Assembly: GCA_016201355.1 (NCBI GenBank) | Contig: JACQCY010000011.1 | Coordinates: 1-44,183, forward strand | Origin: Candidatus Yonathbacteria bacterium | GTDB taxonomy: Bacteria; Patescibacteriota; Minisyncoccia; Phycocordibacterales; UBA1550 | Length of the DNA: 44,183 nt | Reading direction: 5' to 3' | Shown here: positions 1-44,183 of the stretch, in pieces | Numbering within the stretch: position 1 is the stretch's first letter | How the letters are laid out: each line of letters starts with the position of its first letter | The notes under the pieces: model-generated | The model's input: only the letters and a program-made list of their open reading frames with translations | The model's database searches: none | What the model was told of the DNA's origin: nothing | Translations under genes and position numbers: made by a program

Positions 1-132
1 CGGGTCACCGACCATCGTATTAAACAATCGTGGAGCAATATAGAAAAGATATTTTTAGGGAATATTGACGACATTCTTTCCGCGTGCGTGGCAGAGGCGG
101 GGAAGGGGGAGGGGACAGAAAATAGTAAGTAG
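1..132 (+). CDS. 3' end of an unidentified ORF entering from the left window edge (partial)
   Basis: Frame 1 is open from nt 1 to TAG 130-132 (..VTDHRIKQSWSNIEKIFLGNIDDILSACVAEAGKGEGTENSK*). Like other gene ends here it runs straight into an AATAGTAAGTAGAAAATAGAA-type element. No family recognised. Confidence 0.3.
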   Translation, partial: RVTDHRIKQSWSNIEKIFLGNIDDILSACVAEAGKGEGTENSK

Positions 133-176
133 AAAATAGAATAAACCCCGCATTCATTCCACATTCTATATTCAAT
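121..176. repeat. Family-B intergenic AT-rich word repeat (copy 1)
   Basis: The exact 21-mer AATAGTAAGTAGAAAATAGAA lies at 121-141 and recurs at 18597-18617 and 34605-34625. It is followed by partially complementary ATTCCACATTCTATATTC words. Confidence 0.6.
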
Positions 177-202
177 ATTCCACTCAATTCAATCCACAAT
201 AT

Positions 203-2008
203 ATGGAAGACAAAAATAATAAATTAACATTTTTAAAATTTCTGGGTACTTTGAGGTGGGTGTTTGTTTATAATGCAAAACTAGCACCATTTGCTGTTTT
301 TTCCTATACAATCGCTAATATCTTTCAAAGGATCAGTCCTCTTATTAATGCATATATTTTTGCGCGGTTACTGGATGATGTTATAAAAATTGTCGCGTCA
401 CACGGAAGTTCAAAAGAAATCATTCCCATGCTTGGAATACTTCTCGCATACAATCTTATTAACTCAATGGTTAGTTCCGCAAAGTCTTATTTTGGAACAG
501 TGATAAGGGATGCAACTTTATATAAATCTCCACAGATATTACATCAGCACATTTATTCATTGGGTATCCAGACATTGGAAAATCCTGAAGTGGTGAATAA
601 AATTCAGCGAGCTCGTGAAGCACTCTTTTTTCTGGGTTCTGATCTTGAGCAAACAATAACAGTGACGGCTTATATTATTACCCTCATCACCTCGGCTCTC
701 ATTGTAATAAGAATAATACCTCTTGTGGCGATTATTGTCTTTGTTTCAATCCTTCCAGAGATGATTTCAAATAGATATCATTTGAAAAAAGCTTGGAAAT
801 TATATCATGGAAAAACCGAACATAGACGAAAAGCTAGTTTTGTATTTGATTCATTAACGCAAACTTCAAACTTGCATGAAATTACGGTAACTTCTGCGTA
901 CGAATACTTAAGTGATGTTTATAGGCAATTTGCAGATTGGTATATGGAGAAAGAACTAGCTATTTTGAAAAGGATGGAATATTTTAGTTTCTCATTTGGC
1001 TCAATGACCTCTATTGCGAGCATATTCGGATATTTTATTATCTTGAAGAACCTATTTAATGGAGCTGTTTCTGTTGGAGGGGCAACATTTCAAATGAGGG
1101 CGCTCGATACTTTTGTTAATATCCTGCAATCAGTGGGAGATAATTATGTGACATTAACCGAGAGATGTCTTCGCATTAATGAGATCAAAGAAGTGTTTGA
1201 TATGAAGCCGATGATTTCTGATGGGGATGTGGAAATGGTCGCTTCTGCGGATGCCCCGAACATCGCATTCAAGGGAGTTAGTTTTAAATATCTTAACTCC
1301 GAGAGATTTGTTATTCAGGATATGGATATTGAGATTAAGCCAGGAGAAAAAATTGCGATTGTTGGAGAGAATGGAGCGGGAAAGACGACCCTCGTGAAGT
1401 TACTGAGCAGGTTTTACAAAGTGGACAAAGGAGGTATCTACTTGAATGAACAAAATCTCAACGACATCAAAATAGATAGTTGGTACAAAAATCTTGGGGT
1501 GCTGTTTCAGGATTACAATACCTATGGTTCGCTGACTCTCAAAGAAAATATTTTTTTGGGGGATTCACAGAGAGAATTTAACGAAGCAAAGATGGAGACG
1601 GCTGCAAATAAAGCGAATGTTAATTCATTTATTTCTAATTATAAAAATGGGTACGAACAAGTTCTCAGTGAAAAATTCAAAGGAGGCACGCGCCCGAGCA
1701 CGGGACAGTGGCAGAAAATAGCAATTGCAAGGTTCTTTTATCGTGATTCTCCGGTGGTTATTTTTGATGAGCCTACGGCTTCTATTGATGCAGTCTCGGA
1801 AGCGGAGATTTTTGGTCATATTTATGAGTTTTTCAAGAAGAAGACCGTGATTATTATTTCACATAGGTTTTCCACGGTCCGTAATGCGGACAGGATTTAT
1901 GTAATGGATGGCGGGAAGATTGCAGAACGAGGCAATCACGATCAGCTGATGAGTTTGAAAGGGAAGTACTACAAGGCATTCAATATCCAGGCTGGGGGGT
2001 ATAATTAA
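203..2008 (+). CDS. ABC transporter, fused permease/ATP-binding protein (type-1 exporter, MsbA/LmrA-like)
   Basis: 601 aa with a hydrophobic N-terminal half. The C-terminal NBD has Walker A GENGAGKTT, ABC signature STGQWQKIAIAR, Walker B VVIFDEPTASID and H-loop ISHR. Confidence 0.9.
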   Translation: MEDKNNKLTFLKFLGTLRWVFVYNAKLAPFAVFSYTIANIFQRISPLINAYIFARLLDDVIKIVASHGSSKEIIPMLGILLAYNLINSMVSSAKSYFGTVIRDATLYKSPQILHQHIYSLGIQTLENPEVVNKIQRAREALFFLGSDLEQTITVTAYIITLITSALIVIRIIPLVAIIVFVSILPEMISNRYHLKKAWKLYHGKTEHRRKASFVFDSLTQTSNLHEITVTSAYEYLSDVYRQFADWYMEKELAILKRMEYFSFSFGSMTSIASIFGYFIILKNLFNGAVSVGGATFQMRALDTFVNILQSVGDNYVTLTERCLRINEIKEVFDMKPMISDGDVEMVASADAPNIAFKGVSFKYLNSERFVIQDMDIEIKPGEKIAIVGENGAGKTTLVKLLSRFYKVDKGGIYLNEQNLNDIKIDSWYKNLGVLFQDYNTYGSLTLKENIFLGDSQREFNEAKMETAANKANVNSFISNYKNGYEQVLSEKFKGGTRPSTGQWQKIAIARFFYRDSPVVIFDEPTASIDAVSEAEIFGHIYEFFKKKTVIIISHRFSTVRNADRIYVMDGGKIAERGNHDQLMSLKGKYYKAFNIQAGGYN

Positions 2009-2015
2009 CAATCGC

Positions 2016-2044
2016 TTGCATTTTTCAGTTATTTTTGTTAAGAT
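2016..2044 (+). promoter_or_regulatory. Putative sigma70-type promoter of rpsB (TTGCAT-17 nt-TAAGAT)
   Basis: TTGCAT 2016-2021, a 17-nt spacer, then TAAGAT 2039-2044. The -10 box ends 10 nt before ATG 2055 and there is no SD. Confidence 0.4.
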
Positions 2045-2054
2045 TTCGTAACTT

Positions 2055-2759
2055 ATGGATACCAAGCAACCAATATATAAAGACCTTATCGCCGGGATGT
2101 TCGCCGCGGGGGCGCATTTCGGTTATTCGCGTTCCCGTCGTCATCCTTCAATAAAGAATTTTATCTTCGGTTCAAAAAAAGGTGTTGAGATTCTTGATCT
2201 TGAAAAGACAAGCGCTGAGCTCGAGCGCGCGAAAGGTTTTGTAAGATCACTCGCCAAAGGCGGAAAGCAAATTCTCTTTGTGGGGACAAAGAATGAAGCC
2301 AAGAAAATAGTTGAAGATGGAGCGCTCTCTATTGATATGCCTTTTGTCGCCGAAAGGTGGGTTGGGGGCGCGCTTACCAATTTCCCCGAAATAAAGAGAC
2401 GGGTTGCGCTTCTCGAAGATCTTCGTTCCAAACACGAAAAAGGAGAACTCTCTGTTTATACAAAAAAAGAGCGTCTCCTTATTAGCAAGGATGTTGAACG
2501 CCTTGAGAGAAATTTTGGTGGGATAGTATCAATGAAAGAAATGCCCGCGGCTCTCTTTGTCGTTGACCCAAAAAAAGAATCAATCGCCGTTGACGAAGCG
2601 CGTTTCTTTAATATTCCTGTCATTGCGCTTGCCAATTCAGACTGCAACATAAAAGAAATTGATTTTCCCATCCCTTGCAATGACAGCTCTGTTTCAAGCA
2701 TATCTTTCTTTATTGAGCAAATCGTGCAGGCATTCAAAGACGGCAGGAACAGTCAATAA
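2055..2759 (+). CDS. rpsB: 30S ribosomal protein S2
   Basis: 234 aa. S2 hallmarks are AGAHFGYSRSRRHPSIKNFIFG and VVDPKKESIAVDEARFFNIPVIALANSDCN. The canonical rpsB-tsf pairing is present. Confidence 0.95.
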   Translation: MDTKQPIYKDLIAGMFAAGAHFGYSRSRRHPSIKNFIFGSKKGVEILDLEKTSAELERAKGFVRSLAKGGKQILFVGTKNEAKKIVEDGALSIDMPFVAERWVGGALTNFPEIKRRVALLEDLRSKHEKGELSVYTKKERLLISKDVERLERNFGGIVSMKEMPAALFVVDPKKESIAVDEARFFNIPVIALANSDCNIKEIDFPIPCNDSSVSSISFFIEQIVQAFKDGRNSQ

Positions 2760-2760
2760 T

Positions 2761-2850
2761 AAAATAGCAAAATAGTAGAATAGTAGAATAATAAAATATC
2801 AAAATAGTAAAATAGTAAACTATTCATTGTTCCACTATTAACTATTCATT
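2761..2850. repeat. Family-B-like word hairpin after rpsB
   Basis: The left half carries repeated AATAGT words (AATAGCAAAATAGTAGAATAGTAG...AAAATAGTAAAATAGTAA). The right half carries the complementary ACTATT words three times. Confidence 0.5.
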
Positions 2851-2857
2851 ACCCACA

Positions 2858-3448
2858 ATGATTTCTATCGAACAAATAAAAGAATTACGCGATATGACGG
2901 GAATATCCGTGATGCAATGCAAGAAAGCTCTTGAGGAGGCGAGTGGAGATAAGGAAAAGGCGCTTTTCCTTCTTCGCAAGAAGAGCGGGGATATTGCGGC
3001 GAAAAAAAATGACCGTGTTCTCGGCGCGGGCGTCATTGCTTCATATATTCACCATGGAAATACTCTTGGAGCACTTGTTGAACTTTCTTGCGAGACTGAT
3101 TTTGTTGCGCGAAACGAAGAATTTGTAGCGCTTGCGCGCGATATTGCTATGCATATTTCGGCAATGAACCCTGAATATATTAGCGAAGACCAAATTACCG
3201 AAGAGTCTCGCGCAAAGGTAAAGGGAATGTTTCAGAAAGAAGTTTCTGAGTCGGGCAAACCCGCAGATATTCAAGCAAAGATGATGGAAGGGAAACTTGC
3301 CACCTATTTTGCCGAGAAAACACTCCTCCTTCAGCCATTTGTGAAAAATCCCGATATGACCATCAAGCAATTGATCTATGGGGGCGTGCAGAAGTTTGGT
3401 GAAAAGATTATGGTTACTCGTTTTGTGCGTTTCTCGGTCGGAAAGTAG
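2858..3448 (+). CDS. tsf: Elongation factor Ts (short form)
   Basis: 196 aa with a UBA-like N-terminus ISIEQIKELRDMTGISVMQCKKALEEASGDKEKA and core LVELSCETDFVARNEEF. Confidence 0.93.
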   Translation: MISIEQIKELRDMTGISVMQCKKALEEASGDKEKALFLLRKKSGDIAAKKNDRVLGAGVIASYIHHGNTLGALVELSCETDFVARNEEFVALARDIAMHISAMNPEYISEDQITEESRAKVKGMFQKEVSESGKPADIQAKMMEGKLATYFAEKTLLLQPFVKNPDMTIKQLIYGGVQKFGEKIMVTRFVRFSVGK

Positions 3449-3471
3449 TCGCGAGTCAGGTTTTAGGTAAA

Positions 3472-3515
3472 AGGTGTCAGGTGTTAGAATATACATATCC
3501 TAACACCTGACACCT
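3472..3515. repeat. Perfect 16-bp stem hairpin downstream of tsf
   Basis: AGGTGTCAGGTGTTAG (3472-3487) pairs perfectly with CTAACACCTGACACCT (3500-3515) across a 12-nt loop. CTAACACCT is repeated again at 3521-3529. Confidence 0.65.
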
Positions 3516-3537
3516 GCCAGCTAACACCTTTTCTCCT

Positions 3538-3960
3538 ATGATCGTCATTATCACCCTTTTCTATAGTTCTCTCTTTGTCATTATAATAATGACGGGCTGG
3601 AAACTTGTGTCGCTTCGCGAGCGCAAGCTCTCTCTTATTGAAGGAGTTGAGAAGGAAATTCATAGTAAATTGTATACAATGATGAATGAGTGGTGGTATG
3701 TGCTTCGTACGAAATATCTTGTAAAAGCGCGCGCTCTTGCCATCTCTTTGTTTTATCGGATTGCTCACGATATACTGCATTTTGTGGGAATTTGGGGAGG
3801 AAAGCTTAAAGAGAGACACCGTAAATGGTTTGATATGGTAAAAGGGAAAGGGGTCATTCATAAAAAGGGTTCCGTCTCCCTCCATTTGCGGGATATTTCA
3901 GAATACAAGAGATTGCGAACAATAAACAACGAACAACAGACGGAGGAGAATAATCCTTAA
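3538..3960 (+). CDS. Hypothetical membrane-anchored protein
   Basis: 140-aa ORF with an N-terminal TM stretch IVIITLFYSSLFVIIIMTGW and a basic C-terminal part. No family recognised. Confidence 0.45.
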   Translation: MIVIITLFYSSLFVIIIMTGWKLVSLRERKLSLIEGVEKEIHSKLYTMMNEWWYVLRTKYLVKARALAISLFYRIAHDILHFVGIWGGKLKERHRKWFDMVKGKGVIHKKGSVSLHLRDISEYKRLRTINNEQQTEENNP

Positions 3961-3999
3961 TTTATTGATAGTCGTATGTAGTTGGTTGTAAATTCAAGT

Positions 4000-4075
4000 G
4001 CCACCTTAGCTCAGTTGGTAGAGCAATGCTTTTGTAAAGCAAAGGTCCCCAGTTCGAATCTGGGAGGTGGCTCCA
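4000..4075 (+). tRNA. tRNA-Thr (anticodon UGU), CCA encoded
   Basis: Cloverleaf read by hand. Acceptor GCCACCT/AGGTGGC, D-arm GCTC-AGTTGGTA-GAGC, anticodon arm ATGCT-TTTGTAA-AGCAA with anticodon TGT at 4033-4035. Variable loop AGGTC, T-arm CCCAG-TTCGAAT-CTGGG, discriminator T, CCA at 4073-4075. Confidence 0.92.
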
Positions 4076-4100
4076 AAATGTAAAGGGGAATTATAAAGAA

Positions 4101-4134
4101 AGGCGGTTTGCTTACGCAAATCGCCTTTTTGTTT
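4101..4134. terminator. Bidirectional intrinsic terminator
   Basis: An 11-bp stem AGGCGGTTTGC/GCAAATCGCCT (one G-U pair) with loop TTAC is followed by TTTTGTTTT. The minus strand has the same hairpin followed by TTTCTTTAT. Confidence 0.65.
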
Positions 4135-4138
4135 TGGT

Positions 4139-4199
4139 CGGGGTGATTGCCCTTTTGATTAAAAATTTCTTAATCAAGAATATTTCGGCGATCACCCCG
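4139..4199. repeat. Nested inverted repeat (13-bp outer stem enclosing an 8-bp hairpin)
   Basis: CGGGGTGATTGCC (4139-4151) pairs with GGCGATCACCCCG (4187-4199), with one G-U pair. The inner hairpin is TTGATTAA-AAATTTC-TTAATCAA. No U-tract on either side. Confidence 0.6.
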
Positions 4200-4209
4200 G
4201 TAGATTAAG

Positions 4210-4362
4210 CTACTTTTTCATCAACAAATATCGTTGGTATGAAAGCATCAGTTCTTCCGCAAGAGAGGGGCAGGATGTCATGTTTCCATCAGCTTCTGCG
4301 GGGTATCCGCAAGAGCTACAACAATATATAATTATTATTTTTTCTGTTCTGACAGAAGACAT
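4210..4362 (-). CDS. Small SD-led ORF (50 aa), Cys-containing, unknown function; below the ORF-track length cutoff
   Basis: Minus strand: AAAGGAGG, a 6-nt spacer, ATG (4362-4360), then MSSVRTEKIIIIYCCSSCGYPAEADGNMTSCPSLAEELMLSYQRYLLMKK and TAG (4212-4210). The ORF is framed by 11-bp inverted repeats at 4204-4214 and 4379-4389. Confidence 0.4.
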   Translation of the reverse strand: MSSVRTEKIIIIYCCSSCGYPAEADGNMTSCPSLAEELMLSYQRYLLMKK

Positions 4363-4415
4363 AGCACACCTCCTTTTGAGTAGCTTAATTAATAGAGTAG
4401 ACTGTATCTAAATAA

Positions 4416-5216
4416 ATGTCAAAGAGTGGAATGTTTGGTCGCGTGAGATTTTTTGTGTATGATAGGGGAATGAAAGGAGATAGAGAAGACAAGGATATAC
4501 AAGGACATCTACATCCATTAACCCAAATTATGCGTGAAATCGTTGACTCATTTGTGGCAATGGGCTTTGAGGTTGCCGATGGCCCCGAGGTTGAGAGCGA
4601 GTATTACAACTTTGACGCGCTCAATGTGCCACAGGATCACCCTGCGCGCGATATGCAAGACACCTTTTGGGTCAAGGGAGTACCCAGCACCGTACTCCGT
4701 ACCCATACTTCATCAGTGCAGGCGCGCTATATGGAAAAGCATAAGCCGCCTTTTAAAATTGTCGTGCCGGGGAAAGTTTTCCGCTATGAAGCAACCGATG
4801 CGACGCACGAAGCTCAGTTTTATCAGATTGAAGGATTGGTTGTTGGTGAGGATATTTCTCTCGCCAACCTCAAACACACCCTCAATGAATTTTTTAAACG
4901 GCTCTATGGTCCAGAGGCAAACATTCGTTTTCGTCCATCGTTTTTCCCTTTCGTTGAACCTGGTGTTGAGGTAGATGTATCTTGTTTTAAATGTGATGGT
5001 AAGGGATGCGGTATGTGTAAACAGACAGGGTATATAGAAGTTATGGGGGCAGGGATGGTGCACCCTAATGTTTTGAAGTCTGGTGGTATTGACCCAAAAA
5101 AGTATAGCGGTTTTGCGTTTGGTACCGGCGTGGATCGTCTCGTTATGCTTAAATATGGTATTGACGATATTCGACTCCTCTATGCGGGAGATCTGCGCCT
5201 TGTGAATCAATTTTAG
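4416..5216 (+). CDS. pheS: Phenylalanine--tRNA ligase alpha subunit (short form; start uncertain)
   Basis: Class-II core motifs [67 protein letters not shown] and [11 protein letters not shown]. The long N-terminal coiled coil is absent. Possible starts are ATG 4416, 4431 or 4470. Confidence 0.9.
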
Positions 5217-5219
5217 AAA

Positions 5220-7154
5220 ATGAATATTTCAATTTCCTACAACTGGCTTAAGTCACATTTTGACAAGGACATTCCAAATTCTGGCGAGTTTGTTGGTATT
5301 CTCACAAAAAACCTCGCCGAGGTTGAGGGGGTGGAAATTCGCGGAGATGATACTATTTTTGATATAAAAATTATGCCTGATCGTGGGCACGATCTATTGT
5401 GTCACAAGGGAATCGCGCGCGAAGTTTCGGTGTTGAGCGGAGTACCACTTAAAAACGAAAAACGAAAAACGAAAAACAAAAAATCATCCCCAGCAACAAT
5501 GCTCCGCGTCTTTGTTGAAGATGTAAAACTTTGTCCGCGCTATATGGGGCTTGTGGTGGAGAATATCAAAGTAGGAGATTCGCCAGCGTGGCTTCGTACG
5601 CGCCTTGAGTCAGTGGGACAACGATCCATCAACAATATCGTGGACATTACGAACTTTGTAATGCTTGAAATAGGGCAGCCGATGCACGCATTTGACTTAG
5701 GCAAATTAGCAACCAACGACAAACAACAGACGACGATAGAAGTGCGAAAGGCGCGCGGAGGAGAGAAGATAACGACGCTTGATGAAAAAGAAATAATACT
5801 TACTCCCGATACGCTCGTCATTGCTGACAGTAATCAAGCGCTTGCCATTGCGGGGATAAAAGGAGGCAAGGACGCGGTGGTAGATGGCGCAACAACGAGT
5901 ATTATTTTTGAGGCGGCAAATTTTAATGCGGTACATACGCGCAAGACTGCGCAAAGAGTCGGTATCCGCACCGATTCATCAAAACGATTTGAACACGGAC
6001 TTTCGCCATCCTTGGTCTCTGATGCAATGTCTCTTGCGGTAGAGATGTTGGTTGAATTATGTCCCGATGCAATAGTTGGCGAAGCCATAGATGTGTATCC
6101 TGAGCCACAACAAGAGAAGACAATAACTATGAGCGTAAAAGATATAAACGGCATTCTTGGAACGACACTTTCGGGGGATGAAGTAGAGAAAATTCTCAAC
6201 CGTTTGGATTTTAAAAATGAACGCAGGGGAGAGATATTCGTCGTAACGCCACCTCTCCTTCGCCTTGACCTTGTTATCAAGGAGGATATTGCCGAGGAGA
6301 TTGGTCGTGTGTATGGATTTGATAAGGTCATTGATGCTCCGCTTCCTCCTCTTTCTTTTACTCCGAAACCACTCAAGGAATATTATTATGCAAATATGAT
6401 CCGCGACACACTCGTCGCGCAGGGTTTTTCGGAAGTATACACTTCGTCATTTCAAAAAGAGGGTGTGTTTGCAGTAGAAAATCCTCTTGCTCTCGATAAG
6501 GCATTTTTGCGAAAGGATCTGGCAACGAATATTAAGCAATCTCTCGAGCTCAATACGTATAATGCGCCACTCCTTGGACTTGATGAAATTAAGATTTTTG
6601 AAATTGGTAAAGCGTTTCCCGGAGTGATGCAGGAGAAACTTTTGTGCGTGATAGGTATTGAGATGGTGAAGACAAATAAAAAGAAAGCGGAAATTACGCG
6701 CGAGGCTCTTGAACAAGCGAGAACTCTTTTAGGTGAAATATTAGAAAATCCAATCGATGGGGAATTTTCTGAAAATATTTTTGAATTTGACCTTGGCGCT
6801 TTCTTGGATAAATTGCCTGAACCAAAAGCAGGGGAGCCTTTTACTTCTACGAGCACTCGCTACACGAAATTCTCTCCCTATCCATTTATGCTTCGCGACA
6901 TTGCCCTCTGGGTTCCCGAAGGAATCTCTGTAGATGATGTGCTCTCTGTTGTTTCAAGCGAAGCGGGCGAGCTTCTCCGCACGAAAAAGCTTTTTGATGT
7001 CTTCACGAAAGAATTTCCCGAAGGTAAAAAAACATCCTACGCTTTCAACCTCGTCTTTCAGTCATACGAAAAGACTCTTTCTGATGAAGAAATAAATAGC
7101 ATTATGGAACGCATTACCACCACGCTCTCAGCAAAAAGTTGGCAGGTGCGGTAG
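5220..7154 (+). CDS. pheT: Phenylalanine--tRNA ligase beta subunit (lacks the N-terminal OB-fold tRNA-binding domain)
   Basis: 644 aa, starting 3 nt after pheS. The B1 start MNISISYNWLKSHF runs directly into the B3-type segment DIKIMPDRGHDLLCHKGIAREV. The C-terminal anticodon-binding-like end is SPYPFMLRDIALWV...KTSYAFNLVFQ. Confidence 0.9.
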   Translation: MNISISYNWLKSHFDKDIPNSGEFVGILTKNLAEVEGVEIRGDDTIFDIKIMPDRGHDLLCHKGIAREVSVLSGVPLKNEKRKTKNKKSSPATMLRVFVEDVKLCPRYMGLVVENIKVGDSPAWLRTRLESVGQRSINNIVDITNFVMLEIGQPMHAFDLGKLATNDKQQTTIEVRKARGGEKITTLDEKEIILTPDTLVIADSNQALAIAGIKGGKDAVVDGATTSIIFEAANFNAVHTRKTAQRVGIRTDSSKRFEHGLSPSLVSDAMSLAVEMLVELCPDAIVGEAIDVYPEPQQEKTITMSVKDINGILGTTLSGDEVEKILNRLDFKNERRGEIFVVTPPLLRLDLVIKEDIAEEIGRVYGFDKVIDAPLPPLSFTPKPLKEYYYANMIRDTLVAQGFSEVYTSSFQKEGVFAVENPLALDKAFLRKDLATNIKQSLELNTYNAPLLGLDEIKIFEIGKAFPGVMQEKLLCVIGIEMVKTNKKKAEITREALEQARTLLGEILENPIDGEFSENIFEFDLGAFLDKLPEPKAGEPFTSTSTRYTKFSPYPFMLRDIALWVPEGISVDDVLSVVSSEAGELLRTKKLFDVFTKEFPEGKKTSYAFNLVFQSYEKTLSDEEINSIMERITTTLSAKSWQVR

Positions 7155-7178
7155 TTTATTTGACGAGAGTAGGTAATC

Positions 7179-7616
7179 GTGCTAGATTTTTTTTGGAAAG
7201 TCTCAATGGCCATCCTTATCCTCGGCGGTGGCGTACCAAAGAACTACAGTTTGCAGCCGGAACCGACACTCTCGCAGATCTTCATGCTTGAGGGAATCAA
7301 GGGCTACGATTACGATTTTCAGATTGTATCGTCTCCGGTGACGGACGGCAGTCTGTCGGGTTGCTTCGCTTCTGAGGCGGTAACATGGGGCAAGGTGAAC
7401 CCGGGGAAGATACATCAGACCGCAAGTTTGCAGGCGGACTACTCAACCGTAATGCCGTTTATCGTACGGGCATTGGTTGAAAAATTTCCCAAAATTCCTC
7501 CGCTCCGTCTTTTTAATCGTCGCGAGGAACTTATGGGGGTGTTGGACGCCGCCGTGAATAAGCGGGCGCGGTACCTCAAAGAGAAAACTTTTTCATTTCC
7601 CTTGGTGGTTTTGTAA
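7179..7616 (+). pseudogene. C-terminal fragment of a deoxyhypusine synthase-like protein (N-terminal ~60% missing)
   Basis: MAILILGGGVPKNYS aligns with DHS GGGVVKHH, including the catalytic Lys. DGSLSGCFASEAVTWGKVN aligns with DGSDSGARPDEAVSWGKIR, and ADYSTVMPFIVRAL with ADASLVFPLLVAETF. The ORF is only 145 aa, starts at GTG 24 nt after pheT, and has no upstream NAD-binding part. Confidence 0.6.
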
Positions 7617-7630
7617 AATCTACAAATACT

Positions 7631-7667
7631 CCGCGACCTCCTTTATCGGAGGCGCGGGGTATTTTTT
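7631..7667 (+). terminator. Intrinsic terminator
   Basis: CCGCGACCTCC-TTTATC-GGAGGCGCGG hairpin followed by GGTATTTTTT. Confidence 0.65.
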
Positions 7668-7739
7668 ATATATGATTATCTCGTATTTCTGATCGTAAAG
7701 TTAAAAAAGATGGCTGGCAGGTACGGTAATTTTTGAACA

Positions 7740-8834
7740 ATGTTTTTCGTGTGCTATGATGCCCTTATGTCATCTCTCGGAACGATTACCCTTATAAAAA
7801 TATTCATACCTGCCACGCTTTCTTTCGTCCTTGGAATTTTGATGACGCCTCTTTTGATGCGTTATTTTATAAAATATCGGATGTGGAAGAAAAATTCCCG
7901 TAAGAGCAGTGAAAAATCCGTGGCGTTTTTGCAGATCCACAATGAGGAGGGGGAGCTCTCCACTCCGCGCGTAGGGGGGATGGTGGTATGGCTTGCGGTA
8001 GTATTGGTGATTTTTTTATTCGCTATTCTGTCATTAGTTTTGCCAACACCACTCACCTCAAAGCTCAATTTTCTCAGTCGCAACCAAACATTCATACCGC
8101 TCTTTGCATTTATTTCGGCTGCCCTCTTGGGACTCTCTGACGATCTCCTCCAAATATTCGGCAAGGGTGGATATGCAAATGACCACACAATGTATCGCAA
8201 AATAAAAGCGGGGACGATTATTTTAATAGGGTTTCTTATCGGGCTTTGGTTTGTTTTTAAACTTGGCATTACTGCTGTTTTTGTCCCTTTTTATGGCTCT
8301 CTTGAGTTAGGGCTTCTTTTCATTCCGTTTTTCATTACGGTAATGCTTGCGACTTTTTCCACAAGCGTGATTGACGGCATTGATGGACTTTCTGCGGGGG
8401 TTCTTGCTCCAGTATTCATTGGCTATGCGGTGATCGCTTTTTTAAATAATCAGGTTGACCTCGCCGCTTTCTCTTCTGCTGTTGTGGGAGGGACGCTCGC
8501 ATTCCTTTGGTTTAATATTCCGCCCGCGCGATTTTATATGGGGGAAACGGGAATGCTTGCGCTCACGGTCGTTCTCTCTGTCCTCGCTTTTATGACCGAT
8601 ACGGTATTTATTCTCCCTGTCATCGCGCTCCCGCTCGTCGCTACATCTTTTTCGGTTATTGTTCAAATGCTCTCAAAGAGATTTCGGGGAGGTAAAAAAA
8701 TATTTCTCGTCGCGCCACTCCACCACCACTTTGAGGCTATTGGATGGCCTAAATACAAAGTAACGATGCGGTATTGGGTCATCGCGATGGTGTCGGTGGT
8801 GGTTGGGGTAACCCTTGCTCTGTTGAGCAAATAA
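7740..8834 (+). CDS. mraY: Phospho-N-acetylmuramoyl-pentapeptide transferase
   Basis: 364 aa, polytopic. Motifs DDLLQIFG, STSVIDGIDGLSAG, NIPPARFYMGETG and APLHHHFEAIGW. Confidence 0.92.
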   Translation: MFFVCYDALMSSLGTITLIKIFIPATLSFVLGILMTPLLMRYFIKYRMWKKNSRKSSEKSVAFLQIHNEEGELSTPRVGGMVVWLAVVLVIFLFAILSLVLPTPLTSKLNFLSRNQTFIPLFAFISAALLGLSDDLLQIFGKGGYANDHTMYRKIKAGTIILIGFLIGLWFVFKLGITAVFVPFYGSLELGLLFIPFFITVMLATFSTSVIDGIDGLSAGVLAPVFIGYAVIAFLNNQVDLAAFSSAVVGGTLAFLWFNIPPARFYMGETGMLALTVVLSVLAFMTDTVFILPVIALPLVATSFSVIVQMLSKRFRGGKKIFLVAPLHHHFEAIGWPKYKVTMRYWVIAMVSVVVGVTLALLSK

Positions 8835-8944
8835 AATTTTAAATTTCAAATTCTAAATTTTAAATCAATTTTAAATATCTCAATTTTTAAACATTTAGTA
8901 ATTTAGATTTCATTTAAAATTTAAAATTTGTAATTTAAAATTAA
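8835..8944. repeat. Family-A AT-rich quasi-palindromic intergenic element (copy 1)
   Basis: Starts right after the mraY stop. It contains the reverse complement of the 22-mer core at 8919-8940. Block 8889-8942 matches 43144-43197 at 53 of 54 positions. Confidence 0.8.
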
Positions 8945-8950
8945 TTGAAT

Positions 8951-9619
8951 ATGTGTGGAATAACCGGCTTTATTAATAAGGGGAACAAAGACGAAATCAT
9001 CCGCAGAATGACGGATGCTATTATTTATCGTGGTCCCGACGATGATGGGTATTTCGTGGGTGGAGAGATAGCTCTCGGAATGCGCCGTCTCTCTATCATT
9101 GATCTTGAGGGCGGGAAACAACCGATTACTTCGCAGGATGAAAATTTCGTTATTGTTTTTAATGGTGAGATTTACAATTACCGCGCGCTCCGCGAGGATT
9201 TGATTCTGCGCGGGTACAAGTTCAAGACTCATACCGATACCGAGGTCGTCCTCCATCTTTTTGAAGCGGAGGGAAGCGCGTGTTTGAGTAAACTTCGCGG
9301 TATGTTTGCATTTGCCATTTTTGACAAACAATCACAGAAACTTTTTATCGCTCGTGATTTTTTTGGCATTAAACCGCTTTATTATCTTTTGAGTAGTGAC
9401 GGCAATATGCGCGCTTTTGGGTCTGAAATAAAGAGCATTTTGGCTATTCAGGGTGTGCCTCGTATGGTCAATGACGAAGCGGTACTCAACTATCTTTCCT
9501 TTCAGTATAATCCGCTTAAAGAAACTTTCTTTAAAAATATTTTCAAACTTGCGCCGGGGAGTTTTCTTGATATTGATATTGCGAGCGGAAAATTTGTTGA
9601 GAAAAAATATGATGAATAA
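8951..9619 (+). CDS. asnB: Asparagine synthase (glutamine-hydrolysing), N-terminal glutaminase-domain piece of a split gene
   Basis: MCGITGFI (Cys2 nucleophile), RGPDDDG, LGMRRLSIIDL, IVFNGEIYNY and HTDTEVVLH. It ends ...GKFVEKKYDE* with TAA at 9617-9619. Confidence 0.8.
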   Translation: MCGITGFINKGNKDEIIRRMTDAIIYRGPDDDGYFVGGEIALGMRRLSIIDLEGGKQPITSQDENFVIVFNGEIYNYRALREDLILRGYKFKTHTDTEVVLHLFEAEGSACLSKLRGMFAFAIFDKQSQKLFIARDFFGIKPLYYLLSSDGNMRAFGSEIKSILAIQGVPRMVNDEAVLNYLSFQYNPLKETFFKNIFKLAPGSFLDIDIASGKFVEKKYDE

Positions 9620-9675
9620 AACTTTCAACTTTTACTATCGGTTTTGACGAGGTTTCCGAGGCGCGCGAGGCGGAA

Positions 9676-10629
9676 GTGACCGCGCGACACATTGGTACCG
9701 ACCATAAAGCCATCAACATATCGCGTGATGAATATTTTAGAGAAATCCCTAACATTGTGTGGCACTTTGACGAGCCGGTCGCCGACCCTTCTGCCGCGGC
9801 GCTTTATTTTGTCGCTCGCGAAGCGCGGAAAAAAGTAAAGGTGGTAATGTCGGGTGAAGGGGCGGATGAACTCTTTGGCGGATATAATATTTACCTTGAA
9901 TCCTATGCGCGTCGCAGACTTGCTCTCGTACCAAAGATTATTCGAGAAAATATTTTGCGCCCGCTCGCAGAGTCAAAGTATTCATTTCGTGGGAAAAATT
10001 TTCTCGTTCGTTTTTTTAGTTATTTGGAAGATTGGTATATTGGCAATGCGAATATTTTTACTCCGCGCGAAGTTGAGAATATGTGGAAAGGGGATACATA
10101 TGAGCGGATGAGTCTTGCTCCTCTTTATAAAAAAGTATCCGACCGCGATGACTCCGAAAAGATGCAGTACATTGACATCAATACTTGGCTTCCGGGGGAT
10201 ATTTTGGCAAAAGCAGACAAGATGACGATGGCTCATTCTCTTGAGCTTCGCGTGCCGTTTTTGGATCGCAATGTTTCTGATTTTGCGCGCCGTCTTCCTC
10301 CGAAATTAAAATGGAAAAATTACACCACTAAATATCTTTTGCGCTCTGTTGCGGATACTTTGCTTACTCCCGCAATCGCGCGGAGAAAAAAACTCGGCTT
10401 TCCTACCCCCGTAGGAAAGTGGTTTGACGCATCGCAAAAAGAGCTCTACCGTTCTATTGTTGAGAATACCTATATTCGGGAGCATTTCAATATGTCTGTC
10501 GTTCAAAAACTCATTGATGATCATATCTCTGGTCGCAAAAACAATGCACGCAAAATCTACCTCTTTCTCCTTTTTGCTCTCTGGTATGATATTTTCATCG
10601 GAGAGACAATGAAGGTGGGAAAAGAATAG
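9676..10629 (+). CDS. asnB: Asparagine synthase, C-terminal synthetase-domain piece (frame open from 9616); PP-loop absent
   Basis: ..STFTIGFDEVSEAREAEVTARHIGTDHKAI, MSGEGADELFGGY and DKMTMAHSLELRVPFLD. There is no SGGxDS ATP-pyrophosphatase loop in either piece. The only start codon is GTG 9676. Confidence 0.8.
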   Translation: MTARHIGTDHKAINISRDEYFREIPNIVWHFDEPVADPSAAALYFVAREARKKVKVVMSGEGADELFGGYNIYLESYARRRLALVPKIIRENILRPLAESKYSFRGKNFLVRFFSYLEDWYIGNANIFTPREVENMWKGDTYERMSLAPLYKKVSDRDDSEKMQYIDINTWLPGDILAKADKMTMAHSLELRVPFLDRNVSDFARRLPPKLKWKNYTTKYLLRSVADTLLTPAIARRKKLGFPTPVGKWFDASQKELYRSIVENTYIREHFNMSVVQKLIDDHISGRKNNARKIYLFLLFALWYDIFIGETMKVGKE

Positions 10630-10636
10630 TTTTTTC

Positions 10637-10665
10637 TTTCATTCTGCTTGATTATTTGCTATAAT
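10637..10665 (+). promoter_or_regulatory. Putative promoter of gyrB (TTTCAT-17 nt-TATAAT)
   Basis: Consensus -10 TATAAT at 10660-10665 and a weak -35 TTTCAT at 10637-10642 with 17-nt spacing. Confidence 0.4.
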
Positions 10666-10721
10666 GGTAGCATATAGATAGATGCCCCGTAATGGGGTGT
10701 TGTTTTACTCTATCACTAAAA

Positions 10722-12782
10722 ATGGCTAAAAAAGATGAAAAAATAGAGGGGTACGGAGCGGAAGACATTGTCGTTCTTGAGGGACTTGAGCCGGTGCGCA
10801 AACGACCGGGAATGTATATCGGGTCTACGGGGCTTGAAGGCCTACATCACCTTATCTGGGAGATTTTTGATAATTCGCGCGATGAGGCGATGGGCGGTTT
10901 TGCTAATCGCATTGAAGTGGCGCTTCTCCCTGGAAATCGCGTGCGCGTGGTGGACAATGGTCGCGGTATCCCCGTTGATGTGCATTCAAAAACAAAAGTT
11001 TCCGCGCTCGAGACCATTATGACAACCCTCCACGCGGGGGGAAAATTTGAAGGCAAAGGATACAAAGTATCCGGCGGTCTTCATGGGGTGGGGGCGTCAG
11101 TCGTCAACGCTCTCTCGGTGTATACGCAGGTTGTTGTGCATCGCGATGGAGGTATCTATATGCAGGAGTATGAACGAGGCAAGAAGAAAGCTCCTGTCAA
11201 AAAAGTCGGCGCGACCAAATGGAATGGCACGATTGTCACCTTTGAACCCGATGAACAAATCTTTAAAGAGATCGTATGGAATTGGAATCAGATCGTCAAC
11301 CATCTCCGCCAGCAAGCGTACCTCATCAAGGCGCTCCACATCAATATTATCGATGCGCGTACTTATGAGGGAAAGCTAAAGACAGATGAAGAGATTTATC
11401 TCAAAGACTTAGGACTTGAGGTTCCCTCACAATCATTTTATTTTGATGGAGGGCTGGTTTCTCTCGTGCGCTTTTATAATCAACACCAGAAACCAGTACA
11501 TAAAAATATTTGTTATGTTGAAAAAGAAGTTGACGGAGTCGCGGTAGAAGTCGCTATTCAGTATATTGACGATATATCTTCTCGTGAGCTTGCTTTTGCG
11601 AACAATACCTACAATGTTGACGGTGGTACTCACATAACCGGTTTTCGTACGGCTCTCACCCGCAAGCTCAATGATTATGCGCGCAAAAATAATTTTATTA
11701 AAGAAAAAGAAGAGAACTTCACTGCTGATGATGTGCGCGAAGGCTTGACTTCGGTGGTGTCGGTAAAGCTCCACGAGATTCAGTTTGAAGGACAGACCAA
11801 GGGCAAACTGGGGAGTGTGGAGGCTCGCGGCGCGGTGGAAAAAGTGTTTGGGGAAGCATTCGGGCAGTTTCTTGAGGAAAATCCGGATGATGCAAGGTCT
11901 ATCATCAACAAAGTCCTCCTCGCGCTCCGCGCGCGCAAGGCGGCAAAAGCGGCAAAAGAAAGCGTCCTTCGCAAAGGGGCGCTCGAGGGGCTCACGCTTC
12001 CCGGCAAACTTGCGGATTGTCAGACCTCAAAGGCCGAAGAGTCGGAAATCTTTATTGTGGAGGGAGATTCAGCAGGCGGTTCGTCAAAACAAGGTCGCGA
12101 CAGGCGCACACAAGCAATTCTCCCTCTCAAAGGAAAGATATTGAATGTGGAACGCGCGCGCTTGGACCGGATGCTCGCTTCGGTGGAGATTCGTTCTCTG
12201 GTGGTGGCAATGGGTACGGGAATCGGTGACATTTTTGATATTTCCAAGCTTCGTTATCACAAGATCATTATCGCCACCGATGCCGATGTGGATGGCGCGC
12301 ATATTCGCACACTCCTTCTCACGCTCTTTTACCGTTATTTCAAACAAGTGATTGAAGGTGGGTTTATTTATATTGCGCAACCACCTCTTTATAAAATTAA
12401 AAAAGGTAAAGAAATTACCTATGTATACAGCGAAGAAGAAAAAATCGCATTTCTCGGCAAAGATGTGAGTTTGCTTGAAATTGTTGAAGAACAAGAAGAG
12501 GGCGCGGTAGGAACCGAAGCTGAAATCACGGAGGCGGATGAAGAAAAATCTAAAAAACGCGAGCCGAAAATATCTCTCCAACGATATAAAGGCCTCGGAG
12601 AGATGAATCCTGACGAGCTTTGGGAGACCACCATGAACCCCGTAAGTCGCGTATTGAAGCAAGTAACCATAGAGGATGCCGTTGAAGCTGACCGAGTATT
12701 TGATATACTTATGGGGGAGGATGTCCTCGCACGAAAATCATTTATTCAATCCAATGCCGCGACGGCAAATGTGGATATATAA
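10722..12782 (+). CDS. gyrB: DNA gyrase subunit B
   Basis: LEGLEPVRKRPGMYIG, HHLIWEIFDNSRDEA, VVDNGRGIPVD, GGLHGVGASVVNALS, Toprim EIFIVEGDSAGGS and ATDADVDGAHI, tail YKGLGEMNPDELWETTMNP. The conserved N-terminus begins at ATG 10722; the ORF-track start 10692 adds MGCCFTLSLK. Confidence 0.93.
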   Translation: MAKKDEKIEGYGAEDIVVLEGLEPVRKRPGMYIGSTGLEGLHHLIWEIFDNSRDEAMGGFANRIEVALLPGNRVRVVDNGRGIPVDVHSKTKVSALETIMTTLHAGGKFEGKGYKVSGGLHGVGASVVNALSVYTQVVVHRDGGIYMQEYERGKKKAPVKKVGATKWNGTIVTFEPDEQIFKEIVWNWNQIVNHLRQQAYLIKALHINIIDARTYEGKLKTDEEIYLKDLGLEVPSQSFYFDGGLVSLVRFYNQHQKPVHKNICYVEKEVDGVAVEVAIQYIDDISSRELAFANNTYNVDGGTHITGFRTALTRKLNDYARKNNFIKEKEENFTADDVREGLTSVVSVKLHEIQFEGQTKGKLGSVEARGAVEKVFGEAFGQFLEENPDDARSIINKVLLALRARKAAKAAKESVLRKGALEGLTLPGKLADCQTSKAEESEIFIVEGDSAGGSSKQGRDRRTQAILPLKGKILNVERARLDRMLASVEIRSLVVAMGTGIGDIFDISKLRYHKIIIATDADVDGAHIRTLLLTLFYRYFKQVIEGGFIYIAQPPLYKIKKGKEITYVYSEEEKIAFLGKDVSLLEIVEEQEEGAVGTEAEITEADEEKSKKREPKISLQRYKGLGEMNPDELWETTMNPVSRVLKQVTIEDAVEADRVFDILMGEDVLARKSFIQSNAATANVDI

Positions 12783-12814
12783 ATAGTTACTAGCCAATAG
12801 TTAATAGTAAAAAA

Positions 12815-13312
12815 ATGAATAAAAAATATATAATTACCGCTGTCGTTATCGCTCTTGTGTTTGTATATGGGGTATTCTTGCGAGGAGATAAATCTCTTAA
12901 TGGTATTCCGATGAATGAGACACCTCAAGAACAGGAACAGGCAACAACGAGCGCCACTACTCTCCCTGTGGCTCATTCGGTTACAAAAACCACAACCACG
13001 ACATCTGCGCCAAAAGCGTCCAGTGTTACTATTTTGAAAGATGGTTCATACCTTGTTTCATACACCGATCGCGGATTTGTTCCCGCGACACTTGAAATAA
13101 AAACGGGTAAGTCAGTGCATTTCGTCAATAATTCAAACAAGGCGATGAGCTTGACCACAACCGAACCAAATAGTCAAATCTATGGAGAATTCAATCAAGG
13201 GAAAACGGTTGGCAAGGGAGGATCGTATGATTTCACCTTCTTGCAATCGGGAGTGTGGAGTTATGTAAATCGTAATAATCAAGTGGACAAGGGGGTGGTT
13301 ATCGTGAAATAG
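12815..13312 (+). CDS. Membrane-anchored cupredoxin-like domain protein (no obvious copper ligands)
   Basis: N-terminal TM KKYIITAVVIALVFVYGVF, a Thr/Ser-rich linker, and a ~95-aa beta domain (GFVPATLEIKTGKSVHFVNNS...GVWSYVNRNNQVDKGVVIV). It is a paralogue of 15126..15590. Confidence 0.55.
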   Translation: MNKKYIITAVVIALVFVYGVFLRGDKSLNGIPMNETPQEQEQATTSATTLPVAHSVTKTTTTTSAPKASSVTILKDGSYLVSYTDRGFVPATLEIKTGKSVHFVNNSNKAMSLTTTEPNSQIYGEFNQGKTVGKGGSYDFTFLQSGVWSYVNRNNQVDKGVVIVK

Positions 13313-13369
13313 AATAAATGTGATATACTTGGGGGGTACCATTAGCAGATAAGATAATTGACTATTTTT

Positions 13370-13543
13370 ATGACGGAAGATAAAAAGAAAAAAGTTTGTA
13401 AGAAAGGCATGTGTGAAGACTGCAAAGGTGATGAGTGTAAAAATAAATGCGAGAACGGACATATATGTTCAGATGGAAAGTGTGGAAGTAGTCACGAATG
13501 CCAAGGTGATGAATGTAGTGAATGTGATACCACCTCTAATTAA
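13370..13543 (+). CDS. Small cysteine-rich (metallothionein-like) protein
   Basis: 57 aa from ATG 13370 (the ORF track uses TTG 13358). It has 10 Cys and 2 His, with an internal repeat CKGDECKNKC / CQGDECSEC. It is acidic and Lys-rich with no hydrophobic segment, and a strong terminator follows. Confidence 0.55.
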   Translation: MTEDKKKKVCKKGMCEDCKGDECKNKCENGHICSDGKCGSSHECQGDECSECDTTSN

Positions 13544-13579
13544 TTTTCCCCGCTAATCTTAAAAGCAGTGGCAAATTAA

Positions 13580-13614
13580 AGCCCCGACACTCTCGTAGAT
13601 GGTCGGGGCTTTTT
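13580..13614. terminator. Bidirectional intrinsic terminator between convergent genes
   Basis: AGCCCCGAC (13580-13588) pairs with GTCGGGGCT (13602-13610) and is followed by TTTT. The minus strand has the same stem followed by TTTAATTT. Confidence 0.7.
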
Positions 13615-13624
13615 AGTCGTTGAA

Positions 13625-14297
13625 TTATATGGCTCGTTTCTGCCAAGGGATGCCCTTGGCGGCGAGGAGAATGGAGGCGAGGCAGTCGCCGTACCCTACC
13701 ATTTCTTGGTAGGCGCTTCGCTGGCTTGGCGTTAAGAAAAGTTCACCAAGGAGCGCCATCCCCGCTACTCTCGAGATTATTCCGCTGTGCCATGCGTCTG
13801 ACCTTGCGTGCTCAATAAGAGCTTGCAAAATTGAAACCGATGAGTGCTTATATGCGGATAAAAGCATACGAAGCCGGAGCAGATCGACCCCAAGGCCAAA
13901 CAACCCAATCCCCATAGTTACAGGAAGCCAGACGGTATTTCCTGATCCCAATCGCTCATATGCTTCCTCTGAGATGAAAAGTGATCCGACAAAGAGGAAG
14001 ATAGCGATAATTTTGTTCCTTGTCGCGCGGATTTTCTCCTCTTGGTGAGGGTTCGCTCCGGCTTTATGAGACAAATACCCCTACAAAGTCTGCTCCCGCA
14101 TCCGCAAGAGCGTGAAGCGAATCTGACAGGACTGCCATACTGAAACGGAGTCCTATCAATGTTTGCGCAATACCCGCGATGAGAGCGAGCGCGCCCGTTA
14201 TCGTTTAGAGGTGCTTTTCACAAATACACCGCATCTTTGGGGCAGGGTAATCCGAGGAGTATCCCTTGAGAATTAAATGAGAAATCTTTTTCCTCAC
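13625..14297 (-). pseudogene. Decayed cation-diffusion-facilitator (CzcD/ZitB-like) transporter gene
   Basis: Minus strand: SD AAAGGAGG, GTG 14297, 30 codons, then an in-frame TAA (14207-14205). Next comes TITGALALIAGIAQTLIGLRFSMAVLSDSLHALADAGADFVGVFVS and TAA (14066-14064). Translation continues in another frame (TTG 14074) to 13625 with EEAYERL and ALIEHARSDAWHSG. HALAD and HARSD are the TM2/TM5 HxxxD metal-site motifs of CDF proteins. The ORF ends after TM6 with no cytoplasmic domain. Confidence 0.55.
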
Positions 14298-14361
14298 AAT
14301 GGCCTCCTTTATTTTTTAATTTATTTTGCAACTTTTTAAATTATGGCAAAAAAATACTCGA

Positions 14362-14390
14362 TTGTCAATTTGTAAAAAATTTGTTACTAT
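14362..14390 (+). promoter_or_regulatory. Putative promoter (TTGTCA-17 nt-TACTAT) abutting the start codon
   Basis: TTGTCA 14362-14367, a 17-nt spacer, then TACTAT 14385-14390. Only 6 nt separate it from ATG 14397. Confidence 0.4.
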
Positions 14391-14396
14391 GCACAA

Positions 14397-14960
14397 ATGT
14401 TGTACACGGGAAAAGGGGACAAGGGGACAACGCAAACTTTTGGATGTTGTGACCAGAGAATTTCAAAGAGTTCGGCAGTCACTGAAGCGCTTGGTTCCCT
14501 TGATGAAGTCAATTCATTTCTTGGTGTCGTAAAAATGCATCCTCGTTCGCGAGAGATTACGGTGTCTTCTGCTCGTGGGGTGCAGATGGTTGCAAAAACA
14601 ATAGAGAAGATACAACAACATCTTTTTATTGCGCAGGCGGAGGTGGCGGGAGCGGATAAACATATTGAGGAAAAGAATGTGCGCGAAATAGAGGACATCA
14701 TCAATACGATTGAAGCAGGGCTTCCTCCCATTACCACATTTTTTGTTTCGGGAGGTACGGAACTTTCGGCGCTTATTGATTTTGCGCGCACGCTCGCGCG
14801 GCGCGCCGAGAGACGAGTTGTGGGGGTAGCGGATGAGGGAAGTATCATTATCCACAAGGATACCCTTGTATATTTAAACCGTCTCTCGTCGCTCCTCTAC
14901 GCGCTCGCTCGACAAGTAAACCTCAGTTCTGGTATAACAGAGGAGTCGCCGAATTATTAG
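14397..14960 (+). CDS. ATP:cob(I)alamin adenosyltransferase, PduO/MMAB type
   Basis: 187 aa with the N-terminal YTGKGDKGTT motif, SKSSAVTEALGSLDEVNSFLG, and C-terminal LNRLSSLLYALAR. Confidence 0.85.
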   Translation: MLYTGKGDKGTTQTFGCCDQRISKSSAVTEALGSLDEVNSFLGVVKMHPRSREITVSSARGVQMVAKTIEKIQQHLFIAQAEVAGADKHIEEKNVREIEDIINTIEAGLPPITTFFVSGGTELSALIDFARTLARRAERRVVGVADEGSIIIHKDTLVYLNRLSSLLYALARQVNLSSGITEESPNY

Positions 14961-14963
14961 CCA

Positions 14964-15010
14964 CTAGCCACTAGAAAATTAGTGGATAGAAACTAATAAC
15001 TAGTGGCTAG
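14964..15010. repeat. Word-built hairpin after the adenosyltransferase gene
   Basis: CTAGCCACTAG (14964-14974) is a perfect complement of CTAGTGGCTAG (15000-15010). The words CCACTAG and TAGTGG are repeated inside. Confidence 0.6.
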
Positions 15011-15125
15011 TAGACATGGTGGCCATGGTGTAATGGTCCACCCCAACATTGTGTAGAAACCCTTGAGCGTATTTTGCGTACATATGGTAAACTTTAGAGA
15101 AATTAGTAGTAATTATTTTAATCAT

Positions 15126-15590
15126 ATGAAAAAAATAATCATTTTGTTTGGGGTTCTCCTCGTCATCGTTGCCCTAGGGTGGTATATATTTACGCGAACA
15201 GCATCAGCCCCAACGGTTTCTCCGCTCACCAGTACTCCTCTGTCACAAGCGGTGGACACATCTGGTCCATCGACAGCACTTTTGTTGGCTACCGTAAACT
15301 ATACCGTGAAAGGATTTTCTCCTGCCATCATAACTATCAGACAGGGAGGCACCGTAACATTTACGAGTGTTGACGGCAGTCCGATGTGGGTTGCTTCCGC
15401 AGTACATCCAACACACTTGATATATGATGGGACGAGTCGCACAGAACACTGTCCAAATCCTACCGACACAGCATTTGACCAATGTGGTAGTGGTGTTTCG
15501 TATACATTCAAATTTTTGAAACTCGGCGAGTGGAAATATCACAATCATATGAATGCGGGGGATTGGGGTTCTGTTACGGTCGTTCAATAA
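15126..15590 (+). CDS. Membrane-anchored cupredoxin-like protein with altered ligand positions
   Basis: From ATG 15126: TM anchor KKIIILFGVLLVIVALGWYIF, then an S/T/P linker. The C-terminal KYHNHMNAGDWGSVTV aligns with the plastocyanin loop Y-C-x-P-H-x-x-A-G-M-x-G-x-V-x-V, but with His for Cys and Asp for Met. Confidence 0.6.
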   Translation: MKKIIILFGVLLVIVALGWYIFTRTASAPTVSPLTSTPLSQAVDTSGPSTALLLATVNYTVKGFSPAIITIRQGGTVTFTSVDGSPMWVASAVHPTHLIYDGTSRTEHCPNPTDTAFDQCGSGVSYTFKFLKLGEWKYHNHMNAGDWGSVTVVQ

Positions 15591-15591
15591 T

Positions 15592-15948
15592 ATGAATACT
15601 AAAAACACCTCAGATATTCTCTTGCGCATTGGTGTTGCATTTGCTTTTTTGTACCCACCGATTAACGCTATCTTTAACCCGGATTCGTGGATTGGGTATT
15701 TCCCAAAATTTGTGCACGGTATTGTTCCCGACTTGGTACTTTTGCATGGACTCGGAGTCGTCGAGGTCATTATTGCGCTCTGGATACTCTCTGGCAAAAA
15801 GATATTCTTTCCGTCTCTTATTGCGGGAATTACGATCATTTCTATTGTTTTATTTAATCTTAATAATTTCGAAGTTCTCTTCCGCGATCTGTCCATTGCG
15901 ATGGTGGCGTTTGCCTTGGCGCTTAATGCAAGTGACACTGGCATATAA
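15592..15948 (+). CDS. Small integral membrane protein (4 TM; possibly DoxX-like)
   Basis: ATG 15592 lies 1 nt after the preceding stop. The 118-aa protein has four hydrophobic segments. The family call is tentative. Confidence 0.5.
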   Translation: MNTKNTSDILLRIGVAFAFLYPPINAIFNPDSWIGYFPKFVHGIVPDLVLLHGLGVVEVIIALWILSGKKIFFPSLIAGITIISIVLFNLNNFEVLFRDLSIAMVAFALALNASDTGI

Positions 15949-15988
15949 TCCTTTTCTTGGTCGCTTTATTTGTGTATACTTATAGGTA

Positions 15989-16831
15989 ATGAAAGGCATA
16001 TTGGAAACATTTAAAAAGAGTCTTTATAATCCAGAATTTTATCGCGAGATTTCCGGTAAGTCATTTAAAGACGCGTTTCGCTACTATGTAAAAATTACGG
16101 CGTTTCTTGCTGTGGCGCTGACTACTGTTTTTGCGGTAACGCTCATCCCGCAAGGGGTGCGATTTCTCAGAGAACAAGCGCCCCTCCTTATTGAGGAGCA
16201 TTATCCTCAAGGTCTTATGATCACGATCGAGAAAGGTCAAGCTCATACGAATGTCGCTGAACCATATTTTGTTTCAAAAGAGAATGGGCCATCAAAAATC
16301 TTTGAGGGAAGCGATTTCGAGAACCTTCTTGTCATTGATACCCAAAATGGCTTTAATAAAGATACTTTTGATAAGTATAAAACATTCGCGCTTCTTACCA
16401 AGACTGAATTGATAACGAAAGATACCCGCAATAAGACCACCATCCAGGATCTCCGCGGATTTCCCGATGTGGTTGTGAGTCAAGAAACCCTCATTTCTCT
16501 TGTTGAAAAAACGAGGGGAATGCTCGCATATTTTATTCCCGCGGGCATTTTGGCGGTACTCATCGCTCTTTTTACCGGTTACCTCATCTATCTCGTTCCG
16601 CTCCTCCTCTTTGCGCTCATTCCGTTCATCTTTGCGTGGATAAAAAATACCCCTTTGTCTTATGGAGATGCTTACAAGATGAGCATCTATGCGGGGGTCC
16701 CCGGGCTTGCCCTGAAAACGCTCCTCAATATGTCCGGATTCTTTTTTGTCCCCGCATATTTGTCATTCCTTGTTTTTGTTTTGATCATCATTCTCAATAT
16801 GAAAGATAGAGAACAGCGGGCGCTTTTTTAA
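15989..16831 (+). CDS. Membrane protein, DUF1189-like
   Basis: 280 aa. The N-terminus FKKSLYNPEFYREISGKSFKDAFRYYVKI, a TM, a soluble loop and 3-4 C-terminal TMs match the layout I recall for DUF1189. Confidence 0.5.
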   Translation: MKGILETFKKSLYNPEFYREISGKSFKDAFRYYVKITAFLAVALTTVFAVTLIPQGVRFLREQAPLLIEEHYPQGLMITIEKGQAHTNVAEPYFVSKENGPSKIFEGSDFENLLVIDTQNGFNKDTFDKYKTFALLTKTELITKDTRNKTTIQDLRGFPDVVVSQETLISLVEKTRGMLAYFIPAGILAVLIALFTGYLIYLVPLLLFALIPFIFAWIKNTPLSYGDAYKMSIYAGVPGLALKTLLNMSGFFFVPAYLSFLVFVLIIILNMKDREQRALF

Positions 16832-16842
16832 TACATACACCT

Positions 16843-17460
16843 ATGAGCTACTACGAACGACTTGCTTCGGACGAGACGATTAAAAAAACAGTCGCTTCCC
16901 TTAAGGAACGCAATATCAATGCCATCGTTGTTGCTACGCGCGAAGAGGCGCTCAAGAAAATAAAAGATCTCATTCCGCGCGGAGCAGGGGTGATGAACGG
17001 GTCGTCGGTAACGCTTCAAGAAATCGGTTTCGTCGATTATTTAAAGAATGGAAAACACGGGTGGAATAATATTCACGAAGAGATTCTTAATGAAAAAAAT
17101 TCTAAAAAAAAGGCAAAACTTCGCAAACAGAGCATCATCGCCCCGTATTTTTTGGGGAGTGTTCACGCTATTACGGAAGGAGGCCAAGTGGTTGTTGCCT
17201 CTGCTTCAGGGAGCCAGATGCCGAGCTATGCATTTTCTTCGGATAATGTTATTTGGGTCGCGGGCGCTCAAAAAATCGTGCCTGACCTCGACAGCGCAAT
17301 GAGACGACTCAATGAATTCGTCATTCCTCTTGAAAATAAGCGGATGCAAAGCGCGGGGTACCCGGGCACCGTCCTCGGTCGCATTCTTATTTTTGAGCGC
17401 GAGATTATGCCGAATCGGCACATAACCCTCATCCTTGTAAAAGAAAAGTTAGGGTTTTAG
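16843..17460 (+). CDS. LUD (lactate-utilisation C/YkgG-like) domain protein
   Basis: 205 aa with VASLKERNINAIVVATREEALKKIKDLIPRGAGVMNGSSVTLQEIG and ...VWVAGAQKIVPDL, as in the DUF162/LUD family. Confidence 0.75.
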   Translation: MSYYERLASDETIKKTVASLKERNINAIVVATREEALKKIKDLIPRGAGVMNGSSVTLQEIGFVDYLKNGKHGWNNIHEEILNEKNSKKKAKLRKQSIIAPYFLGSVHAITEGGQVVVASASGSQMPSYAFSSDNVIWVAGAQKIVPDLDSAMRRLNEFVIPLENKRMQSAGYPGTVLGRILIFEREIMPNRHITLILVKEKLGF

Positions 17461-17895
17461 GATTTTGTAGATAGTGATTCCAAACCCAAACAACACGGTT
17501 GAAATGATTGCGGACAAAATACAGTAGATACAAAATGCTCCGATAAGGAATTTTTGCACATAGATAAAATAAAGCGACATCAAGAAGCCAAGGGTTGTTG
17601 CAAGGAGGAGAAGGCGCGCAAAGATATATCTTTTAGTATCAAGGTAGAGAATTCCAAACGCTCCGATTGCGAGATAGAATATCATTCCATACACCGAAAG
17701 AGGAATGCCGAAAAGTGCCGAATAGGGAGATTTAGAAACTTCGTCGCACCCAGTAAAGCCGAGAACACACGGTATTGGTCCGCCTGACATTCTCTTGGCG
17801 AGAAGGAATGTTGAGTCCGCAAAGCCGACAAAGGCGAGCGCGATAACAAACACAAAACAAATCGTTATAAATTTTTTATTTGCCGTATTATCCAT
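17449..17895 (-). CDS. Vitamin K epoxide reductase (VKOR) family protein
   Basis: 148 aa, polytopic, with loop Cys pair CVLGFTGC and membrane CxxC (FCIYCILSA). It overlaps the convergent LUD gene by 12 nt. Confidence 0.85.
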   Translation of the reverse strand: MDNTANKKFITICFVFVIALAFVGFADSTFLLAKRMSGGPIPCVLGFTGCDEVSKSPYSALFGIPLSVYGMIFYLAIGAFGILYLDTKRYIFARLLLLATTLGFLMSLYFIYVQKFLIGAFCIYCILSAIISTVLFGFGITIYKILKP

Positions 17896-18547
17896 GGATG
17901 AGCGCGTATTCTATGAGAGCTTTAAGCTCCTCGTATCCGCGCGGGTTCTGCATTCTTTTGCCATTGAGATAAAATGAAGGGGTTGAATTGACCCCTGCGC
18001 TTAACCCGGTTTCTTTATCATGAGCCACGCTATCTTTCGTGGTTGATGAATTAACATCCGTGGCAAATTGAATCATATCCAGATTGAGAGATTTGGCATA
18101 TCCTTCAAAAGTTTTTCCCGCATTCGTTTCTTCCGACCAGTCTGATTGATGTTCGAAAATCATTGTATACATCTCCCAGAATTTACCCTGTTTTCCCGCA
18201 GCCTCTGCCGCATAGCTCGCATTTAAGGCATTTTTATGTTGAGGGAGAGGGAAGTGGCGATAGGTAAACGAGAGGCGATCTTTGTATTCTTCAAGTACTT
18301 TTTCTACCACGGGATAGTACGCGCCACAGGCAGGACACTGAAAATCGCCGTATTCAACGAGGGTAACTTTTGGGTTTTTTGAGCCTTTGGTCCAGTCGGT
18401 ATTGTTAACTTGTTCCATGAGAAGCCCTTGATTGTTTCGGCTCGGTGTTTCGGCGGGAGAAGTGGCAACATTCCATATTGCGAATATTGTAATTCCCACA
18501 ACCAAAATCACCGAAACCCAAACAATAATTCTTTTTTGTGTATCCAT
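17888..18547 (-). CDS. DsbA-family thiol:disulfide oxidoreductase, membrane anchored
   Basis: Thioredoxin-fold CxxC in GDFQCPACGAYYP and an N-terminal TM IIVWVSVILVVGITIFAIW. Its stop overlaps the VKOR start by 8 nt (ATGGATAA). The likely start is ATG 18547. Confidence 0.85.
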   Translation of the reverse strand: MDTQKRIIVWVSVILVVGITIFAIWNVATSPAETPSRNNQGLLMEQVNNTDWTKGSKNPKVTLVEYGDFQCPACGAYYPVVEKVLEEYKDRLSFTYRHFPLPQHKNALNASYAAEAAGKQGKFWEMYTMIFEHQSDWSEETNAGKTFEGYAKSLNLDMIQFATDVNSSTTKDSVAHDKETGLSAGVNSTPSFYLNGKRMQNPRGYEELKALIEYALIHG

Positions 18548-18592
18548 AATGCCAACATTGTAGCAGAGCAGATATGCAAAAGCAAACATTTT

Positions 18593-18690
18593 GGAAAATA
18601 GTAAGTAGAAAATAGAAGAGGAGATGGGAAATAGAATTTTTGAATTTATTCTACTTGCTACTTTCTAGCTTCTACTTTCTATCCAATATG
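18593..18690. repeat. Family-B word hairpin (copy 2) between divergent dsbA-like and pgi
   Basis: The exact 21-mer lies at 18597-18617. The right half TTCTACTTGCTACTTTCTAGCTTCTACTTTCTA is built from complementary words. Confidence 0.65.
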
Positions 18691-18705
18691 GTGTAGAATA
18701 TTCCT

Positions 18706-20034
18706 ATGAAATACATCAGCTCGAGGGGAGAGGGGGAAATGAAAATAGTAGACGATATTCGCGCGCGCGCTATAGAGTACACGGCGACAATGAGAATGGC
18801 AATGAGCGATAGCAAGTATGCCTTGCCCGAAGCATCACTTCGTCTTCCGTTTGATCGCGCGCTCTATGAAAAATCAGCCACCCTCGCAAGCAAGCTCCGG
18901 AGCGAGAGTCTTAATTATGTGATAAATATTGGTATTGGAGGATCCAGTCTTGGTGCGCAGGCTGTCTACGAAGCGCTGTTCGGTGTCCTTGATAGATATA
19001 ATCCCTTTGCGCCCAAGATGCTTTTTGCGGAGTCCTGCGATCAGAGTATTCTTTCCGATATTTCCGAAATCATTTTGAATGAAGTTGAAAAGAAAGAAGA
19101 GATCATCGTCGTCATCGGGAGTAAATCGGGGACAACGACCGAGACCATAATGAACGCGTCTATTATGGTGGGTGCTTTACATAAAAAGTTTGGCTCTATT
19201 GGGGATCGTGTCGTGTGTATCACCGAAGAAGATTCGCCACTTTGGAGTGTTGGCAAAGAGCAGGGATATTCCTTGCTCCCTATCCCAAAGATGGTGGGAG
19301 GGAGATACTCAGTTTTTTCCCCTGTGGGGGTATTCCCTCTCCTTGCGGTGGGACTCGATATGAAACTTCTTCTTAAGGGTGCCGAGGAAGAACTGCACGA
19401 TTGCATTGACCAAGGGGTCGAGAGTCGCGCTTTTTGCGCCGCTTTCGATATTTTTGAGTGGAATAAAAAGGGCATCAATATTTTTGACATCTTTTTATTT
19501 CATCCGGAATTGGAATCTTTTGGAAAGTGGTATCGGCAACTTTTTGCGGAAAGTTTGGGGAAGGATACTACAATAGAAGGGGAAACAACGACACCCTTGC
19601 TTGTCCCCACGGTATCCATCGGGTCCACGGACCTTCATTCTATGGAACAGATGCATCTCGCTCACCCCCGCGCCACCGCGCGCACCCTTGTCCGCGTAAA
19701 CGCGCCTCATTGGGATCATAACGCTGTCGTTCACGAGCGCGCGATTGCGTCTCTTGTTCCCGGAGTACTTGATCGCGAACCGCGCCAGATTATGGATGCA
19801 ATCTATGAGGGGGTACAAAAGACTTACGATACGCGCGGAGTGCGGTATGCTGAAATTGAGCTTCCCGACATTTCTCTCCAAACTCTCGGCGCGCTTCTGC
19901 AGTTTGAAATGTGTGTGGTGATGCACCTTGCCAATCTTCTCCATATTGATGCATTCAATCAGCCCAATGTTGAAGAATACAAAAATGTGGTGCGAGAGAT
20001 ATTAGGAAAAGGAGAGCTGAAAAGCAGTGAATAG
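18706..20034 (+). CDS. pgi: Glucose-6-phosphate isomerase
   Basis: 442 aa with NIGIGGSSLGAQAVYEAL and IGSKSGTTTETIMN (SIS domain signatures), plus a C-terminal catalytic region. Confidence 0.88.
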   Translation: MKYISSRGEGEMKIVDDIRARAIEYTATMRMAMSDSKYALPEASLRLPFDRALYEKSATLASKLRSESLNYVINIGIGGSSLGAQAVYEALFGVLDRYNPFAPKMLFAESCDQSILSDISEIILNEVEKKEEIIVVIGSKSGTTTETIMNASIMVGALHKKFGSIGDRVVCITEEDSPLWSVGKEQGYSLLPIPKMVGGRYSVFSPVGVFPLLAVGLDMKLLLKGAEEELHDCIDQGVESRAFCAAFDIFEWNKKGINIFDIFLFHPELESFGKWYRQLFAESLGKDTTIEGETTTPLLVPTVSIGSTDLHSMEQMHLAHPRATARTLVRVNAPHWDHNAVVHERAIASLVPGVLDREPRQIMDAIYEGVQKTYDTRGVRYAEIELPDISLQTLGALLQFEMCVVMHLANLLHIDAFNQPNVEEYKNVVREILGKGELKSSE

Positions 20035-20107
20035 ATATTGTCTCGATTTAAGATATGGTACAATGGTAATAATGCAGTAAATAATTTATCAGTAACATCA
20101 ATATCGT

Positions 20108-20491
20108 ATGAAATATTTTTTAATGATAGGCGTGTTTATTATTCCTTCTGTTGTGTTTGCGGGAGTTGCGGAGACTCTTGCTCAGTTTGATAATTATTCA
20201 GGGATGTTCGAATCCATCTCTCTCTGGTCGACGATTATCATTGCGCTCACGACGAGTATTATGGTGTGGACACTGGGGCGTAAAATGCATGGGGGAGTTT
20301 TAGGGAAAGTTCTTGTTTATTTTAGTATAGGTATGACCCTCATCTTTTTAGGGTTTGCTACCGAGGTGTCGTGGCTCCAAAATATTCCTCATATTTATCT
20401 CAAGCTTGTCCATGATTCGCTCTATATTATCGGGTATATTTTAATGGGGATAGCGGCGACCAAACTCCTTAATGTTATCAAGGGGGCGTGA
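20108..20491 (+). CDS. Hypothetical membrane protein
   Basis: 127 aa with four hydrophobic segments. No family recognised. Confidence 0.45.
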   Translation: MKYFLMIGVFIIPSVVFAGVAETLAQFDNYSGMFESISLWSTIIIALTTSIMVWTLGRKMHGGVLGKVLVYFSIGMTLIFLGFATEVSWLQNIPHIYLKLVHDSLYIIGYILMGIAATKLLNVIKGA

Positions 20492-20503
20492 AGGCAAGTC
20501 GAA

Positions 20504-20586
20504 AGTTTATAAAGTTTATAAAGTTGAAAGTGGGTACGGATGCGAATACTTTATAAACTTTATAAAACTTTATTAACTTTATAAAC
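20504..20586. repeat. Word-built hairpin (AGTTTATAA x2 facing ACTTTATAA x4)
   Basis: AGTTTATAAAGTTTATAAAGTT (20504-20525) is nearly complementary to ACTTTATAAACTTTATAAAACTT (20548-20570). The right-hand word continues in tandem to 20586. Confidence 0.65.
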
Positions 20587-20795
20587 TAAACTATTATGAA
20601 TAAATTATTATTTCTTCCGAAGGAAAGGTCGTTGAAGTAAAGGGGGATTCTTCAGAGGCGCTTAGAAAACTTATTGATGTCTATGTGGAACTTTCCGGGC
20701 AAATTGTACGGAATGCGCTCACTCCTATCTTTGCAAAATATCCTGAGGTTAAGTCCAATTAAGTATTATAGAACATCTATTTTTTACGACCACCT

Positions 20796-22565
20796 ATGTC
20801 GCTTTCCCGCGAAATCTTACTTGTTATCTTAATTTTAATTTCAGGCGCCCTCTATATAGGAATAGCCATCTTTTCTTATTGGTGGTTCCGTCGCGCGCGT
20901 CATAAGGTGGAAGAAAAAGACAGAGAGATCAAATACCATCTCTACGAGGTTGCTATCTTGAAAGAGATTGCTGATCGCACAGGGTATTCGCTCAATATTA
21001 AAAAAATTCTGGATGTTATCGCGGGGTCACTCGGCCAGTTTTTAGAATATAGCGCGGTCTCGTATATGTTGATTGAGCCGTCAAAAATTCTTTTTAAAAT
21101 TGATCTTGAGCATTCCGTCTCCGCTGAGTTTATCAATGAAATAAAAAAGAGAATGATTGCTTCTCTATCGGCGCTCACAGGGCATGATGTTTCATACAAT
21201 CAAATAGAAGAGACCATCACAGGAGCTTTGACTACGGAAGATGCTTTAGCCACCGTTCAGTCATATTTCAATATTCCTCTCGTGATTGGGACTGAGCTTG
21301 TGGGGGTGCTTACGATCGCAGACACGAAAGCAGGGCTCTATAAAGAAAAAGAGATGGAGATCCTTTACAAAATCGTAAACCAAGCTTCACAAGCGGTGAC
21401 AAAGCTCGAAGAAGTCATTAAGGCGGAACAGGGTAAAATCGTGGCAATGATTGAAAGCATGGTCGAAGGCGTTGTGATGACCGATCTTAATTATCGTATC
21501 GTAGCGGTAAACCAAGCCGCCCGAACTATTATCGGATACATAAAATCTGAGACACCCACGATATTCGATTTTATTGATATATTCAAAGATGCTTTTGACA
21601 TAAAAAGTAAACTGGAAGAATCTATTAAATTGGATAAAATAGTTAAAGTAGAGGAAGTTTTATTCAATCAAAAATATTACCAAGTGCTCGTAACTCCCGT
21701 AAAGTCAAGCGGTGGTGCTACTAAAGGAAAAGTTTTGGGAGGAGCAGTGATTTTTCATGATATTACGAATGAAAAGGAGGTAGAAAAAATGCGCAATGAT
21801 TTTACTTCAATGCTTGTTCACGAGCTTCGGTCACCATTGGGGAATATTAAAAAAATTGGAGAGCTTTTGAAATCCCCAAAGATTCTTGATGATAAAAAGA
21901 TTACGAGCGAATATGTGTCGATGCTTTATGAGAGTTCATCTGCAATGCTTGATATGGTAAACGATCTTCTCGATGTGGCAAAACTTGAATCAGGCAAATT
22001 TGTCATCGATAAACAATCTGCAAATATTCGGGAAATAATTCTTGCGCGCATAAAATTTTTTGAGATGACGGCGCAATCACTTTCGATATCGCTCAAATCT
22101 TCTATTGCGTCAGATATACCCGCGCTCATTGACCTTGATACAAATAGGATTGCTCAAGTTTTGAATAACCTCATTTCAAATGCGCTGAACCATACTCCTC
22201 ACGGCGGGACAGTCACCGCTCTTTGTTTTCTGCATAAGAAAGGGGAAGTGATTGATGGCGAAGCGACAAAACAGGGAGTGCCGTGGGTTATTAATGGTGA
22301 GGAAAATAGTTCGACAAAATATATTCCTGAAAGCGTGGTAATTGCCGTGACGGATACGGGAGAAGGTATTCCGCCTGAATCCCTCAAGAAGCTCTGGAAT
22401 AAATTCACTCAATTTGAATCAAGTGCGAGACAGAAGGACCATCAAGGGACGGGGCTGGGACTGGTTATTGTGAAAGGGATCATTGAGGCGCACGGAGGCG
22501 CCGTAGGGGTAAGGTCAATCTCAGGGAAGGGGAGCACTTTTTATTTTACCCTTCCTTGTGTATAA
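20796..22565 (+). CDS. Sensor histidine kinase (TM anchor, GAF/PAS-like sensor region, HisKA, HATPase_c)
   Basis: H-box FTSMLVHELRSPL, N-box LNNLISNALNHT, G1 DTGEGIP and G2 GTGLGL. Confidence 0.9.
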   Translation: MSLSREILLVILILISGALYIGIAIFSYWWFRRARHKVEEKDREIKYHLYEVAILKEIADRTGYSLNIKKILDVIAGSLGQFLEYSAVSYMLIEPSKILFKIDLEHSVSAEFINEIKKRMIASLSALTGHDVSYNQIEETITGALTTEDALATVQSYFNIPLVIGTELVGVLTIADTKAGLYKEKEMEILYKIVNQASQAVTKLEEVIKAEQGKIVAMIESMVEGVVMTDLNYRIVAVNQAARTIIGYIKSETPTIFDFIDIFKDAFDIKSKLEESIKLDKIVKVEEVLFNQKYYQVLVTPVKSSGGATKGKVLGGAVIFHDITNEKEVEKMRNDFTSMLVHELRSPLGNIKKIGELLKSPKILDDKKITSEYVSMLYESSSAMLDMVNDLLDVAKLESGKFVIDKQSANIREIILARIKFFEMTAQSLSISLKSSIASDIPALIDLDTNRIAQVLNNLISNALNHTPHGGTVTALCFLHKKGEVIDGEATKQGVPWVINGEENSSTKYIPESVVIAVTDTGEGIPPESLKKLWNKFTQFESSARQKDHQGTGLGLVIVKGIIEAHGGAVGVRSISGKGSTFYFTLPCV

Positions 22566-22578
22566 TGAGATAAATAAA

Positions 22579-22959
22579 ATGGAAACAAAGAAAAAAATAC
22601 TGATCATTGATGACGATAAGATCTTCTCAAAGATCCTTCGCGACTGGCTAACAAAAGGAGATAGGAAATATGAGGTTACTACTGTCTTTGACGGAGAGGA
22701 AGGGTTTAGCGCCGCTTCTCGCGAAAGACCGGATCTTATCCTGTGCGATCTGATGATGCCAAAGTTCGGAGGTATCGAATTCCTCAAAAAACTCAGAAAT
22801 GAAGCGTGGGGCAAGGATATTCCCGTAATCATTCAAACACAGTTTTCCGATCTTGAGAAAATGAGTGAAGGCGCAGAGCTTGGCGTGCGCGGATATATTG
22901 TCAAGTCGGATTATTTAATGGAAGATATTTTGAAGCAGGTGGAGGAGGTGCTTAAGTAA
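22579..22959 (+). CDS. Single-domain response regulator (CheY-like receiver)
   Basis: KILIIDDD, the phospho-acceptor context DLILCDLMMPKFGG, and VIIQT. No output domain. It starts 14 nt after the kinase stop. Confidence 0.88.
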   Translation: METKKKILIIDDDKIFSKILRDWLTKGDRKYEVTTVFDGEEGFSAASRERPDLILCDLMMPKFGGIEFLKKLRNEAWGKDIPVIIQTQFSDLEKMSEGAELGVRGYIVKSDYLMEDILKQVEEVLK

Positions 22960-22961
22960 CT

Positions 22962-23759
22962 ATGGAAACACACAAAATACAACTTTATAGAGCGCTCACG
23001 GTACTTGTTTTGATCGGCGCTGTTTTTGCAGGGACGAGAATAATCACTGAGATAAAAGGGTATCGTTTTATCGGAGGTGGAGTATCTGCTACGAATACAA
23101 TCTCGGTCTCGGGGGAAGGGGAGGTTTTGGCGGTGCCGGATATAGCAACAATCTCTTTTGGTGTTCGCGAAGAGGCAAAGAAAGTTTCTGACGCGCAAAA
23201 CAAAGTAAGCGCTAAAATGAAAACAACGCTCACCGCGGTGCGAAAACTCGGTGTACCCGACAAAGATATCAAAACACAAAATTATAATTCATATCCGAAA
23301 TATGAATGGCAAGATGGCGCCGTTTCGTGTTTAAGTTTGAATTGTCCTCCACCGCGTCCTAATAAACAGGTGCTTACTGGCTACGAAGTATCTCAATCAG
23401 TGACCATTACGGTCCGCAATCTCGACCTCGTAAACGGACTTGTTGATACTCTCGGCACGGCGGGGGTGACGGATATGAATGGACCTAATTTTGCTATCGA
23501 CAAACAGGATGAGTTGAAAACTGAGGCGCGCAAACAAGCTATTGATAAAGCGCGCGCCAAAGCATATGTCCTCGCGCGCGACCTCGGTGTATCGCTCGTC
23601 CGCGTCGTATCGTTTTCCGAGGGACAAAATTATCCTATCTATGCGCGCACGATGATGGCGGAAGGGGTGGGAGTTTCCAAGGACGCAAGCACCCCCGAGC
23701 TTCCCCAAGGGGAAGAAAAGATAACTTCACAGGTGACGGTTACCTATGAGATACGGTAG
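22962..23759 (+). CDS. SIMPL/DUF541 (BP26-like) domain protein
   Basis: N-terminal anchor, ISVSGEGEVLAVPDIATISFGV and C-terminal ITSQVTVTYEI. Confidence 0.78.
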   Translation: METHKIQLYRALTVLVLIGAVFAGTRIITEIKGYRFIGGGVSATNTISVSGEGEVLAVPDIATISFGVREEAKKVSDAQNKVSAKMKTTLTAVRKLGVPDKDIKTQNYNSYPKYEWQDGAVSCLSLNCPPPRPNKQVLTGYEVSQSVTITVRNLDLVNGLVDTLGTAGVTDMNGPNFAIDKQDELKTEARKQAIDKARAKAYVLARDLGVSLVRVVSFSEGQNYPIYARTMMAEGVGVSKDASTPELPQGEEKITSQVTVTYEIR

Positions 23760-23763
23760 GGGA

Positions 23764-23850
23764 TAAAATAGTAAATAGAAGAATACATTGAAAGACCCGC
23801 ATTTGGCGAGGTTTTCAGTGGGGCTACTACTTACTACTTGCTACTTTCTA
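23764..23850. repeat. Family-B-like word hairpin after the SIMPL gene
   Basis: AAATAGTAAATAGAAGAA on the left faces CTACTACTTACTACTTGCTACTTTCTA on the right. Confidence 0.45.
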
Positions 23851-23869
23851 ACTCCTGTATTTTTGCGAT

Positions 23870-23898
23870 TTGACTTTTCTCCCCCCAAAGAGTATTGT
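23870..23898 (+). promoter_or_regulatory. Putative promoter of secE-nusG (TTGACT-17 nt-TATTGT)
   Basis: TTGACT 23870-23875, a 17-nt spacer, then TATTGT 23893-23898. Confidence 0.35.
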
Positions 23899-23944
23899 AT
23901 AAATAAGCCCCCATGGGCGGTTTTTTAAATATAAACAAAAGATT

Positions 23945-24124
23945 ATGCAAATTATTCAATATTTACGAGACACACGAGCTGAGTTCACCCATATATCATG
24001 GCCGACGCGTCACCAGGCGATAATCTTCACCGCGCTTGTCATCGCGCTTTCTGTGTTAACATCGGTTTATCTTGGTGTCGCTGACACTATATTTTCTTCT
24101 GTTCTCAAGAGTTTTGTTTCGTAA
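23945..24124 (+). CDS. secE: Preprotein translocase subunit SecE (59 aa; below the ORF-track cutoff)
   Basis: MQIIQYLRDTRAEFTHISWPTRHQAIIFTALVIALSVLTSVYLGVADTIFSSVLKSFVS. It has the typical E..KV.WP-like motif followed by a single TM, and sits in the canonical position before nusG. Confidence 0.8.
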   Translation: MQIIQYLRDTRAEFTHISWPTRHQAIIFTALVIALSVLTSVYLGVADTIFSSVLKSFVS

Positions 24125-24153
24125 TTAATATAGTGAATATCAGAATATCAAAA

Positions 24154-24194
24154 TAGTTAAATAATAAAATAGTATAATATTCATTATTTAACTA
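24154..24194. repeat. Hairpin between secE and nusG
   Basis: TAGTTAAATAAT (24154-24165) is a perfect complement of ATTATTTAACTA (24183-24194). Confidence 0.55.
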
Positions 24195-24209
24195 CTAACT
24201 ATCAAAAAA

Positions 24210-24755
24210 ATGGCAAAACAAGAAACAACAGGCGAGCGAAATTGGTACGCCATTCACACTTATGTGGGATATGAAAATGCCGTTCTTCGCAATTTAAAAC
24301 AACGCATTGAGTCGCTCGGTATGGAGGATAAGATTTTCAATGTTCTTATTCCCACTGAGAAAAAAATAAAAGTTACTGCTAATAAGCGGGTTGAAGTTGA
24401 GGAAAAAATTTATCCGGGATATATTTTGGTAGAGATGATCGTTACCGATGATTCATGGTATGTGGTGAGAAATACTCCCCGCGTAACAGGATTTGTGGGA
24501 GCGGGAGTTACCCCCGTGCCTCTTGATAAAAAAGAAGTAGAAGTGCTCTTTAAGAGAATGGAAGCGGGAACACCGAAACATAACATTGATCTTTCTGTCG
24601 GAGATCATGTGACCATTGTTGACGGGCCCTTTAACGGGCTTGAGGGTAAGGTATCTGAAGTTGATAATGAGAAAGGGAAGGCAAAAGTCCTTGTATCAAT
24701 GTTTGGTCGCGAGACGCCGGTAGAGCTCGATTTTTTGCAAATTAAGAAGATATAG
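24210..24755 (+). CDS. nusG: Transcription termination/antitermination factor NusG
   Basis: NGN domain [14 protein letters not shown] and KOW domain [18 protein letters not shown]. Confidence 0.93.
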
Positions 24756-24832
24756 GTATTAATTTTAAATTACAAATTTTAAATTTCAAATGAAGTCTAA
24801 ATGACTAAATATTTAAAACTTAAAATTAGTTA
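24756..24832. repeat. Family-A element (copy 2)
   Basis: The exact 22-mer TTTTAAATTACAAATTTTAAAT lies at 24763-24784, followed by AAATGAAGTCTAAATGACTAAAT as in copy 4. Confidence 0.75.
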
Positions 24833-24861
24833 CTCGCAGAATACTTATTTTTAATGAGAAC

Positions 24862-24890
24862 TTGAAAAAAATGGTAAATTAAGATAGACT
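24862..24890 (+). promoter_or_regulatory. Putative promoter of rplK (TTGAAA-17 nt-TAGACT)
   Basis: TTGAAA 24862-24867, a 17-nt spacer, then TAGACT 24885-24890. Confidence 0.35.
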
Positions 24891-24907
24891 CACTAGCATC
24901 AACTATT

Positions 24908-25327
24908 ATGGCAAAGAAAATAACAAAAAAGGTAAAAGTGCAGATTCCTGCGGGGAAAGCGACGCCGGCGCCTCCCTTGGGCCCCGCTCTCGGGCAGGCA
25001 GGGGTAAACATTGGTGAATTTGTAACAAAATTCAACGCTGCAACAGCAAAACAAATGGGAGATATTTTGCCCGTGGTCATTACCGTGTACGAAGATCGCT
25101 CATTTGATTTTATCGTAAAGACTCCTCCCGCTTCAAATCTGCTCTTTAAAGCGGCAGGTATAGAGAAAGGCGCGAGCAAAAAAGAAACTTTTGCAGGCTC
25201 GGTAAGCAAAGCGCAACTTCGTGAAATAGCCGAGCGCAAAATGCCAGACCTGAGCGCAAATGATGTGGAGGCGGCAATGAAGATTATTGCAGGGTCAGCA
25301 CGCTCTGCCGGGGTTGAGGTGAAATAA
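24908..25327 (+). CDS. rplK: 50S ribosomal protein L11
   Basis: [30 protein letters not shown]. 139 aa. Confidence 0.95.
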
Positions 25328-25328
25328 G

Positions 25329-25433
25329 TAGTAATTTTAAATTACAAATTTTAAATCAATTTTAATTGTCTAAATATTTTTAAATTAAATCATTTGATAT
25401 TCATTTGAAATTTAAAATTTAACACTTAAAATT
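25329..25433. repeat. Family-A element (copy 3)
   Basis: The exact 22-mer lies at 25335-25356. The right half TTTGAAATTTAAAATTTAACACTTAAAATT is partially complementary. Confidence 0.75.
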
Positions 25434-25511
25434 CTTATCTGTACTAAAAGATCCACCATTAGAGTAGCTTCCAATTTTCTAGTTTTTCGCTTTCAGTTTT
25501 TATTTTGAAAC

Positions 25512-26192
25512 ATGTCTCTCTACGAAATCGAAATCAAAAGTCTTTTAGGGAAAGAAGAACAAGCTAATGATTTAAGGAGAAAGATAGAGGAGCACCCTTT
25601 GTCTTTTTCGCTTGCTTCTAAAAATAAACAGATTAATCATTACTTCAATTTTACGGGGGAGCTTGGCGAGCGTGTTCCCGAGGATATCACCCAACATTTT
25701 TCAGATACTCACCGAAAAGCTTTTGATCAGATTGTCCAAAAAGGGAAAAGTTTTTCGGTGCGGACTCGCCATATTGATGGAAGGACAATTTTTGTTATCA
25801 AGGCGTCTCTCGATGATCAAACGAGCTCCAATGGCATTTCTCGCGCTGAATTTGAAGCTGAAATACCGCTCCTACTGTCGGAAATCGATCAGGTACTCCT
25901 TGATGCCGGGTTTGATTACCTTTCAAAATGGTCAAGGGAACGAGAAGAATATGTTTCAGGAGATGTACATATTTGCATTGATAGGAATGCGGGGTATGGG
26001 TACCTCGCTGAATTTGAGAAAGTAATCCCCCATGAATCGGAAGTGGAAAACACAAAACAATCCCTCTATGACCTAATGAAAGAATTTGGTGTAGAAGAGT
26101 TGCCCCAGGATAGACTCGACCGAATGTTTGCGCATTACAATAAATGTTGGCCAGAGTATTACGGCACGGAGAAGATTTTTTGTATTGAATAG
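25512..26192 (+). CDS. CYTH-domain (triphosphate tunnel metalloenzyme) protein
   Basis: The N-terminal YEIEIKSLL is the ExExK signature. Later charged beta-strands are FSVRTRH, FVIKAS, AEFEAEI and YGYLAEFE. 226 aa. Confidence 0.72.
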   Translation: MSLYEIEIKSLLGKEEQANDLRRKIEEHPLSFSLASKNKQINHYFNFTGELGERVPEDITQHFSDTHRKAFDQIVQKGKSFSVRTRHIDGRTIFVIKASLDDQTSSNGISRAEFEAEIPLLLSEIDQVLLDAGFDYLSKWSREREEYVSGDVHICIDRNAGYGYLAEFEKVIPHESEVENTKQSLYDLMKEFGVEELPQDRLDRMFAHYNKCWPEYYGTEKIFCIE

Positions 26193-26346
26193 GGAGAGTT
26201 TTGCTTTAAGGAGCTCATACTGGACAAATTTATTGAAAAGTATAAGCTAGAAGAGGGTTAGAAAATAGCGCCTTTTGTCTTTATGAAAATGAGGATATTG
26301 GGCTTAAAATACTTTGACAACTTACTGTAAATAAAGGAGGAATGTC

Positions 26347-26964
26347 ATGAGGAAGAAGACAAAGAACATCGTTAAAAGACCTTCGTGGGATGAGCTTTTT
26401 ATGATGACAGCGATACTTGTCGCCACAAGGCACTCTTGTTTGAAACGGGGTGTCGGCAGTTGTATTGTCAAGGACAATAAGATCGTCGCGACGGGATACA
26501 ATGGCGCGGCAAAGGGGATAAAAAGCTGTCTGGAGTTGGGCTACTGCTACTATGAGCACCTCGCAGAGCAAGAAGTAAGGACAAATGGTGGCGACATAAA
26601 GATGATTAAAGAGTCGTTCAAAATGTACTGTCAGGCGGTTCATGCAGAAGCCAATGCCAAGAGTCAATGCTTGCCGATGGTAGCAGAGGGGTCAACGATC
26701 TACATCACCAATGTCCCCTGCCCGAAATGCACGCAAGACATCATCATTACGGGAGGGGTAAAAGCGATTGTCGTCTGGAAAGAATATCTCCAGAATTACA
26801 CGCTCACGACGGATGAAAAAAAGGTAACCGATAAGAAACTCCAGCAGGCAGGGATTGCCCTGCGGTTTCTTGATCTAACCTCACACAGGATAATGGAGAT
26901 CGCCGGGTATATGGCGAACCGAGTCGGCGAAAGGCTGGACTATCAATTCAAAGGAGGAGGGTAG
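26347..26964 (+). CDS. Deoxycytidylate (dCMP) deaminase
   Basis: PSWDELFMMTAILVATRHSC, GYNG, zinc motifs HAEANA and PCPKC, and an extra Cys cluster before HAE as in ComEB/dCMP deaminases. A strong SD AAGGAGG (26334-26340) lies 6 nt before the ATG. Confidence 0.88.
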   Translation: MRKKTKNIVKRPSWDELFMMTAILVATRHSCLKRGVGSCIVKDNKIVATGYNGAAKGIKSCLELGYCYYEHLAEQEVRTNGGDIKMIKESFKMYCQAVHAEANAKSQCLPMVAEGSTIYITNVPCPKCTQDIIITGGVKAIVVWKEYLQNYTLTTDEKKVTDKKLQQAGIALRFLDLTSHRIMEIAGYMANRVGERLDYQFKGGG

Positions 26965-26965
26965 A

Positions 26966-28348
26966 ATGAAATGCAAGATAGTCCATCCTGTGTTTGCCAA
27001 GAAAGAAGTCATCATAGGTAATCCGCAATCTCCCATAGCGGTGGGTACCTTATGGTCGCAAGTGGATCACTTTTGCAAGAATCATCTCGACGGCTTGATG
27101 GACAAGATTGCCATCGTTGGTAATATTCGTTCCGTCTATGGCATTGGCATTGTAATTAGGAATTGCCTTGCCAATCCCAACATACAGAAACTCGTTGTAA
27201 GTGGGGTGGCAACATCAGATGGTTCCCTTTTAGCCCTAAAGAGATTATCGACCGATCCTTCTTTGTGCGAGACTTTTTTTCTAAGTCATCGGCACATAGA
27301 AAGATTCCTTCAGCAGGTTGAAATTATTTATCTTAACCCTGAAGAGGTCGCAGATTTTGTGGGTAAAGAATTTCTCTCACCCAAGAAGGTTTTTAAACCA
27401 TGGGTGACTTCGTTACTTGTTCCGAAGACAAAGGTCTTTCCTGCGGCAGAGTCAGGGCACCTCATAAGGGCTACAACCATCAAGGAGGGATACGAAGCAC
27501 TCTTAAAAGAGATTCGGCTCTTCGGTCATCTTCTAAAAGAAGACTCTGAAGGGAACATCCGCCAAGAGCTTTGGAAGCTGAATATGGTGATAACGAATCA
27601 AGATCCTCTGGCTTTTGATTCTGTTCCCCATTCAGAATACAATGCCTCGCATATAAAAAAATATTGCGAGGACTTCTGGATTGGCTCCCCCCCTGATGGC
27701 GTTGAATATCGTTACGGCCACATCATTAGATTTGGTTTTGGTGATCAGGTGGAGGCCGTTATCAAAGCTTTTAAGGAAAAGGTGGAGACTTTCCGGACCG
27801 TGATCTCTCTTTGGGATCCACGAGTCGAGGGGGGGTCTATCACAGCAAAAGACCCACCATGCATTACCTTGATTCATCCCAGAATCATAGGGGAGAACCT
27901 GCGCCTTACGGCGTATATTCGAACGAACGATATGTTCGGCGGTTGGCCACTCAACGCTATGGCACTCCGCTATTTTCAGTATCAGCTCTTAGAGAGACTG
28001 AAGATAGAGTTGAAGCGCCCGGAATTAAAATTGGGAGATCTCGAAGTAACTTCCGCTTCAGCCCATATTTATTCCCGGGACTGGAAGAAAATAGAGGCTC
28101 TTCTGAAGAAAGTAGGGCCTCAAAAATTCTCCCCAGACCCAAAGGGAAATTTCCAGATTAAGGTAGAGGGTGGAGAGATTGTCGTTTGGCACTTCAGTCC
28201 GGACGGTGAAAAATTGCTCCAGGTTTTCCGCGGGAAGAATGCGGAAGAATTGAGCAGAAAACTTAAACCGTTCATCTCCGATATCGGAAACGCCCTGTAT
28301 GTCGGGCGAGAGTTGAAAAAAGCGGAACAATCCCTCGGACCATCATAG
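26966..28348 (+). CDS. Thymidylate synthase-like protein with an N-terminal MtrA-N-like module and a C-terminal DUF4346-like module
   Basis: ThyA-fold signatures in order: YRYGH, DQVEAVI, RTVISLWDP, nucleophile Cys in DPPCITL (27860-27862), IRTNDMFGGWPLN (Asn at 27953-27955) and SAHIY. The N-terminus is IIGNPQSPIAVGTLWS..IAIVGNIRSVYGIGIVIRNCLANPNIQKLVVSG. The C-terminus is DPKGNFQIKV..IVVWHF..ALYVGRELKKAE. SD AAGGAGGAGG lies at 26951-26960, and the ATG is 1 nt after the deaminase stop. Confidence 0.8.
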   Translation: MKCKIVHPVFAKKEVIIGNPQSPIAVGTLWSQVDHFCKNHLDGLMDKIAIVGNIRSVYGIGIVIRNCLANPNIQKLVVSGVATSDGSLLALKRLSTDPSLCETFFLSHRHIERFLQQVEIIYLNPEEVADFVGKEFLSPKKVFKPWVTSLLVPKTKVFPAAESGHLIRATTIKEGYEALLKEIRLFGHLLKEDSEGNIRQELWKLNMVITNQDPLAFDSVPHSEYNASHIKKYCEDFWIGSPPDGVEYRYGHIIRFGFGDQVEAVIKAFKEKVETFRTVISLWDPRVEGGSITAKDPPCITLIHPRIIGENLRLTAYIRTNDMFGGWPLNAMALRYFQYQLLERLKIELKRPELKLGDLEVTSASAHIYSRDWKKIEALLKKVGPQKFSPDPKGNFQIKVEGGEIVVWHFSPDGEKLLQVFRGKNAEELSRKLKPFISDIGNALYVGRELKKAEQSLGPS

Positions 28349-28366
28349 GTTCGAGGGATTTTTTAT
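28329..28366 (+). terminator. Intrinsic terminator of the deaminase/TS-like cassette
   Basis: AATCCCTCG (28329-28337) pairs with CGAGGGATT (28352-28360) and is followed by TTTTTA. The stop codon lies in the loop. Confidence 0.7.
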
Positions 28367-28384
28367 TAGCGACATAGAGCGAGA

Positions 28385-28491
28385 GAAATGGAAAAGTAAT
28401 CTTTTCCATTTCCGAGCCGAGGAGCCTAATATATGGATTACCATATATTCTGCACTCGTTCGGAAGAATAAAAGATTACTTTCATTCTTCG
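28385..28491. repeat. Cluster of three tetraloop hairpins in the spacer before tmk
   Basis: GAAATGGAAAAG-TAAT-CTTTTCCATTTC (28385-28412, 12 bp perfect). AATATATGG-ATTA-CCATATATT (28428-28449, 9 bp perfect). GAAGAATAAAAG-ATTA-CTTTCATTCTTC (about 28463-28490, one mismatch), flanked by direct CACTCGTT repeats. Confidence 0.6.
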
Positions 28492-28634
28492 TTCACTCGT
28501 TTGAATATAAGGGTGAATACCCCGCCCCTCTGGGGCGATAAATGGGTGAGCGAAGCGAACACATTTTGTCCTGGGATTGCCTCGGGGTACATACCGCTTT
28601 TATTATTTATGGTAATATAAATGTATATAATTGT

Positions 28635-29273
28635 ATGAAAAAAGTGCCACTTATCATTTTTGACGGACTTGACGGGTCAGGGAAGAGCACTCAGGTTACG
28701 CTCTTGAAAGAGCGGATAAATAGGAAACATAAAGTCCTGTTTACGCGTGAGCCGGGAGGCGCGCCACTTTCGGAAAAAATCAGGGATATTTTCTCTACTC
28801 CTGAGGGCGCTCAGTCAAGCGCGCAGACGCAACTTTTTCTCGTCTCCGCTTCTCGTTCAAATTGGATTGAAGAGGTTACGGTCCCCAATCTGAAAGAAGG
28901 AACACCGGTAATCTCTGAACGAGGGGATTCGTCGACTTTTGCGTATCAAATATATATGAAGAAGAGGCTTGATTTGGAAAGATTATTCTGGGAGATCAGA
29001 GATGTCCTCTTTGGAGAATGGAAGCCGTCCCATTATTTTATTTTTGATGTGTCGGCGGTTGAAGCAAAACGACGCGTGAACACCGATACCAAGCGCACGC
29101 GATCGATCTTTGATATGGACCCCATTGATTCCTATGAACGCGCGCGTGATGGATTTCATCTCTTTGTAAAGAAACTCCCCGGGGAGGTTACTTTGATTGA
29201 TGGAGATAGAGACCCAAAGATTATCCACGAGGAAGTGTATGCGAAGATTAAAGAGCTTTGCGAGTGGAAATAA
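28635..29273 (+). CDS. tmk: Thymidylate (dTMP) kinase
   Basis: P-loop FDGLDGSGKSTQ, REPGG and GDSSTFAYQ. The conserved start is ATG 28635; the ORF-track start 28542 adds 31 unconserved residues. Confidence 0.88.
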   Translation: MKKVPLIIFDGLDGSGKSTQVTLLKERINRKHKVLFTREPGGAPLSEKIRDIFSTPEGAQSSAQTQLFLVSASRSNWIEEVTVPNLKEGTPVISERGDSSTFAYQIYMKKRLDLERLFWEIRDVLFGEWKPSHYFIFDVSAVEAKRRVNTDTKRTRSIFDMDPIDSYERARDGFHLFVKKLPGEVTLIDGDRDPKIIHEEVYAKIKELCEWK

Positions 29274-29297
29274 ATACAAAGAGAGAAGCAATAATTT

Positions 29298-31013
29298 ATG
29301 ATACGGGAACAATTACGAGGATTAATACAGAACGCGCTCCATAGCTTGAATCTTGAGGAAGAGATAGTGGAGCTTGAGCAAACCACCGACCCTCTTCATG
29401 GGGATTATGCTACGAATGTTGCGCTTATGTACGCGAAAAAAGCGGGACTTAATCCGCGAGAACTTGCACAAAGAATTACCGAGGAACTTTCGCGCGCTCC
29501 GTCAAGTGATATTGAAAAGATTGAAATTGCCGGTCCCGGATTTATCAATTTCAGACTCTCTGATGAATACTTCTCTGGGGCTCTTGATAACGCTCTCAAG
29601 AAAAGTAAAAAATGGGGAAATAACGAAACGCTCGCTGGGAAAAAAGTTATTGTTGAATATGCCGACCCGAATCCATTCAAGGAATTTCATATCGGACATT
29701 TGATGTCGAACACTATCGGTGAGTCTATTGCGCGAATCATTGAGGCGAGTGGGGCAGATACGAAGCGAGCGTGTTATCAAGGGGATGTGGGGATGCATGT
29801 GGCGAAAGCGGTGTGGGGGATGATTTGGATACCAAATGAAAGCGGTAAACCAAAAAAGCCATCCGACGATGCTTCATTGCAAAAAAAAATATCATTTATC
29901 GCAGAGTCTTATGCGTTTGGGGCAACAGCTTTTGAAGCGAACCCTAGTGTGAAGGAACAAATAGCAGGGATTAATAAAAATATTTATTCTCGTGAGGGTC
30001 CTCAAACGAATGAAATCTATGATTGGGGACGCAAGGTAAGCCTCGATTATTTTGAAACGATCTACAAAAAACTCGGTACAAAATTTGATTTCAACTTTTT
30101 TGAATCACAGACCGGTGAGTTTGGGAAAAAAGTCGTTCTTGAAAATCCTGCAATTTTTGAAAAAAGTGATGGCGCTATTGTCTATAAAGGAGATGAATCG
30201 AAAGGGTTGCATACGCGCGTATTTATAAACTCCGAAGGACTTCCTACCTACGAATCAAAGGAACTTGGACTGGCAAAAATTAAATACGATATCTACCCCT
30301 ATGATACCTCTATTGTGATTACGGGGAATGAAGTCAACGATTATTTCAGGGTAATTTTGGACGCAATGTCAAAAGTTTTTCCCGAGCTTGCAAAAAAGAC
30401 CGTTCATATTTCGCACGGGATGCTTCGTCTGCCGTCCGGCAAGATGTCCTCGCGTACGGGGGATGTGATCACCGCAGAATCTCTCATCGCAGACACAAAA
30501 GAAAGGGCACTTGCAAAAATTTCTCAAGAAGCATTTTTGCAAGGAGAAAAAGACATACTCGCGGAAAAGGTTGCTCTTGGCGCTATCAAGTATTCGATTT
30601 TGAAACAAGCATCGGGTAAAGATATTATTTTTGATTTTGAACAATCACTTTCGTTTGAGGGGGACTCCGGCCCGTATTTGCAGTACACCTATGCCCGCAC
30701 CCGCTCTCTTTTGGAAAAAGCAAAAGGGCGTGATATCGATGTTCTTTTCAAGCGCACTGAAACTAATGCGCTTCACAAGGTGATACTTCATTTCCCAGAG
30801 ATTGTTTTGCGCGCGAATGAAGAACGAGAACCGCATTTCATTGCAACATATTTAATTGAGCTTGCGCGTGAATTTAATTCTTTTTATGCGCATACTATTG
30901 TTCTCAATGACGCGCCAGATGAACCGCACAAGCTTGCTCTCGTAAAAGCGGTTTCTCAAACGCTTGAAAATGGCCTTAATCTACTCGGCATCTCTGCCCC
31001 CGAGCGAATGTAA
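29298..31013 (+). CDS. argS: Arginine--tRNA ligase
   Basis: 571 aa with HIGH-type FHIGHLMS, GMLRLPSGKMSSRTGDVI, and a DALR-type anticodon-binding C-terminus. Confidence 0.93.
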   Translation: MIREQLRGLIQNALHSLNLEEEIVELEQTTDPLHGDYATNVALMYAKKAGLNPRELAQRITEELSRAPSSDIEKIEIAGPGFINFRLSDEYFSGALDNALKKSKKWGNNETLAGKKVIVEYADPNPFKEFHIGHLMSNTIGESIARIIEASGADTKRACYQGDVGMHVAKAVWGMIWIPNESGKPKKPSDDASLQKKISFIAESYAFGATAFEANPSVKEQIAGINKNIYSREGPQTNEIYDWGRKVSLDYFETIYKKLGTKFDFNFFESQTGEFGKKVVLENPAIFEKSDGAIVYKGDESKGLHTRVFINSEGLPTYESKELGLAKIKYDIYPYDTSIVITGNEVNDYFRVILDAMSKVFPELAKKTVHISHGMLRLPSGKMSSRTGDVITAESLIADTKERALAKISQEAFLQGEKDILAEKVALGAIKYSILKQASGKDIIFDFEQSLSFEGDSGPYLQYTYARTRSLLEKAKGRDIDVLFKRTETNALHKVILHFPEIVLRANEEREPHFIATYLIELAREFNSFYAHTIVLNDAPDEPHKLALVKAVSQTLENGLNLLGISAPERM

Positions 31014-31107
31014 TTTAAGATAATTAATAGAGGAATATTAGAATAGTAGAATATTTATTATTTATTATTTAACTATTAACTTCCCCTGTGGTATTCTAAG
31101 AAGATAT

Positions 31108-34100
31108 ATGGAGAATGAGGGGAAAAAACTTTCAAGTATTGCGCAAAGGGAAGAGGAAATCCTCTCTTTTTGGCGTGAGAAAAAAATCTTTGAGAAGACT
31201 CTTGAGCAAACGGAACATGGAGAAGCTTTTTCTTTTTATGATGGACCACCGTTTGCGACCGGAGTCCCTCACTATGGGCATATTGTTACGAGCGCTATAA
31301 AAGACGCGATTCCTCGCTATCAAACAATGTGCGGACGCCATGTTCGTCGTGTGTGGGGGTGGGACTGTCACGGGCTTCCTATCGAGAATCTCATAGAGGG
31401 AGAGCTGGGACTTCCACACAAAAAAGATATTGAGGAGTACGGTATTGGGAAATTTAATGAAGCGGCGCGCGCTTCGGTACTGCGCTACGATTCGTTATGG
31501 AAAGAAATGATTCCGCGTATTGGACGATGGATCGATATGGAGCATTCCTACAAGACGATGGACGCTTCTTATACCGAGTCGGTGTGGTGGGCTTTCAAAA
31601 CTCTGTATGAAAAAGGACTCATCTATCAAGGGTTCAAAGCAATGCAAATTTGCCCGCGCTGTGAGACGACACTCTCAAATAATGAAGTTGCGGACGGGTA
31701 CAAAGATATTACGGATATTTCGGTGACGGTGAAGTTTGAACTCGAAGAATCGAACACCAAAAACCTAACACCTAAAACCTATGTTTTGGCATGGACGACA
31801 ACACCGTGGACACTTCCGGGAAATGTGGCATTAGCGGTGAATTCGGATGAGGAATACATAAAGGTTTCAATAGGAACTGAAAAATATATTTTAGCGAAAG
31901 AACGCGCAGAGAAAATACTTGCAGGGAAAGAATATGAAATTATCTCACGGGTAAAAGGAAAGGATCTTGTTGGTAAGAAATACAAACCAATCTTTGATTA
32001 TTATTCAAAAGACGAATCTCTTGCCAACCATAAAAATGGTTGGAAAATATATGGCGCGGATTTTGTGACAATGGACAGCGGTACGGGGGTGGTACATATT
32101 GCGCCTGCTTTTGGCGAGGACGATATGGCTCTCGGCAAGAAAGAAAATTTGCCATTCATTCAACATATTTCAATGGATGGCATAATGAAAAAAGAGGTGC
32201 GTGATTTCGCCGGTGTTTCTGCAAAACCAAAAACAAAAGAGAAAGACGGACACCAATCGACAGATATTTTAATCATTAAACATCTTGCGGGGGTAGGCGC
32301 GCTCTTTTCAAAAGAAAAAATAATCCACGCATACCCTCATTGTTGGCGATGCGATACCCCACTCCTCAATTACGCCACGGAGTCGTGGTTTGTGAAAGTT
32401 ACCGATCTTAAGGGAAGACTTGTTGAGGAAAACGCAAAGACAAAGTGGGTCCCTGAAAATTTGCGCGACGGTCGTTTTGGTCAGTGGCTCCTAGGCGCGC
32501 GCGATTGGGCAATTTCTCGCTCACGGTTCTGGGGCGCGCCACTGCCGGTATGGAATTGTGATTCTTGTGAAAAGAGAAGCGTCTTTGGTTCGCGAGCAGA
32601 ATTAGCTCAGGCTACCAGAAAATCAGGAAATAAATATTTTGTAATGCGTCATGGAGAAGCTGAAAGCAATAGGGAGCGCATTGTCAGTTCAACTATTGCC
32701 ACGGGCAACAGTCACGGACTTACCGAGAAGGGAAGAAAAGAGGTAAAAGAGGCTAGTCAACGACTCGATCGAGAATCGATACAAATCATCATCTCCTCGC
32801 CTTTTCTTCGTGCAAGACAGACGGCAGAAAGTGTTGCAGATACGCTCGGGCTTAATTCAAAAGAAATAATCATCGACGAACGGCTCAAGGAGATAGACAC
32901 GGGTGTTTTTGACGGTAAATCCATTGATGATTATCGTGGATATTTTGCCTCAATGCGCGAGAAATTTATCAAGCGTCCTGAGAAGGGAGAAAATCTTCTC
33001 GATGTAAAGCGTCGTGTTATGGAGCTTATGGACGAGCTCGAAGAAAAATATCAAGGTAAAAATATTTTACTCGTAACTCATGAATATCCTCTCTGGATGA
33101 TTACCTCAGGAGTAGAAGGAGCGGATGTTGATCGAGCACTCGGAATAAAAGAGGGGAATGATGATTTTATAAAAACGGGAGAAATAAAAGAGATACCTTT
33201 TACCTTATTCCCCCACAATGCTGAATATGAATTTGATATGCATCGTCCCTATATTGATAATGTTCCTGTTGTGTGTTCGTGCGGGGGGAAAATGCTCCGT
33301 GTACCCTATGTCTTTGACTGTTGGTTTGAATCCGGTTCTATGCCGTATGCGCAATTTCATTATCCATTTGAGAACAAGGAATTGTTTGAAAAAAATTTCC
33401 CTGCGAATTTTATTGCCGAGGGAATCGATCAGACGCGCGGATGGTTCTATAATATGCTCAATCTCTCGGTGGGACTTTTTGGAAAAGCTCCCTTTAAAAA
33501 TGTACTCGTGAATGGTCTTGTCCTTGCCGAGGATGGACAGAAGATGTCAAAGCGTCTTAAAAATTATCCAGATCCGCTTGATATTATCAACAGATATGGC
33601 GCAGATGCGATGCGGTATTATCTATTGTCGTCACCGCTCGTTCATGCGGAGGATTTTGCTTTTTCTGAGAAAGGAGTGGATGAGGTGGTAAAGAAAGTGC
33701 TTATGCGTCTTCTCAATGTCCTCTCGTTTTACGAGCTTCATAAGTCAAAGAAGGGTGAATCAAAAAATACCAAAGAAAATATTTTAGATCAATGGATATT
33801 ATCTCGCCTCGCAGAACTTGGCAATGAGATGACGCTCTCCTTGGATAAATATGAACTCGAACGTGCGATAAAACCAATTGGGCTTTTCGTTGACGACCTC
33901 TCCACCTGGTACCTTCGCCGTTCACGGGATCGATTTAAGTCAGACGATGAAGAGGAGCGCACGCAAGCGATAGAAACAACACGAGAAGTATTTTTTGAGT
34001 TTTCAAAATTGATAGCTCCCATAATGCCATTTATGGCGGATCATATTTATTTAAAAATGGAAGGAGAAAAAGAGAGCGTGCATTTGGAAGAATGGCCTGT

Positions 34101-34602
34101 TTTTAGTGAGCCAAACCAAGATGCTCTCGCGTGGATGAAACAAATAAGACAAATTGTTTCCCTAGCTCTTGAGGCTCGCGCAAAAGCTGAGATAAAAGTG
34201 CGCCAACCGCTACACGAGTTAAAAGTTAAAAGTGGAAAGTTGAAAGTGGGATACGCGGAACTTATTAAAGACGAGGTAAATGTAAAAGAAGTCGTATTTG
34301 ACGATGCAATGTCCGAAGAAGTGGAGCTTGATACTATTATTACCCCGGAGCTCAAACAAGAGGGGCAATTTCGCGAGCTTGCGCGCGCGGTGCAAGAGCT
34401 TCGCAAGACAAAAGGACTTACGCCATCGGATATGGCGACACTTGAGATTGGGGCGGACGAAGAGGGACGCGCTCTCGTTGATGCATTTAGCGACGAACTC
34501 AAAAAAACATCACTTCTAAATGAAATTGTGTTTAAAGAGGTGCAAGGCGAGTCAGTGGATGCAAATGGCATTTTGTTTACGATAGCGTTAAGTAGAAAAT
34601 AG
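31108..34602 (+). CDS. ileS: Isoleucine--tRNA ligase (type 2) carrying an inserted histidine-phosphatase domain
   Basis: HIGH = PHYGHIV, editing domain TTPWTLPGN, WAISRSRFWGAPLPVW, FDCWFESGSMPYAQ, EGIDQTRGWFY and KMSKRL. At 1164 aa it is longer than usual because of the insert at 32620-33207. Confidence 0.93.
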   Translation: MENEGKKLSSIAQREEEILSFWREKKIFEKTLEQTEHGEAFSFYDGPPFATGVPHYGHIVTSAIKDAIPRYQTMCGRHVRRVWGWDCHGLPIENLIEGELGLPHKKDIEEYGIGKFNEAARASVLRYDSLWKEMIPRIGRWIDMEHSYKTMDASYTESVWWAFKTLYEKGLIYQGFKAMQICPRCETTLSNNEVADGYKDITDISVTVKFELEESNTKNLTPKTYVLAWTTTPWTLPGNVALAVNSDEEYIKVSIGTEKYILAKERAEKILAGKEYEIISRVKGKDLVGKKYKPIFDYYSKDESLANHKNGWKIYGADFVTMDSGTGVVHIAPAFGEDDMALGKKENLPFIQHISMDGIMKKEVRDFAGVSAKPKTKEKDGHQSTDILIIKHLAGVGALFSKEKIIHAYPHCWRCDTPLLNYATESWFVKVTDLKGRLVEENAKTKWVPENLRDGRFGQWLLGARDWAISRSRFWGAPLPVWNCDSCEKRSVFGSRAELAQATRKSGNKYFVMRHGEAESNRERIVSSTIATGNSHGLTEKGRKEVKEASQRLDRESIQIIISSPFLRARQTAESVADTLGLNSKEIIIDERLKEIDTGVFDGKSIDDYRGYFASMREKFIKRPEKGENLLDVKRRVMELMDELEEKYQGKNILLVTHEYPLWMITSGVEGADVDRALGIKEGNDDFIKTGEIKEIPFTLFPHNAEYEFDMHRPYIDNVPVVCSCGGKMLRVPYVFDCWFESGSMPYAQFHYPFENKELFEKNFPANFIAEGIDQTRGWFYNMLNLSVGLFGKAPFKNVLVNGLVLAEDGQKMSKRLKNYPDPLDIINRYGADAMRYYLLSSPLVHAEDFAFSEKGVDEVVKKVLMRLLNVLSFYELHKSKKGESKNTKENILDQWILSRLAELGNEMTLSLDKYELERAIKPIGLFVDDLSTWYLRRSRDRFKSDDEEERTQAIETTREVFFEFSKLIAPIMPFMADHIYLKMEGEKESVHLEEWPVFSEPNQDALAWMKQIRQIVSLALEARAKAEIKVRQPLHELKVKSGKLKVGYAELIKDEVNVKEVVFDDAMSEEVELDTIITPELKQEGQFRELARAVQELRKTKGLTPSDMATLEIGADEEGRALVDAFSDELKKTSLLNEIVFKEVQGESVDANGILFTIALSRK
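32620..33207 (+). other. In-frame inserted domain inside ileS: histidine phosphatase (phosphoglycerate-mutase-like) superfamily
   Basis: Signature elements in order: YFVMRHGEAESN, SSPFLRARQTAE, ERLKEIDTGVFDG and ILLVTHEYPLWMI. The insert is flanked by collinear IleRS sequence (..SRAELAQATRKS | ..FDMHRPYIDNVP). Confidence 0.75.
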
Positions 34603-34685
34603 TAAATAGTAAGTAGAAAATAGAATAAATTCAAAAATTCTATTTCTCATTCCCTCTTCTACTTACTACTTTCTATTTACTATTT
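34597..34685. repeat. Family-B word hairpin (copy 3) overlapping the ileS stop codon
   Basis: Three perfect stem segments: 34597-34609 with 34673-34685 (13 bp), 34609-34618 with 34657-34666 (10 bp), and 34619-34626 with 34637-34644 (8 bp). The exact 21-mer lies at 34605-34625. Confidence 0.78.
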
Positions 34686-34701
34686 TCTGCATATTACTAT
34701 T

Positions 34702-35289
34702 ATGTCCCACCATATTTACCACACACGAGGGATTATCTTGGGCAGTATTGCTATTGGTGAAGCGAATAGATTTTATAAAATTTTTACCGAGGAGCTCGGG
34801 CTTGTTTGGGTGTCTGCTCAGTCTGTTCGTATGGAAAAATCAAAGCTCCGTTACTCCTTACAGCACTATGTATGGGTCACACTTGATTTGGTAAAGGGGC
34901 GCGAAGTGTGGCGCATTACGAGTGCCCAAGAAGATGTAATACACACAATTCTTCGGACGGATACAAAACATTTTAAGATGTTTGCAGAGATATGCGCGCT
35001 TGTCTCGCGTATGGTTCACGGTGAAAGGCAAGAAGAAGGGCTTTTTAAAGATCTTTTTGAATTGGCAAATTTTCTCGAACAGAAGGAAATCCCTGATGAT
35101 CTCGTACAATCTTTCCAAGTTTTTGCCTCCGCGCGGGTGTTGGCATGGTTGGGGTATTTTGATGATTCTCTTAATGAGCAATTCACCAAGACGGATAAAT
35201 GGTCTATTGATATGCTCAAAATTTTTGAAAAGGAGAGAGAGGCAGTCTCTCTTAAAATCGATGAAGCGCTCCACGCTTCGCATTTATAG
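34702..35289 (+). CDS. recO: DNA repair protein RecO (short, no zinc finger)
   Basis: The N-terminal OB-fold pattern HTRGIILGSIAIGEANRFYKIFTEELGLVWVSAQSVRMEKSKLRYSLQ..VKGREVWRITSAQ resembles RecO. Assignment is by pattern only. Confidence 0.55.
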   Translation: MSHHIYHTRGIILGSIAIGEANRFYKIFTEELGLVWVSAQSVRMEKSKLRYSLQHYVWVTLDLVKGREVWRITSAQEDVIHTILRTDTKHFKMFAEICALVSRMVHGERQEEGLFKDLFELANFLEQKEIPDDLVQSFQVFASARVLAWLGYFDDSLNEQFTKTDKWSIDMLKIFEKEREAVSLKIDEALHASHL

Positions 35290-35351
35290 TGTTGAGATGG
35301 GTTCTCATATTTTCGATATTCAATAGTTTTTCTCCATGGTATACTAAAATA

Positions 35352-37280
35352 ATGACAGACGACACGAAGAACAAAATTGAACAACTTGAAAAAGAGCTCT
35401 ATTCAAAAGATTTTCAGCCTCATCGAGTCGATGATGGGATTCTCCACAAAGAGCTATCAAAGGTAACTCCTGTGTGGGAAGACAAACAGAGTGAGGCGAC
35501 ACGGTTTGCAAAAGACCTTGCTGATGAAAAAATGCGCAAGATAAAATTTCAAAAAATAGTGAAGAAGTTTGTATCAATCTCGATAGGTTTTTTCGCTCTG
35601 GCGGCGGTGGTTTCTGGTTTTTTGTGGTTAAGGGGAGGGAATACTGTCTCTGGAGATAATATTATTATCGATACTTCTTTGCCCGTTGCGGTCGCGGGAG
35701 GGGAGCCGTTCAAAACTACATTTACTGTCTCAAACAATAATAAAGTACCTATCGAAGAAGCAACGCTCTTTATCGAGTATCCGGCAGGTTTTTATTCTCC
35801 CGCAACCAAAGAAGATCTTTTGCGAACCACGAAAACTCTCGGGACAATCAACCCCGGGCAAATGATTGCTGAGAATATAGATACTTTTGTGTACGGAGAG
35901 GAAAACACGAAAAAGGAAGTTAACCTTACTCTTGAATATCGTATCACGGGGTCAAATGCCACGCTCAGAAAATTCACAACATACAGCGTTAAGATTTTAT
36001 CATCCCCAGTAAAGGTGAGCCTCAATATGCTCAAAGAGGCAAGTTCAGGACAAGAAGTAGAGATGACTCTGGGAATTGATTCAAATAGCCAGACTTCCCT
36101 GAGAAGGCTTCTTCTTGAGGCGTCTTATCCTTCCGGGTTTATATTCAAAAGTGCAGAACCGGCGCCTTCGTCGGGGAATAATTTTTGGGATATTGATACT
36201 CTTGAAACGCAAGAAAAGAGGGTGTTCAAGATCAAGGGTGTTATGAGCGGACAAGAAGGGGAAGAGAAGATTGTTAAGATTTCAATAGGAACCAAAAGCG
36301 CGAACGATGGACGGTCGATAGGAGTTGTATACAATACCGTTGATGAGACTCTGGTCATCAAGCGGCCATTTCTCGGGCTTGATTTGACTATCGACGGGGA
36401 CAGTTCTCCCGAACATTCAGTACCGTATGGAAAGGGTGTCCGCGTGGATATTGCATGGCAAAACAACAATCCTACAAAGATTACCGATGCGGTCATTGAA
36501 GTAAAAATTAAAGGTATGGCGCTTAATCGATATTCAATTGCTCCTTCGATGGGAGGGTTTTATCGCTCATCTGATGATACGATTATTTGGGAAAAGATGG
36601 GGAATCCCGAGCTTGCCGTCATCGAGCCGGGTGGACGCGGGCGTATGAATTTTAATTTCTCTCCAAAACTCTTTGGTGTTGATACGGGGAGCATTATCAA
36701 GAATCAAGAGATTGTCATCGAAGTAGGCGCGCGCGCGCGACGTACTTCGGATGCCAATGTTTCTGAAAATGTAACGACCTTTATGATGCGCAAGGTGAGG
36801 GTTGAGACGAATGTTTACCTCTCTGTGCGCGGATTGTATTTTTCGGGACCGTTTAGTAATTCTGGTCCGCTTCCTCCGCGCGTAGATCAAGAGACGACCT
36901 ACACGATTGTGTGGACGGTAAGAAATACTTCAAATGATATTTCCAATATCTTTGTGAAGACGACCCTTCCCCTCTATGTGAAGTGGCTGGGGAAGATATC
37001 GCCTGAAGATGAAGATATTTCATACAATGAGAACGAGTCTTCGGTGATGTGGAGCGCGGGGCGGATTCCTTCCGGGGGGACGCGCGAAGCGGCATTCCAG
37101 ATTTCTTTTCTTCCGAGCTTAAGTCAGCTTGGGCAGACCCCGCTCCTTACGGGAGAGTATTCTCTCACGGTTTTTGACGATTTTACCAAGACTGAAGTTT
37201 CAGACCGTAAGCCGTCTGTTAAGATTGCGCTTCCTTCCGACCCGCAATTTAGCGAGAATCAGGGCGTTGTGGTACAATAG
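35352..37280 (+). CDS. Large membrane-anchored extracytoplasmic protein with repeated beta-sandwich-like segments (hypothetical)
   Basis: About 642 aa from ATG 35352. It has an N-terminal coiled segment, a single TM (FVSISIGFFALAAVVSGFLWL), then repeated segments of the type 'V..G..F...F.V.N...' No catalytic motif recognised. Confidence 0.5.
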   Translation: MTDDTKNKIEQLEKELYSKDFQPHRVDDGILHKELSKVTPVWEDKQSEATRFAKDLADEKMRKIKFQKIVKKFVSISIGFFALAAVVSGFLWLRGGNTVSGDNIIIDTSLPVAVAGGEPFKTTFTVSNNNKVPIEEATLFIEYPAGFYSPATKEDLLRTTKTLGTINPGQMIAENIDTFVYGEENTKKEVNLTLEYRITGSNATLRKFTTYSVKILSSPVKVSLNMLKEASSGQEVEMTLGIDSNSQTSLRRLLLEASYPSGFIFKSAEPAPSSGNNFWDIDTLETQEKRVFKIKGVMSGQEGEEKIVKISIGTKSANDGRSIGVVYNTVDETLVIKRPFLGLDLTIDGDSSPEHSVPYGKGVRVDIAWQNNNPTKITDAVIEVKIKGMALNRYSIAPSMGGFYRSSDDTIIWEKMGNPELAVIEPGGRGRMNFNFSPKLFGVDTGSIIKNQEIVIEVGARARRTSDANVSENVTTFMMRKVRVETNVYLSVRGLYFSGPFSNSGPLPPRVDQETTYTIVWTVRNTSNDISNIFVKTTLPLYVKWLGKISPEDEDISYNENESSVMWSAGRIPSGGTREAAFQISFLPSLSQLGQTPLLTGEYSLTVFDDFTKTEVSDRKPSVKIALPSDPQFSENQGVVVQ

Positions 37281-37312
37281 GAGGAAGTTTATAATTGATA
37301 GCCCATAGTTTA

Positions 37313-37344
37313 TAGTGAATTCACTAATGACTAATGACTAATGA
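37313..37344. repeat. 14-bp perfect palindrome followed by the heptamer CTAATGA x3 at the glyQS start region
   Basis: TAGTGAATTCACTA lies at 37313-37326. CTAATGA is repeated in tandem at 37324-37344, creating three ATGs in three frames. Confidence 0.6.
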
Positions 37345-38728
37345 CTACCCAAAAGATATGATGGAAAAACTCGTGTCGCTCTGCAAGCGACGCGGTTTTA
37401 TTTATCAAGGGTCCGAGATCTATGGCGGACTCGCGGGAACCTATGATTACGGACCTCTGGGAGTTGCGCTCAAAAAGAATATTGAAAATTTGTGGTGGAG
37501 GTATTTTGTCGATTCCCGCGACGATATGTATGGCATTGATTCTGCTATTTTAATGAACCCAAAAGTATGGGAAGCGAGCGGGCATGTAGGGGGATTTAAT
37601 GATCCTCTTGTCTCGGATATAAAGACAAAGAAACGCTATCGCGCGGATCATTTGCTTGAGGAAGTTGGCGTCAACCCTAGAGGAATGTCCCTTGAGCAAA
37701 TGGGGGCAGCGATTCAAGAGAAGGGGATTAAAAGTCCCGATGGCAATCCGCTTACCACGCCTCAGCAATTTAATATGATGTTTAAGACCTCTGTCGGTTC
37801 GGTGGATGGCTCTGATACGATCGTCTATATGCGTCCCGAGACTGCGCAAGGTATGTTTGTGAATTTTAAGAATATTATGGACTCGTATCACCCGAAGCTT
37901 CCTTTCGGGATAGCGCAAATCGGTCGCAATTTTCGCAATGAGATTGCGCCCCGCGATTTCATCTTTCGTGTGCGTGAACTTGAAATTATGGAGTTTGAGT
38001 ATTTTATTGAAGAAAAGATGTGGGCAGAACAATTTACTTATTGGCAAGGACAGATGATGGGGTGGTTTAAACTTCTCGGTTTTGGAGAGGATGATATAAA
38101 GCAGATAGAAATTTCAGACGGGGAGCGCGCGCATTACAGCAAACGCACTATTGATTTTCATTTTAAATACGCGCAGAAATTTGATGAGATCGGGGGACTT
38201 GCATATCGTACTGATTTTGATCTTAAAAATCATATAGAGCATAGCGGTATTGATTTACGGTACCACGATCCTGTCACGAATGAAAAATTTGTTCCCCATA
38301 CTCTTGAGCCGACTTTTGGTGTAGGGCGTCATCTGCTTGCGGTTCTTACAAAGGCGTACACGGAAGACGATTTTGGGGGAGAGAAGCGTATCCTTCTAAA
38401 ACTTCCGCCAGCTCTTGCCCCTATCAAAGCTGCCGTATCACCACTTCTAAAAAATAAACCGGAGATTGTGGCTAAAGCGCGCAAAGTGTACGAGATGCTC
38501 AAAAAAGATATTCCGCAGATTTCGTGGGATGATAATGGAAATGTGGGCAAGCGCTACCGCCGTCAAGATGAAATCGGCACGCCTTTTTGTATTGTCATTG
38601 ACTTTGATACCCTCGGAGAGAATCCGGAAAATAAAGATACGGTGACCATCCGTCATCGTGACACTGGCGAGCAAGAGCGTTTACCGATTTCTGAATTGAC
38701 CAATTACATAAAGAGTGCTATTCTGTAA
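37334..38728 (+). CDS. glyQS: Glycine--tRNA ligase (alpha2 GlyQS type)
   Basis: RRGFIYQGSEIYGGLAGTYDYGPLG, RPETAQGMFVNF and GIAQIGRNFRNEIAPR, with an anticodon-binding C-terminus. The conserved sequence starts at MMEKLVSL (ATG 37358/37361). Confidence 0.92.
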   Translation: MTNDYPKDMMEKLVSLCKRRGFIYQGSEIYGGLAGTYDYGPLGVALKKNIENLWWRYFVDSRDDMYGIDSAILMNPKVWEASGHVGGFNDPLVSDIKTKKRYRADHLLEEVGVNPRGMSLEQMGAAIQEKGIKSPDGNPLTTPQQFNMMFKTSVGSVDGSDTIVYMRPETAQGMFVNFKNIMDSYHPKLPFGIAQIGRNFRNEIAPRDFIFRVRELEIMEFEYFIEEKMWAEQFTYWQGQMMGWFKLLGFGEDDIKQIEISDGERAHYSKRTIDFHFKYAQKFDEIGGLAYRTDFDLKNHIEHSGIDLRYHDPVTNEKFVPHTLEPTFGVGRHLLAVLTKAYTEDDFGGEKRILLKLPPALAPIKAAVSPLLKNKPEIVAKARKVYEMLKKDIPQISWDDNGNVGKRYRRQDEIGTPFCIVIDFDTLGENPENKDTVTIRHRDTGEQERLPISELTNYIKSAIL

Positions 38729-38770
38729 AAAGGAGAAGAGTAATAATTGGTTAATAAAAGAGGAGGTAGT

Positions 38771-38935
38771 GTGAAAACAATATTATTCGCTGCAGGATTT
38801 GTCGTGGCGTTTACCCTGTTTGTTTACATCTGCTGGGAAAGTAAAGATGAGATTATACGATGGTGGGTGAAGTGGGTGTACTTCATCTTTGCTGTTATTT
38901 TTGGAGCTTTGCTCTACACGCTATGGTATGGATGA
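38771..38935 (+). CDS. Small two-TM membrane protein (54 aa), SD-led
   Basis: AGGAGG (38761-38766), 4 nt, then GTG 38771. The product is KTILFAAGFVVAFTLFVYICW...VYFIFAVIFGALLYTLWYG, and a terminator follows. The ORF-track start is TTG 38747. Confidence 0.5.
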   Translation: MKTILFAAGFVVAFTLFVYICWESKDEIIRWWVKWVYFIFAVIFGALLYTLWYG

Positions 38936-38947
38936 TTTTTTTAAGAA

Positions 38948-38977
38948 AGGCTCGCGCAAGTGCGAGCCTTTTGTTTT
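38948..38977 (+). terminator. Intrinsic terminator
   Basis: AGGCTCGC-GCAAGT-GCGAGCCT followed by TTTGTTTT. Confidence 0.7.
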
Positions 38978-39009
38978 GTGGCTGTTAGTCTTTGTGATAA
39001 ACTAACGGG

Positions 39010-40281
39010 ATGAAGTTTAAGAAAAAAGTTTTATCAAACGGGCTGAGGTCGATTGTGATACCGATGGCGGACAATCCCACGGTGACCGTACTTGTGCTGG
39101 TGGAAGCGGGTTCAAAATATGAAACAAAAGAGAAAAACGGCATCTCTCATTTTCTTGAACATATGTGTTTCAAGGGGACGGTTAATCGTCCTACTTCCAA
39201 TGATATTTCAAAAGAGCTTGATGGACTCGGTTGTGAGTCTAATGCGTTTACGGGGCAGGAAGTAACGGGGTATTATGCGAAAGGGAAAGCTACTGATTTT
39301 CTCAAACTTCTTGATATTGTTTCTGACCTCTATCTCAACCCGCTTCTTAATCAAGAGGAAATTGAAAAAGAAAAAGGAGTTATTGTTGATGAGATTAATA
39401 TGTATGAGGATATTCCTATGCGCAAGGTTGGCAATGTGTGGATGGAGCTTCTCTATGGCAATCAGCCTGCAGGGTGGACAATATCCGGCGCGCGCGAAGG
39501 GGTTCGCAAGATGAAGCGAGGTGACCTTATTTCGTATCGAAAGGCGCATTATGTTGCGGAAGCGACAACCGTGGTCATTGCGGGCAATGTAAACGAGAGT
39601 TTGGTGTTTAAGGAAATCGCGAAAAGTTTTAAAAATGTTGCAGCCAGCAAAAAAAGAGGGAAGAAGAAAACGCGTACCGCGCAAACAGCTCCTCGTGTTT
39701 TAATTCACCACAAAGATACTGATCAATCGCATTTCATTCTCGGTACGCACTCATTTCCTATCGGTGATAAAAGAAATCCCATACTCGCTGTCCTTGCGGG
39801 AGTATTGGGTAGCGGTATGTCGTCGCGTCTTTTTCGAAAGATTCGAGAGGAGATGGGGGTGGGGTATTATGTGAATGCAAGCAATTCAGCATTTACGGAT
39901 CATGGGTTTTTCGCGGTATCTGCCGGTGTTGCCAATGATCGCATAGGCGAAGTTGTAAAAGTGGTTCTTTCTGAATTTGAATTGCTTAAAAAAGAACTTG
40001 TTTCTCAGGAAGAAATCAATAAAGTAAAAGAGCATTTGATAGGGACGATGTATCTCGGTCTTGAGTCGTCGGATAGTCTTGCGGAGTTCTGTGGTATCCA
40101 GGAAATCATCCGTCACGAGGTTCGCACCCCGCAAGAAAAAGAACGCCTCATTCGCGCGGTTACCAGCGAGCAAGTGAGAAATATGGCGCGTAAAATTTTT
40201 ATAGAGAAAAAGCTCAACCTCGCCCTTATCGGACCGTTTAAGGATTTAATCAAATTCCAGAAGATTTTAAAGATAAAGTAA
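39010..40281 (+). CDS. M16-family (pitrilysin/insulinase-like) zinc peptidase
   Basis: The HxxEH motif lies in GISHFLEHMCFKGT. 423 aa with the two-domain M16 layout. Confidence 0.85.
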   Translation: MKFKKKVLSNGLRSIVIPMADNPTVTVLVLVEAGSKYETKEKNGISHFLEHMCFKGTVNRPTSNDISKELDGLGCESNAFTGQEVTGYYAKGKATDFLKLLDIVSDLYLNPLLNQEEIEKEKGVIVDEINMYEDIPMRKVGNVWMELLYGNQPAGWTISGAREGVRKMKRGDLISYRKAHYVAEATTVVIAGNVNESLVFKEIAKSFKNVAASKKRGKKKTRTAQTAPRVLIHHKDTDQSHFILGTHSFPIGDKRNPILAVLAGVLGSGMSSRLFRKIREEMGVGYYVNASNSAFTDHGFFAVSAGVANDRIGEVVKVVLSEFELLKKELVSQEEINKVKEHLIGTMYLGLESSDSLAEFCGIQEIIRHEVRTPQEKERLIRAVTSEQVRNMARKIFIEKKLNLALIGPFKDLIKFQKILKIK

Positions 40282-40292
40282 TTTAAGGTATT

Positions 40293-40321
40293 TTGCCAAT
40301 CTGCAGGGAATGAGGTAAGAT
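40293..40321 (+). promoter_or_regulatory. Putative promoter (TTGCCA-17 nt-TAAGAT) abutting the start codon
   Basis: TTGCCA 40293-40298, a 17-nt spacer, then TAAGAT 40316-40321. Only 7 nt separate it from ATG 40329. Confidence 0.4.
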
Positions 40322-40328
40322 ATACCAT

Positions 40329-41396
40329 ATGCAGACTCATCAAAAAGACACCGTTATTTCCATCACTTCGGGAACGATCATAAAGATCTTCGCTATTATG
40401 TTTGGGTTCTGGGCGCTTTGGGCGCTCCGCGACCTTGTGCTCGTGGTCATTATGGCGGTCATCATCGCGTCTTCTATTGAACCGATGGTAAATTTTTTAG
40501 GCAATTATCACATCCCGCGCGTGCCAGCGGTACTTATCATTTATGTGTTTACGGTGGGTTTGTTTGTCGGCATCTTTTATGCATTTGCTCCGCTCCTGAT
40601 CACCGAGCTTACCGATTTCTCTGAGAAACTCCCCTCCGTCGCGCAGGAACTCAATCTCGGCGCCTTTAGGGGAAACTCCGGCGCCATCAAGAAAGGGGAA
40701 ATGTTCATCGCGCAGGTTTCCGAAGGGGCTTCTCTCCAGGATTTGATTTTTTCTTTTGGTAAAATATTCAGCACCTCAAAGAGCTTCTTTGTAACCGCAG
40801 GGTCTATTTTGGGCGGGTTTTTCAGTTTTATTCTCATTATCATCCTCTCATTTTATTTTGCGGTGCAGAAAAATGGTATTGAAAATTTTTTAAAGATTGT
40901 CATCCCCTTTGACAAGGAAACTTATTTTATAGGTCTCTGGGAGCGTTCAAGAGAAAAGATCGGGAAATGGATGAAAGGACAGCTTCTTTTAGGAATTCTT
41001 ATTTTTGTTCTCGTCTATTTGGGACTCACTATTTTTGGCGTGCCCTATGCGTTTCTCCTCGCGATCCTTGCGGGTGTCCTTGAAATCATCCCTGTTTTCG
41101 GACCGATTATATCCGCAATTCCCGGAATTATTTTCGCTTTCAGCTCCGGCGGGGTGAGTCTTGCCGTCGTTGTTGCGGGATTTTACCTTCTTGTTCAACA
41201 GTTTGAAAGTCACCTCATCTATCCGCTCGTCGTTCGCAAGATTGTCGGGATTCCTCCTATCATGGTCATTCTCTCTTTGATTATTGGATTTGAACTCATC
41301 GGATTTATCGGTATTCTCATCTCGGTTCCCGTGATGGCGGTCATTATGGAGATTGTGGAGGATATTGAAAAAAGTAAAAGTGTCGCGCGCGCTTAA
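40329..41396 (+). CDS. AI-2E family transporter (PerM/UPF0118)
   Basis: 355 aa with about 8 TMs and the characteristic C-terminal region LAILAGVLEIIPVFGPIISAIPG. Confidence 0.82.
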   Translation: MQTHQKDTVISITSGTIIKIFAIMFGFWALWALRDLVLVVIMAVIIASSIEPMVNFLGNYHIPRVPAVLIIYVFTVGLFVGIFYAFAPLLITELTDFSEKLPSVAQELNLGAFRGNSGAIKKGEMFIAQVSEGASLQDLIFSFGKIFSTSKSFFVTAGSILGGFFSFILIIILSFYFAVQKNGIENFLKIVIPFDKETYFIGLWERSREKIGKWMKGQLLLGILIFVLVYLGLTIFGVPYAFLLAILAGVLEIIPVFGPIISAIPGIIFAFSSGGVSLAVVVAGFYLLVQQFESHLIYPLVVRKIVGIPPIMVILSLIIGFELIGFIGILISVPVMAVIMEIVEDIEKSKSVARA

Positions 41397-41397
41397 T

Positions 41398-41520
41398 AGA
41401 AAATAGTAATTTTAAATTACAAGTTTTAAATTACAAATGAAATCTAAATGACTAAATTTTAAAAAATTAAAATATTTAAAATTGATTTAAAATTTAAAAC
41501 TTAAAATTTATAATTTACTG
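41398..41520. repeat. Family-A element (copy 4)
   Basis: A one-mismatch 22-mer (TTTTAAATTACAAGTTTTAAAT) lies at 41410-41431. It shares AAATGAAATCTAAATGACTAAAT with copy 2. The right half AAAATTGATTTAAAATTTAAAACTTAAAATTT is complementary-like. Confidence 0.75.
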
Positions 41521-41537
41521 CTCGTTACTGCCCCCCT

Positions 41538-43082
41538 ATGGATAAAAAATTTTACATTACTGCGCCGATTTTTTACGCCAATGCGAAACTCCATATGGGG
41601 CACGCTTATTCACTCGTACTGTCGGATATCCTCGCGCGGTATCATCGTACAATAGGGGAGAAAACTTTTTTTGTTTCGGGAGCCGATGAGCACGGCGACA
41701 AGATCGTCCGCGCGGCGCAAAAAGAGGGTTTGGGACCGCAGGTTTTTGTGAATATTAAATTCGATGAGTTTAAAGAGCTCTCGGGCAAGCTCGGCATCTC
41801 GAACGATTTCTTTGTGCGGACATCGGACAAAGAATGTCATTGGCCCGGCGCTCAAAAACTTTGGCGCGCGCTTCTAGAAGCGGGTGATGTTTACAAGGAT
41901 GCTTATAAAGGTCTTTATTGCGTTGGGTGCGAGGCATTTATCACCGAGCATGAACTCGTAGACGGCAAGTGTCCACATCACGATACGGTTCCCGAGTCCA
42001 TCTCAGAAGAAAATTATTTTTTTAAGCTTTCAAAATATGCTCTGGAAATAAGGCAATTGATCAACGAGCGGAAGCTTAAAATCACTCCACACAGCAAGGC
42101 GAATGAGATGATCGCGCTTATTGATGAGGGGCTTAGTGATGTCAGCATTTCTCGCCCGGAAAAGGAAATTCCTTGGGGAGTTCCTGTTCCTGGTGACTCC
42201 TCTCATTTTATGTATGTATGGTGCGATGCGCTTTCAAGCTACCTTTCTGCTCTCGGATACGGGGGAGAAGACGATACAAACTTTCGTGAATTTTGGCCTG
42301 CAAATGTTCAGGTCATCGGTAAAGATATTATGCGTTTTCATACGCTCCTCTGGCCAGCTCTTCTCCTTTCCGCAAAGCTCCCCCTTCCTCAGGAGATTTT
42401 TGTGCACGGGTTTATCACTTCGGGAGGCAAGAAAATGTCAAAGTCAATCGGTAATGTTCTTGATCCTTATGAATTTATAAACGAATATGGGCTTGATGCT
42501 TTGCGTTACTATCTTGCGCGCGAAGTGGTCCCTACCGAAGACGGGGATTTGACCCACGAGAGATTTAAAGAAATTTATAATGCCAACCTCGCAAACGGCA
42601 TAGGAAATCTGGTCTCTCGCACGCTCAAGATGGCAGAGCAGTATTTTGGAGGAAACATCGCGGGGCAAAGAGAGAGCGTTCCTCCGCTCCGTACGCGCGC
42701 AGTTTTTGAAACTTCTGAGACGGAGATTGGTGGGTTTAATATTCCCTTTATCATTCAAAACAATATCCTTCCTCGTTACCATACTCATATGCAGGGCAAT
42801 GAAATCAATAAAGCGGCTGATGTGGTGTGGGAACTGGTGAGCCACCTCGATCACTTCATCACGGATTATGAACCATTCAAGCTTATAAAAACGGACAAAG
42901 AGATGACGGGAAAAGTTTTATGGGGGGTTATTGAGGGGATATTGCAGATTACGGATATGCTTATTCCCCTAATGCCCGATACGGCGCAAAAAATACGAGA
43001 GCTTATTAAAACAGAGGAGAAAGATGGAGAAACAACTTTTATCACAAAGACACCGGCAGAACCGTTGTTTGGTAGAAAATAG
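41538..43082 (+). CDS. metG: Methionine--tRNA ligase (no C-terminal tRNA-binding domain)
   Basis: HIGH-type ANAKLHMGHAYS, KMSKSIGN, and zinc knuckle CVGC..CPHH. Confidence 0.93.
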   Translation: MDKKFYITAPIFYANAKLHMGHAYSLVLSDILARYHRTIGEKTFFVSGADEHGDKIVRAAQKEGLGPQVFVNIKFDEFKELSGKLGISNDFFVRTSDKECHWPGAQKLWRALLEAGDVYKDAYKGLYCVGCEAFITEHELVDGKCPHHDTVPESISEENYFFKLSKYALEIRQLINERKLKITPHSKANEMIALIDEGLSDVSISRPEKEIPWGVPVPGDSSHFMYVWCDALSSYLSALGYGGEDDTNFREFWPANVQVIGKDIMRFHTLLWPALLLSAKLPLPQEIFVHGFITSGGKKMSKSIGNVLDPYEFINEYGLDALRYYLAREVVPTEDGDLTHERFKEIYNANLANGIGNLVSRTLKMAEQYFGGNIAGQRESVPPLRTRAVFETSETEIGGFNIPFIIQNNILPRYHTHMQGNEINKAADVVWELVSHLDHFITDYEPFKLIKTDKEMTGKVLWGVIEGILQITDMLIPLMPDTAQKIRELIKTEEKDGETTFITKTPAEPLFGRK

Positions 43083-43084
43083 CT

Positions 43085-43200
43085 GTAACAATTTTAAGTT
43101 TTAAATTACAAATTTTAAATCAGTTTTAAATATTTTAATTTTAAAACATTTAGTAATTTGGATTTCATTTAAAATTTAAAATTTGTAATTTAAAATTCAT
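43085..43200. repeat. Family-A element (copy 5), 22-bp perfect stem
   Basis: 43099-43120 is the exact reverse complement of 43174-43195. Block 43144-43197 matches 8889-8942 at 53 of 54 positions. Confidence 0.85.
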
Positions 43201-43210
43201 TCACGATCCC

Positions 43211-44044
43211 ATGCTTCCTCAATACTTCGACATTCATGCGCATCTAAATCTTCCAGCGTTTGATGACGACAGGATTGAGGCGCTCAAGCGGGCAGAGGCG
43301 CATAGCGTATGGTCTATACAGGTTGGGACTAATCAAAAGAGCTCTCAAGGGGCGACCATGATTGCCTCATTCATTGAGGATGGGGTGTTCGCATCAATTG
43401 GCGTGCATCCGGCGGAGAGTGGAGATGGTAGATTTTCTGAACATCTTTTTAATGAGCTGGTGAAATGCTCTCGCGTGGTTGCAATAGGAGAATGCGGTCT
43501 CGATTATTCGCATTTCGATGGAGAAAAAGATATTGTTGCGGAAAAAATTCGTCAGAAGAAACTTCTTGAAACACAAATTGATTTTGCCGTCGCGCATAAC
43601 TTGCCCTTGATGCTCCATATCCGTGATAGTGACAAGTTACTCGCTGATGCGCATCACGACACGCTCGCCATCCTTCGCCAGAAAAAAGAAGTTGAAGGTT
43701 CTCGTCTGCGCGGAAATGTTCATTTCTTTTCACAAACAATAGATATTGCTCGTGAATATTTTAATCTCGATTTTTCCATTTCTTTTACGGGAGTGATTTC
43801 GTTTGCTCGTGAATATGACGAGGTTATTCGTCTGGCGCCCATCGATAGCATTATGTCCGAGACCGATTGTCCTTATGCTACCCCCGTTCCGTATCGTGGC
43901 AAACGCAATGAACCGATTTTCGTTGAGGAAGTAGTGAAAAAGATCGCTGAGATTCGCGGTGAAGATTTCGAGACGGTCCGCAAAGCCCTCGTCCAAAATG
44001 CTTTAAGAATTTTTAATATAAAGCCTCTGAAATATAGGGGTTAG
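43211..44044 (+). CDS. tatD: TatD-family metal-dependent hydrolase/DNase
   Basis: FDIHAHLN, IGECGLDY, LMLHIRD and SETDCPY. Confidence 0.88.
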   Translation: MLPQYFDIHAHLNLPAFDDDRIEALKRAEAHSVWSIQVGTNQKSSQGATMIASFIEDGVFASIGVHPAESGDGRFSEHLFNELVKCSRVVAIGECGLDYSHFDGEKDIVAEKIRQKKLLETQIDFAVAHNLPLMLHIRDSDKLLADAHHDTLAILRQKKEVEGSRLRGNVHFFSQTIDIAREYFNLDFSISFTGVISFAREYDEVIRLAPIDSIMSETDCPYATPVPYRGKRNEPIFVEEVVKKIAEIRGEDFETVRKALVQNALRIFNIKPLKYRG

Positions 44045-44183
44045 CATAAGTTCACATACATATGAGAATTCTCTACGGCCTAACAATGCCAAAAAATGAG
44101 AATTTTCAACAAATTTAGAAATACCAAAGGATTCATCTCGATGTATACTCATATTCTAAAAACAAAGAATATGAACGAAGAAA

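What the first reader, a model, noticed from the sequence alone, without database searches (positions are those of the whole stretch)
25512..29273. Co-directional CYTH - dCMP deaminase - TS-like - dTMP kinase cluster: a compact dC-to-dT nucleotide conversion line
Seen: four consecutive + strand genes. Established knowledge: dCMP deaminase makes dUMP, ThyA-fold enzymes methylate (or hydroxymethylate) dUMP, and Tmk phosphorylates dTMP. CYTH enzymes are triphosphate-tunnel metalloenzymes acting on triphosphorylated substrates. Inference: for an organism that probably salvages nucleotides, this cluster could convert scavenged deoxycytidine nucleotides into dTDP. The CYTH protein is a candidate front-end triphosphatase, which is speculative. 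The same enzyme set is also what phages use to rebuild or deplete dNTP pools, so a role in phage conflict (dCTP/dCMP drain) cannot be excluded.
Basis: inference. Interest (0 to 1): 0.6.

Follow-up and report, generated by a model that had tools for sequence, protein, structure and literature searches.

The report
Rebuilt thymidylate gene cluster, tiny bacterium
This ultra-small bacterium makes the DNA letter T with a housekeeping gene cluster built from unusual parts: a CYTH enzyme that appears to replace dUTPase, and a three-domain thymidylate synthase that does without the usual dihydrofolate reductase.

Summary
The four + strand genes are real: CYTH (25512-26192), dCMP deaminase (26347-26964), a thymidylate synthase (TS) homologue (26966-28348) and dTMP kinase (true start 28635, end 29273). 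They are not one operon. Only deaminase and TS are tightly coupled, and a strong terminator follows TS. In the nearest relative, CYTH abuts tmk directly. The TS is a three-domain fusion (MtrA-like, archaeal-type ThyA core, PterinBD-DUF4346). It is the genome's only TS.

The "dC-to-dT line" reading holds. Deaminase lies within 6 kb of the fusion in 26 of 80 loci from Patescibacteria, DPANN archaea and cyanobacteria. The CYTH link also holds: 15 of 17 loci of this 224-aa family have a TS within two genes. Related islands carry either CYTH or dUTPase, never both. The genome's reductase is the triphosphate type, so a dNTP-to-dNMP step is needed, and no dUTPase or Dcd was found.

In 301 related genomes, FolA accompanies 66 of 75 canonical ThyA but 1 of 23 fusion TS.

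A phage-defence role is not supported.

Earlier notes of this scan reached the CYTH and MtrA-TS ideas on other genomes. I tested the CYTH idea here and the MtrA-TS idea in part. No biochemistry exists for either.

The parts
25405..25432 (+). Promoter-like site upstream of the CYTH gene (TTGAAA-16-TAAAAT, 10 of 12)
   Evidence: Consensus scan. This is a pattern match only.
25512..26192 (+). CYTH / triphosphate-tunnel metalloenzyme, 226 aa. Member of a ~224-aa family specific to Patescibacteria. Proposed dUTP (possibly also dCTP) hydrolase that replaces dUTPase.
   Evidence: PF01928 E 2.7e-12. Residues E5, E7, R84, K97, E113, R144, D157 and E169 are invariant, and K9 and R86 nearly so. AF2 pLDDT is 92.8 and the best folds are SaTTM 7ns9 and class IV cyclase 2fjt.
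26347..26964 (+). dCMP deaminase (ComEB/DCTD type), 205 aa. Its stop lies 1 nt before the TS start.
   Evidence: PF00383 E 6.8e-18. TIGR02571 ComEB 85 bits, below its cut-off. HAE and PCxxC zinc motifs are visible. It sits directly upstream of the fusion TS in L002, L003, L005, L008, L004 and L051.
26966..27415 (+). TS fusion, N-terminal MtrA-like Rossmann-type domain (about aa 1-150). It lacks the MtrA cobalt-ligand histidine.
   Evidence: PF04208 E 9e-06. The profile hits the MtrA cytoplasmic domain 5laa at 7.5e-15. The QGH loop is deleted or replaced in all 31 fusion sequences aligned.
27449..28111 (+). TS fusion, archaeal (methanogen)-type ThyA catalytic core (about aa 162-382)
   Evidence: TIGR03283 E 7.6e-28, aa 166-376, 97 bits, below the cut-off of 174. 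PF00303 44 bits, above its cut-off. C299, R319, D322, N330, H367, Y369, E201 and Y250 are invariant. These residues align with PPCH, RS.D....N and DAHIY of solved ThyA.
28136..28345 (+). TS fusion, C-terminal PterinBD-DUF4346 domain (aa 391-460)
   Evidence: PF14251 E 6.2e-12. D391 and G394 are invariant; H409, Y445 and G447 are nearly so. The same domain is a stand-alone ~130-aa protein in all 8 cyanobacteria searched.
28329..28360 (+). Intrinsic-terminator-like hairpin (13-bp stem, 7 GC pairs, then TTTTTATT) spanning the TS stop codon
28361..28634 (.). AT-rich spacer with hairpins. It forms the right end of the 2.44-kb segment (26193-28634) that is absent from the nearest relative.
   Evidence: Inverted repeats I1 and I9. 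Junction alignment with L130.
28635..29273 (+). dTMP kinase (Tmk), 212 aa from the corrected start. ArgRS follows 25 nt later.
   Evidence: TIGR00041 114 bits against a cut-off of 83. The start aligns with the L130 tmk start. The P-loop reads GLDGSGKST.

Best explanation
This is the cell's own housekeeping route to thymidine nucleotides. It is assembled from non-standard parts and sits in a conserved slot between secE-nusG-rplK and argS-ileS.

Proposed flow:
1. A B12-dependent ribonucleoside-triphosphate reductase, encoded elsewhere in the genome, makes dCTP and dUTP.
2. The CYTH enzyme hydrolyses dUTP (and possibly dCTP) to the monophosphate. This is the job that dUTPase does in sister genomes.
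3. dCMP deaminase converts dCMP to dUMP.
4. The three-domain thymidylate synthase methylates dUMP to dTMP through the classical Cys-nucleophile chemistry of the ThyA fold.
5. Tmk makes dTDP.

The TS belongs to an archaeal-type lineage that lives without FolA-type dihydrofolate reductase, whether or not it is fused. I infer that its flanking MtrA-like and pterin-binding domains handle the C1/pterin cofactor so that free dihydrofolate need not be recycled by FolA.

What is shown: the gene identities, the sole-TS status, the neighbourhood conservation, the mutual exclusion of CYTH and Dut, and the anti-correlation between the TS type and FolA.

What is inferred: the substrate and cleavage site of CYTH, the order of the hydrolysis and deamination steps, and what the accessory TS domains do.
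For: Sole TS: there is one PF00303 hit and no ThyX in the 97%-complete genome.

Deaminase-TS pairing:
- The gap here is 1 nt.
- The deaminase lies directly upstream of the fusion TS in Patescibacteria L002, L003, L005, L008 and L004, and in the Woesearchaeote L051.
- A deaminase lies within 6 kb in 26 of 80 loci holding the fusion, including many cyanobacteria. Tmk lies within 6 kb in 10 of 80.

CYTH:
- 3340 homologues were found, and the top 120 are all at least 51% identical.
- The TTM catalytic residues are conserved.
- 15 of 17 loci of this family carry a TS within two genes downstream, and 16 of 17 have a dT gene next door.
- This also holds outside the nusG-rplK context (L112, L114) and where the block is inverted as a unit (L117).
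- A true Dut is absent from all 10 genomes with this CYTH, against 105 of 301 genomes in the class sample.
- Within one genus, the same nusG...gatB island holds either CYTH (G234, G255) or Dut (G112, G168, G080, G294).
- L004 reads Dut-deaminase-TS where the window reads CYTH-deaminase-TS, and that genome has no CYTH.

Need for the hydrolysis step:
- The RNR is of the RTPR type (TIGR02505 E 1.3e-93, 314 bits against a cut-off of 340).
- No Dut or Dcd was found.

TS chemistry: C299, R319, D322, N330, H367, Y369, E201 and Y250 are invariant and align to solved ThyA.

FolA independence:
- In 301 class genomes, FolA is present in 66 of 75 with canonical ThyA, 1 of 23 with the long fusion type, and 0 of 20 with the short archaeal type. 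Fisher p is 9e-14, uncorrected for phylogeny.
- Across phyla, 17 of 24 fusion-bearing genomes have it as the only TS and lack FolA. These include complete cyanobacterial chromosomes.
- In the two DPANN genomes that have both, FolA sits directly after a separate canonical ThyA.
Against: - No biochemistry exists for this CYTH family or for the fusion TS.
- The genome also has a MazG-like ORF and three NUDIX genes, any of which could hydrolyse dCTP or dUTP.
- CYTH usually travels with a particular Dcd type, only 39% identical to the Dcd of the Dut-bearing sisters. If that Dcd is a bifunctional Dcd-Dut, it alone would explain the loss of Dut.
- In the nearest relative, CYTH abuts tmk with no TS on the 6.3-kb contig. 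CYTH is therefore not strictly tied to a TS.
- Solved relatives of the CYTH fold (SaTTM, thiamine triphosphatase) remove the terminal phosphate or act on tripolyphosphate. They do not release PPi from dNTPs.
- Kin are not independent, so the co-occurrence statistics overstate significance.
- SHMT, FolD, FTHFS and DHFR were not found in this genome although Fmt is present. In relatives SHMT and FolD are adjacent, so one missing contig could explain their absence. The C1 supply here is therefore unresolved.
- The MtrA cobalt-ligand His is absent from the N-domain.
Confidence: 0.6

Rival explanations
1. Deaminase, TS and Tmk form the dT line, but CYTH is a syntenic bystander with another job. It could be a tripolyphosphatase, a thiamine or other triphosphatase, or a cyclic-nucleotide-forming enzyme. 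The dNTP-to-dNMP step would then be done by MazG, NUDIX or a bifunctional Dcd.
For: - A MazG-like ORF and three NUDIX genes are present.
- The best structural matches are a PPPi/ATP-binding triphosphatase and class IV cyclases.
- Some CYTH loci have no TS (L106, L108, L130).
- CYTH co-varies with a distinct Dcd type that could itself be bifunctional.
Against: - The cassette is kept in unrelated flanks and moves as a block (L112, L114, L117).
- The slot is positionally equivalent to Dut (L004 against the window).
- CYTH and Dut exclude each other within one genus.
- This genome has neither Dcd nor Dut, yet has an NTP-reducing RNR.
Confidence: 0.25
2. The fusion TS is an ordinary dihydrofolate-releasing ThyA. 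Its extra domains are regulatory or structural, and an unrecognised dihydrofolate reductase (for example an SDR of the FolM type) recycles the cofactor.
For: - The catalytic and pterin-contact residues, including Asp322 (E. coli Asp169), are those of classical ThyA.
- SHMT is present in 19 of 24 fusion-bearing genomes, so methylene-THF is the natural donor.
- Missing DHFR is a known open problem in FolA-less bacteria (PMC1971073).
- An SDR sits beside SHMT in L109.
Against: - In ~0.6-Mb genomes with no folate synthesis, FolA accompanies 88% of canonical ThyA but 4% of fusion TS and 0% of short archaeal-type TS.
- The three-domain architecture is conserved across three phylum-level groups at ~30% identity, with invariant residues in both accessory domains.
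Confidence: 0.3
3. The cluster is a phage-conflict or dNTP-depletion module (a dCTP/dCMP drain), or a phage-derived island.
For: - The deaminase domain gives partial hits to anti-phage dCTP deaminase models: NF041025 at 55 bits against a cut-off of 400, and PADLOC dCTPase over positions 338-484 of 630.
- The deaminase-TS pair is a 2.44-kb indel relative to the nearest relative.
Against: - Only the shared deaminase fold matches. There are no defence hits for CYTH or TS.
- This is the only TS of the genome.
- The context is nusG-rplK and argS-ileS.
- GC content is like the rest of the window.
- The same arrangement occurs in many free-standing genomes.
Confidence: 0.02
4. The TS homologue makes a modified pyrimidine (hydroxymethyl-dUMP or dCMP, or 5-methyl-dCMP) rather than dTMP.
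For: - ThyA-fold relatives include dCMP and CMP hydroxymethylases and a flavin dCMP hydroxylase. These appear among the fold matches (9iqu, 5jnh, 1b49).
- An earlier scan note (e1-1297069) describes Asp-type ThyA homologues in other Patescibacteria.
Against: - Asn330 is invariant at the position that selects uracil over cytosine.
- This is the sole TS, and a Tmk follows it.
- The deaminase upstream supplies dUMP.
Confidence: 0.03

Closest known systems
Classical bacterial routes to dTTP: dcd-dut-thyA-folA-tmk (E. coli type) and dCMP deaminase-thyA (Bacillus ComEB / eukaryotic DCTD type)
   Same: The overall logic is the same: deaminate a deoxycytidine nucleotide, obtain dUMP, methylate it with a ThyA-fold enzyme, and phosphorylate with Tmk. 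The deaminase and Tmk are ordinary members of their families.
   Different: No Dut, Dcd, FolA or Ndk was found. A CYTH enzyme occupies the dUTPase slot. The TS is a three-domain archaeal-type fusion.
CYTH / triphosphate-tunnel metalloenzymes of the CyaB-like group: SaTTM (PDB 7ns9), Yersinia pestis class IV adenylyl cyclase (2fjt, 3n0y), PH1819 (2een)
   Same: It shares the ExExK motif, the paired acidic and basic tunnel residues and the predicted tunnel fold. These relatives bind nucleoside triphosphates or PPPi.
   Different: It is ~45 residues longer, with strongly conserved family-specific motifs (LNHYF, AKWSREREEY, DKNAGYGYLAEFE, QDRLERMFAHYN). It is tied by gene order to dCTP deaminase, TS and Tmk. 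It excludes Dut. No dUTPase activity is known for any CYTH protein.
Methanogen-type thymidylate synthase (TIGR03283, MJ0511-like)
   Same: This is the best-scoring TS model over the whole core (aa 166-376). It is a short ThyA fold that lacks the canonical N-terminal folate-contact region.
   Different: The score of 97 bits is below the equivalog cut-off of 174. The protein is fused to two extra domains. The hosts (Patescibacteria, DPANN, cyanobacteria) are not known to use methanopterin.
Bifunctional DHFR-TS of protozoa and plants
   Same: A TS is fused to a second module in organisms that have no separate FolA. That is one way to couple cofactor recycling to TS.
   Different: The added domains are not DHFR (no PF00186 match). 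One lies N-terminal and one C-terminal to the TS. No reductase activity has been shown.
ThyX, the flavin-dependent thymidylate synthase
   Same: It has the same genomic signature: a TS that occurs without FolA.
   Different: The fold and chemistry are unrelated. Here the ThyA Cys nucleophile and the dUMP-binding residues are intact.
MtrA, corrinoid subunit of methyl-H4MPT:coenzyme M methyltransferase, and the predicted MesA-MtrA methyl relay (Price et al. 2021, PMC7857596)
   Same: The N-domain is homologous to the MtrA cytoplasmic domain (5laa, 8q3v). The relay is a precedent for a biosynthetic methyltransferase that draws methyl groups from MtrA.
   Different: The cobalt-ligand His loop is missing in all fusion sequences examined. 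There is no membrane anchor. Corrinoid binding is untested.

Membership tests
ThyA thymidylate synthase (PF00303, EC 2.1.1.45) | Family model above its curated cut-off | tested here: met
   PF00303 scores 44.2 bits against a cut-off of 24.3, over aa 259-382. A profile of 21 homologues hits solved ThyA chains at 5.6e-21.
ThyA thymidylate synthase (PF00303, EC 2.1.1.45) | Catalytic Cys in a Pro-Cys motif, plus the dUMP-binding Arg/Asp/Asn/His/Tyr set, with Asn (not Asp) at the base-specificity position | tested here: met
   C299, R319, D322, N330, H367, Y369, E201 and Y250 are invariant in 21 sequences. They align with PPCH, QRS.D and GDAHIY of 4dq1 and 3uwl. The mapping to E. coli numbering is from my own knowledge.
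ThyA thymidylate synthase (PF00303, EC 2.1.1.45) | Co-occurrence with FolA-type DHFR, as expected for a DHF-releasing enzyme | tested here: not met
   FolA is found in 1 of 23 genomes with the long fusion type, against 66 of 75 with canonical ThyA. Across phyla it is found in 4 of 24 fusion-bearing genomes, and two of those also carry a canonical ThyA next to FolA.
Methanogen-type TS (TIGR03283 equivalog) | Score above the equivalog cut-off | tested here: not met
   97.4 bits against a cut-off of 174.55, although the alignment covers the full model, positions 2-201.
dCMP deaminase (PF00383; ComEB/DCTD type) | Zinc-binding H-A-E and P-C-x-x-C motifs, and the family model above its cut-off | tested here: met
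   PF00383 scores 64.9 bits against a cut-off of 25. VHAE and PCPKC are read in the translation. The ComEB equivalog cut-off is not reached (85 against 219).
Anti-phage dCTP deaminase (NF041025; PADLOC dCTPase) | Full-length match including the N-terminal kinase-like part | tested here: not met
   NF041025 scores 54.9 bits against a cut-off of 400. The PADLOC hit covers only profile positions 338-484 of 630. The protein is 205 aa.
dTMP kinase (TIGR00041) | Equivalog cut-off and P-loop | tested here: met
   114.1 bits against a cut-off of 83.25. The P-loop reads GLDGSGKST.
CYTH / triphosphate-tunnel metalloenzyme (PF01928) | N-terminal ExExK, conserved acidic and basic tunnel residues, and the tunnel fold | tested here: met
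   PF01928 scores 47.3 bits against a cut-off of 23.2. EIEIK lies at residues 5-9. E5, E7, R84, K97, E113, R144, D157 and E169 are invariant. The AF2 model (pLDDT 92.8) matches SaTTM at 9.5e-12 and class IV cyclases.
Class IV adenylate cyclase CyaB (TIGR00318 equivalog) | Equivalog cut-off | tested here: not met
   37 bits against a cut-off of 57.95, with a partial alignment over aa 82-196.
dUTPase by function (non-orthologous replacement) | Hydrolysis of dUTP to dUMP + PPi | not testable with these tools
   Only genomic evidence is available: mutual exclusion with Dut and the shared slot.
MtrA corrinoid protein (PF04208) | Family model above its cut-off over the cytoplasmic domain | tested here: met
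   PF04208 scores 25.9 bits against a cut-off of 25, which is borderline. The profile against 5laa gives 7.5e-15 over positions 4-145.
MtrA corrinoid protein (PF04208) | Histidine cobalt ligand (Harms & Thauer 1996, cited in PMC7857596) and a C-terminal membrane helix | tested here: not met
   The QGH loop of 5laa and 8q3v is deleted or replaced in the window protein and in 30 other fusion sequences from three phylum-level groups. The domain is followed by the TS core, not by a membrane helix.
Bifunctional DHFR-TS | A DHFR (PF00186) domain fused to the TS | tested here: not met
   There is no PF00186 match in the protein or anywhere in the genome.

The most novel reading that the evidence does not exclude
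The archaeal-type thymidylate synthase with its MtrA-like and PterinBD-DUF4346 domains may be a third mechanistic solution to thymidylate synthesis. On this reading it is a ThyA-fold enzyme that never releases dihydrofolate. Either the accessory module re-reduces the pterin in place, or it relays the one-carbon unit (possibly through a bound corrinoid or other cofactor) so that tetrahydrofolate is regenerated. Alongside it, a CYTH triphosphate-tunnel enzyme would be the cell's dUTPase, a new activity for that superfamily. Together they would define an undescribed dTMP pathway shared by Patescibacteria, DPANN archaea and many cyanobacteria.
Probability: 0.3. Interest if true: 0.9.

Novelty: new variant of a known kind. 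Interest (0 to 1): 0.62.

Why it matters
Thymidylate synthesis is essential and is a major drug target. The rule "ThyA needs FolA, ThyX does not" is a textbook piece of comparative genomics.

A ThyA-fold enzyme family breaks this rule. In Patescibacteria the anti-correlation with FolA is strong. Across phyla, 17 of 24 sampled fusion-bearing genomes have it as their only TS and lack FolA. These include nitrogen-fixing cyanobacteria such as Crocosphaera and the diatom endosymbionts. This makes the old "missing dihydrofolate reductase" question directly testable with one recombinant protein.

A CYTH protein acting as dUTPase would give this widespread, mostly orphan superfamily a new core-metabolic role. 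It would also correct metabolic reconstructions that score these ultra-small bacteria as lacking dUTP sanitation.

For this genome, the cluster shows that the organism makes its own dTMP rather than depending wholly on a host.

Tried and rejected
- Literature searches for DUF4346, PF14251, MtrA with thymidylate synthase, and CYTH with thymidylate found nothing relevant.
- A region-restricted homologue search with the C-terminal domain returned only close fusion proteins. It gave no other architectures.
- I looked for target-site-like repeats around the 2.44-kb deaminase-TS indel and found none convincing. Whether it was inserted here or deleted in the relative stays open.
- My guess that a 72-aa ORF between TS and argS in L006 is a MazG-type pyrophosphatase was not confirmed by Pfam.
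- I first read DHFR next to the fusion TS in DPANN genome G024 as evidence that the fusion releases DHF. Closer reading showed a separate canonical ThyA-DHFR pair lying convergent to it.
- MtrA-style His-on cobalamin binding was considered. It is judged unlikely because the His loop is absent. Other binding modes are not excluded.
- The absence of SHMT and FolD in this genome is not used as strong evidence. The two genes are adjacent in relatives, so one unbinned contig would remove both.
- The AF2 model of the fusion has pTM 0.54, so the domain arrangement is not reliable.

Full report
**1. What is there**

The window is contig C6 of a 580-kb, 57-contig genome that is 97% complete, of Patescibacteria type. 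Four consecutive + strand ORFs occupy 25512-29273.
- CYTH: PF01928, E 2.7e-12.
- dCMP/cytidine deaminase: PF00383, E 6.8e-18, with HAE and PCxxC visible in the sequence.
- A 460-aa thymidylate synthase (TS) homologue.
- dTMP kinase: TIGR00041, 114 bits against a cut-off of 83.

The flanks are housekeeping genes: secE-nusG-rplK upstream and argS-ileS downstream. GC content is like the rest of the window.

**2. Operon structure**

Only the deaminase stop and the TS start are 1 nt apart. A hairpin with a 13-bp stem and a T-run lies at 28329-28360, across the TS stop. A 274-nt AT-rich spacer with further hairpins follows.

The listed tmk ORF starts at 28542. The true start is the ATG at 28635. It aligns base for base with the tmk start of the nearest relative.

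That relative is L130, whose CYTH is 88% identical. It reads SIMPL-secE-nusG-rplK-CYTH-tmk-(next gene, cut off by the contig end), with CYTH and tmk contiguous. The 2.44 kb from 26193 to 28634, holding the deaminase, the TS and the spacer, is therefore an indel between two conserved neighbours. I could not decide its direction.

Other relatives carry the same CYTH-deaminase-TS order (L003, L005). In others the deaminase-TS pair sits after groEL (L002, L008). The pair behaves as a movable two-gene module.

**3. The TS is a three-domain fusion and the only TS**

- Residues 13-122 match MtrA. PF04208 is borderline, but a family profile hits the solved MtrA cytoplasmic domain 5laa at 7.5e-15.
- Residues 166-376 match the methanogen-type TS model TIGR03283 over its whole length (7.6e-28, below the equivalog cut-off), and also PF00303.
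- Residues 391-457 match PterinBD-DUF4346.

An AF2 model built on 21 homologues has mean pLDDT 85, with low-confidence linkers at residues 155-161 and around 381-390. pTM is only 0.54, so the domain packing is not reliable.

C299 (in a Pro-Cys motif), R319, D322, N330, H367, Y369, E201 and Y250 are invariant across homologues that share as little as 29% identity. They align with the catalytic and dUMP-binding residues of solved ThyA. Asn at the specificity position argues for dUMP rather than dCMP.

The genome has no other PF00303 hit and no ThyX.

**4. The fusion is a wide family**

- 79 clusters at 90% identity were found by the word-indexed search.
- 157 representatives at 50% identity score E <= 1e-30, most of them aligned nearly full length.
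- 322 places were found in species-representative genomes.

Hosts are Patescibacteria at 50-72% identity. At ~30% identity the hosts are DPANN archaea and many cyanobacteria. These include Crocosphaera watsonii, Nostoc, Scytonema and the endosymbionts of Epithemia and Rhopalodia.

A dCMP deaminase lies within 6 kb in 26 of 80 such loci. It is directly upstream in the Patescibacteria and in one Woesearchaeote, and 0.1-3.5 kb downstream in cyanobacteria. A Tmk lies within 6 kb in 10 of 80. The deaminase-TS(-Tmk) association is therefore conserved across domains of life.

**5. Independence of FolA**

I first checked 24 fusion-bearing genomes from the three groups.
- FolA-type DHFR was found in 4, SHMT in 19 and ThyX in 3.
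- A canonical ThyA exists in only two of them (G011, G024). In both it is followed directly by the DHFR. In G024 that pair lies convergent to the fusion gene.
- Seventeen genomes have the fusion as their only TS and no FolA. These include complete cyanobacterial chromosomes.

I then cross-tabulated an even sample of 301 genomes of the window's class.

| TS type | Genomes | With FolA |
|---|---|---|
| Canonical ThyA | 75 | 66 |
| Long fusion type | 23 | 1 |
| Short unfused archaeal type | 20 | 0 |

Fisher p is 9e-14. It is not corrected for relatedness.

In the CYTH cassettes that carry a canonical ThyA, a DHFR is adjacent in every case listed in section 7. The archaeal-type TS thus behaves genomically like ThyX.

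What the accessory domains do is unknown.
- The histidine that ligates cobalt in MtrA (Harms & Thauer 1996, cited in PMC7857596) lies in a loop that is deleted or replaced in all 31 fusion sequences I aligned.
- PF14251 also exists as a stand-alone ~130-aa protein in all 8 cyanobacteria searched. It rings in the Methanocaldococcus, Methanosarcina, Sulfolobus and Synechococcus controls.

**6. One-carbon supply in this genome**

SHMT, FolD, FTHFS and FolA were not found, but Fmt is present. In close relatives that have the same deaminase-TS pair, SHMT and FolD are adjacent on another contig. A single unbinned contig could therefore explain their absence here. I do not lean on it.

**7. CYTH belongs to the thymidylate neighbourhood**

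The protein is one of a large, well-conserved ~224-aa family of Patescibacteria. There are 3340 hits, and the top 120 are all at least 51% identical. The ExExK motif and the paired Arg/Lys and Glu/Asp tunnel residues are conserved. The AF2 model has pLDDT 92.8. It resembles the Sulfolobus triphosphatase SaTTM, class IV adenylyl cyclases and PH1819.

I examined 17 loci of this family.
- 11 read CYTH-Dcd-ThyA with a DHFR, and often SHMT, beside them.
- 3 read CYTH-deaminase-fusion TS.
- 1 reads CYTH-long Dcd-fusion TS-Tmk.
- 1 reads CYTH-Tmk.
- 1 has no TS nearby.

The cassette also occurs away from nusG-rplK (L112, L114). In L117 (CYTH 65% identical) the block CYTH-Dcd-ThyA-DHFR-SHMT is inverted as one unit between argS and rplK.

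**8. CYTH and dUTPase exclude each other**

- A true Dut (strong PF00692 hit) is absent from all 10 genomes that carry this CYTH. The weak hits there are the Dcd genes.
- Dut is present in 105 of 301 genomes of the class sample.
- Within one genus (g64), the same island nusG-rplK-rplA-...-gatB contains either CYTH just before Dcd (G234, G255) or Dut just before gatB (G112, G168, G080, G294). It never contains both.
- In L004 the order is Dut-deaminase-fusion TS, where the window has CYTH-deaminase-fusion TS. That genome has no CYTH.

The window's genome needs such an enzyme.
- Its ribonucleotide reductase is closest to the adenosylcobalamin-dependent ribonucleoside-triphosphate reductase (TIGR02505, 1.3e-93, 314 bits against a cut-off of 340). 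Deoxypyrimidines should therefore appear as dCTP and dUTP.
- Neither Dut nor Dcd is found.

This makes CYTH the best candidate for the dUTP (and perhaps dCTP) to monophosphate step.

Four caveats apply.
- A MazG-like ORF and three NUDIX genes exist.
- CYTH co-varies with a distinct Dcd type that might itself be bifunctional.
- Solved CYTH relatives are not known dUTPases.
- Shorter ~180-aa CYTH proteins in the class show no such pattern.

**9. Phage conflict**

Nothing supports it.
- PADLOC gives a partial deaminase-domain hit and two weak partial hits to Tmk.
- The NCBIfam anti-phage dCTP deaminase model scores 55 bits against a cut-off of 400.
- The genes are the sole route to dTMP, and the context is core housekeeping.

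**10. Relation to earlier notes of this scan**

Notes on other genomes had proposed CYTH as a dUTPase surrogate (e1-805112). Others proposed an MtrA-like partner or fusion of archaeal-type TS with a possible B12 chemistry (e1-1076098, e1-1072485, e1-2065981; a later check priced the bold reading at 33/100).

I reached both ideas before reading them. I then tested them here.
- The Dut exclusion and the slot equivalence support the first idea.
- The FolA cross-tabulation supports an unusual cofactor economy for the second.
- The missing His ligand argues against MtrA-style cobalamin binding.

A first-reader note (e1-3770997) calls 25441-28540 a laterally acquired tract. The comparison with L130 instead puts the variable segment at 26193-28634 and leaves CYTH outside it.

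**11. Verdict**

The cluster is an ordinary function, thymidylate supply, carried out by an unusual and partly uncharacterised set of enzymes.

The particular window is one member of wider families. The interest therefore lies in two family-level predictions that can be tested at the bench: CYTH as dUTPase, and a FolA-independent ThyA-fold synthase.

Noticed in passing
window 24908-25511 and the whole genome: rplK is followed by the CYTH gene, not rplA. tblastn with a relative's L1 protein finds nothing in the 97%-complete genome. Sister lineages (L103, L105, L132-L134) keep rplA between rplK and the thymidylate island.
   Followed up: partly
window 31108-34602: The isoleucyl-tRNA synthetase (1164 aa) carries an inserted histidine-phosphatase (His_Phos_1) domain. 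The same architecture is annotated in relatives L115, L117 and L131. It has already been followed up elsewhere in this scan (e1-3771001).
   Followed up: no
window 28385-28482: The spacer between TS and tmk holds a perfect 12-bp hairpin (28385-28412) and a 23-nt inverted repeat (28393-28415 / 28460-28482). The function is unknown. They lie at the edge of the indel relative to L130.
   Followed up: partly
G000 contig C10, about 960-3257: The only ribonucleotide reductase found is of the adenosylcobalamin ribonucleoside-triphosphate reductase type. This tiny genome therefore depends on imported B12. No nucleoside-diphosphate kinase was found.
   Followed up: partly
L104:8872-10227: A 451-aa protein with a ThyX (PF02511, 8.7e-16) N-terminal half sits directly after fusion TS-Tmk in a relative. 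That island therefore carries two different TS types.
   Followed up: no
L118-L125 (cyanobacterial genomes): All 8 cyanobacteria checked encode a stand-alone ~125-140-aa PterinBD-DUF4346 protein (E ~1e-29), in addition to the fusion TS. Its neighbours gave no obvious clue.
   Followed up: partly
class sample, e.g. G028, G038, G270, G287, G323: Twenty of 301 related genomes have a short (~215-330 aa) unfused archaeal-type TS, and none has FolA. Earlier scan notes say an MtrA-like gene sits beside such TS genes. I did not check that here.
   Followed up: no
L131:5881-7203: A 440-aa ORF with a weak Hom_end_hint (intein / homing endonuclease) hit lies between DHFR and argS in one canonical cassette.
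   Followed up: no
L002:7578-8165, L008:7935-8522, and the contig: In L002 an HD_3 / YfbR-like 5'-deoxynucleotidase gene lies just downstream of the thymidylate module. A similar ORF in L008 was identified only by sequence likeness, not by Pfam. A third example lies on the contig. This is another recurrent accessory of the island.
   Followed up: no

Follow-up and report, generated by a model that had tools for sequence, protein, structure and literature searches.

The gene described here, a predicted three-domain thymidylate synthase (TS) gene, lies on the forward strand at positions 26966..28348 of the window, by which we mean the whole stretch of 44,183 nucleotides that was analysed, and encodes 460 aa plus a stop codon. 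Its product matches the NCBI MAG protein HY228_00720 of Candidatus Yonathbacteria, which is labelled 'hypothetical protein', at 100% identity, and an AGGAGG Shine-Dalgarno sequence is placed 7-8 nt ahead of the start of the ORF. Directly upstream on the same strand is a gene for dCMP deaminase, which makes dUMP (26347..26964; 205 aa; PF00383, E 7e-18), and 1 nt separates its stop codon from the start of the TS gene. A consensus scan found a weak promoter-like site before this pair (26283..26310, +; 9/12 matches). The 3' end of the TS gene falls within an intrinsic terminator (28329..28370, +), a 13-bp stem (28329-28360) followed by a T-run, which overlaps the TS stop codon and closes the two-gene unit. 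Beyond it lies a gene for dTMP kinase, which consumes dTMP (28542..29273, +; PF02223, E 4e-29; TIGR00041 over its cut-off); the true start of this gene is likely the Met at 28635. Rfam revealed no riboswitch, for folate or otherwise, ahead of the operon, the sole match in the window being one tRNA, and no DHFR, SHMT or ThyX gene was found within the 44-kb window.

Domain architecture and the catalytic core

An earlier note on this DNA had proposed that the protein consists of an MtrA-like N-terminal domain, a ThyA catalytic core and a DUF4346-like tail. The profile search confirms this architecture, in that all three Pfam families exceeded their gathering cut-offs in the 460-aa protein. PF00303 (Thymidylat_synt) scored 44.2 bits against a cut-off of 24.3 and PF14251 (PterinBD-DUF4346; aa 391-457) 46.6 bits against 29.6, while the match to PF04208 (MtrA; aa 13-81) is marginal, with 25.9 bits against 25 (E 9e-6). 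The protein is divided into an N-domain with the Rossmann-like MtrA fold (26987..27370, +; aa 8-135), a linker (27371..27457, +; aa 136-164), a catalytic core with the short archaeal-type ThyA fold (27458..28117, +; aa 165-384) and the DUF4346 C-domain (28118..28345, +; aa 385-460). The linker is partly disordered in the model (pLDDT below 50 at aa 155-161) and carries a conserved F-P motif at its end; P159 is nearly invariant. A structure prediction combined with a Foldseek search against the PDB, which the earlier note had suggested, was carried out on the full protein and gave a model with a pLDDT of 87.7, whose best fold matches are ThyA-family enzymes. A mean-field DCA with a reduced alphabet on 288 full-length sequences (effective number ~204) was dominated by short-range pairs and yielded no credible inter-domain couplings.

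The motifs DPPC299, I318-R-T-N-D322, WPLN330 and S365-A-H-I-Y369 were located in the core at the residues previously reported for them, and hhalign against E. coli ThyA places them correctly. By this alignment, which shows the putative catalytic assignments, the nucleophile Cys299 (codon at 27860-27862) corresponds to Cys146, Arg319 (27920-27922) to Arg166, Asp322 (27929-27931) to Asp169, Asn330 (27953-27955) to Asn177, His367 (28064-28066) to His207 and Tyr369 (28070-28072) to Tyr209. None of these six residues varies among the 165 related loci, of which 85 are cellular and 80 viral. In the same alignment, Arg277 (27794-27796) corresponds to Arg127 and Thr320 sits at the position of Ser167; the codons of Glu201 and Tyr250 are at 27566-27568 and 27713-27715, on the + strand like all the others. 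Compared with canonical ThyA (E. coli, L. casei and human; PF00303; EC 2.1.1.45), the core has the same fold at ~20% identity and has in common the residues just named, with Ser or Thr at position 167, as well as Tyr94. In contrast to the canonical enzyme, the three-domain protein has a 135-aa extra N-terminal domain, and the Glu58 helix, which was not aligned, is presumably absent from its core.

It has been reported that Asn at position 177 directs the enzyme to dUMP and Asp to dCMP or cytosine, and that Asp at position 169 is of the folate type, whereas Asn at this position is found in the flavin-dependent 5-hydroxy-dCMP synthases RB69 gp48 and AfhB (PMC13326640). The cytosine-reading Asp of the dCMP/CMP hydroxymethylases (T4 gp42, MilA) is absent from the three-domain family, as is the Asn of the flavin-dependent synthases. 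As the earlier note had argued, Asn330 at the uracil-reading position predicts that the substrate is dUMP.

We assign the core to the short archaeal, 'methanogen-type' ThyA lineage. It scored 97.4 bits against TIGR03283, for which the equivalog cut-off is 174.55, and was aligned over positions 2-201 of 201. The ThyAs of this family (for example those of Methanobrevibacter, Altiarchaeota and Thorarchaeota; 207-240 aa) have the same deletions relative to bacterial ThyA and share the RSNDMFGAWPxN, SAHIY, YxYG and TKE/RQE motifs; in both, the residue that precedes the catalytic Cys of the xxPC motif by three positions is polar or acidic (ExxPC in the stand-alone enzymes). They differ in being single-domain proteins and in keeping Arg21 (DERG) and the Arg126-Arg127 pair, where the three-domain core has Glu195 and Phe276. 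The cofactor of the archaeal short ThyAs is unsettled (PMC9012536).

With Glu195 at the Arg21 position and Phe276 at the Arg126 position, the four-arginine phosphate clamp (Arg21, Arg126', Arg127' and Arg166) is incomplete, only Arg277 and Arg319 being present. Two to three of the four arginines are lost or variable across the family, and most viral members lack both 126 and 127; we counted this erosion against the folate-dependent TS reading that we favour below. The earlier note had singled out the folate-binding residues for checking. The Asp169 equivalent is kept; Trp80 of the folate pocket is replaced by Ile254, Trp83 has no aligned counterpart and DUF4346 helices stand in place of the canonical C-terminal carboxylate lid or tail. 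The Leu143 equivalent is Asp296; this position is never hydrophobic in the family (N, S, D, K, H or E), and stand-alone archaeal ThyAs carry Glu here. In phage enzymes an acidic residue at this position, admitting water, goes with hydroxymethylation (PMC13326640), and we counted the polar residue against the favoured reading as well.

The MtrA-fold and DUF4346 domains

The marginal PF04208 match is backed by matches of the N-domain to NCBIfam NF002126 (E 1e-11, aa 11-122) and to PDB entry 5LAA (E 7e-5), and by hhalign of the N-domain family profile against M. jannaschii MtrA (99.3% probability, E 2e-20, 118 columns). On these profiles the N-domain is judged to be a true homologue of MtrA, the corrinoid subunit of methyl-H4MPT:CoM methyltransferase, and of its cytoplasmic homologues (5LAA, 5L8X, 8Q3V), with which it has in common the Rossmann-like fold and the GxPxSxVAvxTL, GIxxxxxN and NPNIRxLVxxG motifs. 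Against the MtrA family TIGR01111, however, it scored 20.7 bits where the cut-off is 249, and unlike MtrA it has no membrane anchor; the meander segment around Ile111 is also deleted in this clade. No mtr genes were found among the ORFs of the window.

In MtrA, His84 is the lower axial cobalt ligand and is hydrogen-bonded to Glu54, while Thr53, Gly57, Val61 and Asn64 hold the nucleotide tail of cobalamin (PMC4915002). The earlier note had observed that the His ligand is missing from the MtrA-like domain. Indeed, the His84 loop is deleted, Glu54 is replaced by Val57, and Asn55 and Asn82 are also absent. The equivalents of the nucleotide-tail pocket are kept as Ser56, Gly59, Val63 and Asn66. W30, Y55, G59 and N66 are near-invariant in the 165 loci.

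In the fold search with the full-length model, the ThyA core dominated the matches and nothing was learned about the other two domains; therefore, DUF4346 was modelled alone. For the resulting model (pLDDT 92), which has three strands and two helices, neither a fold search (best E 0.11) nor a sequence-profile search of the PDB gave a solved relative. Asp391 and Gly394 are invariant, and the domain has a conserved helix motif, ALYxGRELxKAE. In alignments its first hairpin falls on the hairpin at the C-terminus of canonical ThyA, which is also seen as an overlap of the PF00303 and PF14251 envelopes. DUF4346 is also found by itself, as in ~130-aa proteins of marine cyanobacteria, and joined to unrelated partners, and the same module is present in MtrA + DUF4346 and DHPS-like + DUF4346 proteins (TIGR00284), which have no ThyA core.

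Relatives and their genomic context

The three-domain architecture is widespread, not rare. In a taxonomic survey of the fusion, another of the earlier note's suggestions, the full-length form was found in Patescibacteria (CPR bacteria), in DPANN archaea and among cultured cyanobacteria, as well as on over 100 contigs of uncultivated viruses, and many of these members are already called 'thymidylate synthase' in databases. The core motif is present in at least 589 genomes. Orthologues are present in culturable Nostoc, Calothrix, Cylindrospermum and Raphidiopsis and in the complete genome of Candidatus Nanopusillus acidilobi. The deposited phage genomes gave no match (tblastn at E 1e-10) and BFVD no full-architecture match. 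The literature searched contained no paper characterising the three-domain form, DUF4346, PF14251, TIGR03283 or TIGR00284 and no assayed member of the family, in line with the earlier statement that no characterised enzyme of such architecture was known, and nothing relevant was found that links thymidylate synthase with MtrA or Nanopusillus with thymidylate.

The neighbours of the related genes often make dUMP. A dCMP deaminase gene is immediately upstream in other Parcubacteria (L003 and L004) and lies within 4 kb in 20/85 related loci; dCTP deaminase genes flank the three-domain gene in 13 of the 18 cyanobacterial loci and a dUTPase gene does so in L049. We counted these neighbours in favour of a TS. 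In the Woesearchaeote L042, the gene clusters with those for a DHFR-SHMT fusion, a FolC-like ligase, Tmk and canonical ThyA. A canonical ThyA gene is directly beside the three-domain gene in L009 and L049 as well as in L042; we weighed this against the favoured reading, as it argues that the two are not simply redundant.

The earlier note had also raised a non-folate, methanopterin-like methylene donor. This proposal is unsupported, because full-length copies with the same architecture occur in cyanobacteria, which make folate and are not known to have methanopterin, because folate genes lie beside the L042 copy, and because the Asp169 equivalent is invariant.

Proposed function and alternative explanations

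The gene almost certainly encodes the thymidylate synthase of this Patescibacterium. We estimate a probability of roughly 0.55 that its product is a dUMP methylase that depends on folate and in which the added domains take the place of the cofactor-binding and lid elements missing from the short core. The dCMP deaminase, co-transcribed with the TS gene, would supply dUMP, and the dTMP kinase gene follows. The substrate would be held by Arg277, Arg319, Thr320, Asn330, His367 and Tyr369, with Cys299 adding to its C6, and both the carbon and the hydride would come from a methylene-tetrahydropterin, which we infer to be most likely 5,10-methylene-tetrahydrofolate docked on Asp322. The short core has neither the Trp80/Trp83 pocket nor Arg21, and it also lacks the C-terminal tail with which canonical ThyA covers the folate; we infer from this that the two added domains compensate. 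DUF4346 is attached exactly at the position of the canonical C-terminal hairpin and lid, and the MtrA-fold domain retains a phosphate/nucleotide-type pocket with no cobalt ligand. Together, the two domains may help to bind or enclose the cofactor or the substrate, or may stabilise the dimer. The stand-alone archaeal ThyAs stop just after SAHIY, which suggests that the extra domains are additions to a self-sufficient core.

There is a small chance that the added domains are instead regulatory, the N-domain pocket sensing a deoxynucleotide-like effector and tuning the TS, and DUF4346 acting as an oligomerisation or coupling element; the earlier note, too, had named a built-in carrier or regulatory module as an option. 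The phosphate/nucleotide-tail pocket kept without the cobalt site is consistent with such a sensor, DUF4346 is adaptor-like in occurring alone or with unrelated partners, and since stand-alone cores exist, the basic chemistry does not require the added domains. However, N-domain residues are near-invariant even in the phage copies, where regulation is usually shed, and the loss of Arg21 and Arg126 from the core suggests catalytic compensation by the extra domains. The fused relative P0201 (N+core+C+core+C) keeps the Cys in its first core only, so that there is one N-domain per active site in this fused dimer, which also argues against a regulatory role and was counted in favour of the main reading.

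It seems unlikely that a corrinoid, or another cofactor with a nucleotide tail, is still bound by the N-domain and contributes to catalysis. The corrinoid would have to be bound base-off and His-off, as it is in corrinoid iron-sulfur proteins. As one possibility, methyl-cob(III)amide would methylate the C5 enolate directly; as another, the reducing equivalents would come from a redox cofactor, sparing tetrahydrofolate from oxidation to dihydrofolate. Corrinoid binding would fit the homology to the B12-binding MtrA fold, the rank of the tail-pocket residues Ser56, Gly59, Val63 and Asn66 among the most conserved positions of the N-domain, the erosion of the phosphate-clamp arginines and the presence of DUF4346 in genuine MtrA homologues with TEN and GH motifs (P0284 and P0255). 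Yet all the residues that hold the cobalt and the corrin ring (His84, Glu54, Asn55 and Asn82) are gone, the conserved Gly and Asn may be purely structural, and the pterin-binding Asp and the whole active-site signature are shared with stand-alone archaeal ThyAs, in which a domain of this kind is lacking. ATP:corrinoid adenosyltransferase genes are found near the three-domain gene in 11/18 cyanobacterial loci, ~5.6 kb away in L004 and 12 kb away in the window; however, their presence in deoxynucleotide clusters could be due to B12-dependent ribonucleotide reductase, which needs adenosylcobalamin. It is similarly doubtful that the protein represents a third mechanistic class of TS, in which Cys chemistry would be combined with a methyl group or hydride from a cofactor bound in the N-domain, capped by DUF4346 and presented to the ThyA site, rather than from the oxidation of tetrahydrofolate. 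If that were true, CPR bacteria, DPANN archaea and some cyanobacteria could do without DHFR.

We consider it very unlikely that the protein is a bifunctional enzyme in which the N-domain, perhaps with DUF4346, re-reduces the dihydropterin product. In protozoan and plant DHFR-TS the TS core likewise stands behind an N-terminal alpha/beta domain, so that a Rossmann-type domain before the TS core follows the same order, and DHFR-TS structures are among the fold matches, but these matches arise via the TS part only (TM ~0.35, rmsd >20 Å) and the N-domain is not a DHFR. FolA is missing from many ThyX-using organisms, cyanobacteria included, so that a ThyA working independently of FolA would suit them. 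We rejected a DHFR-TS-like enzyme as the main reading because no DHFR, FolM or other reductase family matched in Pfam or NCBIfam (none for PF00186 at E up to 1), L042 has a separate DHFR gene beside the three-domain gene, and N+C proteins without a TS core exist, such as P0254, whose N-domain is of the His-less type. A search by eye also found no classical dinucleotide-binding glycine motif in the sequence.

We give the least credence to a dUMP hydroxymethylase or another enzyme modifying C5 of pyrimidines, an idea that draws on the polar Asp296, as in hydroxymethylating relatives, on the canonical ThyA adjoining the gene in three loci, on the many viral contigs that carry it and on closest compact fold matches that include dCMP hydroxylase, dCMP hydroxymethylase and MilA, but that was downgraded because position 296 is variable, unlike a catalytic determinant, because Glu occupies it in stand-alone archaeal ThyAs, including those of Methanobrevibacter named thymidylate synthase, and because the family occurs in hundreds of cellular genomes, assumed to have ordinary thymine DNA. 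In addition, the three-domain gene is the sole TS-like gene seen in the dCMP deaminase/Tmk cluster, both here and in related Parcubacteria.

Thymidylate synthesis is essential and a classic drug target, and to our knowledge only two classes of thymidylate synthase, ThyA and ThyX, are known. The three-domain form, uncharacterised in the literature searched, appears to be a major subclass of ThyA, and many ultra-small symbiotic bacteria and archaea may rely on it for thymidylate synthesis; some cultured cyanobacteria also have the gene, as do many uncultivated viruses. Because orthologues are present in culturable cyanobacteria and in the complete genome of Nanopusillus acidilobi, the question of its function is directly testable, and a function for the three-domain form would be the first for DUF4346 and for the branch of the MtrA fold that has no cobalt ligand.

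The three-domain gene and its domain assignments

The three-domain gene (26966..28348, + strand) encodes a 460-aa protein identical to the MAG entry 'hypothetical protein HY228_00720' (Candidatus Yonathbacteria), which carries no further annotation. Its start codon is preceded by AGGAGG, and a dCMP deaminase gene (26347..26964, + strand) stops 1 nt before it. Since the gap is only 1 nt and the stop codon of the three-domain gene lies within a strong terminator-like hairpin (28329-28360, + strand; 13-bp stem, then a T-run), the two genes most likely form one transcription unit. A dTMP kinase gene (28542..29273, + strand; true start probably at 28635) lies downstream with its own start. The remaining window is housekeeping in content (ribosomal proteins, NusG, aminoacyl-tRNA synthetases and GyrB); the ORFs of the 44-kb window include no folA, glyA, thyX or mtr genes, and no riboswitch was found in it.

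The window also contains a 1164-aa isoleucyl-tRNA synthetase (31108..34602, + strand) whose sequence is interrupted by an insertion carrying an RHGE motif (...KYFVMRHGEAESNR...). Its 1187-aa orthologue in L004, another parcubacterial locus, has a His_Phos_1 (histidine phosphatase) match between two tRNA-synt_1 matches; a phosphatase domain inside this synthetase is unusual. An asparagine synthetase is apparently split into a glutamine-amidotransferase ORF (8945..9619, + strand) and a synthetase ORF (9676..10629, + strand) 56 nt apart, as could result from a split gene, a frameshift or a faulty assembly. A truncated DS-like protein (7179..7616, + strand; 145 aa) aligns with no more of the deoxyhypusine synthase profile than its final ~80 positions.

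The earlier note had read the protein as an MtrA-like domain, a ThyA core and a DUF4346-like tail. For each of the three families the Pfam score exceeds the curated cut-off: 25.9 bits against 25 for MtrA (aa 13-81; marginal taken alone), 44.2 against 24.3 for Thymidylat_synt and 46.6 against 29.6 for PterinBD-DUF4346 (aa 391-457). The marginal MtrA match is backed by NCBIfam NF002126 (E 1e-11, aa 11-122), the M. jannaschii MtrA structure 5LAA (E 7e-5), a profile-profile alignment between the N-domain family and MtrA (118 columns, E 2e-20, 99.3% probability) and intermediate proteins that connect this N-domain type with unmistakable MtrA homologues. The motifs quoted in that note were all located at the residues it gave, and its observation as a whole is confirmed.

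The catalytic core

The top NCBIfam match of the core is the 'methanogen-type' thymidylate synthase TIGR03283, which is covered from model position 2 to 201 of 201 (aa 166-376) with a score of 97 bits, under the equivalog cut-off of 174. A core profile search also retrieved stand-alone archaeal proteins, 207-240 aa long, in Altiarchaeota, Thorarchaeota, Pacearchaeota and Methanobrevibacter. These share with the core the motifs RSNDMFGAWPxN, YxYG and SAHIY and a polar or acidic residue three positions ahead of the catalytic Cys (xxPC motif), and they terminate ~15 residues past SAHIY.

By hhalign to E. coli ThyA, C299 corresponds to Cys146, R319 to Arg166, T320 to Ser167, D322 to Asp169, N330 to Asn177, H367 to His207, Y369 to Tyr209, Y250 to Tyr94 and R277 to Arg127. 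When 85 cellular and 80 viral homologues were aligned to the family profile, E201, Y248, Y250, C299, R319, D322, N330, H367 and Y369 were invariant in all 85 cellular sequences; in the viral set the only exceptions were one to three sequences with gaps or divergence. An experimental survey of phage ThyA homologues links Asn at 177 with dUMP, as opposed to dCMP, and Asp at 169 with enzymes of the folate type, as opposed to the flavin type (PMC13326640). The confident AlphaFold model (mean pLDDT 87.7, pTM 0.69; disorder limited to the linker at aa 155-161) is matched best in the PDB by thymidylate synthases and by compact enzymes of the ThyA fold (dCMP hydroxylase 9IQU, T4 dCMP hydroxymethylase and MilA).

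Around this catalytic set, the core departs from canonical ThyA. Trp80 is replaced by Ile254 and Trp83 has no aligned counterpart; Glu195 occupies the Arg21 position and Phe276 that of Arg126; and the C-terminal tail that closes over the folate is absent. The Leu143 position is Asp296, never hydrophobic in the three-domain family, and Glu in the stand-alone archaeal enzymes. Tests for the arginine clamp and for the folate pocket and lid of canonical ThyA found neither complete in the three-domain protein.

The N-domain and DUF4346

In MtrA, the cobalt and corrin ring are held by His84 (H-bonded to Glu54), Asn55 and Asn82, and the nucleotide-tail pocket is contacted by Lys52-N, Thr53, Gly57-O, Val61 and Asn64 (PMC4915002). 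In the alignment with MtrA, the N-domain family has the His84 loop deleted, in agreement with the missing His ligand of the earlier note, and Glu54, Asn55 and Asn82 are gone, whereas the tail-pocket positions are retained as Ser56, Gly59, Val63 and Asn66. Conservation within the N-domain peaks, for cellular and viral sequences alike, at Gly59, Asn66, Trp30, Tyr55 and Arg65. Given these losses and retentions, the N-domain is an MtrA fold lacking the cobalt ligand and having a seemingly intact phosphate/nucleotide pocket, and corrinoid binding of the MtrA His-on type is therefore ruled out.

A rival, less likely reading is that the domain bears a cofactor, either a His-off corrinoid or another phosphate-bearing ligand. 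In 11 of the 18 cyanobacterial loci, a conserved CobA/CobO/BtuR-type ATP:corrinoid adenosyltransferase gene accompanies the three-domain gene at a distance of no more than 4 kb (for example L087, 6913-7464, - strand), which could relate to the MtrA fold, and a PduO-type cobalamin adenosyltransferase is encoded in the window (14397..14960, + strand) and close to the gene in L004 (1867-2400). Such genes could equally reflect a B12-dependent ribonucleotide reductase, an enzyme that is part of deoxynucleotide metabolism. An allosteric nucleotide sensor and a built-in reductase are further rival readings of the added domains.

DUF4346 modelled alone (pLDDT 92) forms three strands followed by two helices, with no significant structural match in the PDB (Foldseek, best E 0.11) and no sequence match there. 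Asp391 and Gly394 at its start are present in 85/85 cellular homologues and in all ungapped viral ones save one D391E, and the helix motif ALYxGRELxKAE is conserved. In phmmer alignments to PDB ThyAs and again in hhalign, the first hairpin of the domain is placed on the C-terminal hairpin of canonical ThyA, and in two relatives the PF00303 and PF14251 envelopes overlap; DUF4346 therefore occupies the place of the canonical hairpin and lid.

Among 1.84 billion representative proteins, a profile search picked out 1,293 that bear DUF4346, and the best 150 were classified with our own domain profiles. Most are N+core+C or pieces thereof, and some have N+C without a core: P0254 has a His-less N-domain, while P0284 and P0255, with their TEN and GH motifs retained, are real MtrA homologues. 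The N-terminal part of P0255 (466 aa) has an apparent intein-splicing remnant (Pfam Intein_splicing, below cut-off). Four proteins of 400-454 aa (P0249, P0295, P0322 and P0332) combine a His-less, MtrA-like N-domain with a degenerate core, missing the Cys and RSND motifs, and a C-domain; they are probably pseudo-enzymes or partner subunits. Three others are fused pseudo-dimers (N+core+C+core+C; P0200, 786 aa; P0201, 837 aa; P0262, 797 aa). In P0201 only the first core has the Cys, the second having Ser and the other catalytic residues, and in P0200 and P0262 Asn replaces Asp169 (RTHN or RAHN), a change that in phage homologues marks flavin-dependent hydroxylases (PMC13326640).

Stand-alone DUF4346 proteins also occur among the 150. 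Those of ~130 aa are abundant in marine picocyanobacteria, where the gene (6001-6400 in contigs L005 and L007) is a few genes from PTPS (pterin synthesis) and RibD_C (DHFR-like reductase fold), and NCBIfam aligns DUF4346 to the C-terminus of the DHPS-like family TIGR00284.

Gene context, distribution and predicted function

Across loci, the neighbours of the three-domain gene consistently point to dUMP supply and dTMP use. A dCMP deaminase gene lies within 4 kb in 20/85 loci, directly upstream in Parcubacteria, and one or two dCTP-deaminase-like genes flank the gene in 13/18 cyanobacterial loci. In one Nanoarchaeote the order is NUDIX, dUTPase, three-domain gene and canonical ThyA. In the Woesearchaeota locus L042 (JAAOYC010000003.1), a fusion of a kinase-like AAA domain with dCMP deaminase is followed by canonical ThyA, a 605-aa DHFR-SHMT fusion (2185-4002, + strand; DHFR aa 4-169, serine hydroxymethyltransferase aa 175-575), the three-domain gene, Tmk and a FolC-like ligase. 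The cluster amounts to a compact thymidylate cycle and is the clearest folate link of the gene. In L009, a bacterial contig of 6.27 Mb, genes for a canonical ThyA (264 aa), a ThyA fragment (112 aa) and the three-domain homologue stand in a row (6491-9239). Beyond them lie ORC/CDC6-like ATPases, a DNA cytosine methylase and an HD-domain protein, and the region looks like a mobile or defence-type island, not a housekeeping locus. Since canonical ThyA adjoins the gene in these three loci, caution is needed against assuming simple redundancy.

Scanning one genome per species for the core motif gave at least 589 relatives, and the best 80 are nearly all near-full-length three-domain genes. Their sources include many Patescibacteria, DPANN archaea (Woese-, Nano-, Aenigm-, Pace- and Micrarchaeota, among them the complete genome of Candidatus Nanopusillus acidilobi) and cultured cyanobacteria (Nostoc, Calothrix, Cylindrospermum NIES-4074, Raphidiopsis brookii D9, Chlorogloea and others); a published census found ThyA-type enzymes in 8/31 cyanobacteria. 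More than 100 uncultivated viral contigs from IMG/VR, some near 200 kb, encode the full protein (among them L090-L169), as does L002 from Logan contig SRR31017055_1743041. Most viral copies have both the Arg126 and Arg127 equivalents replaced (Ala, Ser) with the N-domain pocket residues invariant. Deposited phage genomes gave no tblastn match at E 1e-10, and BFVD holds no entry with the full architecture.

Alignments and gene context show an enzyme of the ThyA fold whose cysteine/dUMP catalytic set is complete and invariant, which has the pterin-binding Asp and whose gene lies within dUMP/dTMP clusters. We infer, with a probability of roughly 0.85, that the three-domain protein methylates dUMP to dTMP; a hydroxymethylase, as the T4 enzyme among the structural matches might suggest, is an unlikely rival reading of the core. 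The donor is probably methylene-tetrahydrofolate, as judged from Asp322, the occurrence in cyanobacteria and the DHFR-SHMT-FolC cluster. The added domains might replace the elements lost from the short core (Arg21, Arg126, the Trp pocket and the C-terminal lid), and would then contribute to cofactor or substrate binding and to active-site closure; the hairpin alignment hints at such compensation.

In the literature searched, neither a characterised member nor a paper describing the three-domain architecture turned up. The family is recognisable and partly annotated, its members often being labelled 'thymidylate synthase' in source databases, and it is therefore not categorically new. What sets the protein apart from canonical ThyA is its departure from the arginine clamp and the folate pocket and lid, with two fused domains of uncharacterised function. 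The family merits attention because orthologues exist in cultured organisms and the experiments are straightforward.

Follow-up and report, generated by a model that had tools for sequence, protein, structure and literature searches.

A predicted histidine phosphatase domain nested in the CP3 region of type-2 isoleucyl-tRNA synthetase from Candidatus Yonathbacteria and its relatives

Few enzymes have been studied as thoroughly as the aminoacyl-tRNA synthetases (aaRS), and a field has grown from each of their kinds of accessory domain (editing, tRNA binding, and signalling). Hydrolytic domains nested in the aaRS core include the CP1 editing domain of IleRS, ValRS, and LeuRS and the INS domain of bacterial ProRS. 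An IleRS with an extra enzymatic domain is also recognized by curators as NF040702 (ileS_w_GNAT), the additional domain being a GNAT and not a phosphatase. Among the histidine phosphatases, PhoE/YhfR from Geobacillus stearothermophilus (1EBB/1H2E) is a broad-specificity phosphatase, and PspA from Hydrogenobacter thermophilus (4IJ5/4IJ6) is a metal-independent phosphoserine phosphatase; both are free-standing, soluble proteins of approximately 200 aa. A branch-1 histidine phosphatase covalently joined to a nucleic-acid enzyme is found in PRK07238 (RNase HI/CobC-like acid phosphatase), with M. tuberculosis Rv2228c and S. coelicolor SCO2299 as examples. In the literature searched, we found no description of a histidine phosphatase in IleRS or of an aaRS with such an insertion in Patescibacteria/CPR bacteria. 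An earlier note on the DNA analyzed here had stated that it knew of no described IleRS with an insert of this kind; this holds in that no paper was found, but the arrangement is clade-wide and has been present in public databases as sequence since 2015. NCBI annotates many of these proteins no further than "class I tRNA ligase family protein"; fragments of them are called "histidine phosphatase family protein".

We analyzed a 44,183-nucleotide stretch of the Candidatus Yonathbacteria contig JACQCY010000011.1 (hereafter the window), in which ileS lies between argS and recO (Table 1). The ileS frame is continuous, without an internal stop over 1164 aa, and the encoded protein scored 886.7 bits against TIGR00392 (ileS), exceeding the equivalog cut-off of 621.4 bits. 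The protein is P0042 in our homologue set, and its database name is Candidatus Yonathbacteria class I tRNA ligase. The HYGH, KMSKR, and WTTTPWT motifs are all present and invariant in the alignment, with no variation at the HIGH-motif and editing-motif residues among 67 sequences, as is characteristic of an isoleucine--tRNA ligase. By sequence, the host is a complete IleRS of type 2 (eukaryote-like), in which the HIGH, KMSKS, and editing motifs are all intact. Against the MupA and MupB models (NF000257 and NF000258), the window IleRS reached 712-742 bits, below the cut-off of 1900; by sequence, it belongs to the same type-2 lineage as MupA/MupB yet is neither one.

The window IleRS was compared with solved IleRS structures to define the site of the insert. 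In the alignment with IleRS2 (8c8u), query residues 10-494 correspond to chain residues 9-469 and query residues 702-1103 to chain residues 479-891. Because the alignment resumes at query 702 = chain 479, approximately 10 residues are exchanged for approximately 200 at the CP3 site. The alignment on both sides, together with the TIGR00392 score, bears out the earlier claim that the flanks are collinear type-2 IleRS. The insert-free IleRS of two CPR loci (L004 and L087) have approximately 15-20 residues at the equivalent CP3 site. Query residue 503 aligns with residue 499 of 6ldk, an enzyme whose CP3 comprises residues 473-534 and is of lineage-variable topology. The two Cys pairs that form the CP3 zinc knuckle (C484/C487 and C723/C725) flank the insert, in agreement with its previously proposed position at a surface element near that knuckle. 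The CP3 zinc motif has been described for T. thermophilus IleRS (PMC7191050).

The insert, encoded by nt 32620-33207, comprises aa 505-700 and reads KSGNKYFVMRHGEAESN...IKEIPFTL. Searching the whole IleRS gave a His_Phos_1 (PF00300) envelope at aa 511-678 (nt 32638-33141) with E = 1.3e-35; the insert by itself matched profile positions 2-167 of 194 with E = 4.8e-37 and 128 bits (cut-off 21.7). The earlier note had placed a complete histidine phosphatase at exactly these coordinates, in one frame with ileS, and had suggested this profile check; the signature motifs (RHGEAESN, R568, E595, and H658) are also where it claimed them to be. The catalytic core of a branch-1 histidine phosphatase is complete in the insert (R514, H515, N521, R568, E595, and H658). 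The C-terminal linker FTLFPHNAEYEFDM is conserved among 120 orthologues at P702 (95%), H703 (95%), N704 (90%), E708 (92%), and D710 (93%), and is not present in the insert-free IleRS of L004 and L087. The best explanation, which we favor with somewhat better than even confidence, is that the gene product is a bifunctional protein with a predicted phosphatase half.

Table 1. Positions of ileS, its neighbours, and the features of the encoded protein in the window.
Feature	Position (nt)	Strand	Basis
argS, upstream neighbour of ileS	29298..31013	+	ORF; conserved argS-(phosphatase)-ileS-recO block
ileS, 1164-aa type-2 IleRS with nested phosphatase domain	31108..34602	+	Single ORF; TIGR00392
IleRS N-terminal part, aa 1-504: first Rossmann half, CP core, CP1 editing domain, CP2, N-side CP3	31108..32619	+	Profiles; alignment
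HYGH (HIGH motif), first Rossmann half	31270..31281	+	Translation
WTTTPWT, CP1 editing domain	31792..31812	+	Translation
CP3 zinc knuckle, first Cys pair C484-D-S-C487	32557..32568	+	Translation; both Cys at least 90% conserved
Nested histidine phosphatase domain (predicted), aa 505-700	32620..33207	+	Pfam His_Phos_1; AF2; Foldseek
RHGEAESN: R514, nucleophile H515, G516, N521	32647..32670	+	Translation; conservation
R568, phosphate-pocket Arg, within SSPFLRARQTAE	32809..32811	+	Translation; 100% conserved
E595, predicted proton donor, within KEIDTG	32890..32892	+	Translation; conservation
H658, second active-site His, within LLVTHEYP	33079..33081	+	Translation; conservation
C-terminal linker FTLFPHNAEYEFDM, aa 698-711, conserved	33199..33240	+	Alignment; AF2 pLDDT 87-90 across linker
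IleRS C-terminal part, aa 701-1164: C-side CP3, second Rossmann half, anticodon-binding domain, C-terminal DUF5915	33208..34602	+	Profiles; alignment
CP3 zinc knuckle, second Cys pair C723-S-C725	33274..33282	+	Translation; alignment
KMSKR (KMSKS motif), second Rossmann half	33541..33555	+	Translation
recO, downstream neighbour of ileS, 195 aa, RecO_N only	34702..35289	+	Profile; conserved block

PF00133 and PF00300 occurred together in all of the 120 best full-length homologues (57-72% identity), and the N-terminal part, the domain, and the C-terminal part were collinear in 80/80 best GTDB species loci. Of the 65 complete loci among these 80, 62 have a frame that stays open over 1100 codons or more, and IleRS flanks were found in 103 of 106 long domain-bearing proteins. 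The nested arrangement is conserved throughout a large clade within the Paceibacteria (Parcubacteria). The IleRS of some relatives hold 2-4 phosphatase copies, which are divergent from one another.

The IleRS of one relative, P0209, contains both a His_Phos and a GNAT domain, the latter at a site different from that of the phosphatase insert. This GNAT (MSMEG_0567-type) and an AAA_18 segment in P0250 (APS/shikimate-kinase-like, E ~0.02) are generic matches only.

It is scarcely credible that an artefact of assembly or annotation, or a removable element (an intein or a mobile insertion, for example), accounts for the insert and that the mature IleRS lacks it. Essential genes of CPR bacteria do harbour inteins and insertions, an H703-N704 dipeptide lies close to the C-terminal junction, and an IS200-like segment is present in-frame in the IleRS of P0209. 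However, the in-frame architecture recurs across over 100 independent assemblies, long-read-style assemblies among them, and a Pfam search of the window IleRS gave no match to Hint, intein, or transposase profiles. Furthermore, the residue after HN is Ala in the window IleRS and A/E/D in most orthologues, residues 509-696 are fully explained by the phosphatase fold in the AF2 model, and no composition break is visible between the insert (GC 0.413) and the rest of ileS (GC 0.439). A chimeric assembly, a concern raised in the earlier note, was ruled out by the recurrence of the collinear architecture (120/120 homologues and 80/80 GTDB loci) and by the intact frames in independent assemblies. Intein membership was rejected on the lack of a Hint match, the lack of Cys/Ser/Thr after HN, and the assignment of the whole insert to the phosphatase fold. 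The statement that there is no intein junction was right with respect to the profiles and to the A/E/D after HN, but wrong in denying an HN, as H703-N704 is in the C-terminal linker. No intein features were found, and the insert is probably kept in the mature enzyme, as had been proposed.

We determined the conservation of the predicted active site in the 120 orthologues and in 159 nested domains. R, H, and N of RHGEAESN were 100% conserved in the orthologues, and R and H were present in 159/159 nested domains. E595 was found in 100% of the orthologues and H658 in 99%, each being retained in 158/159 nested domains, and R568 was 100% conserved in both sets. The catalytic residues were thus 99-100% conserved in the orthologues, whereas the mean column conservation over the insert was 0.64. 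The active-site residues are under strong purifying selection in a domain that is otherwise drifting. The description of the phosphatase as "probably active" agrees with the catalytic residues being intact in 158-159 of the 159 nested copies.

The full-length AF2 model of the window IleRS had a pLDDT of 84.6, with insert blocks at 88-96. The domain modelled alone, a check for an autonomous globule that had been suggested beforehand, gave a pLDDT of 94.8 and a pTM of 0.91. A Foldseek search with the domain model returned PspA, PhoE, Rv2419c, HFP, and CobC on top (TM 0.75-0.82, rmsd 2.2-3.0 Å); GpgP was among the closest fold matches with PspA and PhoE (TM 0.76-0.82), and true mutases ranked behind (TMt 0.55-0.67). 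Profile and model both identify the insert as a predicted whole branch-1 histidine phosphatase of the ~200-aa PhoE/PspA/GpgP class. The nearest fold relatives of the model are small-molecule phosphatases, and the fold search narrows the assignment only to that class. The insert reached no NCBIfam equivalog cut-off of any characterised phosphatase subfamily (dPGM, CobC, PspA, SixA, and GpmB). We rejected identity with dPGM (NF038349 dPGM_arch, 99 vs 225 bits; TIGR01258, 21.8 vs 81.7), CobC (TIGR03162, 79.9 vs 162.9), PspA (NF045917, 74.7 vs 350), and SixA (TIGR00249, 44.4 vs 74.5). The second-best NCBIfam match was the phosphatase half of PRK07238 (94.7 bits, below the equivalog cut-off of 326).

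The domain would fold as an autonomous globule, in which the first and last β-strands would bring the termini together, so that the IleRS chain would continue undisturbed. Phosphomonoesters would be hydrolyzed via a phospho-H515 intermediate, with R514, R568, and H658 holding the phosphate and E595 acting as the proton donor. We strongly doubt that the domain is catalytically silent, that is, a structural, ligand-sensing, or RNA-binding module whose pocket binds a phosphorylated ligand or RNA backbone and modulates IleRS. A binding-only module would likewise conserve the phosphate-pocket residues, and the second His is followed by Glu in the nested forms (E659, 95% of close orthologues) in place of the usual Gly, which is mostly seen in the free forms. 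However, the nucleophile H515, the proton donor E595, N521, and H658 are invariant or nearly so, a full catalytic set that a pure binder does not need, and the fold superposes on active phosphatases with a TM of ~0.8.

The neighbourhood of ileS was compared with that in lineages with an insert-free enzyme. Three loci (L004, L006, and L087) have the order argS-phosphatase-ileS-recO with an insert-free ileS of 959-965 aa, and a free phosphatase gene is located between argS and ileS in L004, L087, and 18 metagenome loci. In the 80 metagenome loci closest to the free clade, the free gene lies directly upstream of ileS 45 times and the nested form occurs 24 times. No second phosphatase copy was found within the 7-kb flanks of the nested GTDB loci (0/80). 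In sequence comparison, the closest relatives of the nested domain are the free-standing genes directly upstream of insert-free ileS in sister lineages. The nested domain most likely derives from this upstream gene, and the neighbouring phosphatase would have been captured into CP3, an IleRS loop that varies in structure and is permissive to change. The NJ tree of nested and free domains is star-like and does not tell capture from excision, and some of its "free" entries are probably contig fragments. Overall, we consider it highly probable that the insert is a real, conserved, and catalytically competent nested phosphatase derived from a neighbouring gene.

The free-standing phosphatase gene adjoins ileS at 22 of 28 loci (79% of the assessable free-standing genes) and argS at 19 of 28. 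The pairing with ileS is only marginally tighter than that with argS, and therefore the conservation of the pair is not decisive on coupling. The same phosphatase clade is fused to the C-terminus of ArgRS (P0261) and to TsaC in four clusters (P0181 and P0310-P0312). TsaC in CPR bacteria is also fused to MGMT, TruB, Nudix, GNAT, glycosylase, and 2H/CPDase RNA-end enzymes; the TsaC fusion is weaker support for a tRNA theme because many of these partners are unrelated.

We put the chances about evenly that the phosphatase is functionally independent of aminoacylation. The substrate would most likely be a small metabolite, with the phosphatase acting apart from the aminoacylation site, and nesting would mainly ensure that it is always co-expressed 1:1 with an essential enzyme; the genome is streamlined and fuses its housekeeping genes freely. 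The fusions of TsaC to unrelated enzymes in CPR bacteria and the presence of the unrelated recO in the syntenic block are consistent with independence. It is rather unlikely that the phosphatase is mechanistically coupled to the aminoacylation/adenylate chemistry of IleRS, and likewise of ArgRS and TsaC. A coupled phosphatase would strip damaged tRNA ends of a 3'- or 2'-phosphate ahead of charging, or would clear PPi, AMP, or a phosphorylated inhibitor, and would constitute a second accessory catalytic module of IleRS beside CP1. The speculative roles offered in the earlier note were dephosphorylation of tRNA ends, hydrolysis of a phosphorylated metabolite or inhibitor, and regulation by phospho-His chemistry. 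Coupling is suggested by the joining of one clade to three tRNA-linked enzymes that convert ATP to AMP + PPi (nested in IleRS and fused to ArgRS and TsaC), by the frequent adjacency of the free gene to ileS, and by the conserved linkers into IleRS with their high pLDDT. The 2H/CPDase fusions of CPR TsaC and the insert's match to the acid-phosphatase part of PRK07238, in which that activity is paired with RNase H, point in the same direction. However, the nearest relatives in sequence and structure are all small-molecule phosphatases, and neither tRNA ends nor PPi are, to our knowledge, substrates of any histidine phosphatase. Gene fusion is promiscuous in CPR bacteria and frequently unites unrelated functions, as in TsaC-MGMT, the synteny takes in recO, and the divergent arrays of 2-4 domains are easier to reconcile with diversified substrates than with a single dedicated step.

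We hold still more tentatively the broader proposal that the translation apparatus has in this phosphatase a new accessory catalytic module, repeatedly recruited to adenylate-forming, tRNA-linked enzymes. The domain nested in IleRS, the ArgRS and TsaC fusions, and the gene between argS and ileS would all be forms of this module, and its substrate would be tied to the chemistry of the partner, e.g., 3'-/2'-phosphorylated tRNA ends or a phosphorylated product or inhibitor at the active site.

The IleRS catalytic core in hundreds of uncultivated CPR species contains a second enzyme of an unrelated superfamily with an intact predicted active site. New in this study is the occurrence of the same phosphatase free-standing upstream of insert-free ileS, fused to ArgRS or TsaC, or in 2-4 copies within IleRS. 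The sister lineages with the phosphatase as a separate gene beside insert-free ileS provide a natural control; neighbour-gene capture, the tolerance of CP3 for large insertions, and functional coupling are therefore directly testable. If the phosphatase is coupled to charging, it would represent a new kind of aaRS accessory activity, and if it is a recruited module, it would be a second aaRS quality-control or repair domain with a logic analogous to CP1 editing. If it is uncoupled, the protein is a clear natural case of domain nesting, useful to protein engineers and to the study of how functions are packed into the essential genes of ultra-small genomes.

In regards to the host, the closest described systems are the type-2 IleRS of Priestia megaterium (IleRS2, 8C8U/8C8V), T. 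thermophilus (1ILE), and yeast/Candida (8WND and 6LDK), with which the window protein is collinear outside aa 495-701. The matches to solved type-2 (mupirocin-resistant type) IleRS reach E values down to 1e-228, with Foldseek TMt values of 0.77-0.84, and the CP3 zinc knuckle is T. thermophilus-like. Solved IleRS have at most a short hairpin at the CP3 position, whereas the approximately 200 residues found here form a second predicted enzyme. In regards to the insert, PhoE and PspA are both the best PDB sequence matches (E = 7.5e-14 and 2.6e-13, respectively) and the best fold matches, and they are similar in length and have the same catalytic set. They differ in being free-standing, with 23-26% identity to the insert, which has H-E instead of H-G and the conserved IleRS linkers. 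The window IleRS scored 323 bits against NF040702 (cut-off 1999) with no acetyltransferase match and is therefore not a member of ileS_w_GNAT. PRK07238 is an end-to-end fusion with RNase H, whereas the window protein is a nested insertion in an aaRS. In CP1 and INS, as in the insert, the host fold continues on both sides of a whole nested domain. The targets of CP1 and INS are mischarged tRNA or adenylate, and both domains are of ancient origin and universal within their families, whereas the histidine phosphatase insert is lineage-restricted and belongs to an unrelated superfamily with no known link to editing.

The window IleRS scored 886.7 bits against TIGR00392 (cut-off, 621.4), and HYGH, KMSKR, and the editing motif WTTTPWT were all found in it and are invariant among its relatives. 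These results indicate that the host is a genuine IleRS; the host part is an ordinary type-2 enzyme. The alignment with the solved type-2 IleRS 8c8u was split, with residues 10–494 and 702–1103 of the window protein matching residues 9–469 and 479–891 of the chain, respectively, which indicates that approximately 200 residues stand in place of approximately 10. The Pfam tRNA-synt_1 match was also split in two, around a His_Phos_1 match at residues 511–678 (E = 1.3e-35 for the whole protein). The insert alone matched His_Phos_1, the profile check proposed in the earlier note, with E = 4.8e-37 and 128 bits, far above the cut-off of 21.7. The reading frame, the residue positions, Pfam, and the 8c8u alignment thus confirm the phosphatase insert claimed in that note. 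The GC content of the insert was 0.413 versus 0.439 for the rest of ileS, with no composition break; GC3 was 0.342, lower than the 0.416 of the rest of the gene. The antisense ORF inside the 3′ end of ileS has a Ser-rich, low-complexity translation and is almost certainly spurious.

Positions of ileS, its insert, and other features in the window
Feature	Position	Strand	Remark
pheS	4416-5216		266 aa
pheT	5220-7154		644 aa
Asparagine synthase, GATase_7 ORF	8945-9619	+	224 aa
Asparagine synthase, Asn_synthase ORF	9676-10629	+	317 aa
Thymidylate-synthase-like ORF	26966-28348	+	460 aa
ileS ORF	31108-34602	+	1164 aa, single frame without interruption
First Cys pair, C484-x2-C487	32557-32568	+	
Nested histidine phosphatase domain	32620-33207	+	exactly residues 505-700
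Second Cys pair, C723-x-C725	33274-33282	+	
Antisense ORF	34047-34634	-	195 aa, wholly inside ileS
recO	34702-35289		195 aa, RecO_N domain only
metG	41538-43082		514 aa

The insert is flanked by the two Cys pairs, and residue 503 aligned with residue 499 of Candida IleRS 6ldk, whose CP3 subdomain comprises residues 473–534 as its authors define it (PMC7191050). These results indicate that the phosphatase is nested in the zinc-knuckle hairpin of CP3, which bears out the placement near the zinc knuckle suggested earlier. CP3 is a peripheral, structurally variable subdomain; its topology varies across IleRS lineages, and a zinc-binding motif is present in that of T. thermophilus (PMC7191050). The spacing between the GS.xEL and HRPYID motifs in insert-free CPR IleRS was only approximately 15–20 residues.

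The window protein is already public (P0042, Candidatus Yonathbacteria), and both PF00133 and PF00300 were found in all of its 120 best full-length homologues (57–72% identity, 1150–1231 aa), some of them from Parcubacteria and Yonathbacteria genomes that became public in 2015–2016. A GTDB scan using one genome per species detected a relative in at least 427 species. The N-terminal part of ileS, the domain, and the C-terminal part were collinear in 80/80 of the best loci, with names including Yonath-, Nomura-, Wolfe-, Campbell-, Lloyd-, and Magasanikbacteria and Paceibacteria. In 62 of the 65 complete loci, one frame ran for at least 1100 codons without a stop, and IleRS flanks in constant order were observed in 103 of 106 long domain-bearing proteins. 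The order was unchanged in long-read-style assemblies with broken gene calls. In two such loci (L001 and L003), all genes including ileS were shattered into many short ORFs, a pattern typical for long-read assemblies with many indels; the first homologue search therefore gave only fragments. The insert is thus widespread among related CPR genomes, and its recurrence in other assemblies with unbroken frames effectively excludes an assembly artefact, such as the chimera considered in the earlier note. The same note had reported no intein junction motifs. An H703-N704 pair is in fact present in the C-terminal linker, but the next residue is Ala (A, E, or D in most orthologues), the window IleRS matched no Hint or intein Pfam profile, and residues 509–696 are fully covered by the phosphatase fold. 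These observations effectively rule out both an intein and a mobile element.

R514, H515, N521, R568, and E595 were 100% conserved in the 120 orthologues, as were S564, T572, E628, and R636, and H658 was 99% conserved; the mean column conservation was only 0.64 for the insert versus 0.83 for the first Rossmann half. Among 159 nested domains of full-length proteins, R514, H515, and R568 were each retained in 159, and E595 and H658 each in 158. AlphaFold2 gave a pLDDT of 84.6 and a pTM of 0.73 for the full-length protein, with insert blocks at 88–96 and both linkers confident, and 94.8 and 0.91 for the domain alone. These models support an autonomous fold, a point for which the earlier note had proposed an AlphaFold check. 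The chain enters and leaves through the first and last β-strands of the domain (residues 509–514 and 693–696), as expected of a nestable domain. The top Foldseek matches (TM 0.75–0.82) were the phosphoserine phosphatase PspA, PhoE, mycobacterial GpgP Rv2419c, a riboflavin-pathway histidine phosphatase, and CobC, and true phosphoglycerate mutases ranked below all of these. The insert reached none of the curated NCBIfam equivalog cut-offs for dPGM, CobC, PspA, SixA, and GpmB, so that its predicted substrate class is a small phosphomonoester, unspecified. By sequence and predicted fold, the guest is a typical phosphatase of the PhoE/PspA class and is very probably catalytically active. Conservation and modeling together show one protein combining an intact IleRS with an intact histidine phosphatase predicted to fold independently, an arrangement kept under selection.

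In the proposed mechanism, a phosphomonoester would be turned over via phospho-H515, with R514, R568, and H658 holding the phosphate and E595 serving as the acid/base. The substrate would be a small metabolite, the phosphatase would function separately from the synthetic and editing sites, and nesting would tie its expression to an essential enzyme. We lean slightly toward this joint reading. A module that only binds its ligand is improbable, because the invariance of the nucleophile and proton donor fits it poorly.

The closest free-standing relatives of the insert are not dispersed over their genomes but lie in the same gene neighborhood. In L004 (804-kb contig), P0016, a 185-aa protein 40% identical to the insert, is encoded between argS and ileS, 8 bp upstream of an insert-free ileS (959 aa), with recO downstream; the further downstream order (recO, DUF11/CLIPPER protein, class II aaRS, M16 peptidase, and AI-2E transporter) equals that of the window. 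The same argS-phosphatase-ileS arrangement was found in L006 and L087/L088; beside this block in L006, a LAGLIDADG-type ORF (4681–5106, minus strand; weak Pfam hit) is flanked by the genes for IF3 and SmpB. Starting from the free-standing clade, a metagenome scan gave at least 403 relatives. Among the best 80, the phosphatase was free and directly upstream of ileS in 45 loci, nested in 24 (counting L127), otherwise arranged in 8 (3 with ileS 0.6–2 kb off), and cut by a contig end in 3. Where both flanks could be read (28 free loci), the free gene abutted ileS in 22 and argS in 19. The window holds a single phosphatase copy, and no second copy was found within the 7-kb flanks of the 80 nested GTDB loci. 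These gene orders are most simply explained if a gene located between argS and ileS was taken up into CP3 of ileS, the gene downstream of it. The reverse direction, from nested to free-standing, may apply instead and is compatible with a neighbor-joining tree of nested and free domains, which is too star-like to settle the direction.

Several IleRS carry additional guests. Two His_Phos domains at two sites were found in P0231, P0254, and P0272, two in tandem in P0292 and P0299, and four in P0175, and these copies are highly divergent from each other. The extra copies either form a tandem within CP3 or occupy a second site immediately N-terminal to the anticodon-binding domain (approximately residues 860–1055). 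A second insertion hotspot, between an 11-residue segment and ADFIAEGxDQTRGWF, is occupied in P0250 by a P-loop AAA_18 kinase-like domain and in P0209 by a GNAT acetyltransferase, each in addition to His_Phos and each a generic family match only. P0209 also contains an in-frame IS200-like Y1_Tnp segment (residues 340–461). P0261 (689 aa) is an ArgRS (Arg_tRNA_synt_N, tRNA-synt_1d, and DALR_1) with the same phosphatase at its C-terminus, a putative fusion that may represent a third arrangement of the argS-phosphatase-ileS trio. A TsaC(Sua5/YrdC)-His_Phos fusion recurred in four clusters (P0181 and P0310–P0312). Among the partners of Patescibacteria TsaC (P0181 and P0310–P0426), MGMT (O6-methylguanine-DNA methyltransferase, PF01035) was commonest; the others were TruB, 2H/CPDase phosphoesterases, Nudix, GNAT, methylpurine (DNA) glycosylase, and His_Phos. 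The main rival reading, that the phosphatase is truly coupled to tRNA or adenylate chemistry, draws on the ATP-to-AMP+PPi chemistry shared by three partners (IleRS, ArgRS, and TsaC), the slightly tighter pairing of the phosphatase with ileS than with argS, the conserved linkers, and the resemblance of the insert to an RNase H/acid-phosphatase fusion. Fusions of housekeeping enzymes are evidently common in CPR genomes and alone are no evidence of a shared mechanism, and we regard such coupling as rather unlikely.

PheS, PheT, MetG, and RecO of the window are short, in agreement with the appendage trimming described in the earlier note, and the 200-aa gain in ileS stands out against it. Asparagine synthase is encoded as two ORFs 56 nt apart, which could reflect a frameshift, a pseudogene, or a genuinely split gene. 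The thymidylate-synthase-like ORF has an unusual architecture (MtrA-like N-terminus, partial Thymidylat_synt match, and PterinBD-DUF4346 C-terminus) and adjoins dCMP deaminase and thymidylate kinase genes.

The nested phosphatase in IleRS is robust, widespread, and experimentally tractable. The sequences and automatic Pfam hits have been public for a decade, and no description of a histidine phosphatase inside an aaRS was found in the literature searched. If the phosphatase were coupled to tRNA charging, the finding would be of greater interest. An IleRS with an extra enzyme domain is already known from the NCBI-curated IleRS-with-GNAT family, and PRK07238 is a known histidine phosphatase fused to a nucleic-acid enzyme. 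CP1 and the ProRS INS domain are known catalytic domains nested in aaRS cores.

Follow-up and report, generated by a model that had tools for sequence, protein, structure and literature searches.

The AT-rich palindromic repeats found between the genes of this genome appear to be the gene-less, MITE-like form of a hairpin cassette of the rRNA intervening sequence (IVS) type, a reading to which we assign a probability of roughly 70%. The window, by which we mean the whole 44,183-nt stretch of DNA that was analyzed, is contig 6 of genome G000, an assembly of 580 kb in 57 contigs that is 97% complete and has 43% G+C. It holds five copies of the element, here called A to E (Table 1). The element is short, non-coding, bounded by terminal inverted repeats, and dispersed in many copies, as a MITE is, and between species it shows presence/absence polymorphism at orthologous sites. 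Scores in bits refer to R1, a sequence model of the element, and "C" numbers denote contigs of G000. Comparisons cover 28 congeners and 150 genomes sampled evenly from the phylum; the proteins that flank element loci in the closest congener, G020 (524 kb compared), are ∼80 to 90% identical to those of G000.

The element is an imperfect palindrome of ∼100 to 108 nt, about 90% A+T, composed of inverted arrays of TTTTAAA-type heptamers. Its arms are runs of 7-nt units (TTTTAAA, TTACAAA, TTTCAAA, and similar) that differ in number among copies, and its interior is asymmetric, with a AAATCAATTTTAAAT block on one side and a ATTTAGTMATTTAGATTTCATTT block on the other, so that each copy has an orientation. 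An earlier note on the window had described the family through the 22-mer TTTTAAATTACAAATTTTAAAT as its core. This 22-mer is real, but because the full element spans ∼100 to 108 nt it represents only one arm of the longer palindrome. All coordinates given for it were borne out, with exact occurrences on the plus strand at 24763-24784, at 25335-25356, and in the left arm of copy E, exact occurrences on the minus strand at 8919-8940 and in the right arm of copy E, and a one-mismatch copy at 41410-41431; at up to 3 mismatches the window contains 9 matches versus 0.01 expected. The same holds for the perfect complementarity of the two 22-mers in the copy at 43.1 kb, which enclose a 53-nt interior, for the 54-nt blocks at 8889-8942 and 43144-43197, whose sole difference is A at 8905 against G at 43160, and for the sequence AAATGAA(G/A)TCTAAATGACTAAAT common to the copies numbered 2 and 4 there. 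The genes upstream of the elements were also correctly named (a glycosyltransferase-4/MraY-type gene and those for NusG, L11, an AI-2E transporter, and MetRS), and the elements start 3 to 14 nt past their stop codons. The description "AT-only" was a slight overstatement, since the copies are mostly A+T but each ∼108-nt copy contains 9 to 11 G+C. A scan of the window against Rfam at the gathering threshold found a tRNA alone.

Table 1. Copies of the element in the window, arms of copy E, Y1 transposase genes elsewhere in the genome, and arm heptamers of PF05635 protein subclades in the genus
Feature	Position	Strand	R1 score (bits)	RNA fold	Surroundings and remarks
Copy A, full-length	8835-8942	+	72.7	-23.2 kcal/mol, z -5.5, whole element spanned	Interior in forward sense of the cassette; stop of MraY-type gene at 8834, start of asparagine-synthase-like GATase gene at 8945
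Copy B, truncated	24761-24830	-	41.5 over model positions 31-109	Weak, z -1.6 to -1.8	Reverse sense; one arm and a 3'-type interior block; nusG stop at 24755
Copy C, full-length but decayed	25331-25433	+	60.7	z -2.1	rplK stop at 25327; 81 nt ahead of CYTH gene; outward TTGAAA-16-TAAAAT match at 25405-25432
Copy D, full-length, reverse sense	41408-41515	-	69.5 (- strand)		AI-2E transporter stop at 41396; metG start at 41538
Copy E	43090-43197	+	69.8	-23.4 kcal/mol, z -6.4	Occupies whole spacer between metG (stop 43082) and tatD (start 43211)
Copy E, left arm	43099-43120	+			Exact 22-mer; three heptamer units, TTTTAAA TTACAAA TTTTAAA T
Copy E, right arm	43174-43195	-			Perfect reverse complement of left arm
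Y1 (HUH) transposase gene	C19:3313-3984				Outside window
Y1 (HUH) transposase gene	C52:3408-4082				Outside window
Y1 (HUH) transposase gene	C11:96-977				Outside window
Subclade MNYDLEERTAKF					Arm heptamer A/T only
Subclade MRIEKFEDI					Arm heptamer (G/A)TAAAGT
Subclade ..NNSKI.AFTDLIVWQE					Arm heptamer GGAATAT / GGAACAC
Subclade MQTQNKKFRFRQF					Arm heptamer TGACAAT
Subclade MSQTKSFRDL					Arm heptamer TAGAAAA
Subclade ITSYKDL					Arm heptamer TAGTTTG
Subclade MTEVNLGINSF					Arm heptamer GTTTTAG

Full-length copies are predicted to form one hairpin across the whole element, with a perfect stem of 22 to 24 bp in copy E and up to 48 pairs (-33 kcal/mol) in the copy at C4:3349, and the fold z-score lies below -3 at 20 of 35 loci; folding is weak in copies that are truncated or decayed (B, C, and D, for example). 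RNAalifold returned no column-conserved consensus structure for 20 aligned copies because the arms pair in shifted heptamer registers, and the copies were therefore folded individually. A role as terminator or mRNA stabilizer, one of the possibilities raised in the earlier note, draws no support from a comparison of sense and antisense folding or from a terminator scan. Antisense RNA folds better than sense RNA at 19 of the 29 co-directional loci (19 versus 10, p = 0.009), so there is no sign of selection for a sense-strand RNA hairpin, and the scan of four window copies (B to E) gave no match. The stems are of A-T pairs only, which is not the GC-rich stem followed by a T-run that defines an intrinsic terminator. 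Both ends of the element carry outward matches to TTKAAA-16/17-TAWAAT, but AT-only DNA can be expected to contain promoter-like hexamers of this kind, and for that reason we do not count them as evidence.

The family extends well beyond the window. An iterated nhmmer search of the genome recovered 35 loci, and a sequence-only covariance model gave 79 strand matches at ∼44 loci. The family accounts for ∼0.7% of the genome and, by gene calls from a crude ORF picker, occupies ∼15% of spacers of at least 60 nt. All loci are intergenic with respect to protein genes, and 30 of 34 lie between co-directional genes. The elements hug the upstream gene: 22 of 30 start within 15 nt of its stop codon, but at the other end the downstream start lies that close for only 9 (Wilcoxon p = 0.048). 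Their orientation relative to transcription is random (7 forward, 10 reverse). The boundaries of ∼15 full-length copies show no direct target duplication, and flank matches there merely extend the palindrome; of the two signs of mobility that the earlier note had proposed to look for, gain and loss between species was seen and target-site duplication was not.

Heptameric organization is a wider property of this genome, in which period-7 tandem arrays number 51, versus 0 to 2 at periods 5, 6, 8, 10, and 11, and come in many sequence flavors of which A/T is the commonest. One such array, AGTTAAAAGTTAAAAGTGGAAAGTTGAAAGT at 34217-34247 of the window, falls within ileS (reading frame 31108-34602), close to the 3' end. 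The stop-codon-rich "family B" hairpins of the window (121-141, 18597-18617, and 34597-34685) consist of TAGAAAA/TAGTAAA heptamer arrays and are another flavor of the same class as the AT element. In congeners G001 and G002, PF05635 genes of the MSQTKSFRDL subclade have the TAGAAAA flavor at their flanks; no PF05635 gene of that subclade was found in G000.

Comparison with relatives shows gains and losses of copies from one species to another. The exact subfamily is all but confined to G000, with 41 matches at up to 2 mismatches versus 0 to 2 in any of the 28 congeners, and R1 scores reach 73 bits in G000 and at most 35 bits in congeners. A more diverged A/T subfamily, found in G000 on C9, C23, C38, C57, and others, is scattered through roughly ten congeners. 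At all 20 loci (19 spacers) whose flanks are syntenic in G020, the element is absent there; ∼6 of the G020 spacers are short and empty and ∼9 hold hairpins of other heptamers. Among the latter is a four-helix-bundle cassette of the GGAATAT flavor at the place where G000 carries the remnant of an A/T cassette on C32. The gene order permease-metG-tatD is kept across the genus, with both spacers 1 to 50 nt long and empty in most species: the spacer orthologous to that of copy D measures 15 to 50 nt and is empty in most congeners, G020 included, and that orthologous to copy E's measures 1 to 40 nt in most congeners and 29 nt in G020. Copies B and C bracket rplK (24756-25511 of the window), and the nusG-rplK spacer of G020 has a TGACAAC-flavored hairpin in place of the element; with copies here and that hairpin in G020, the nusG-rplK junction is a recurrent landing site. 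The rpsJ-rplC spacer, compared in 25 species, has an A/T element directly past the rpsJ stop in G000 and G044 and other hairpin families or nothing elsewhere, with a conserved rplC leader following in every species. At a greater distance, R1 matches at E ≤ 1e-5 occur in 24 of the 150 sampled phylum genomes, with independent bursts. An exact-protein look-up of RplK retrieved no other contigs, and a 30-mer from the 3' end of metG had no match in metagenome contigs.

Absent at syntenic loci of the closest species and patchy in the genus and across the phylum, the family is mobile-like in its distribution, which agrees with the earlier description of a dispersed, recently copied MITE/REP-like family; it is neither confined to the spacers of the window nor strictly orthologous and vertically inherited in relatives. 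We note separately that the spacer upstream of metG contains a conserved ∼110-nt leader in many congeners (L016, L021, L025, L027, L028, L029, L033, and L034) that is absent from G000. A long-range stem within it, CCCGTTAGAAGTTT...AAACTTCTAACGGG, extends to the metG start codon, and the leader may be a regulatory RNA.

A probable identity of the element emerges from its longer relatives. A search for the exact 22-mer in a collection of genomes from 185,579 species, which is biased in ascertainment towards identical arms, found it in 58 stretches, mostly from CPR lineages and spread over many phylum-level groups, and in these it sits in the same ∼100-nt palindrome. Some of the foreign half-elements are followed by a gene whose product starts M..YDLEERT.KF and belongs to PF05635 (23S_rRNA_IVP, an S23p/Avd-like four-helix bundle). 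This family has four matches in G000. An intact 115-aa gene (C38:6262-6609) is enclosed exactly by two element halves of the diverged A/T subfamily, and its product reaches 58 bits, above the PF05635 cut-off of 33.8, with a match to PDB 2RLD at E = 1e-15; an internally deleted gene (C32:3955-4312) lies between halves of the window's own subfamily, including the exact 22-mer. At four foreign CPR loci (L091, L104, L123, and L124), a PF05635 gene with 58 to 69% identity to the C38 protein is found within 58 nt of the 22-mer, and the cassette of L123 is complete, 444 bp long with a perfect 22-mer at either end. Copy E aligns to both ends of this cassette, at 54 of 66 positions with the 5' end and 52 of 61 with the 3' end. 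The 5' alignment is in the reverse sense of the cassette because the arms are palindromic, and the 3' alignment takes in the ATTTAGTAATTTGGATTTCATTT block just past the stop codon. Therefore, judging from these alignments, the solo element of ∼100 nt corresponds to the two ends of a cassette, 5' and 3', joined to each other and lacking the ORF between them. Either the ORF was lost from the cassette or cargo was inserted into the hairpin; the relation may have arisen in either direction. The window's five copies are all of the gene-less form, with no PF05635 ORF in the loop.

Arms and proteins vary together. The genus contains 26 PF05635 genes, nearly all flanked by inverted heptamer arrays, and the repeated unit follows the subclade of the protein (Table 1). 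Such co-variation could reflect joint descent only, without any binding of one by the other. Of the genomes tested, 4 of 5 with a burst of elements have a C38-type gene with A/T arms, versus 0 of 5 without hits, a small sample in which relatives are not independent. Within the genus, solo copies are only loosely linked to the gene: G013 has a cassette without solo copies by R1, and G022 has solo copies without a PF05635 gene. The cassettes carry no transposase gene. Elsewhere in G000, a reverse-transcriptase ORF that runs off the end of its contig (C31:2219-2779) contains LGNLTSQ and YADD motifs such as occur in diversity-generating retroelements; the assembled part shows no PF05635 gene beside it.

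One copy interrupts an rRNA gene. Contig 57 begins with the 3' part of the 16S rRNA gene (positions 1-668). There, the tip loop of helix 40, at SSU model position ∼1160, is replaced by a 150-nt insertion that contains a gene-less A/T element (C57:252-358) and folds with -65.5 kcal/mol (z -9). The helix-40 tip of G016 also holds an A/T element, 90% identical over 421 nt, and the same tip carries a hairpin of GGAAAGT/AGAAAGT heptamers in G002 and of GCTGGTA heptamers in G009. It is short, with 22 to 42 nt between aligned 16S flanks, in G006, G011, G012, G015, G017, G023, and G044, and the four of these tips that were read directly (G006, G011, G023, and G044) have a short native loop or helix extension and no heptamer hairpin. 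A single rRNA site, filled in some congeners and empty in others, has received gene-less hairpins of three flavors, and the family thus includes a true rRNA intervening sequence. The copies in the window are relatives of IVSs rather than IVSs in the strict sense, because all five are intergenic. An ORF for a LAGLIDADG-type homing endonuclease (C57:975-1439) follows the 16S rRNA gene, ∼300 nt beyond its 3' end.

IVSs, known since ∼1990, interrupt 16S and 23S rRNA genes as stem-loops, which RNase III excises without religation; their origin, their mobility, and the role of S23p are still regarded as open (PMC4990558). The IVS of Coxiella burnetii has a 28-bp terminal stem and tandem GACAGAT heptamers, at the first of which RNase III cuts, upstream of a decaying S23p ORF (PMC4990558). 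The family described here shares with S23p-type 23S IVSs of Coxiella and Leptospira (PMC4990558) a long terminal stem, heptamer arms, a four-helix-bundle ORF in the loop of the cassette, a site at an rRNA helix tip (for one copy, 16S helix 40), and a sporadic distribution suggesting horizontal spread. ORF decay is likewise common to both, as the remnant on C32 here and as reductive evolution in Coxiella (PMC4990558). It differs from S23p-type IVSs in that most copies lie in spacers between protein genes and lack an ORF, that the family has reached ∼40 copies in one 580-kb genome, and that the arms are almost pure A/T. In CPR rRNA genes, both PF05635 ORFs and short IVS-like inserts have been reported (PMC11270868). 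Like the ORF-less 23S IVSs of enterobacteria and Campylobacter and the short CPR inserts, our elements are stem-loops of ∼100 to 150 nt that can replace a helix tip and are present or absent among close relatives; those reports concern rRNA genes only and describe no intergenic family, heptamer arms, or tie between short inserts and PF05635 (PMC11270868).

The same observations bear on the possibility that the element is a host punctuation signal, such as a bidirectional terminator, RNase III site, or portable promoter, that arose in situ and does not move, with PF05635 genes and GC hairpins as cargo in its loop. The proximity to upstream stop codons and the outward promoter-like hexamers would suit such a signal, as would the three kinds of apex content (nothing, a PF05635 gene, or a GC hairpin) and the AT element at rpsJ-rplC that G000 shares with G044. 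Against it, the nearest species has the element at none of the 20 syntenic loci, and many of the orthologous spacers measure just 1 to 40 nt, so the genes work without the element. Random orientation, the lack of a GC-rich stem or of any terminator-scan match at the elements, the chance expectation of promoter-like matches in AT-only DNA, and the agreement of heptamer flavor with PF05635 protein subclade all argue in the same direction, and we consider the punctuation explanation unlikely.

A second alternative is that the element is a REP/REPIN mobilized in trans by a RAYT-like Y1 (HUH) transposase of this genome. The genome does encode three Y1_Tnp genes (Table 1) whose best NCBIfam match is the model for REP-associated tyrosine transposases, below its curated cut-off, and the element resembles REPs in being palindromic, intergenic, and free of target duplications; a GC hairpin resembling the RAYTs' own REP is also nested in or abuts several AT elements. 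The genes are, however, flanked by other hairpins, namely TTACCAAGGCAAGACC... and TTACCAAGGCAAGACCTTTGTAA... at C19, GTTGAAGCCTGACTTCAAC at C52, and CCCTTGGTAA repeats upstream of the gene on C11. Because GC-containing hairpins and not AT elements flank all three, the RAYT link was rejected: a REP/RAYT-type system is present but separate from the AT element. Across phyla the AT arms travel with PF05635 genes instead, and the element departs from REPs in its length of ∼100 nt, its heptamer arrays, and its want of a conserved 5' tetranucleotide. Mobilization by these transposases is accordingly quite improbable, and the earlier label "REP/MITE-like" holds for a dispersed, recently copied repeat but not for a REP in the RAYT sense; the RAYT-like genes that it had proposed to search for do exist but lack AT elements at their flanks.

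The three Y1 genes with hairpins of their own look like a REP-RAYT arrangement in a 580-kb CPR genome. A related GC-rich hairpin family, AGAAG-TTACCAAGGGCGGGCC-(conserved loop TTAATGCATCACTCCCC)-GGCCCGCCCTTGGTAA-CTTCT, occupies ∼20 loci in G000 (for example, C4:2967-3017, C9:1147-1197, C30:2963-3013, and C53:10977-11027), and some of its copies have A- and T-tracts like those of bidirectional terminators. These hairpins sit at the apex of, or abut, several A/T elements, as at C30:2911-3050.

Descent from a DDE-transposase insertion sequence as a classical MITE, for instance from an IS630/Tc1-like element with a TA target, would fit the terminal inverted repeats, small size, AT-richness, and many copies but is highly improbable: the 97%-complete genome gave no match to rve or DDE_Tnp_1, no full-length copy shows a direct target duplication, and the only longer relatives carry a four-helix-bundle gene and no transposase. 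A TnpB-type zinc ribbon gave a sub-threshold match only, inside a 676-aa ORF.

Two further kinds of repeat invite comparison. The Correia elements of Neisseria (CREE/NEMIS) are palindromic MITE-like repeats of ∼100 to 155 bp between co-transcribed genes, with 26-bp terminal inverted repeats, a TA target duplication, an IHF site, normal base composition, and outward promoter-like ends, and their hairpin transcripts are cut by RNase III. To our knowledge, they have no heptamer arrays, associated four-helix-bundle gene, or rRNA copies. The AT element resembles them in size, palindromic form, location in spacers, and promoter-like ends and differs in its heptamer arrays, its link to a PF05635 gene, its rRNA copy, and the absence of a visible target duplication. 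Compared with REP/REPIN-RAYT systems, it is likewise palindromic, intergenic, and without target duplication in a genome that has RAYT-like genes, but it is longer, built of heptamers, and co-occurs with PF05635, and the RAYT genes have different hairpins at their flanks. Heptamer arrays of GGGAATC in Xanthomonas and GGGGAYT in Nostoc are over-represented between co-directional ORFs within 50 bp of stop codons and are transcribed (PMC4692102). The AT element is like them in its tandem 7-nt units and its position in co-directional spacers near stop codons; those arrays were described as direct and G-quadruplex-forming, with no emphasis on inverted pairing and no link to a protein family, whereas the units here are A/T and paired in a hairpin (PMC4692102).

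Returning to the IVS-type cassette, the transcribed element is probably cut by RNase III. Such excision has been shown for the Coxiella IVS, and we infer it here by analogy. Once transcribed, the arms would pair into an A-U duplex of 22 to 48 bp that RNase III would cut as it does in rRNA IVSs, and cleavage of this kind would account for insertions being tolerated both within rRNA and within operons, rpsJ-rplC and nusG-rplK among them. Transcription of the downstream gene may in addition be restored by the outward -35/-10-like hexamers that both ends carry. The genome has an RNase III gene, rnc, at C41:10787-11182. An A/T element (C41:10600-10696) lies ∼90 nt upstream of this gene, an arrangement that recalls the E. 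coli rnc operon, whose leader hairpin is cleaved by RNase III.

What moves the elements is a matter for speculation. The four-helix-bundle protein is pointed to because arms and gene descend together and the gene is associated with bursts; we know of no enzymatic or transposase activity in PF05635 proteins. Our guess is that the protein of the cassette recognizes its own heptamer arrays and acts in trans together with host functions. In its general form, which we put forward tentatively and regard as more doubtful than probable, this would make PF05635 proteins sequence-specific readers of their own heptamer arrays that drive a transposase-less movement of hairpin cassettes into the tips of hairpins already in place, with gene-less arms amplified in trans to MITE-like bursts. 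The targets would then be rRNA helix loops, the loops of other elements, and structures just past stop codons.

As far as the literature could be searched, we found neither the intergenic family nor its connection with PF05635 described. In this genome, the IVS design behaves as a dispersed, amplifying repeat, with ∼40 gene-less copies, one of them in the 16S rRNA gene, whose arms are common with those of two resident cassettes. The finding explains part of the short unclassified insertions in CPR rRNA genes, and it makes the hypothesis of a protein that reads its own heptamers, coupled to a hairpin cut by RNase III, concrete and directly testable. Given ∼100-nt hairpins in ∼15% of the longer spacers of a minimal genome, effects on operon transcripts are likely. 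Should PF05635 proteins prove to be such readers, rRNA intervening sequences, the excess of 7-nt repeats in bacteria, and the AT-rich hairpins of the CPR would be one class of mobile element.
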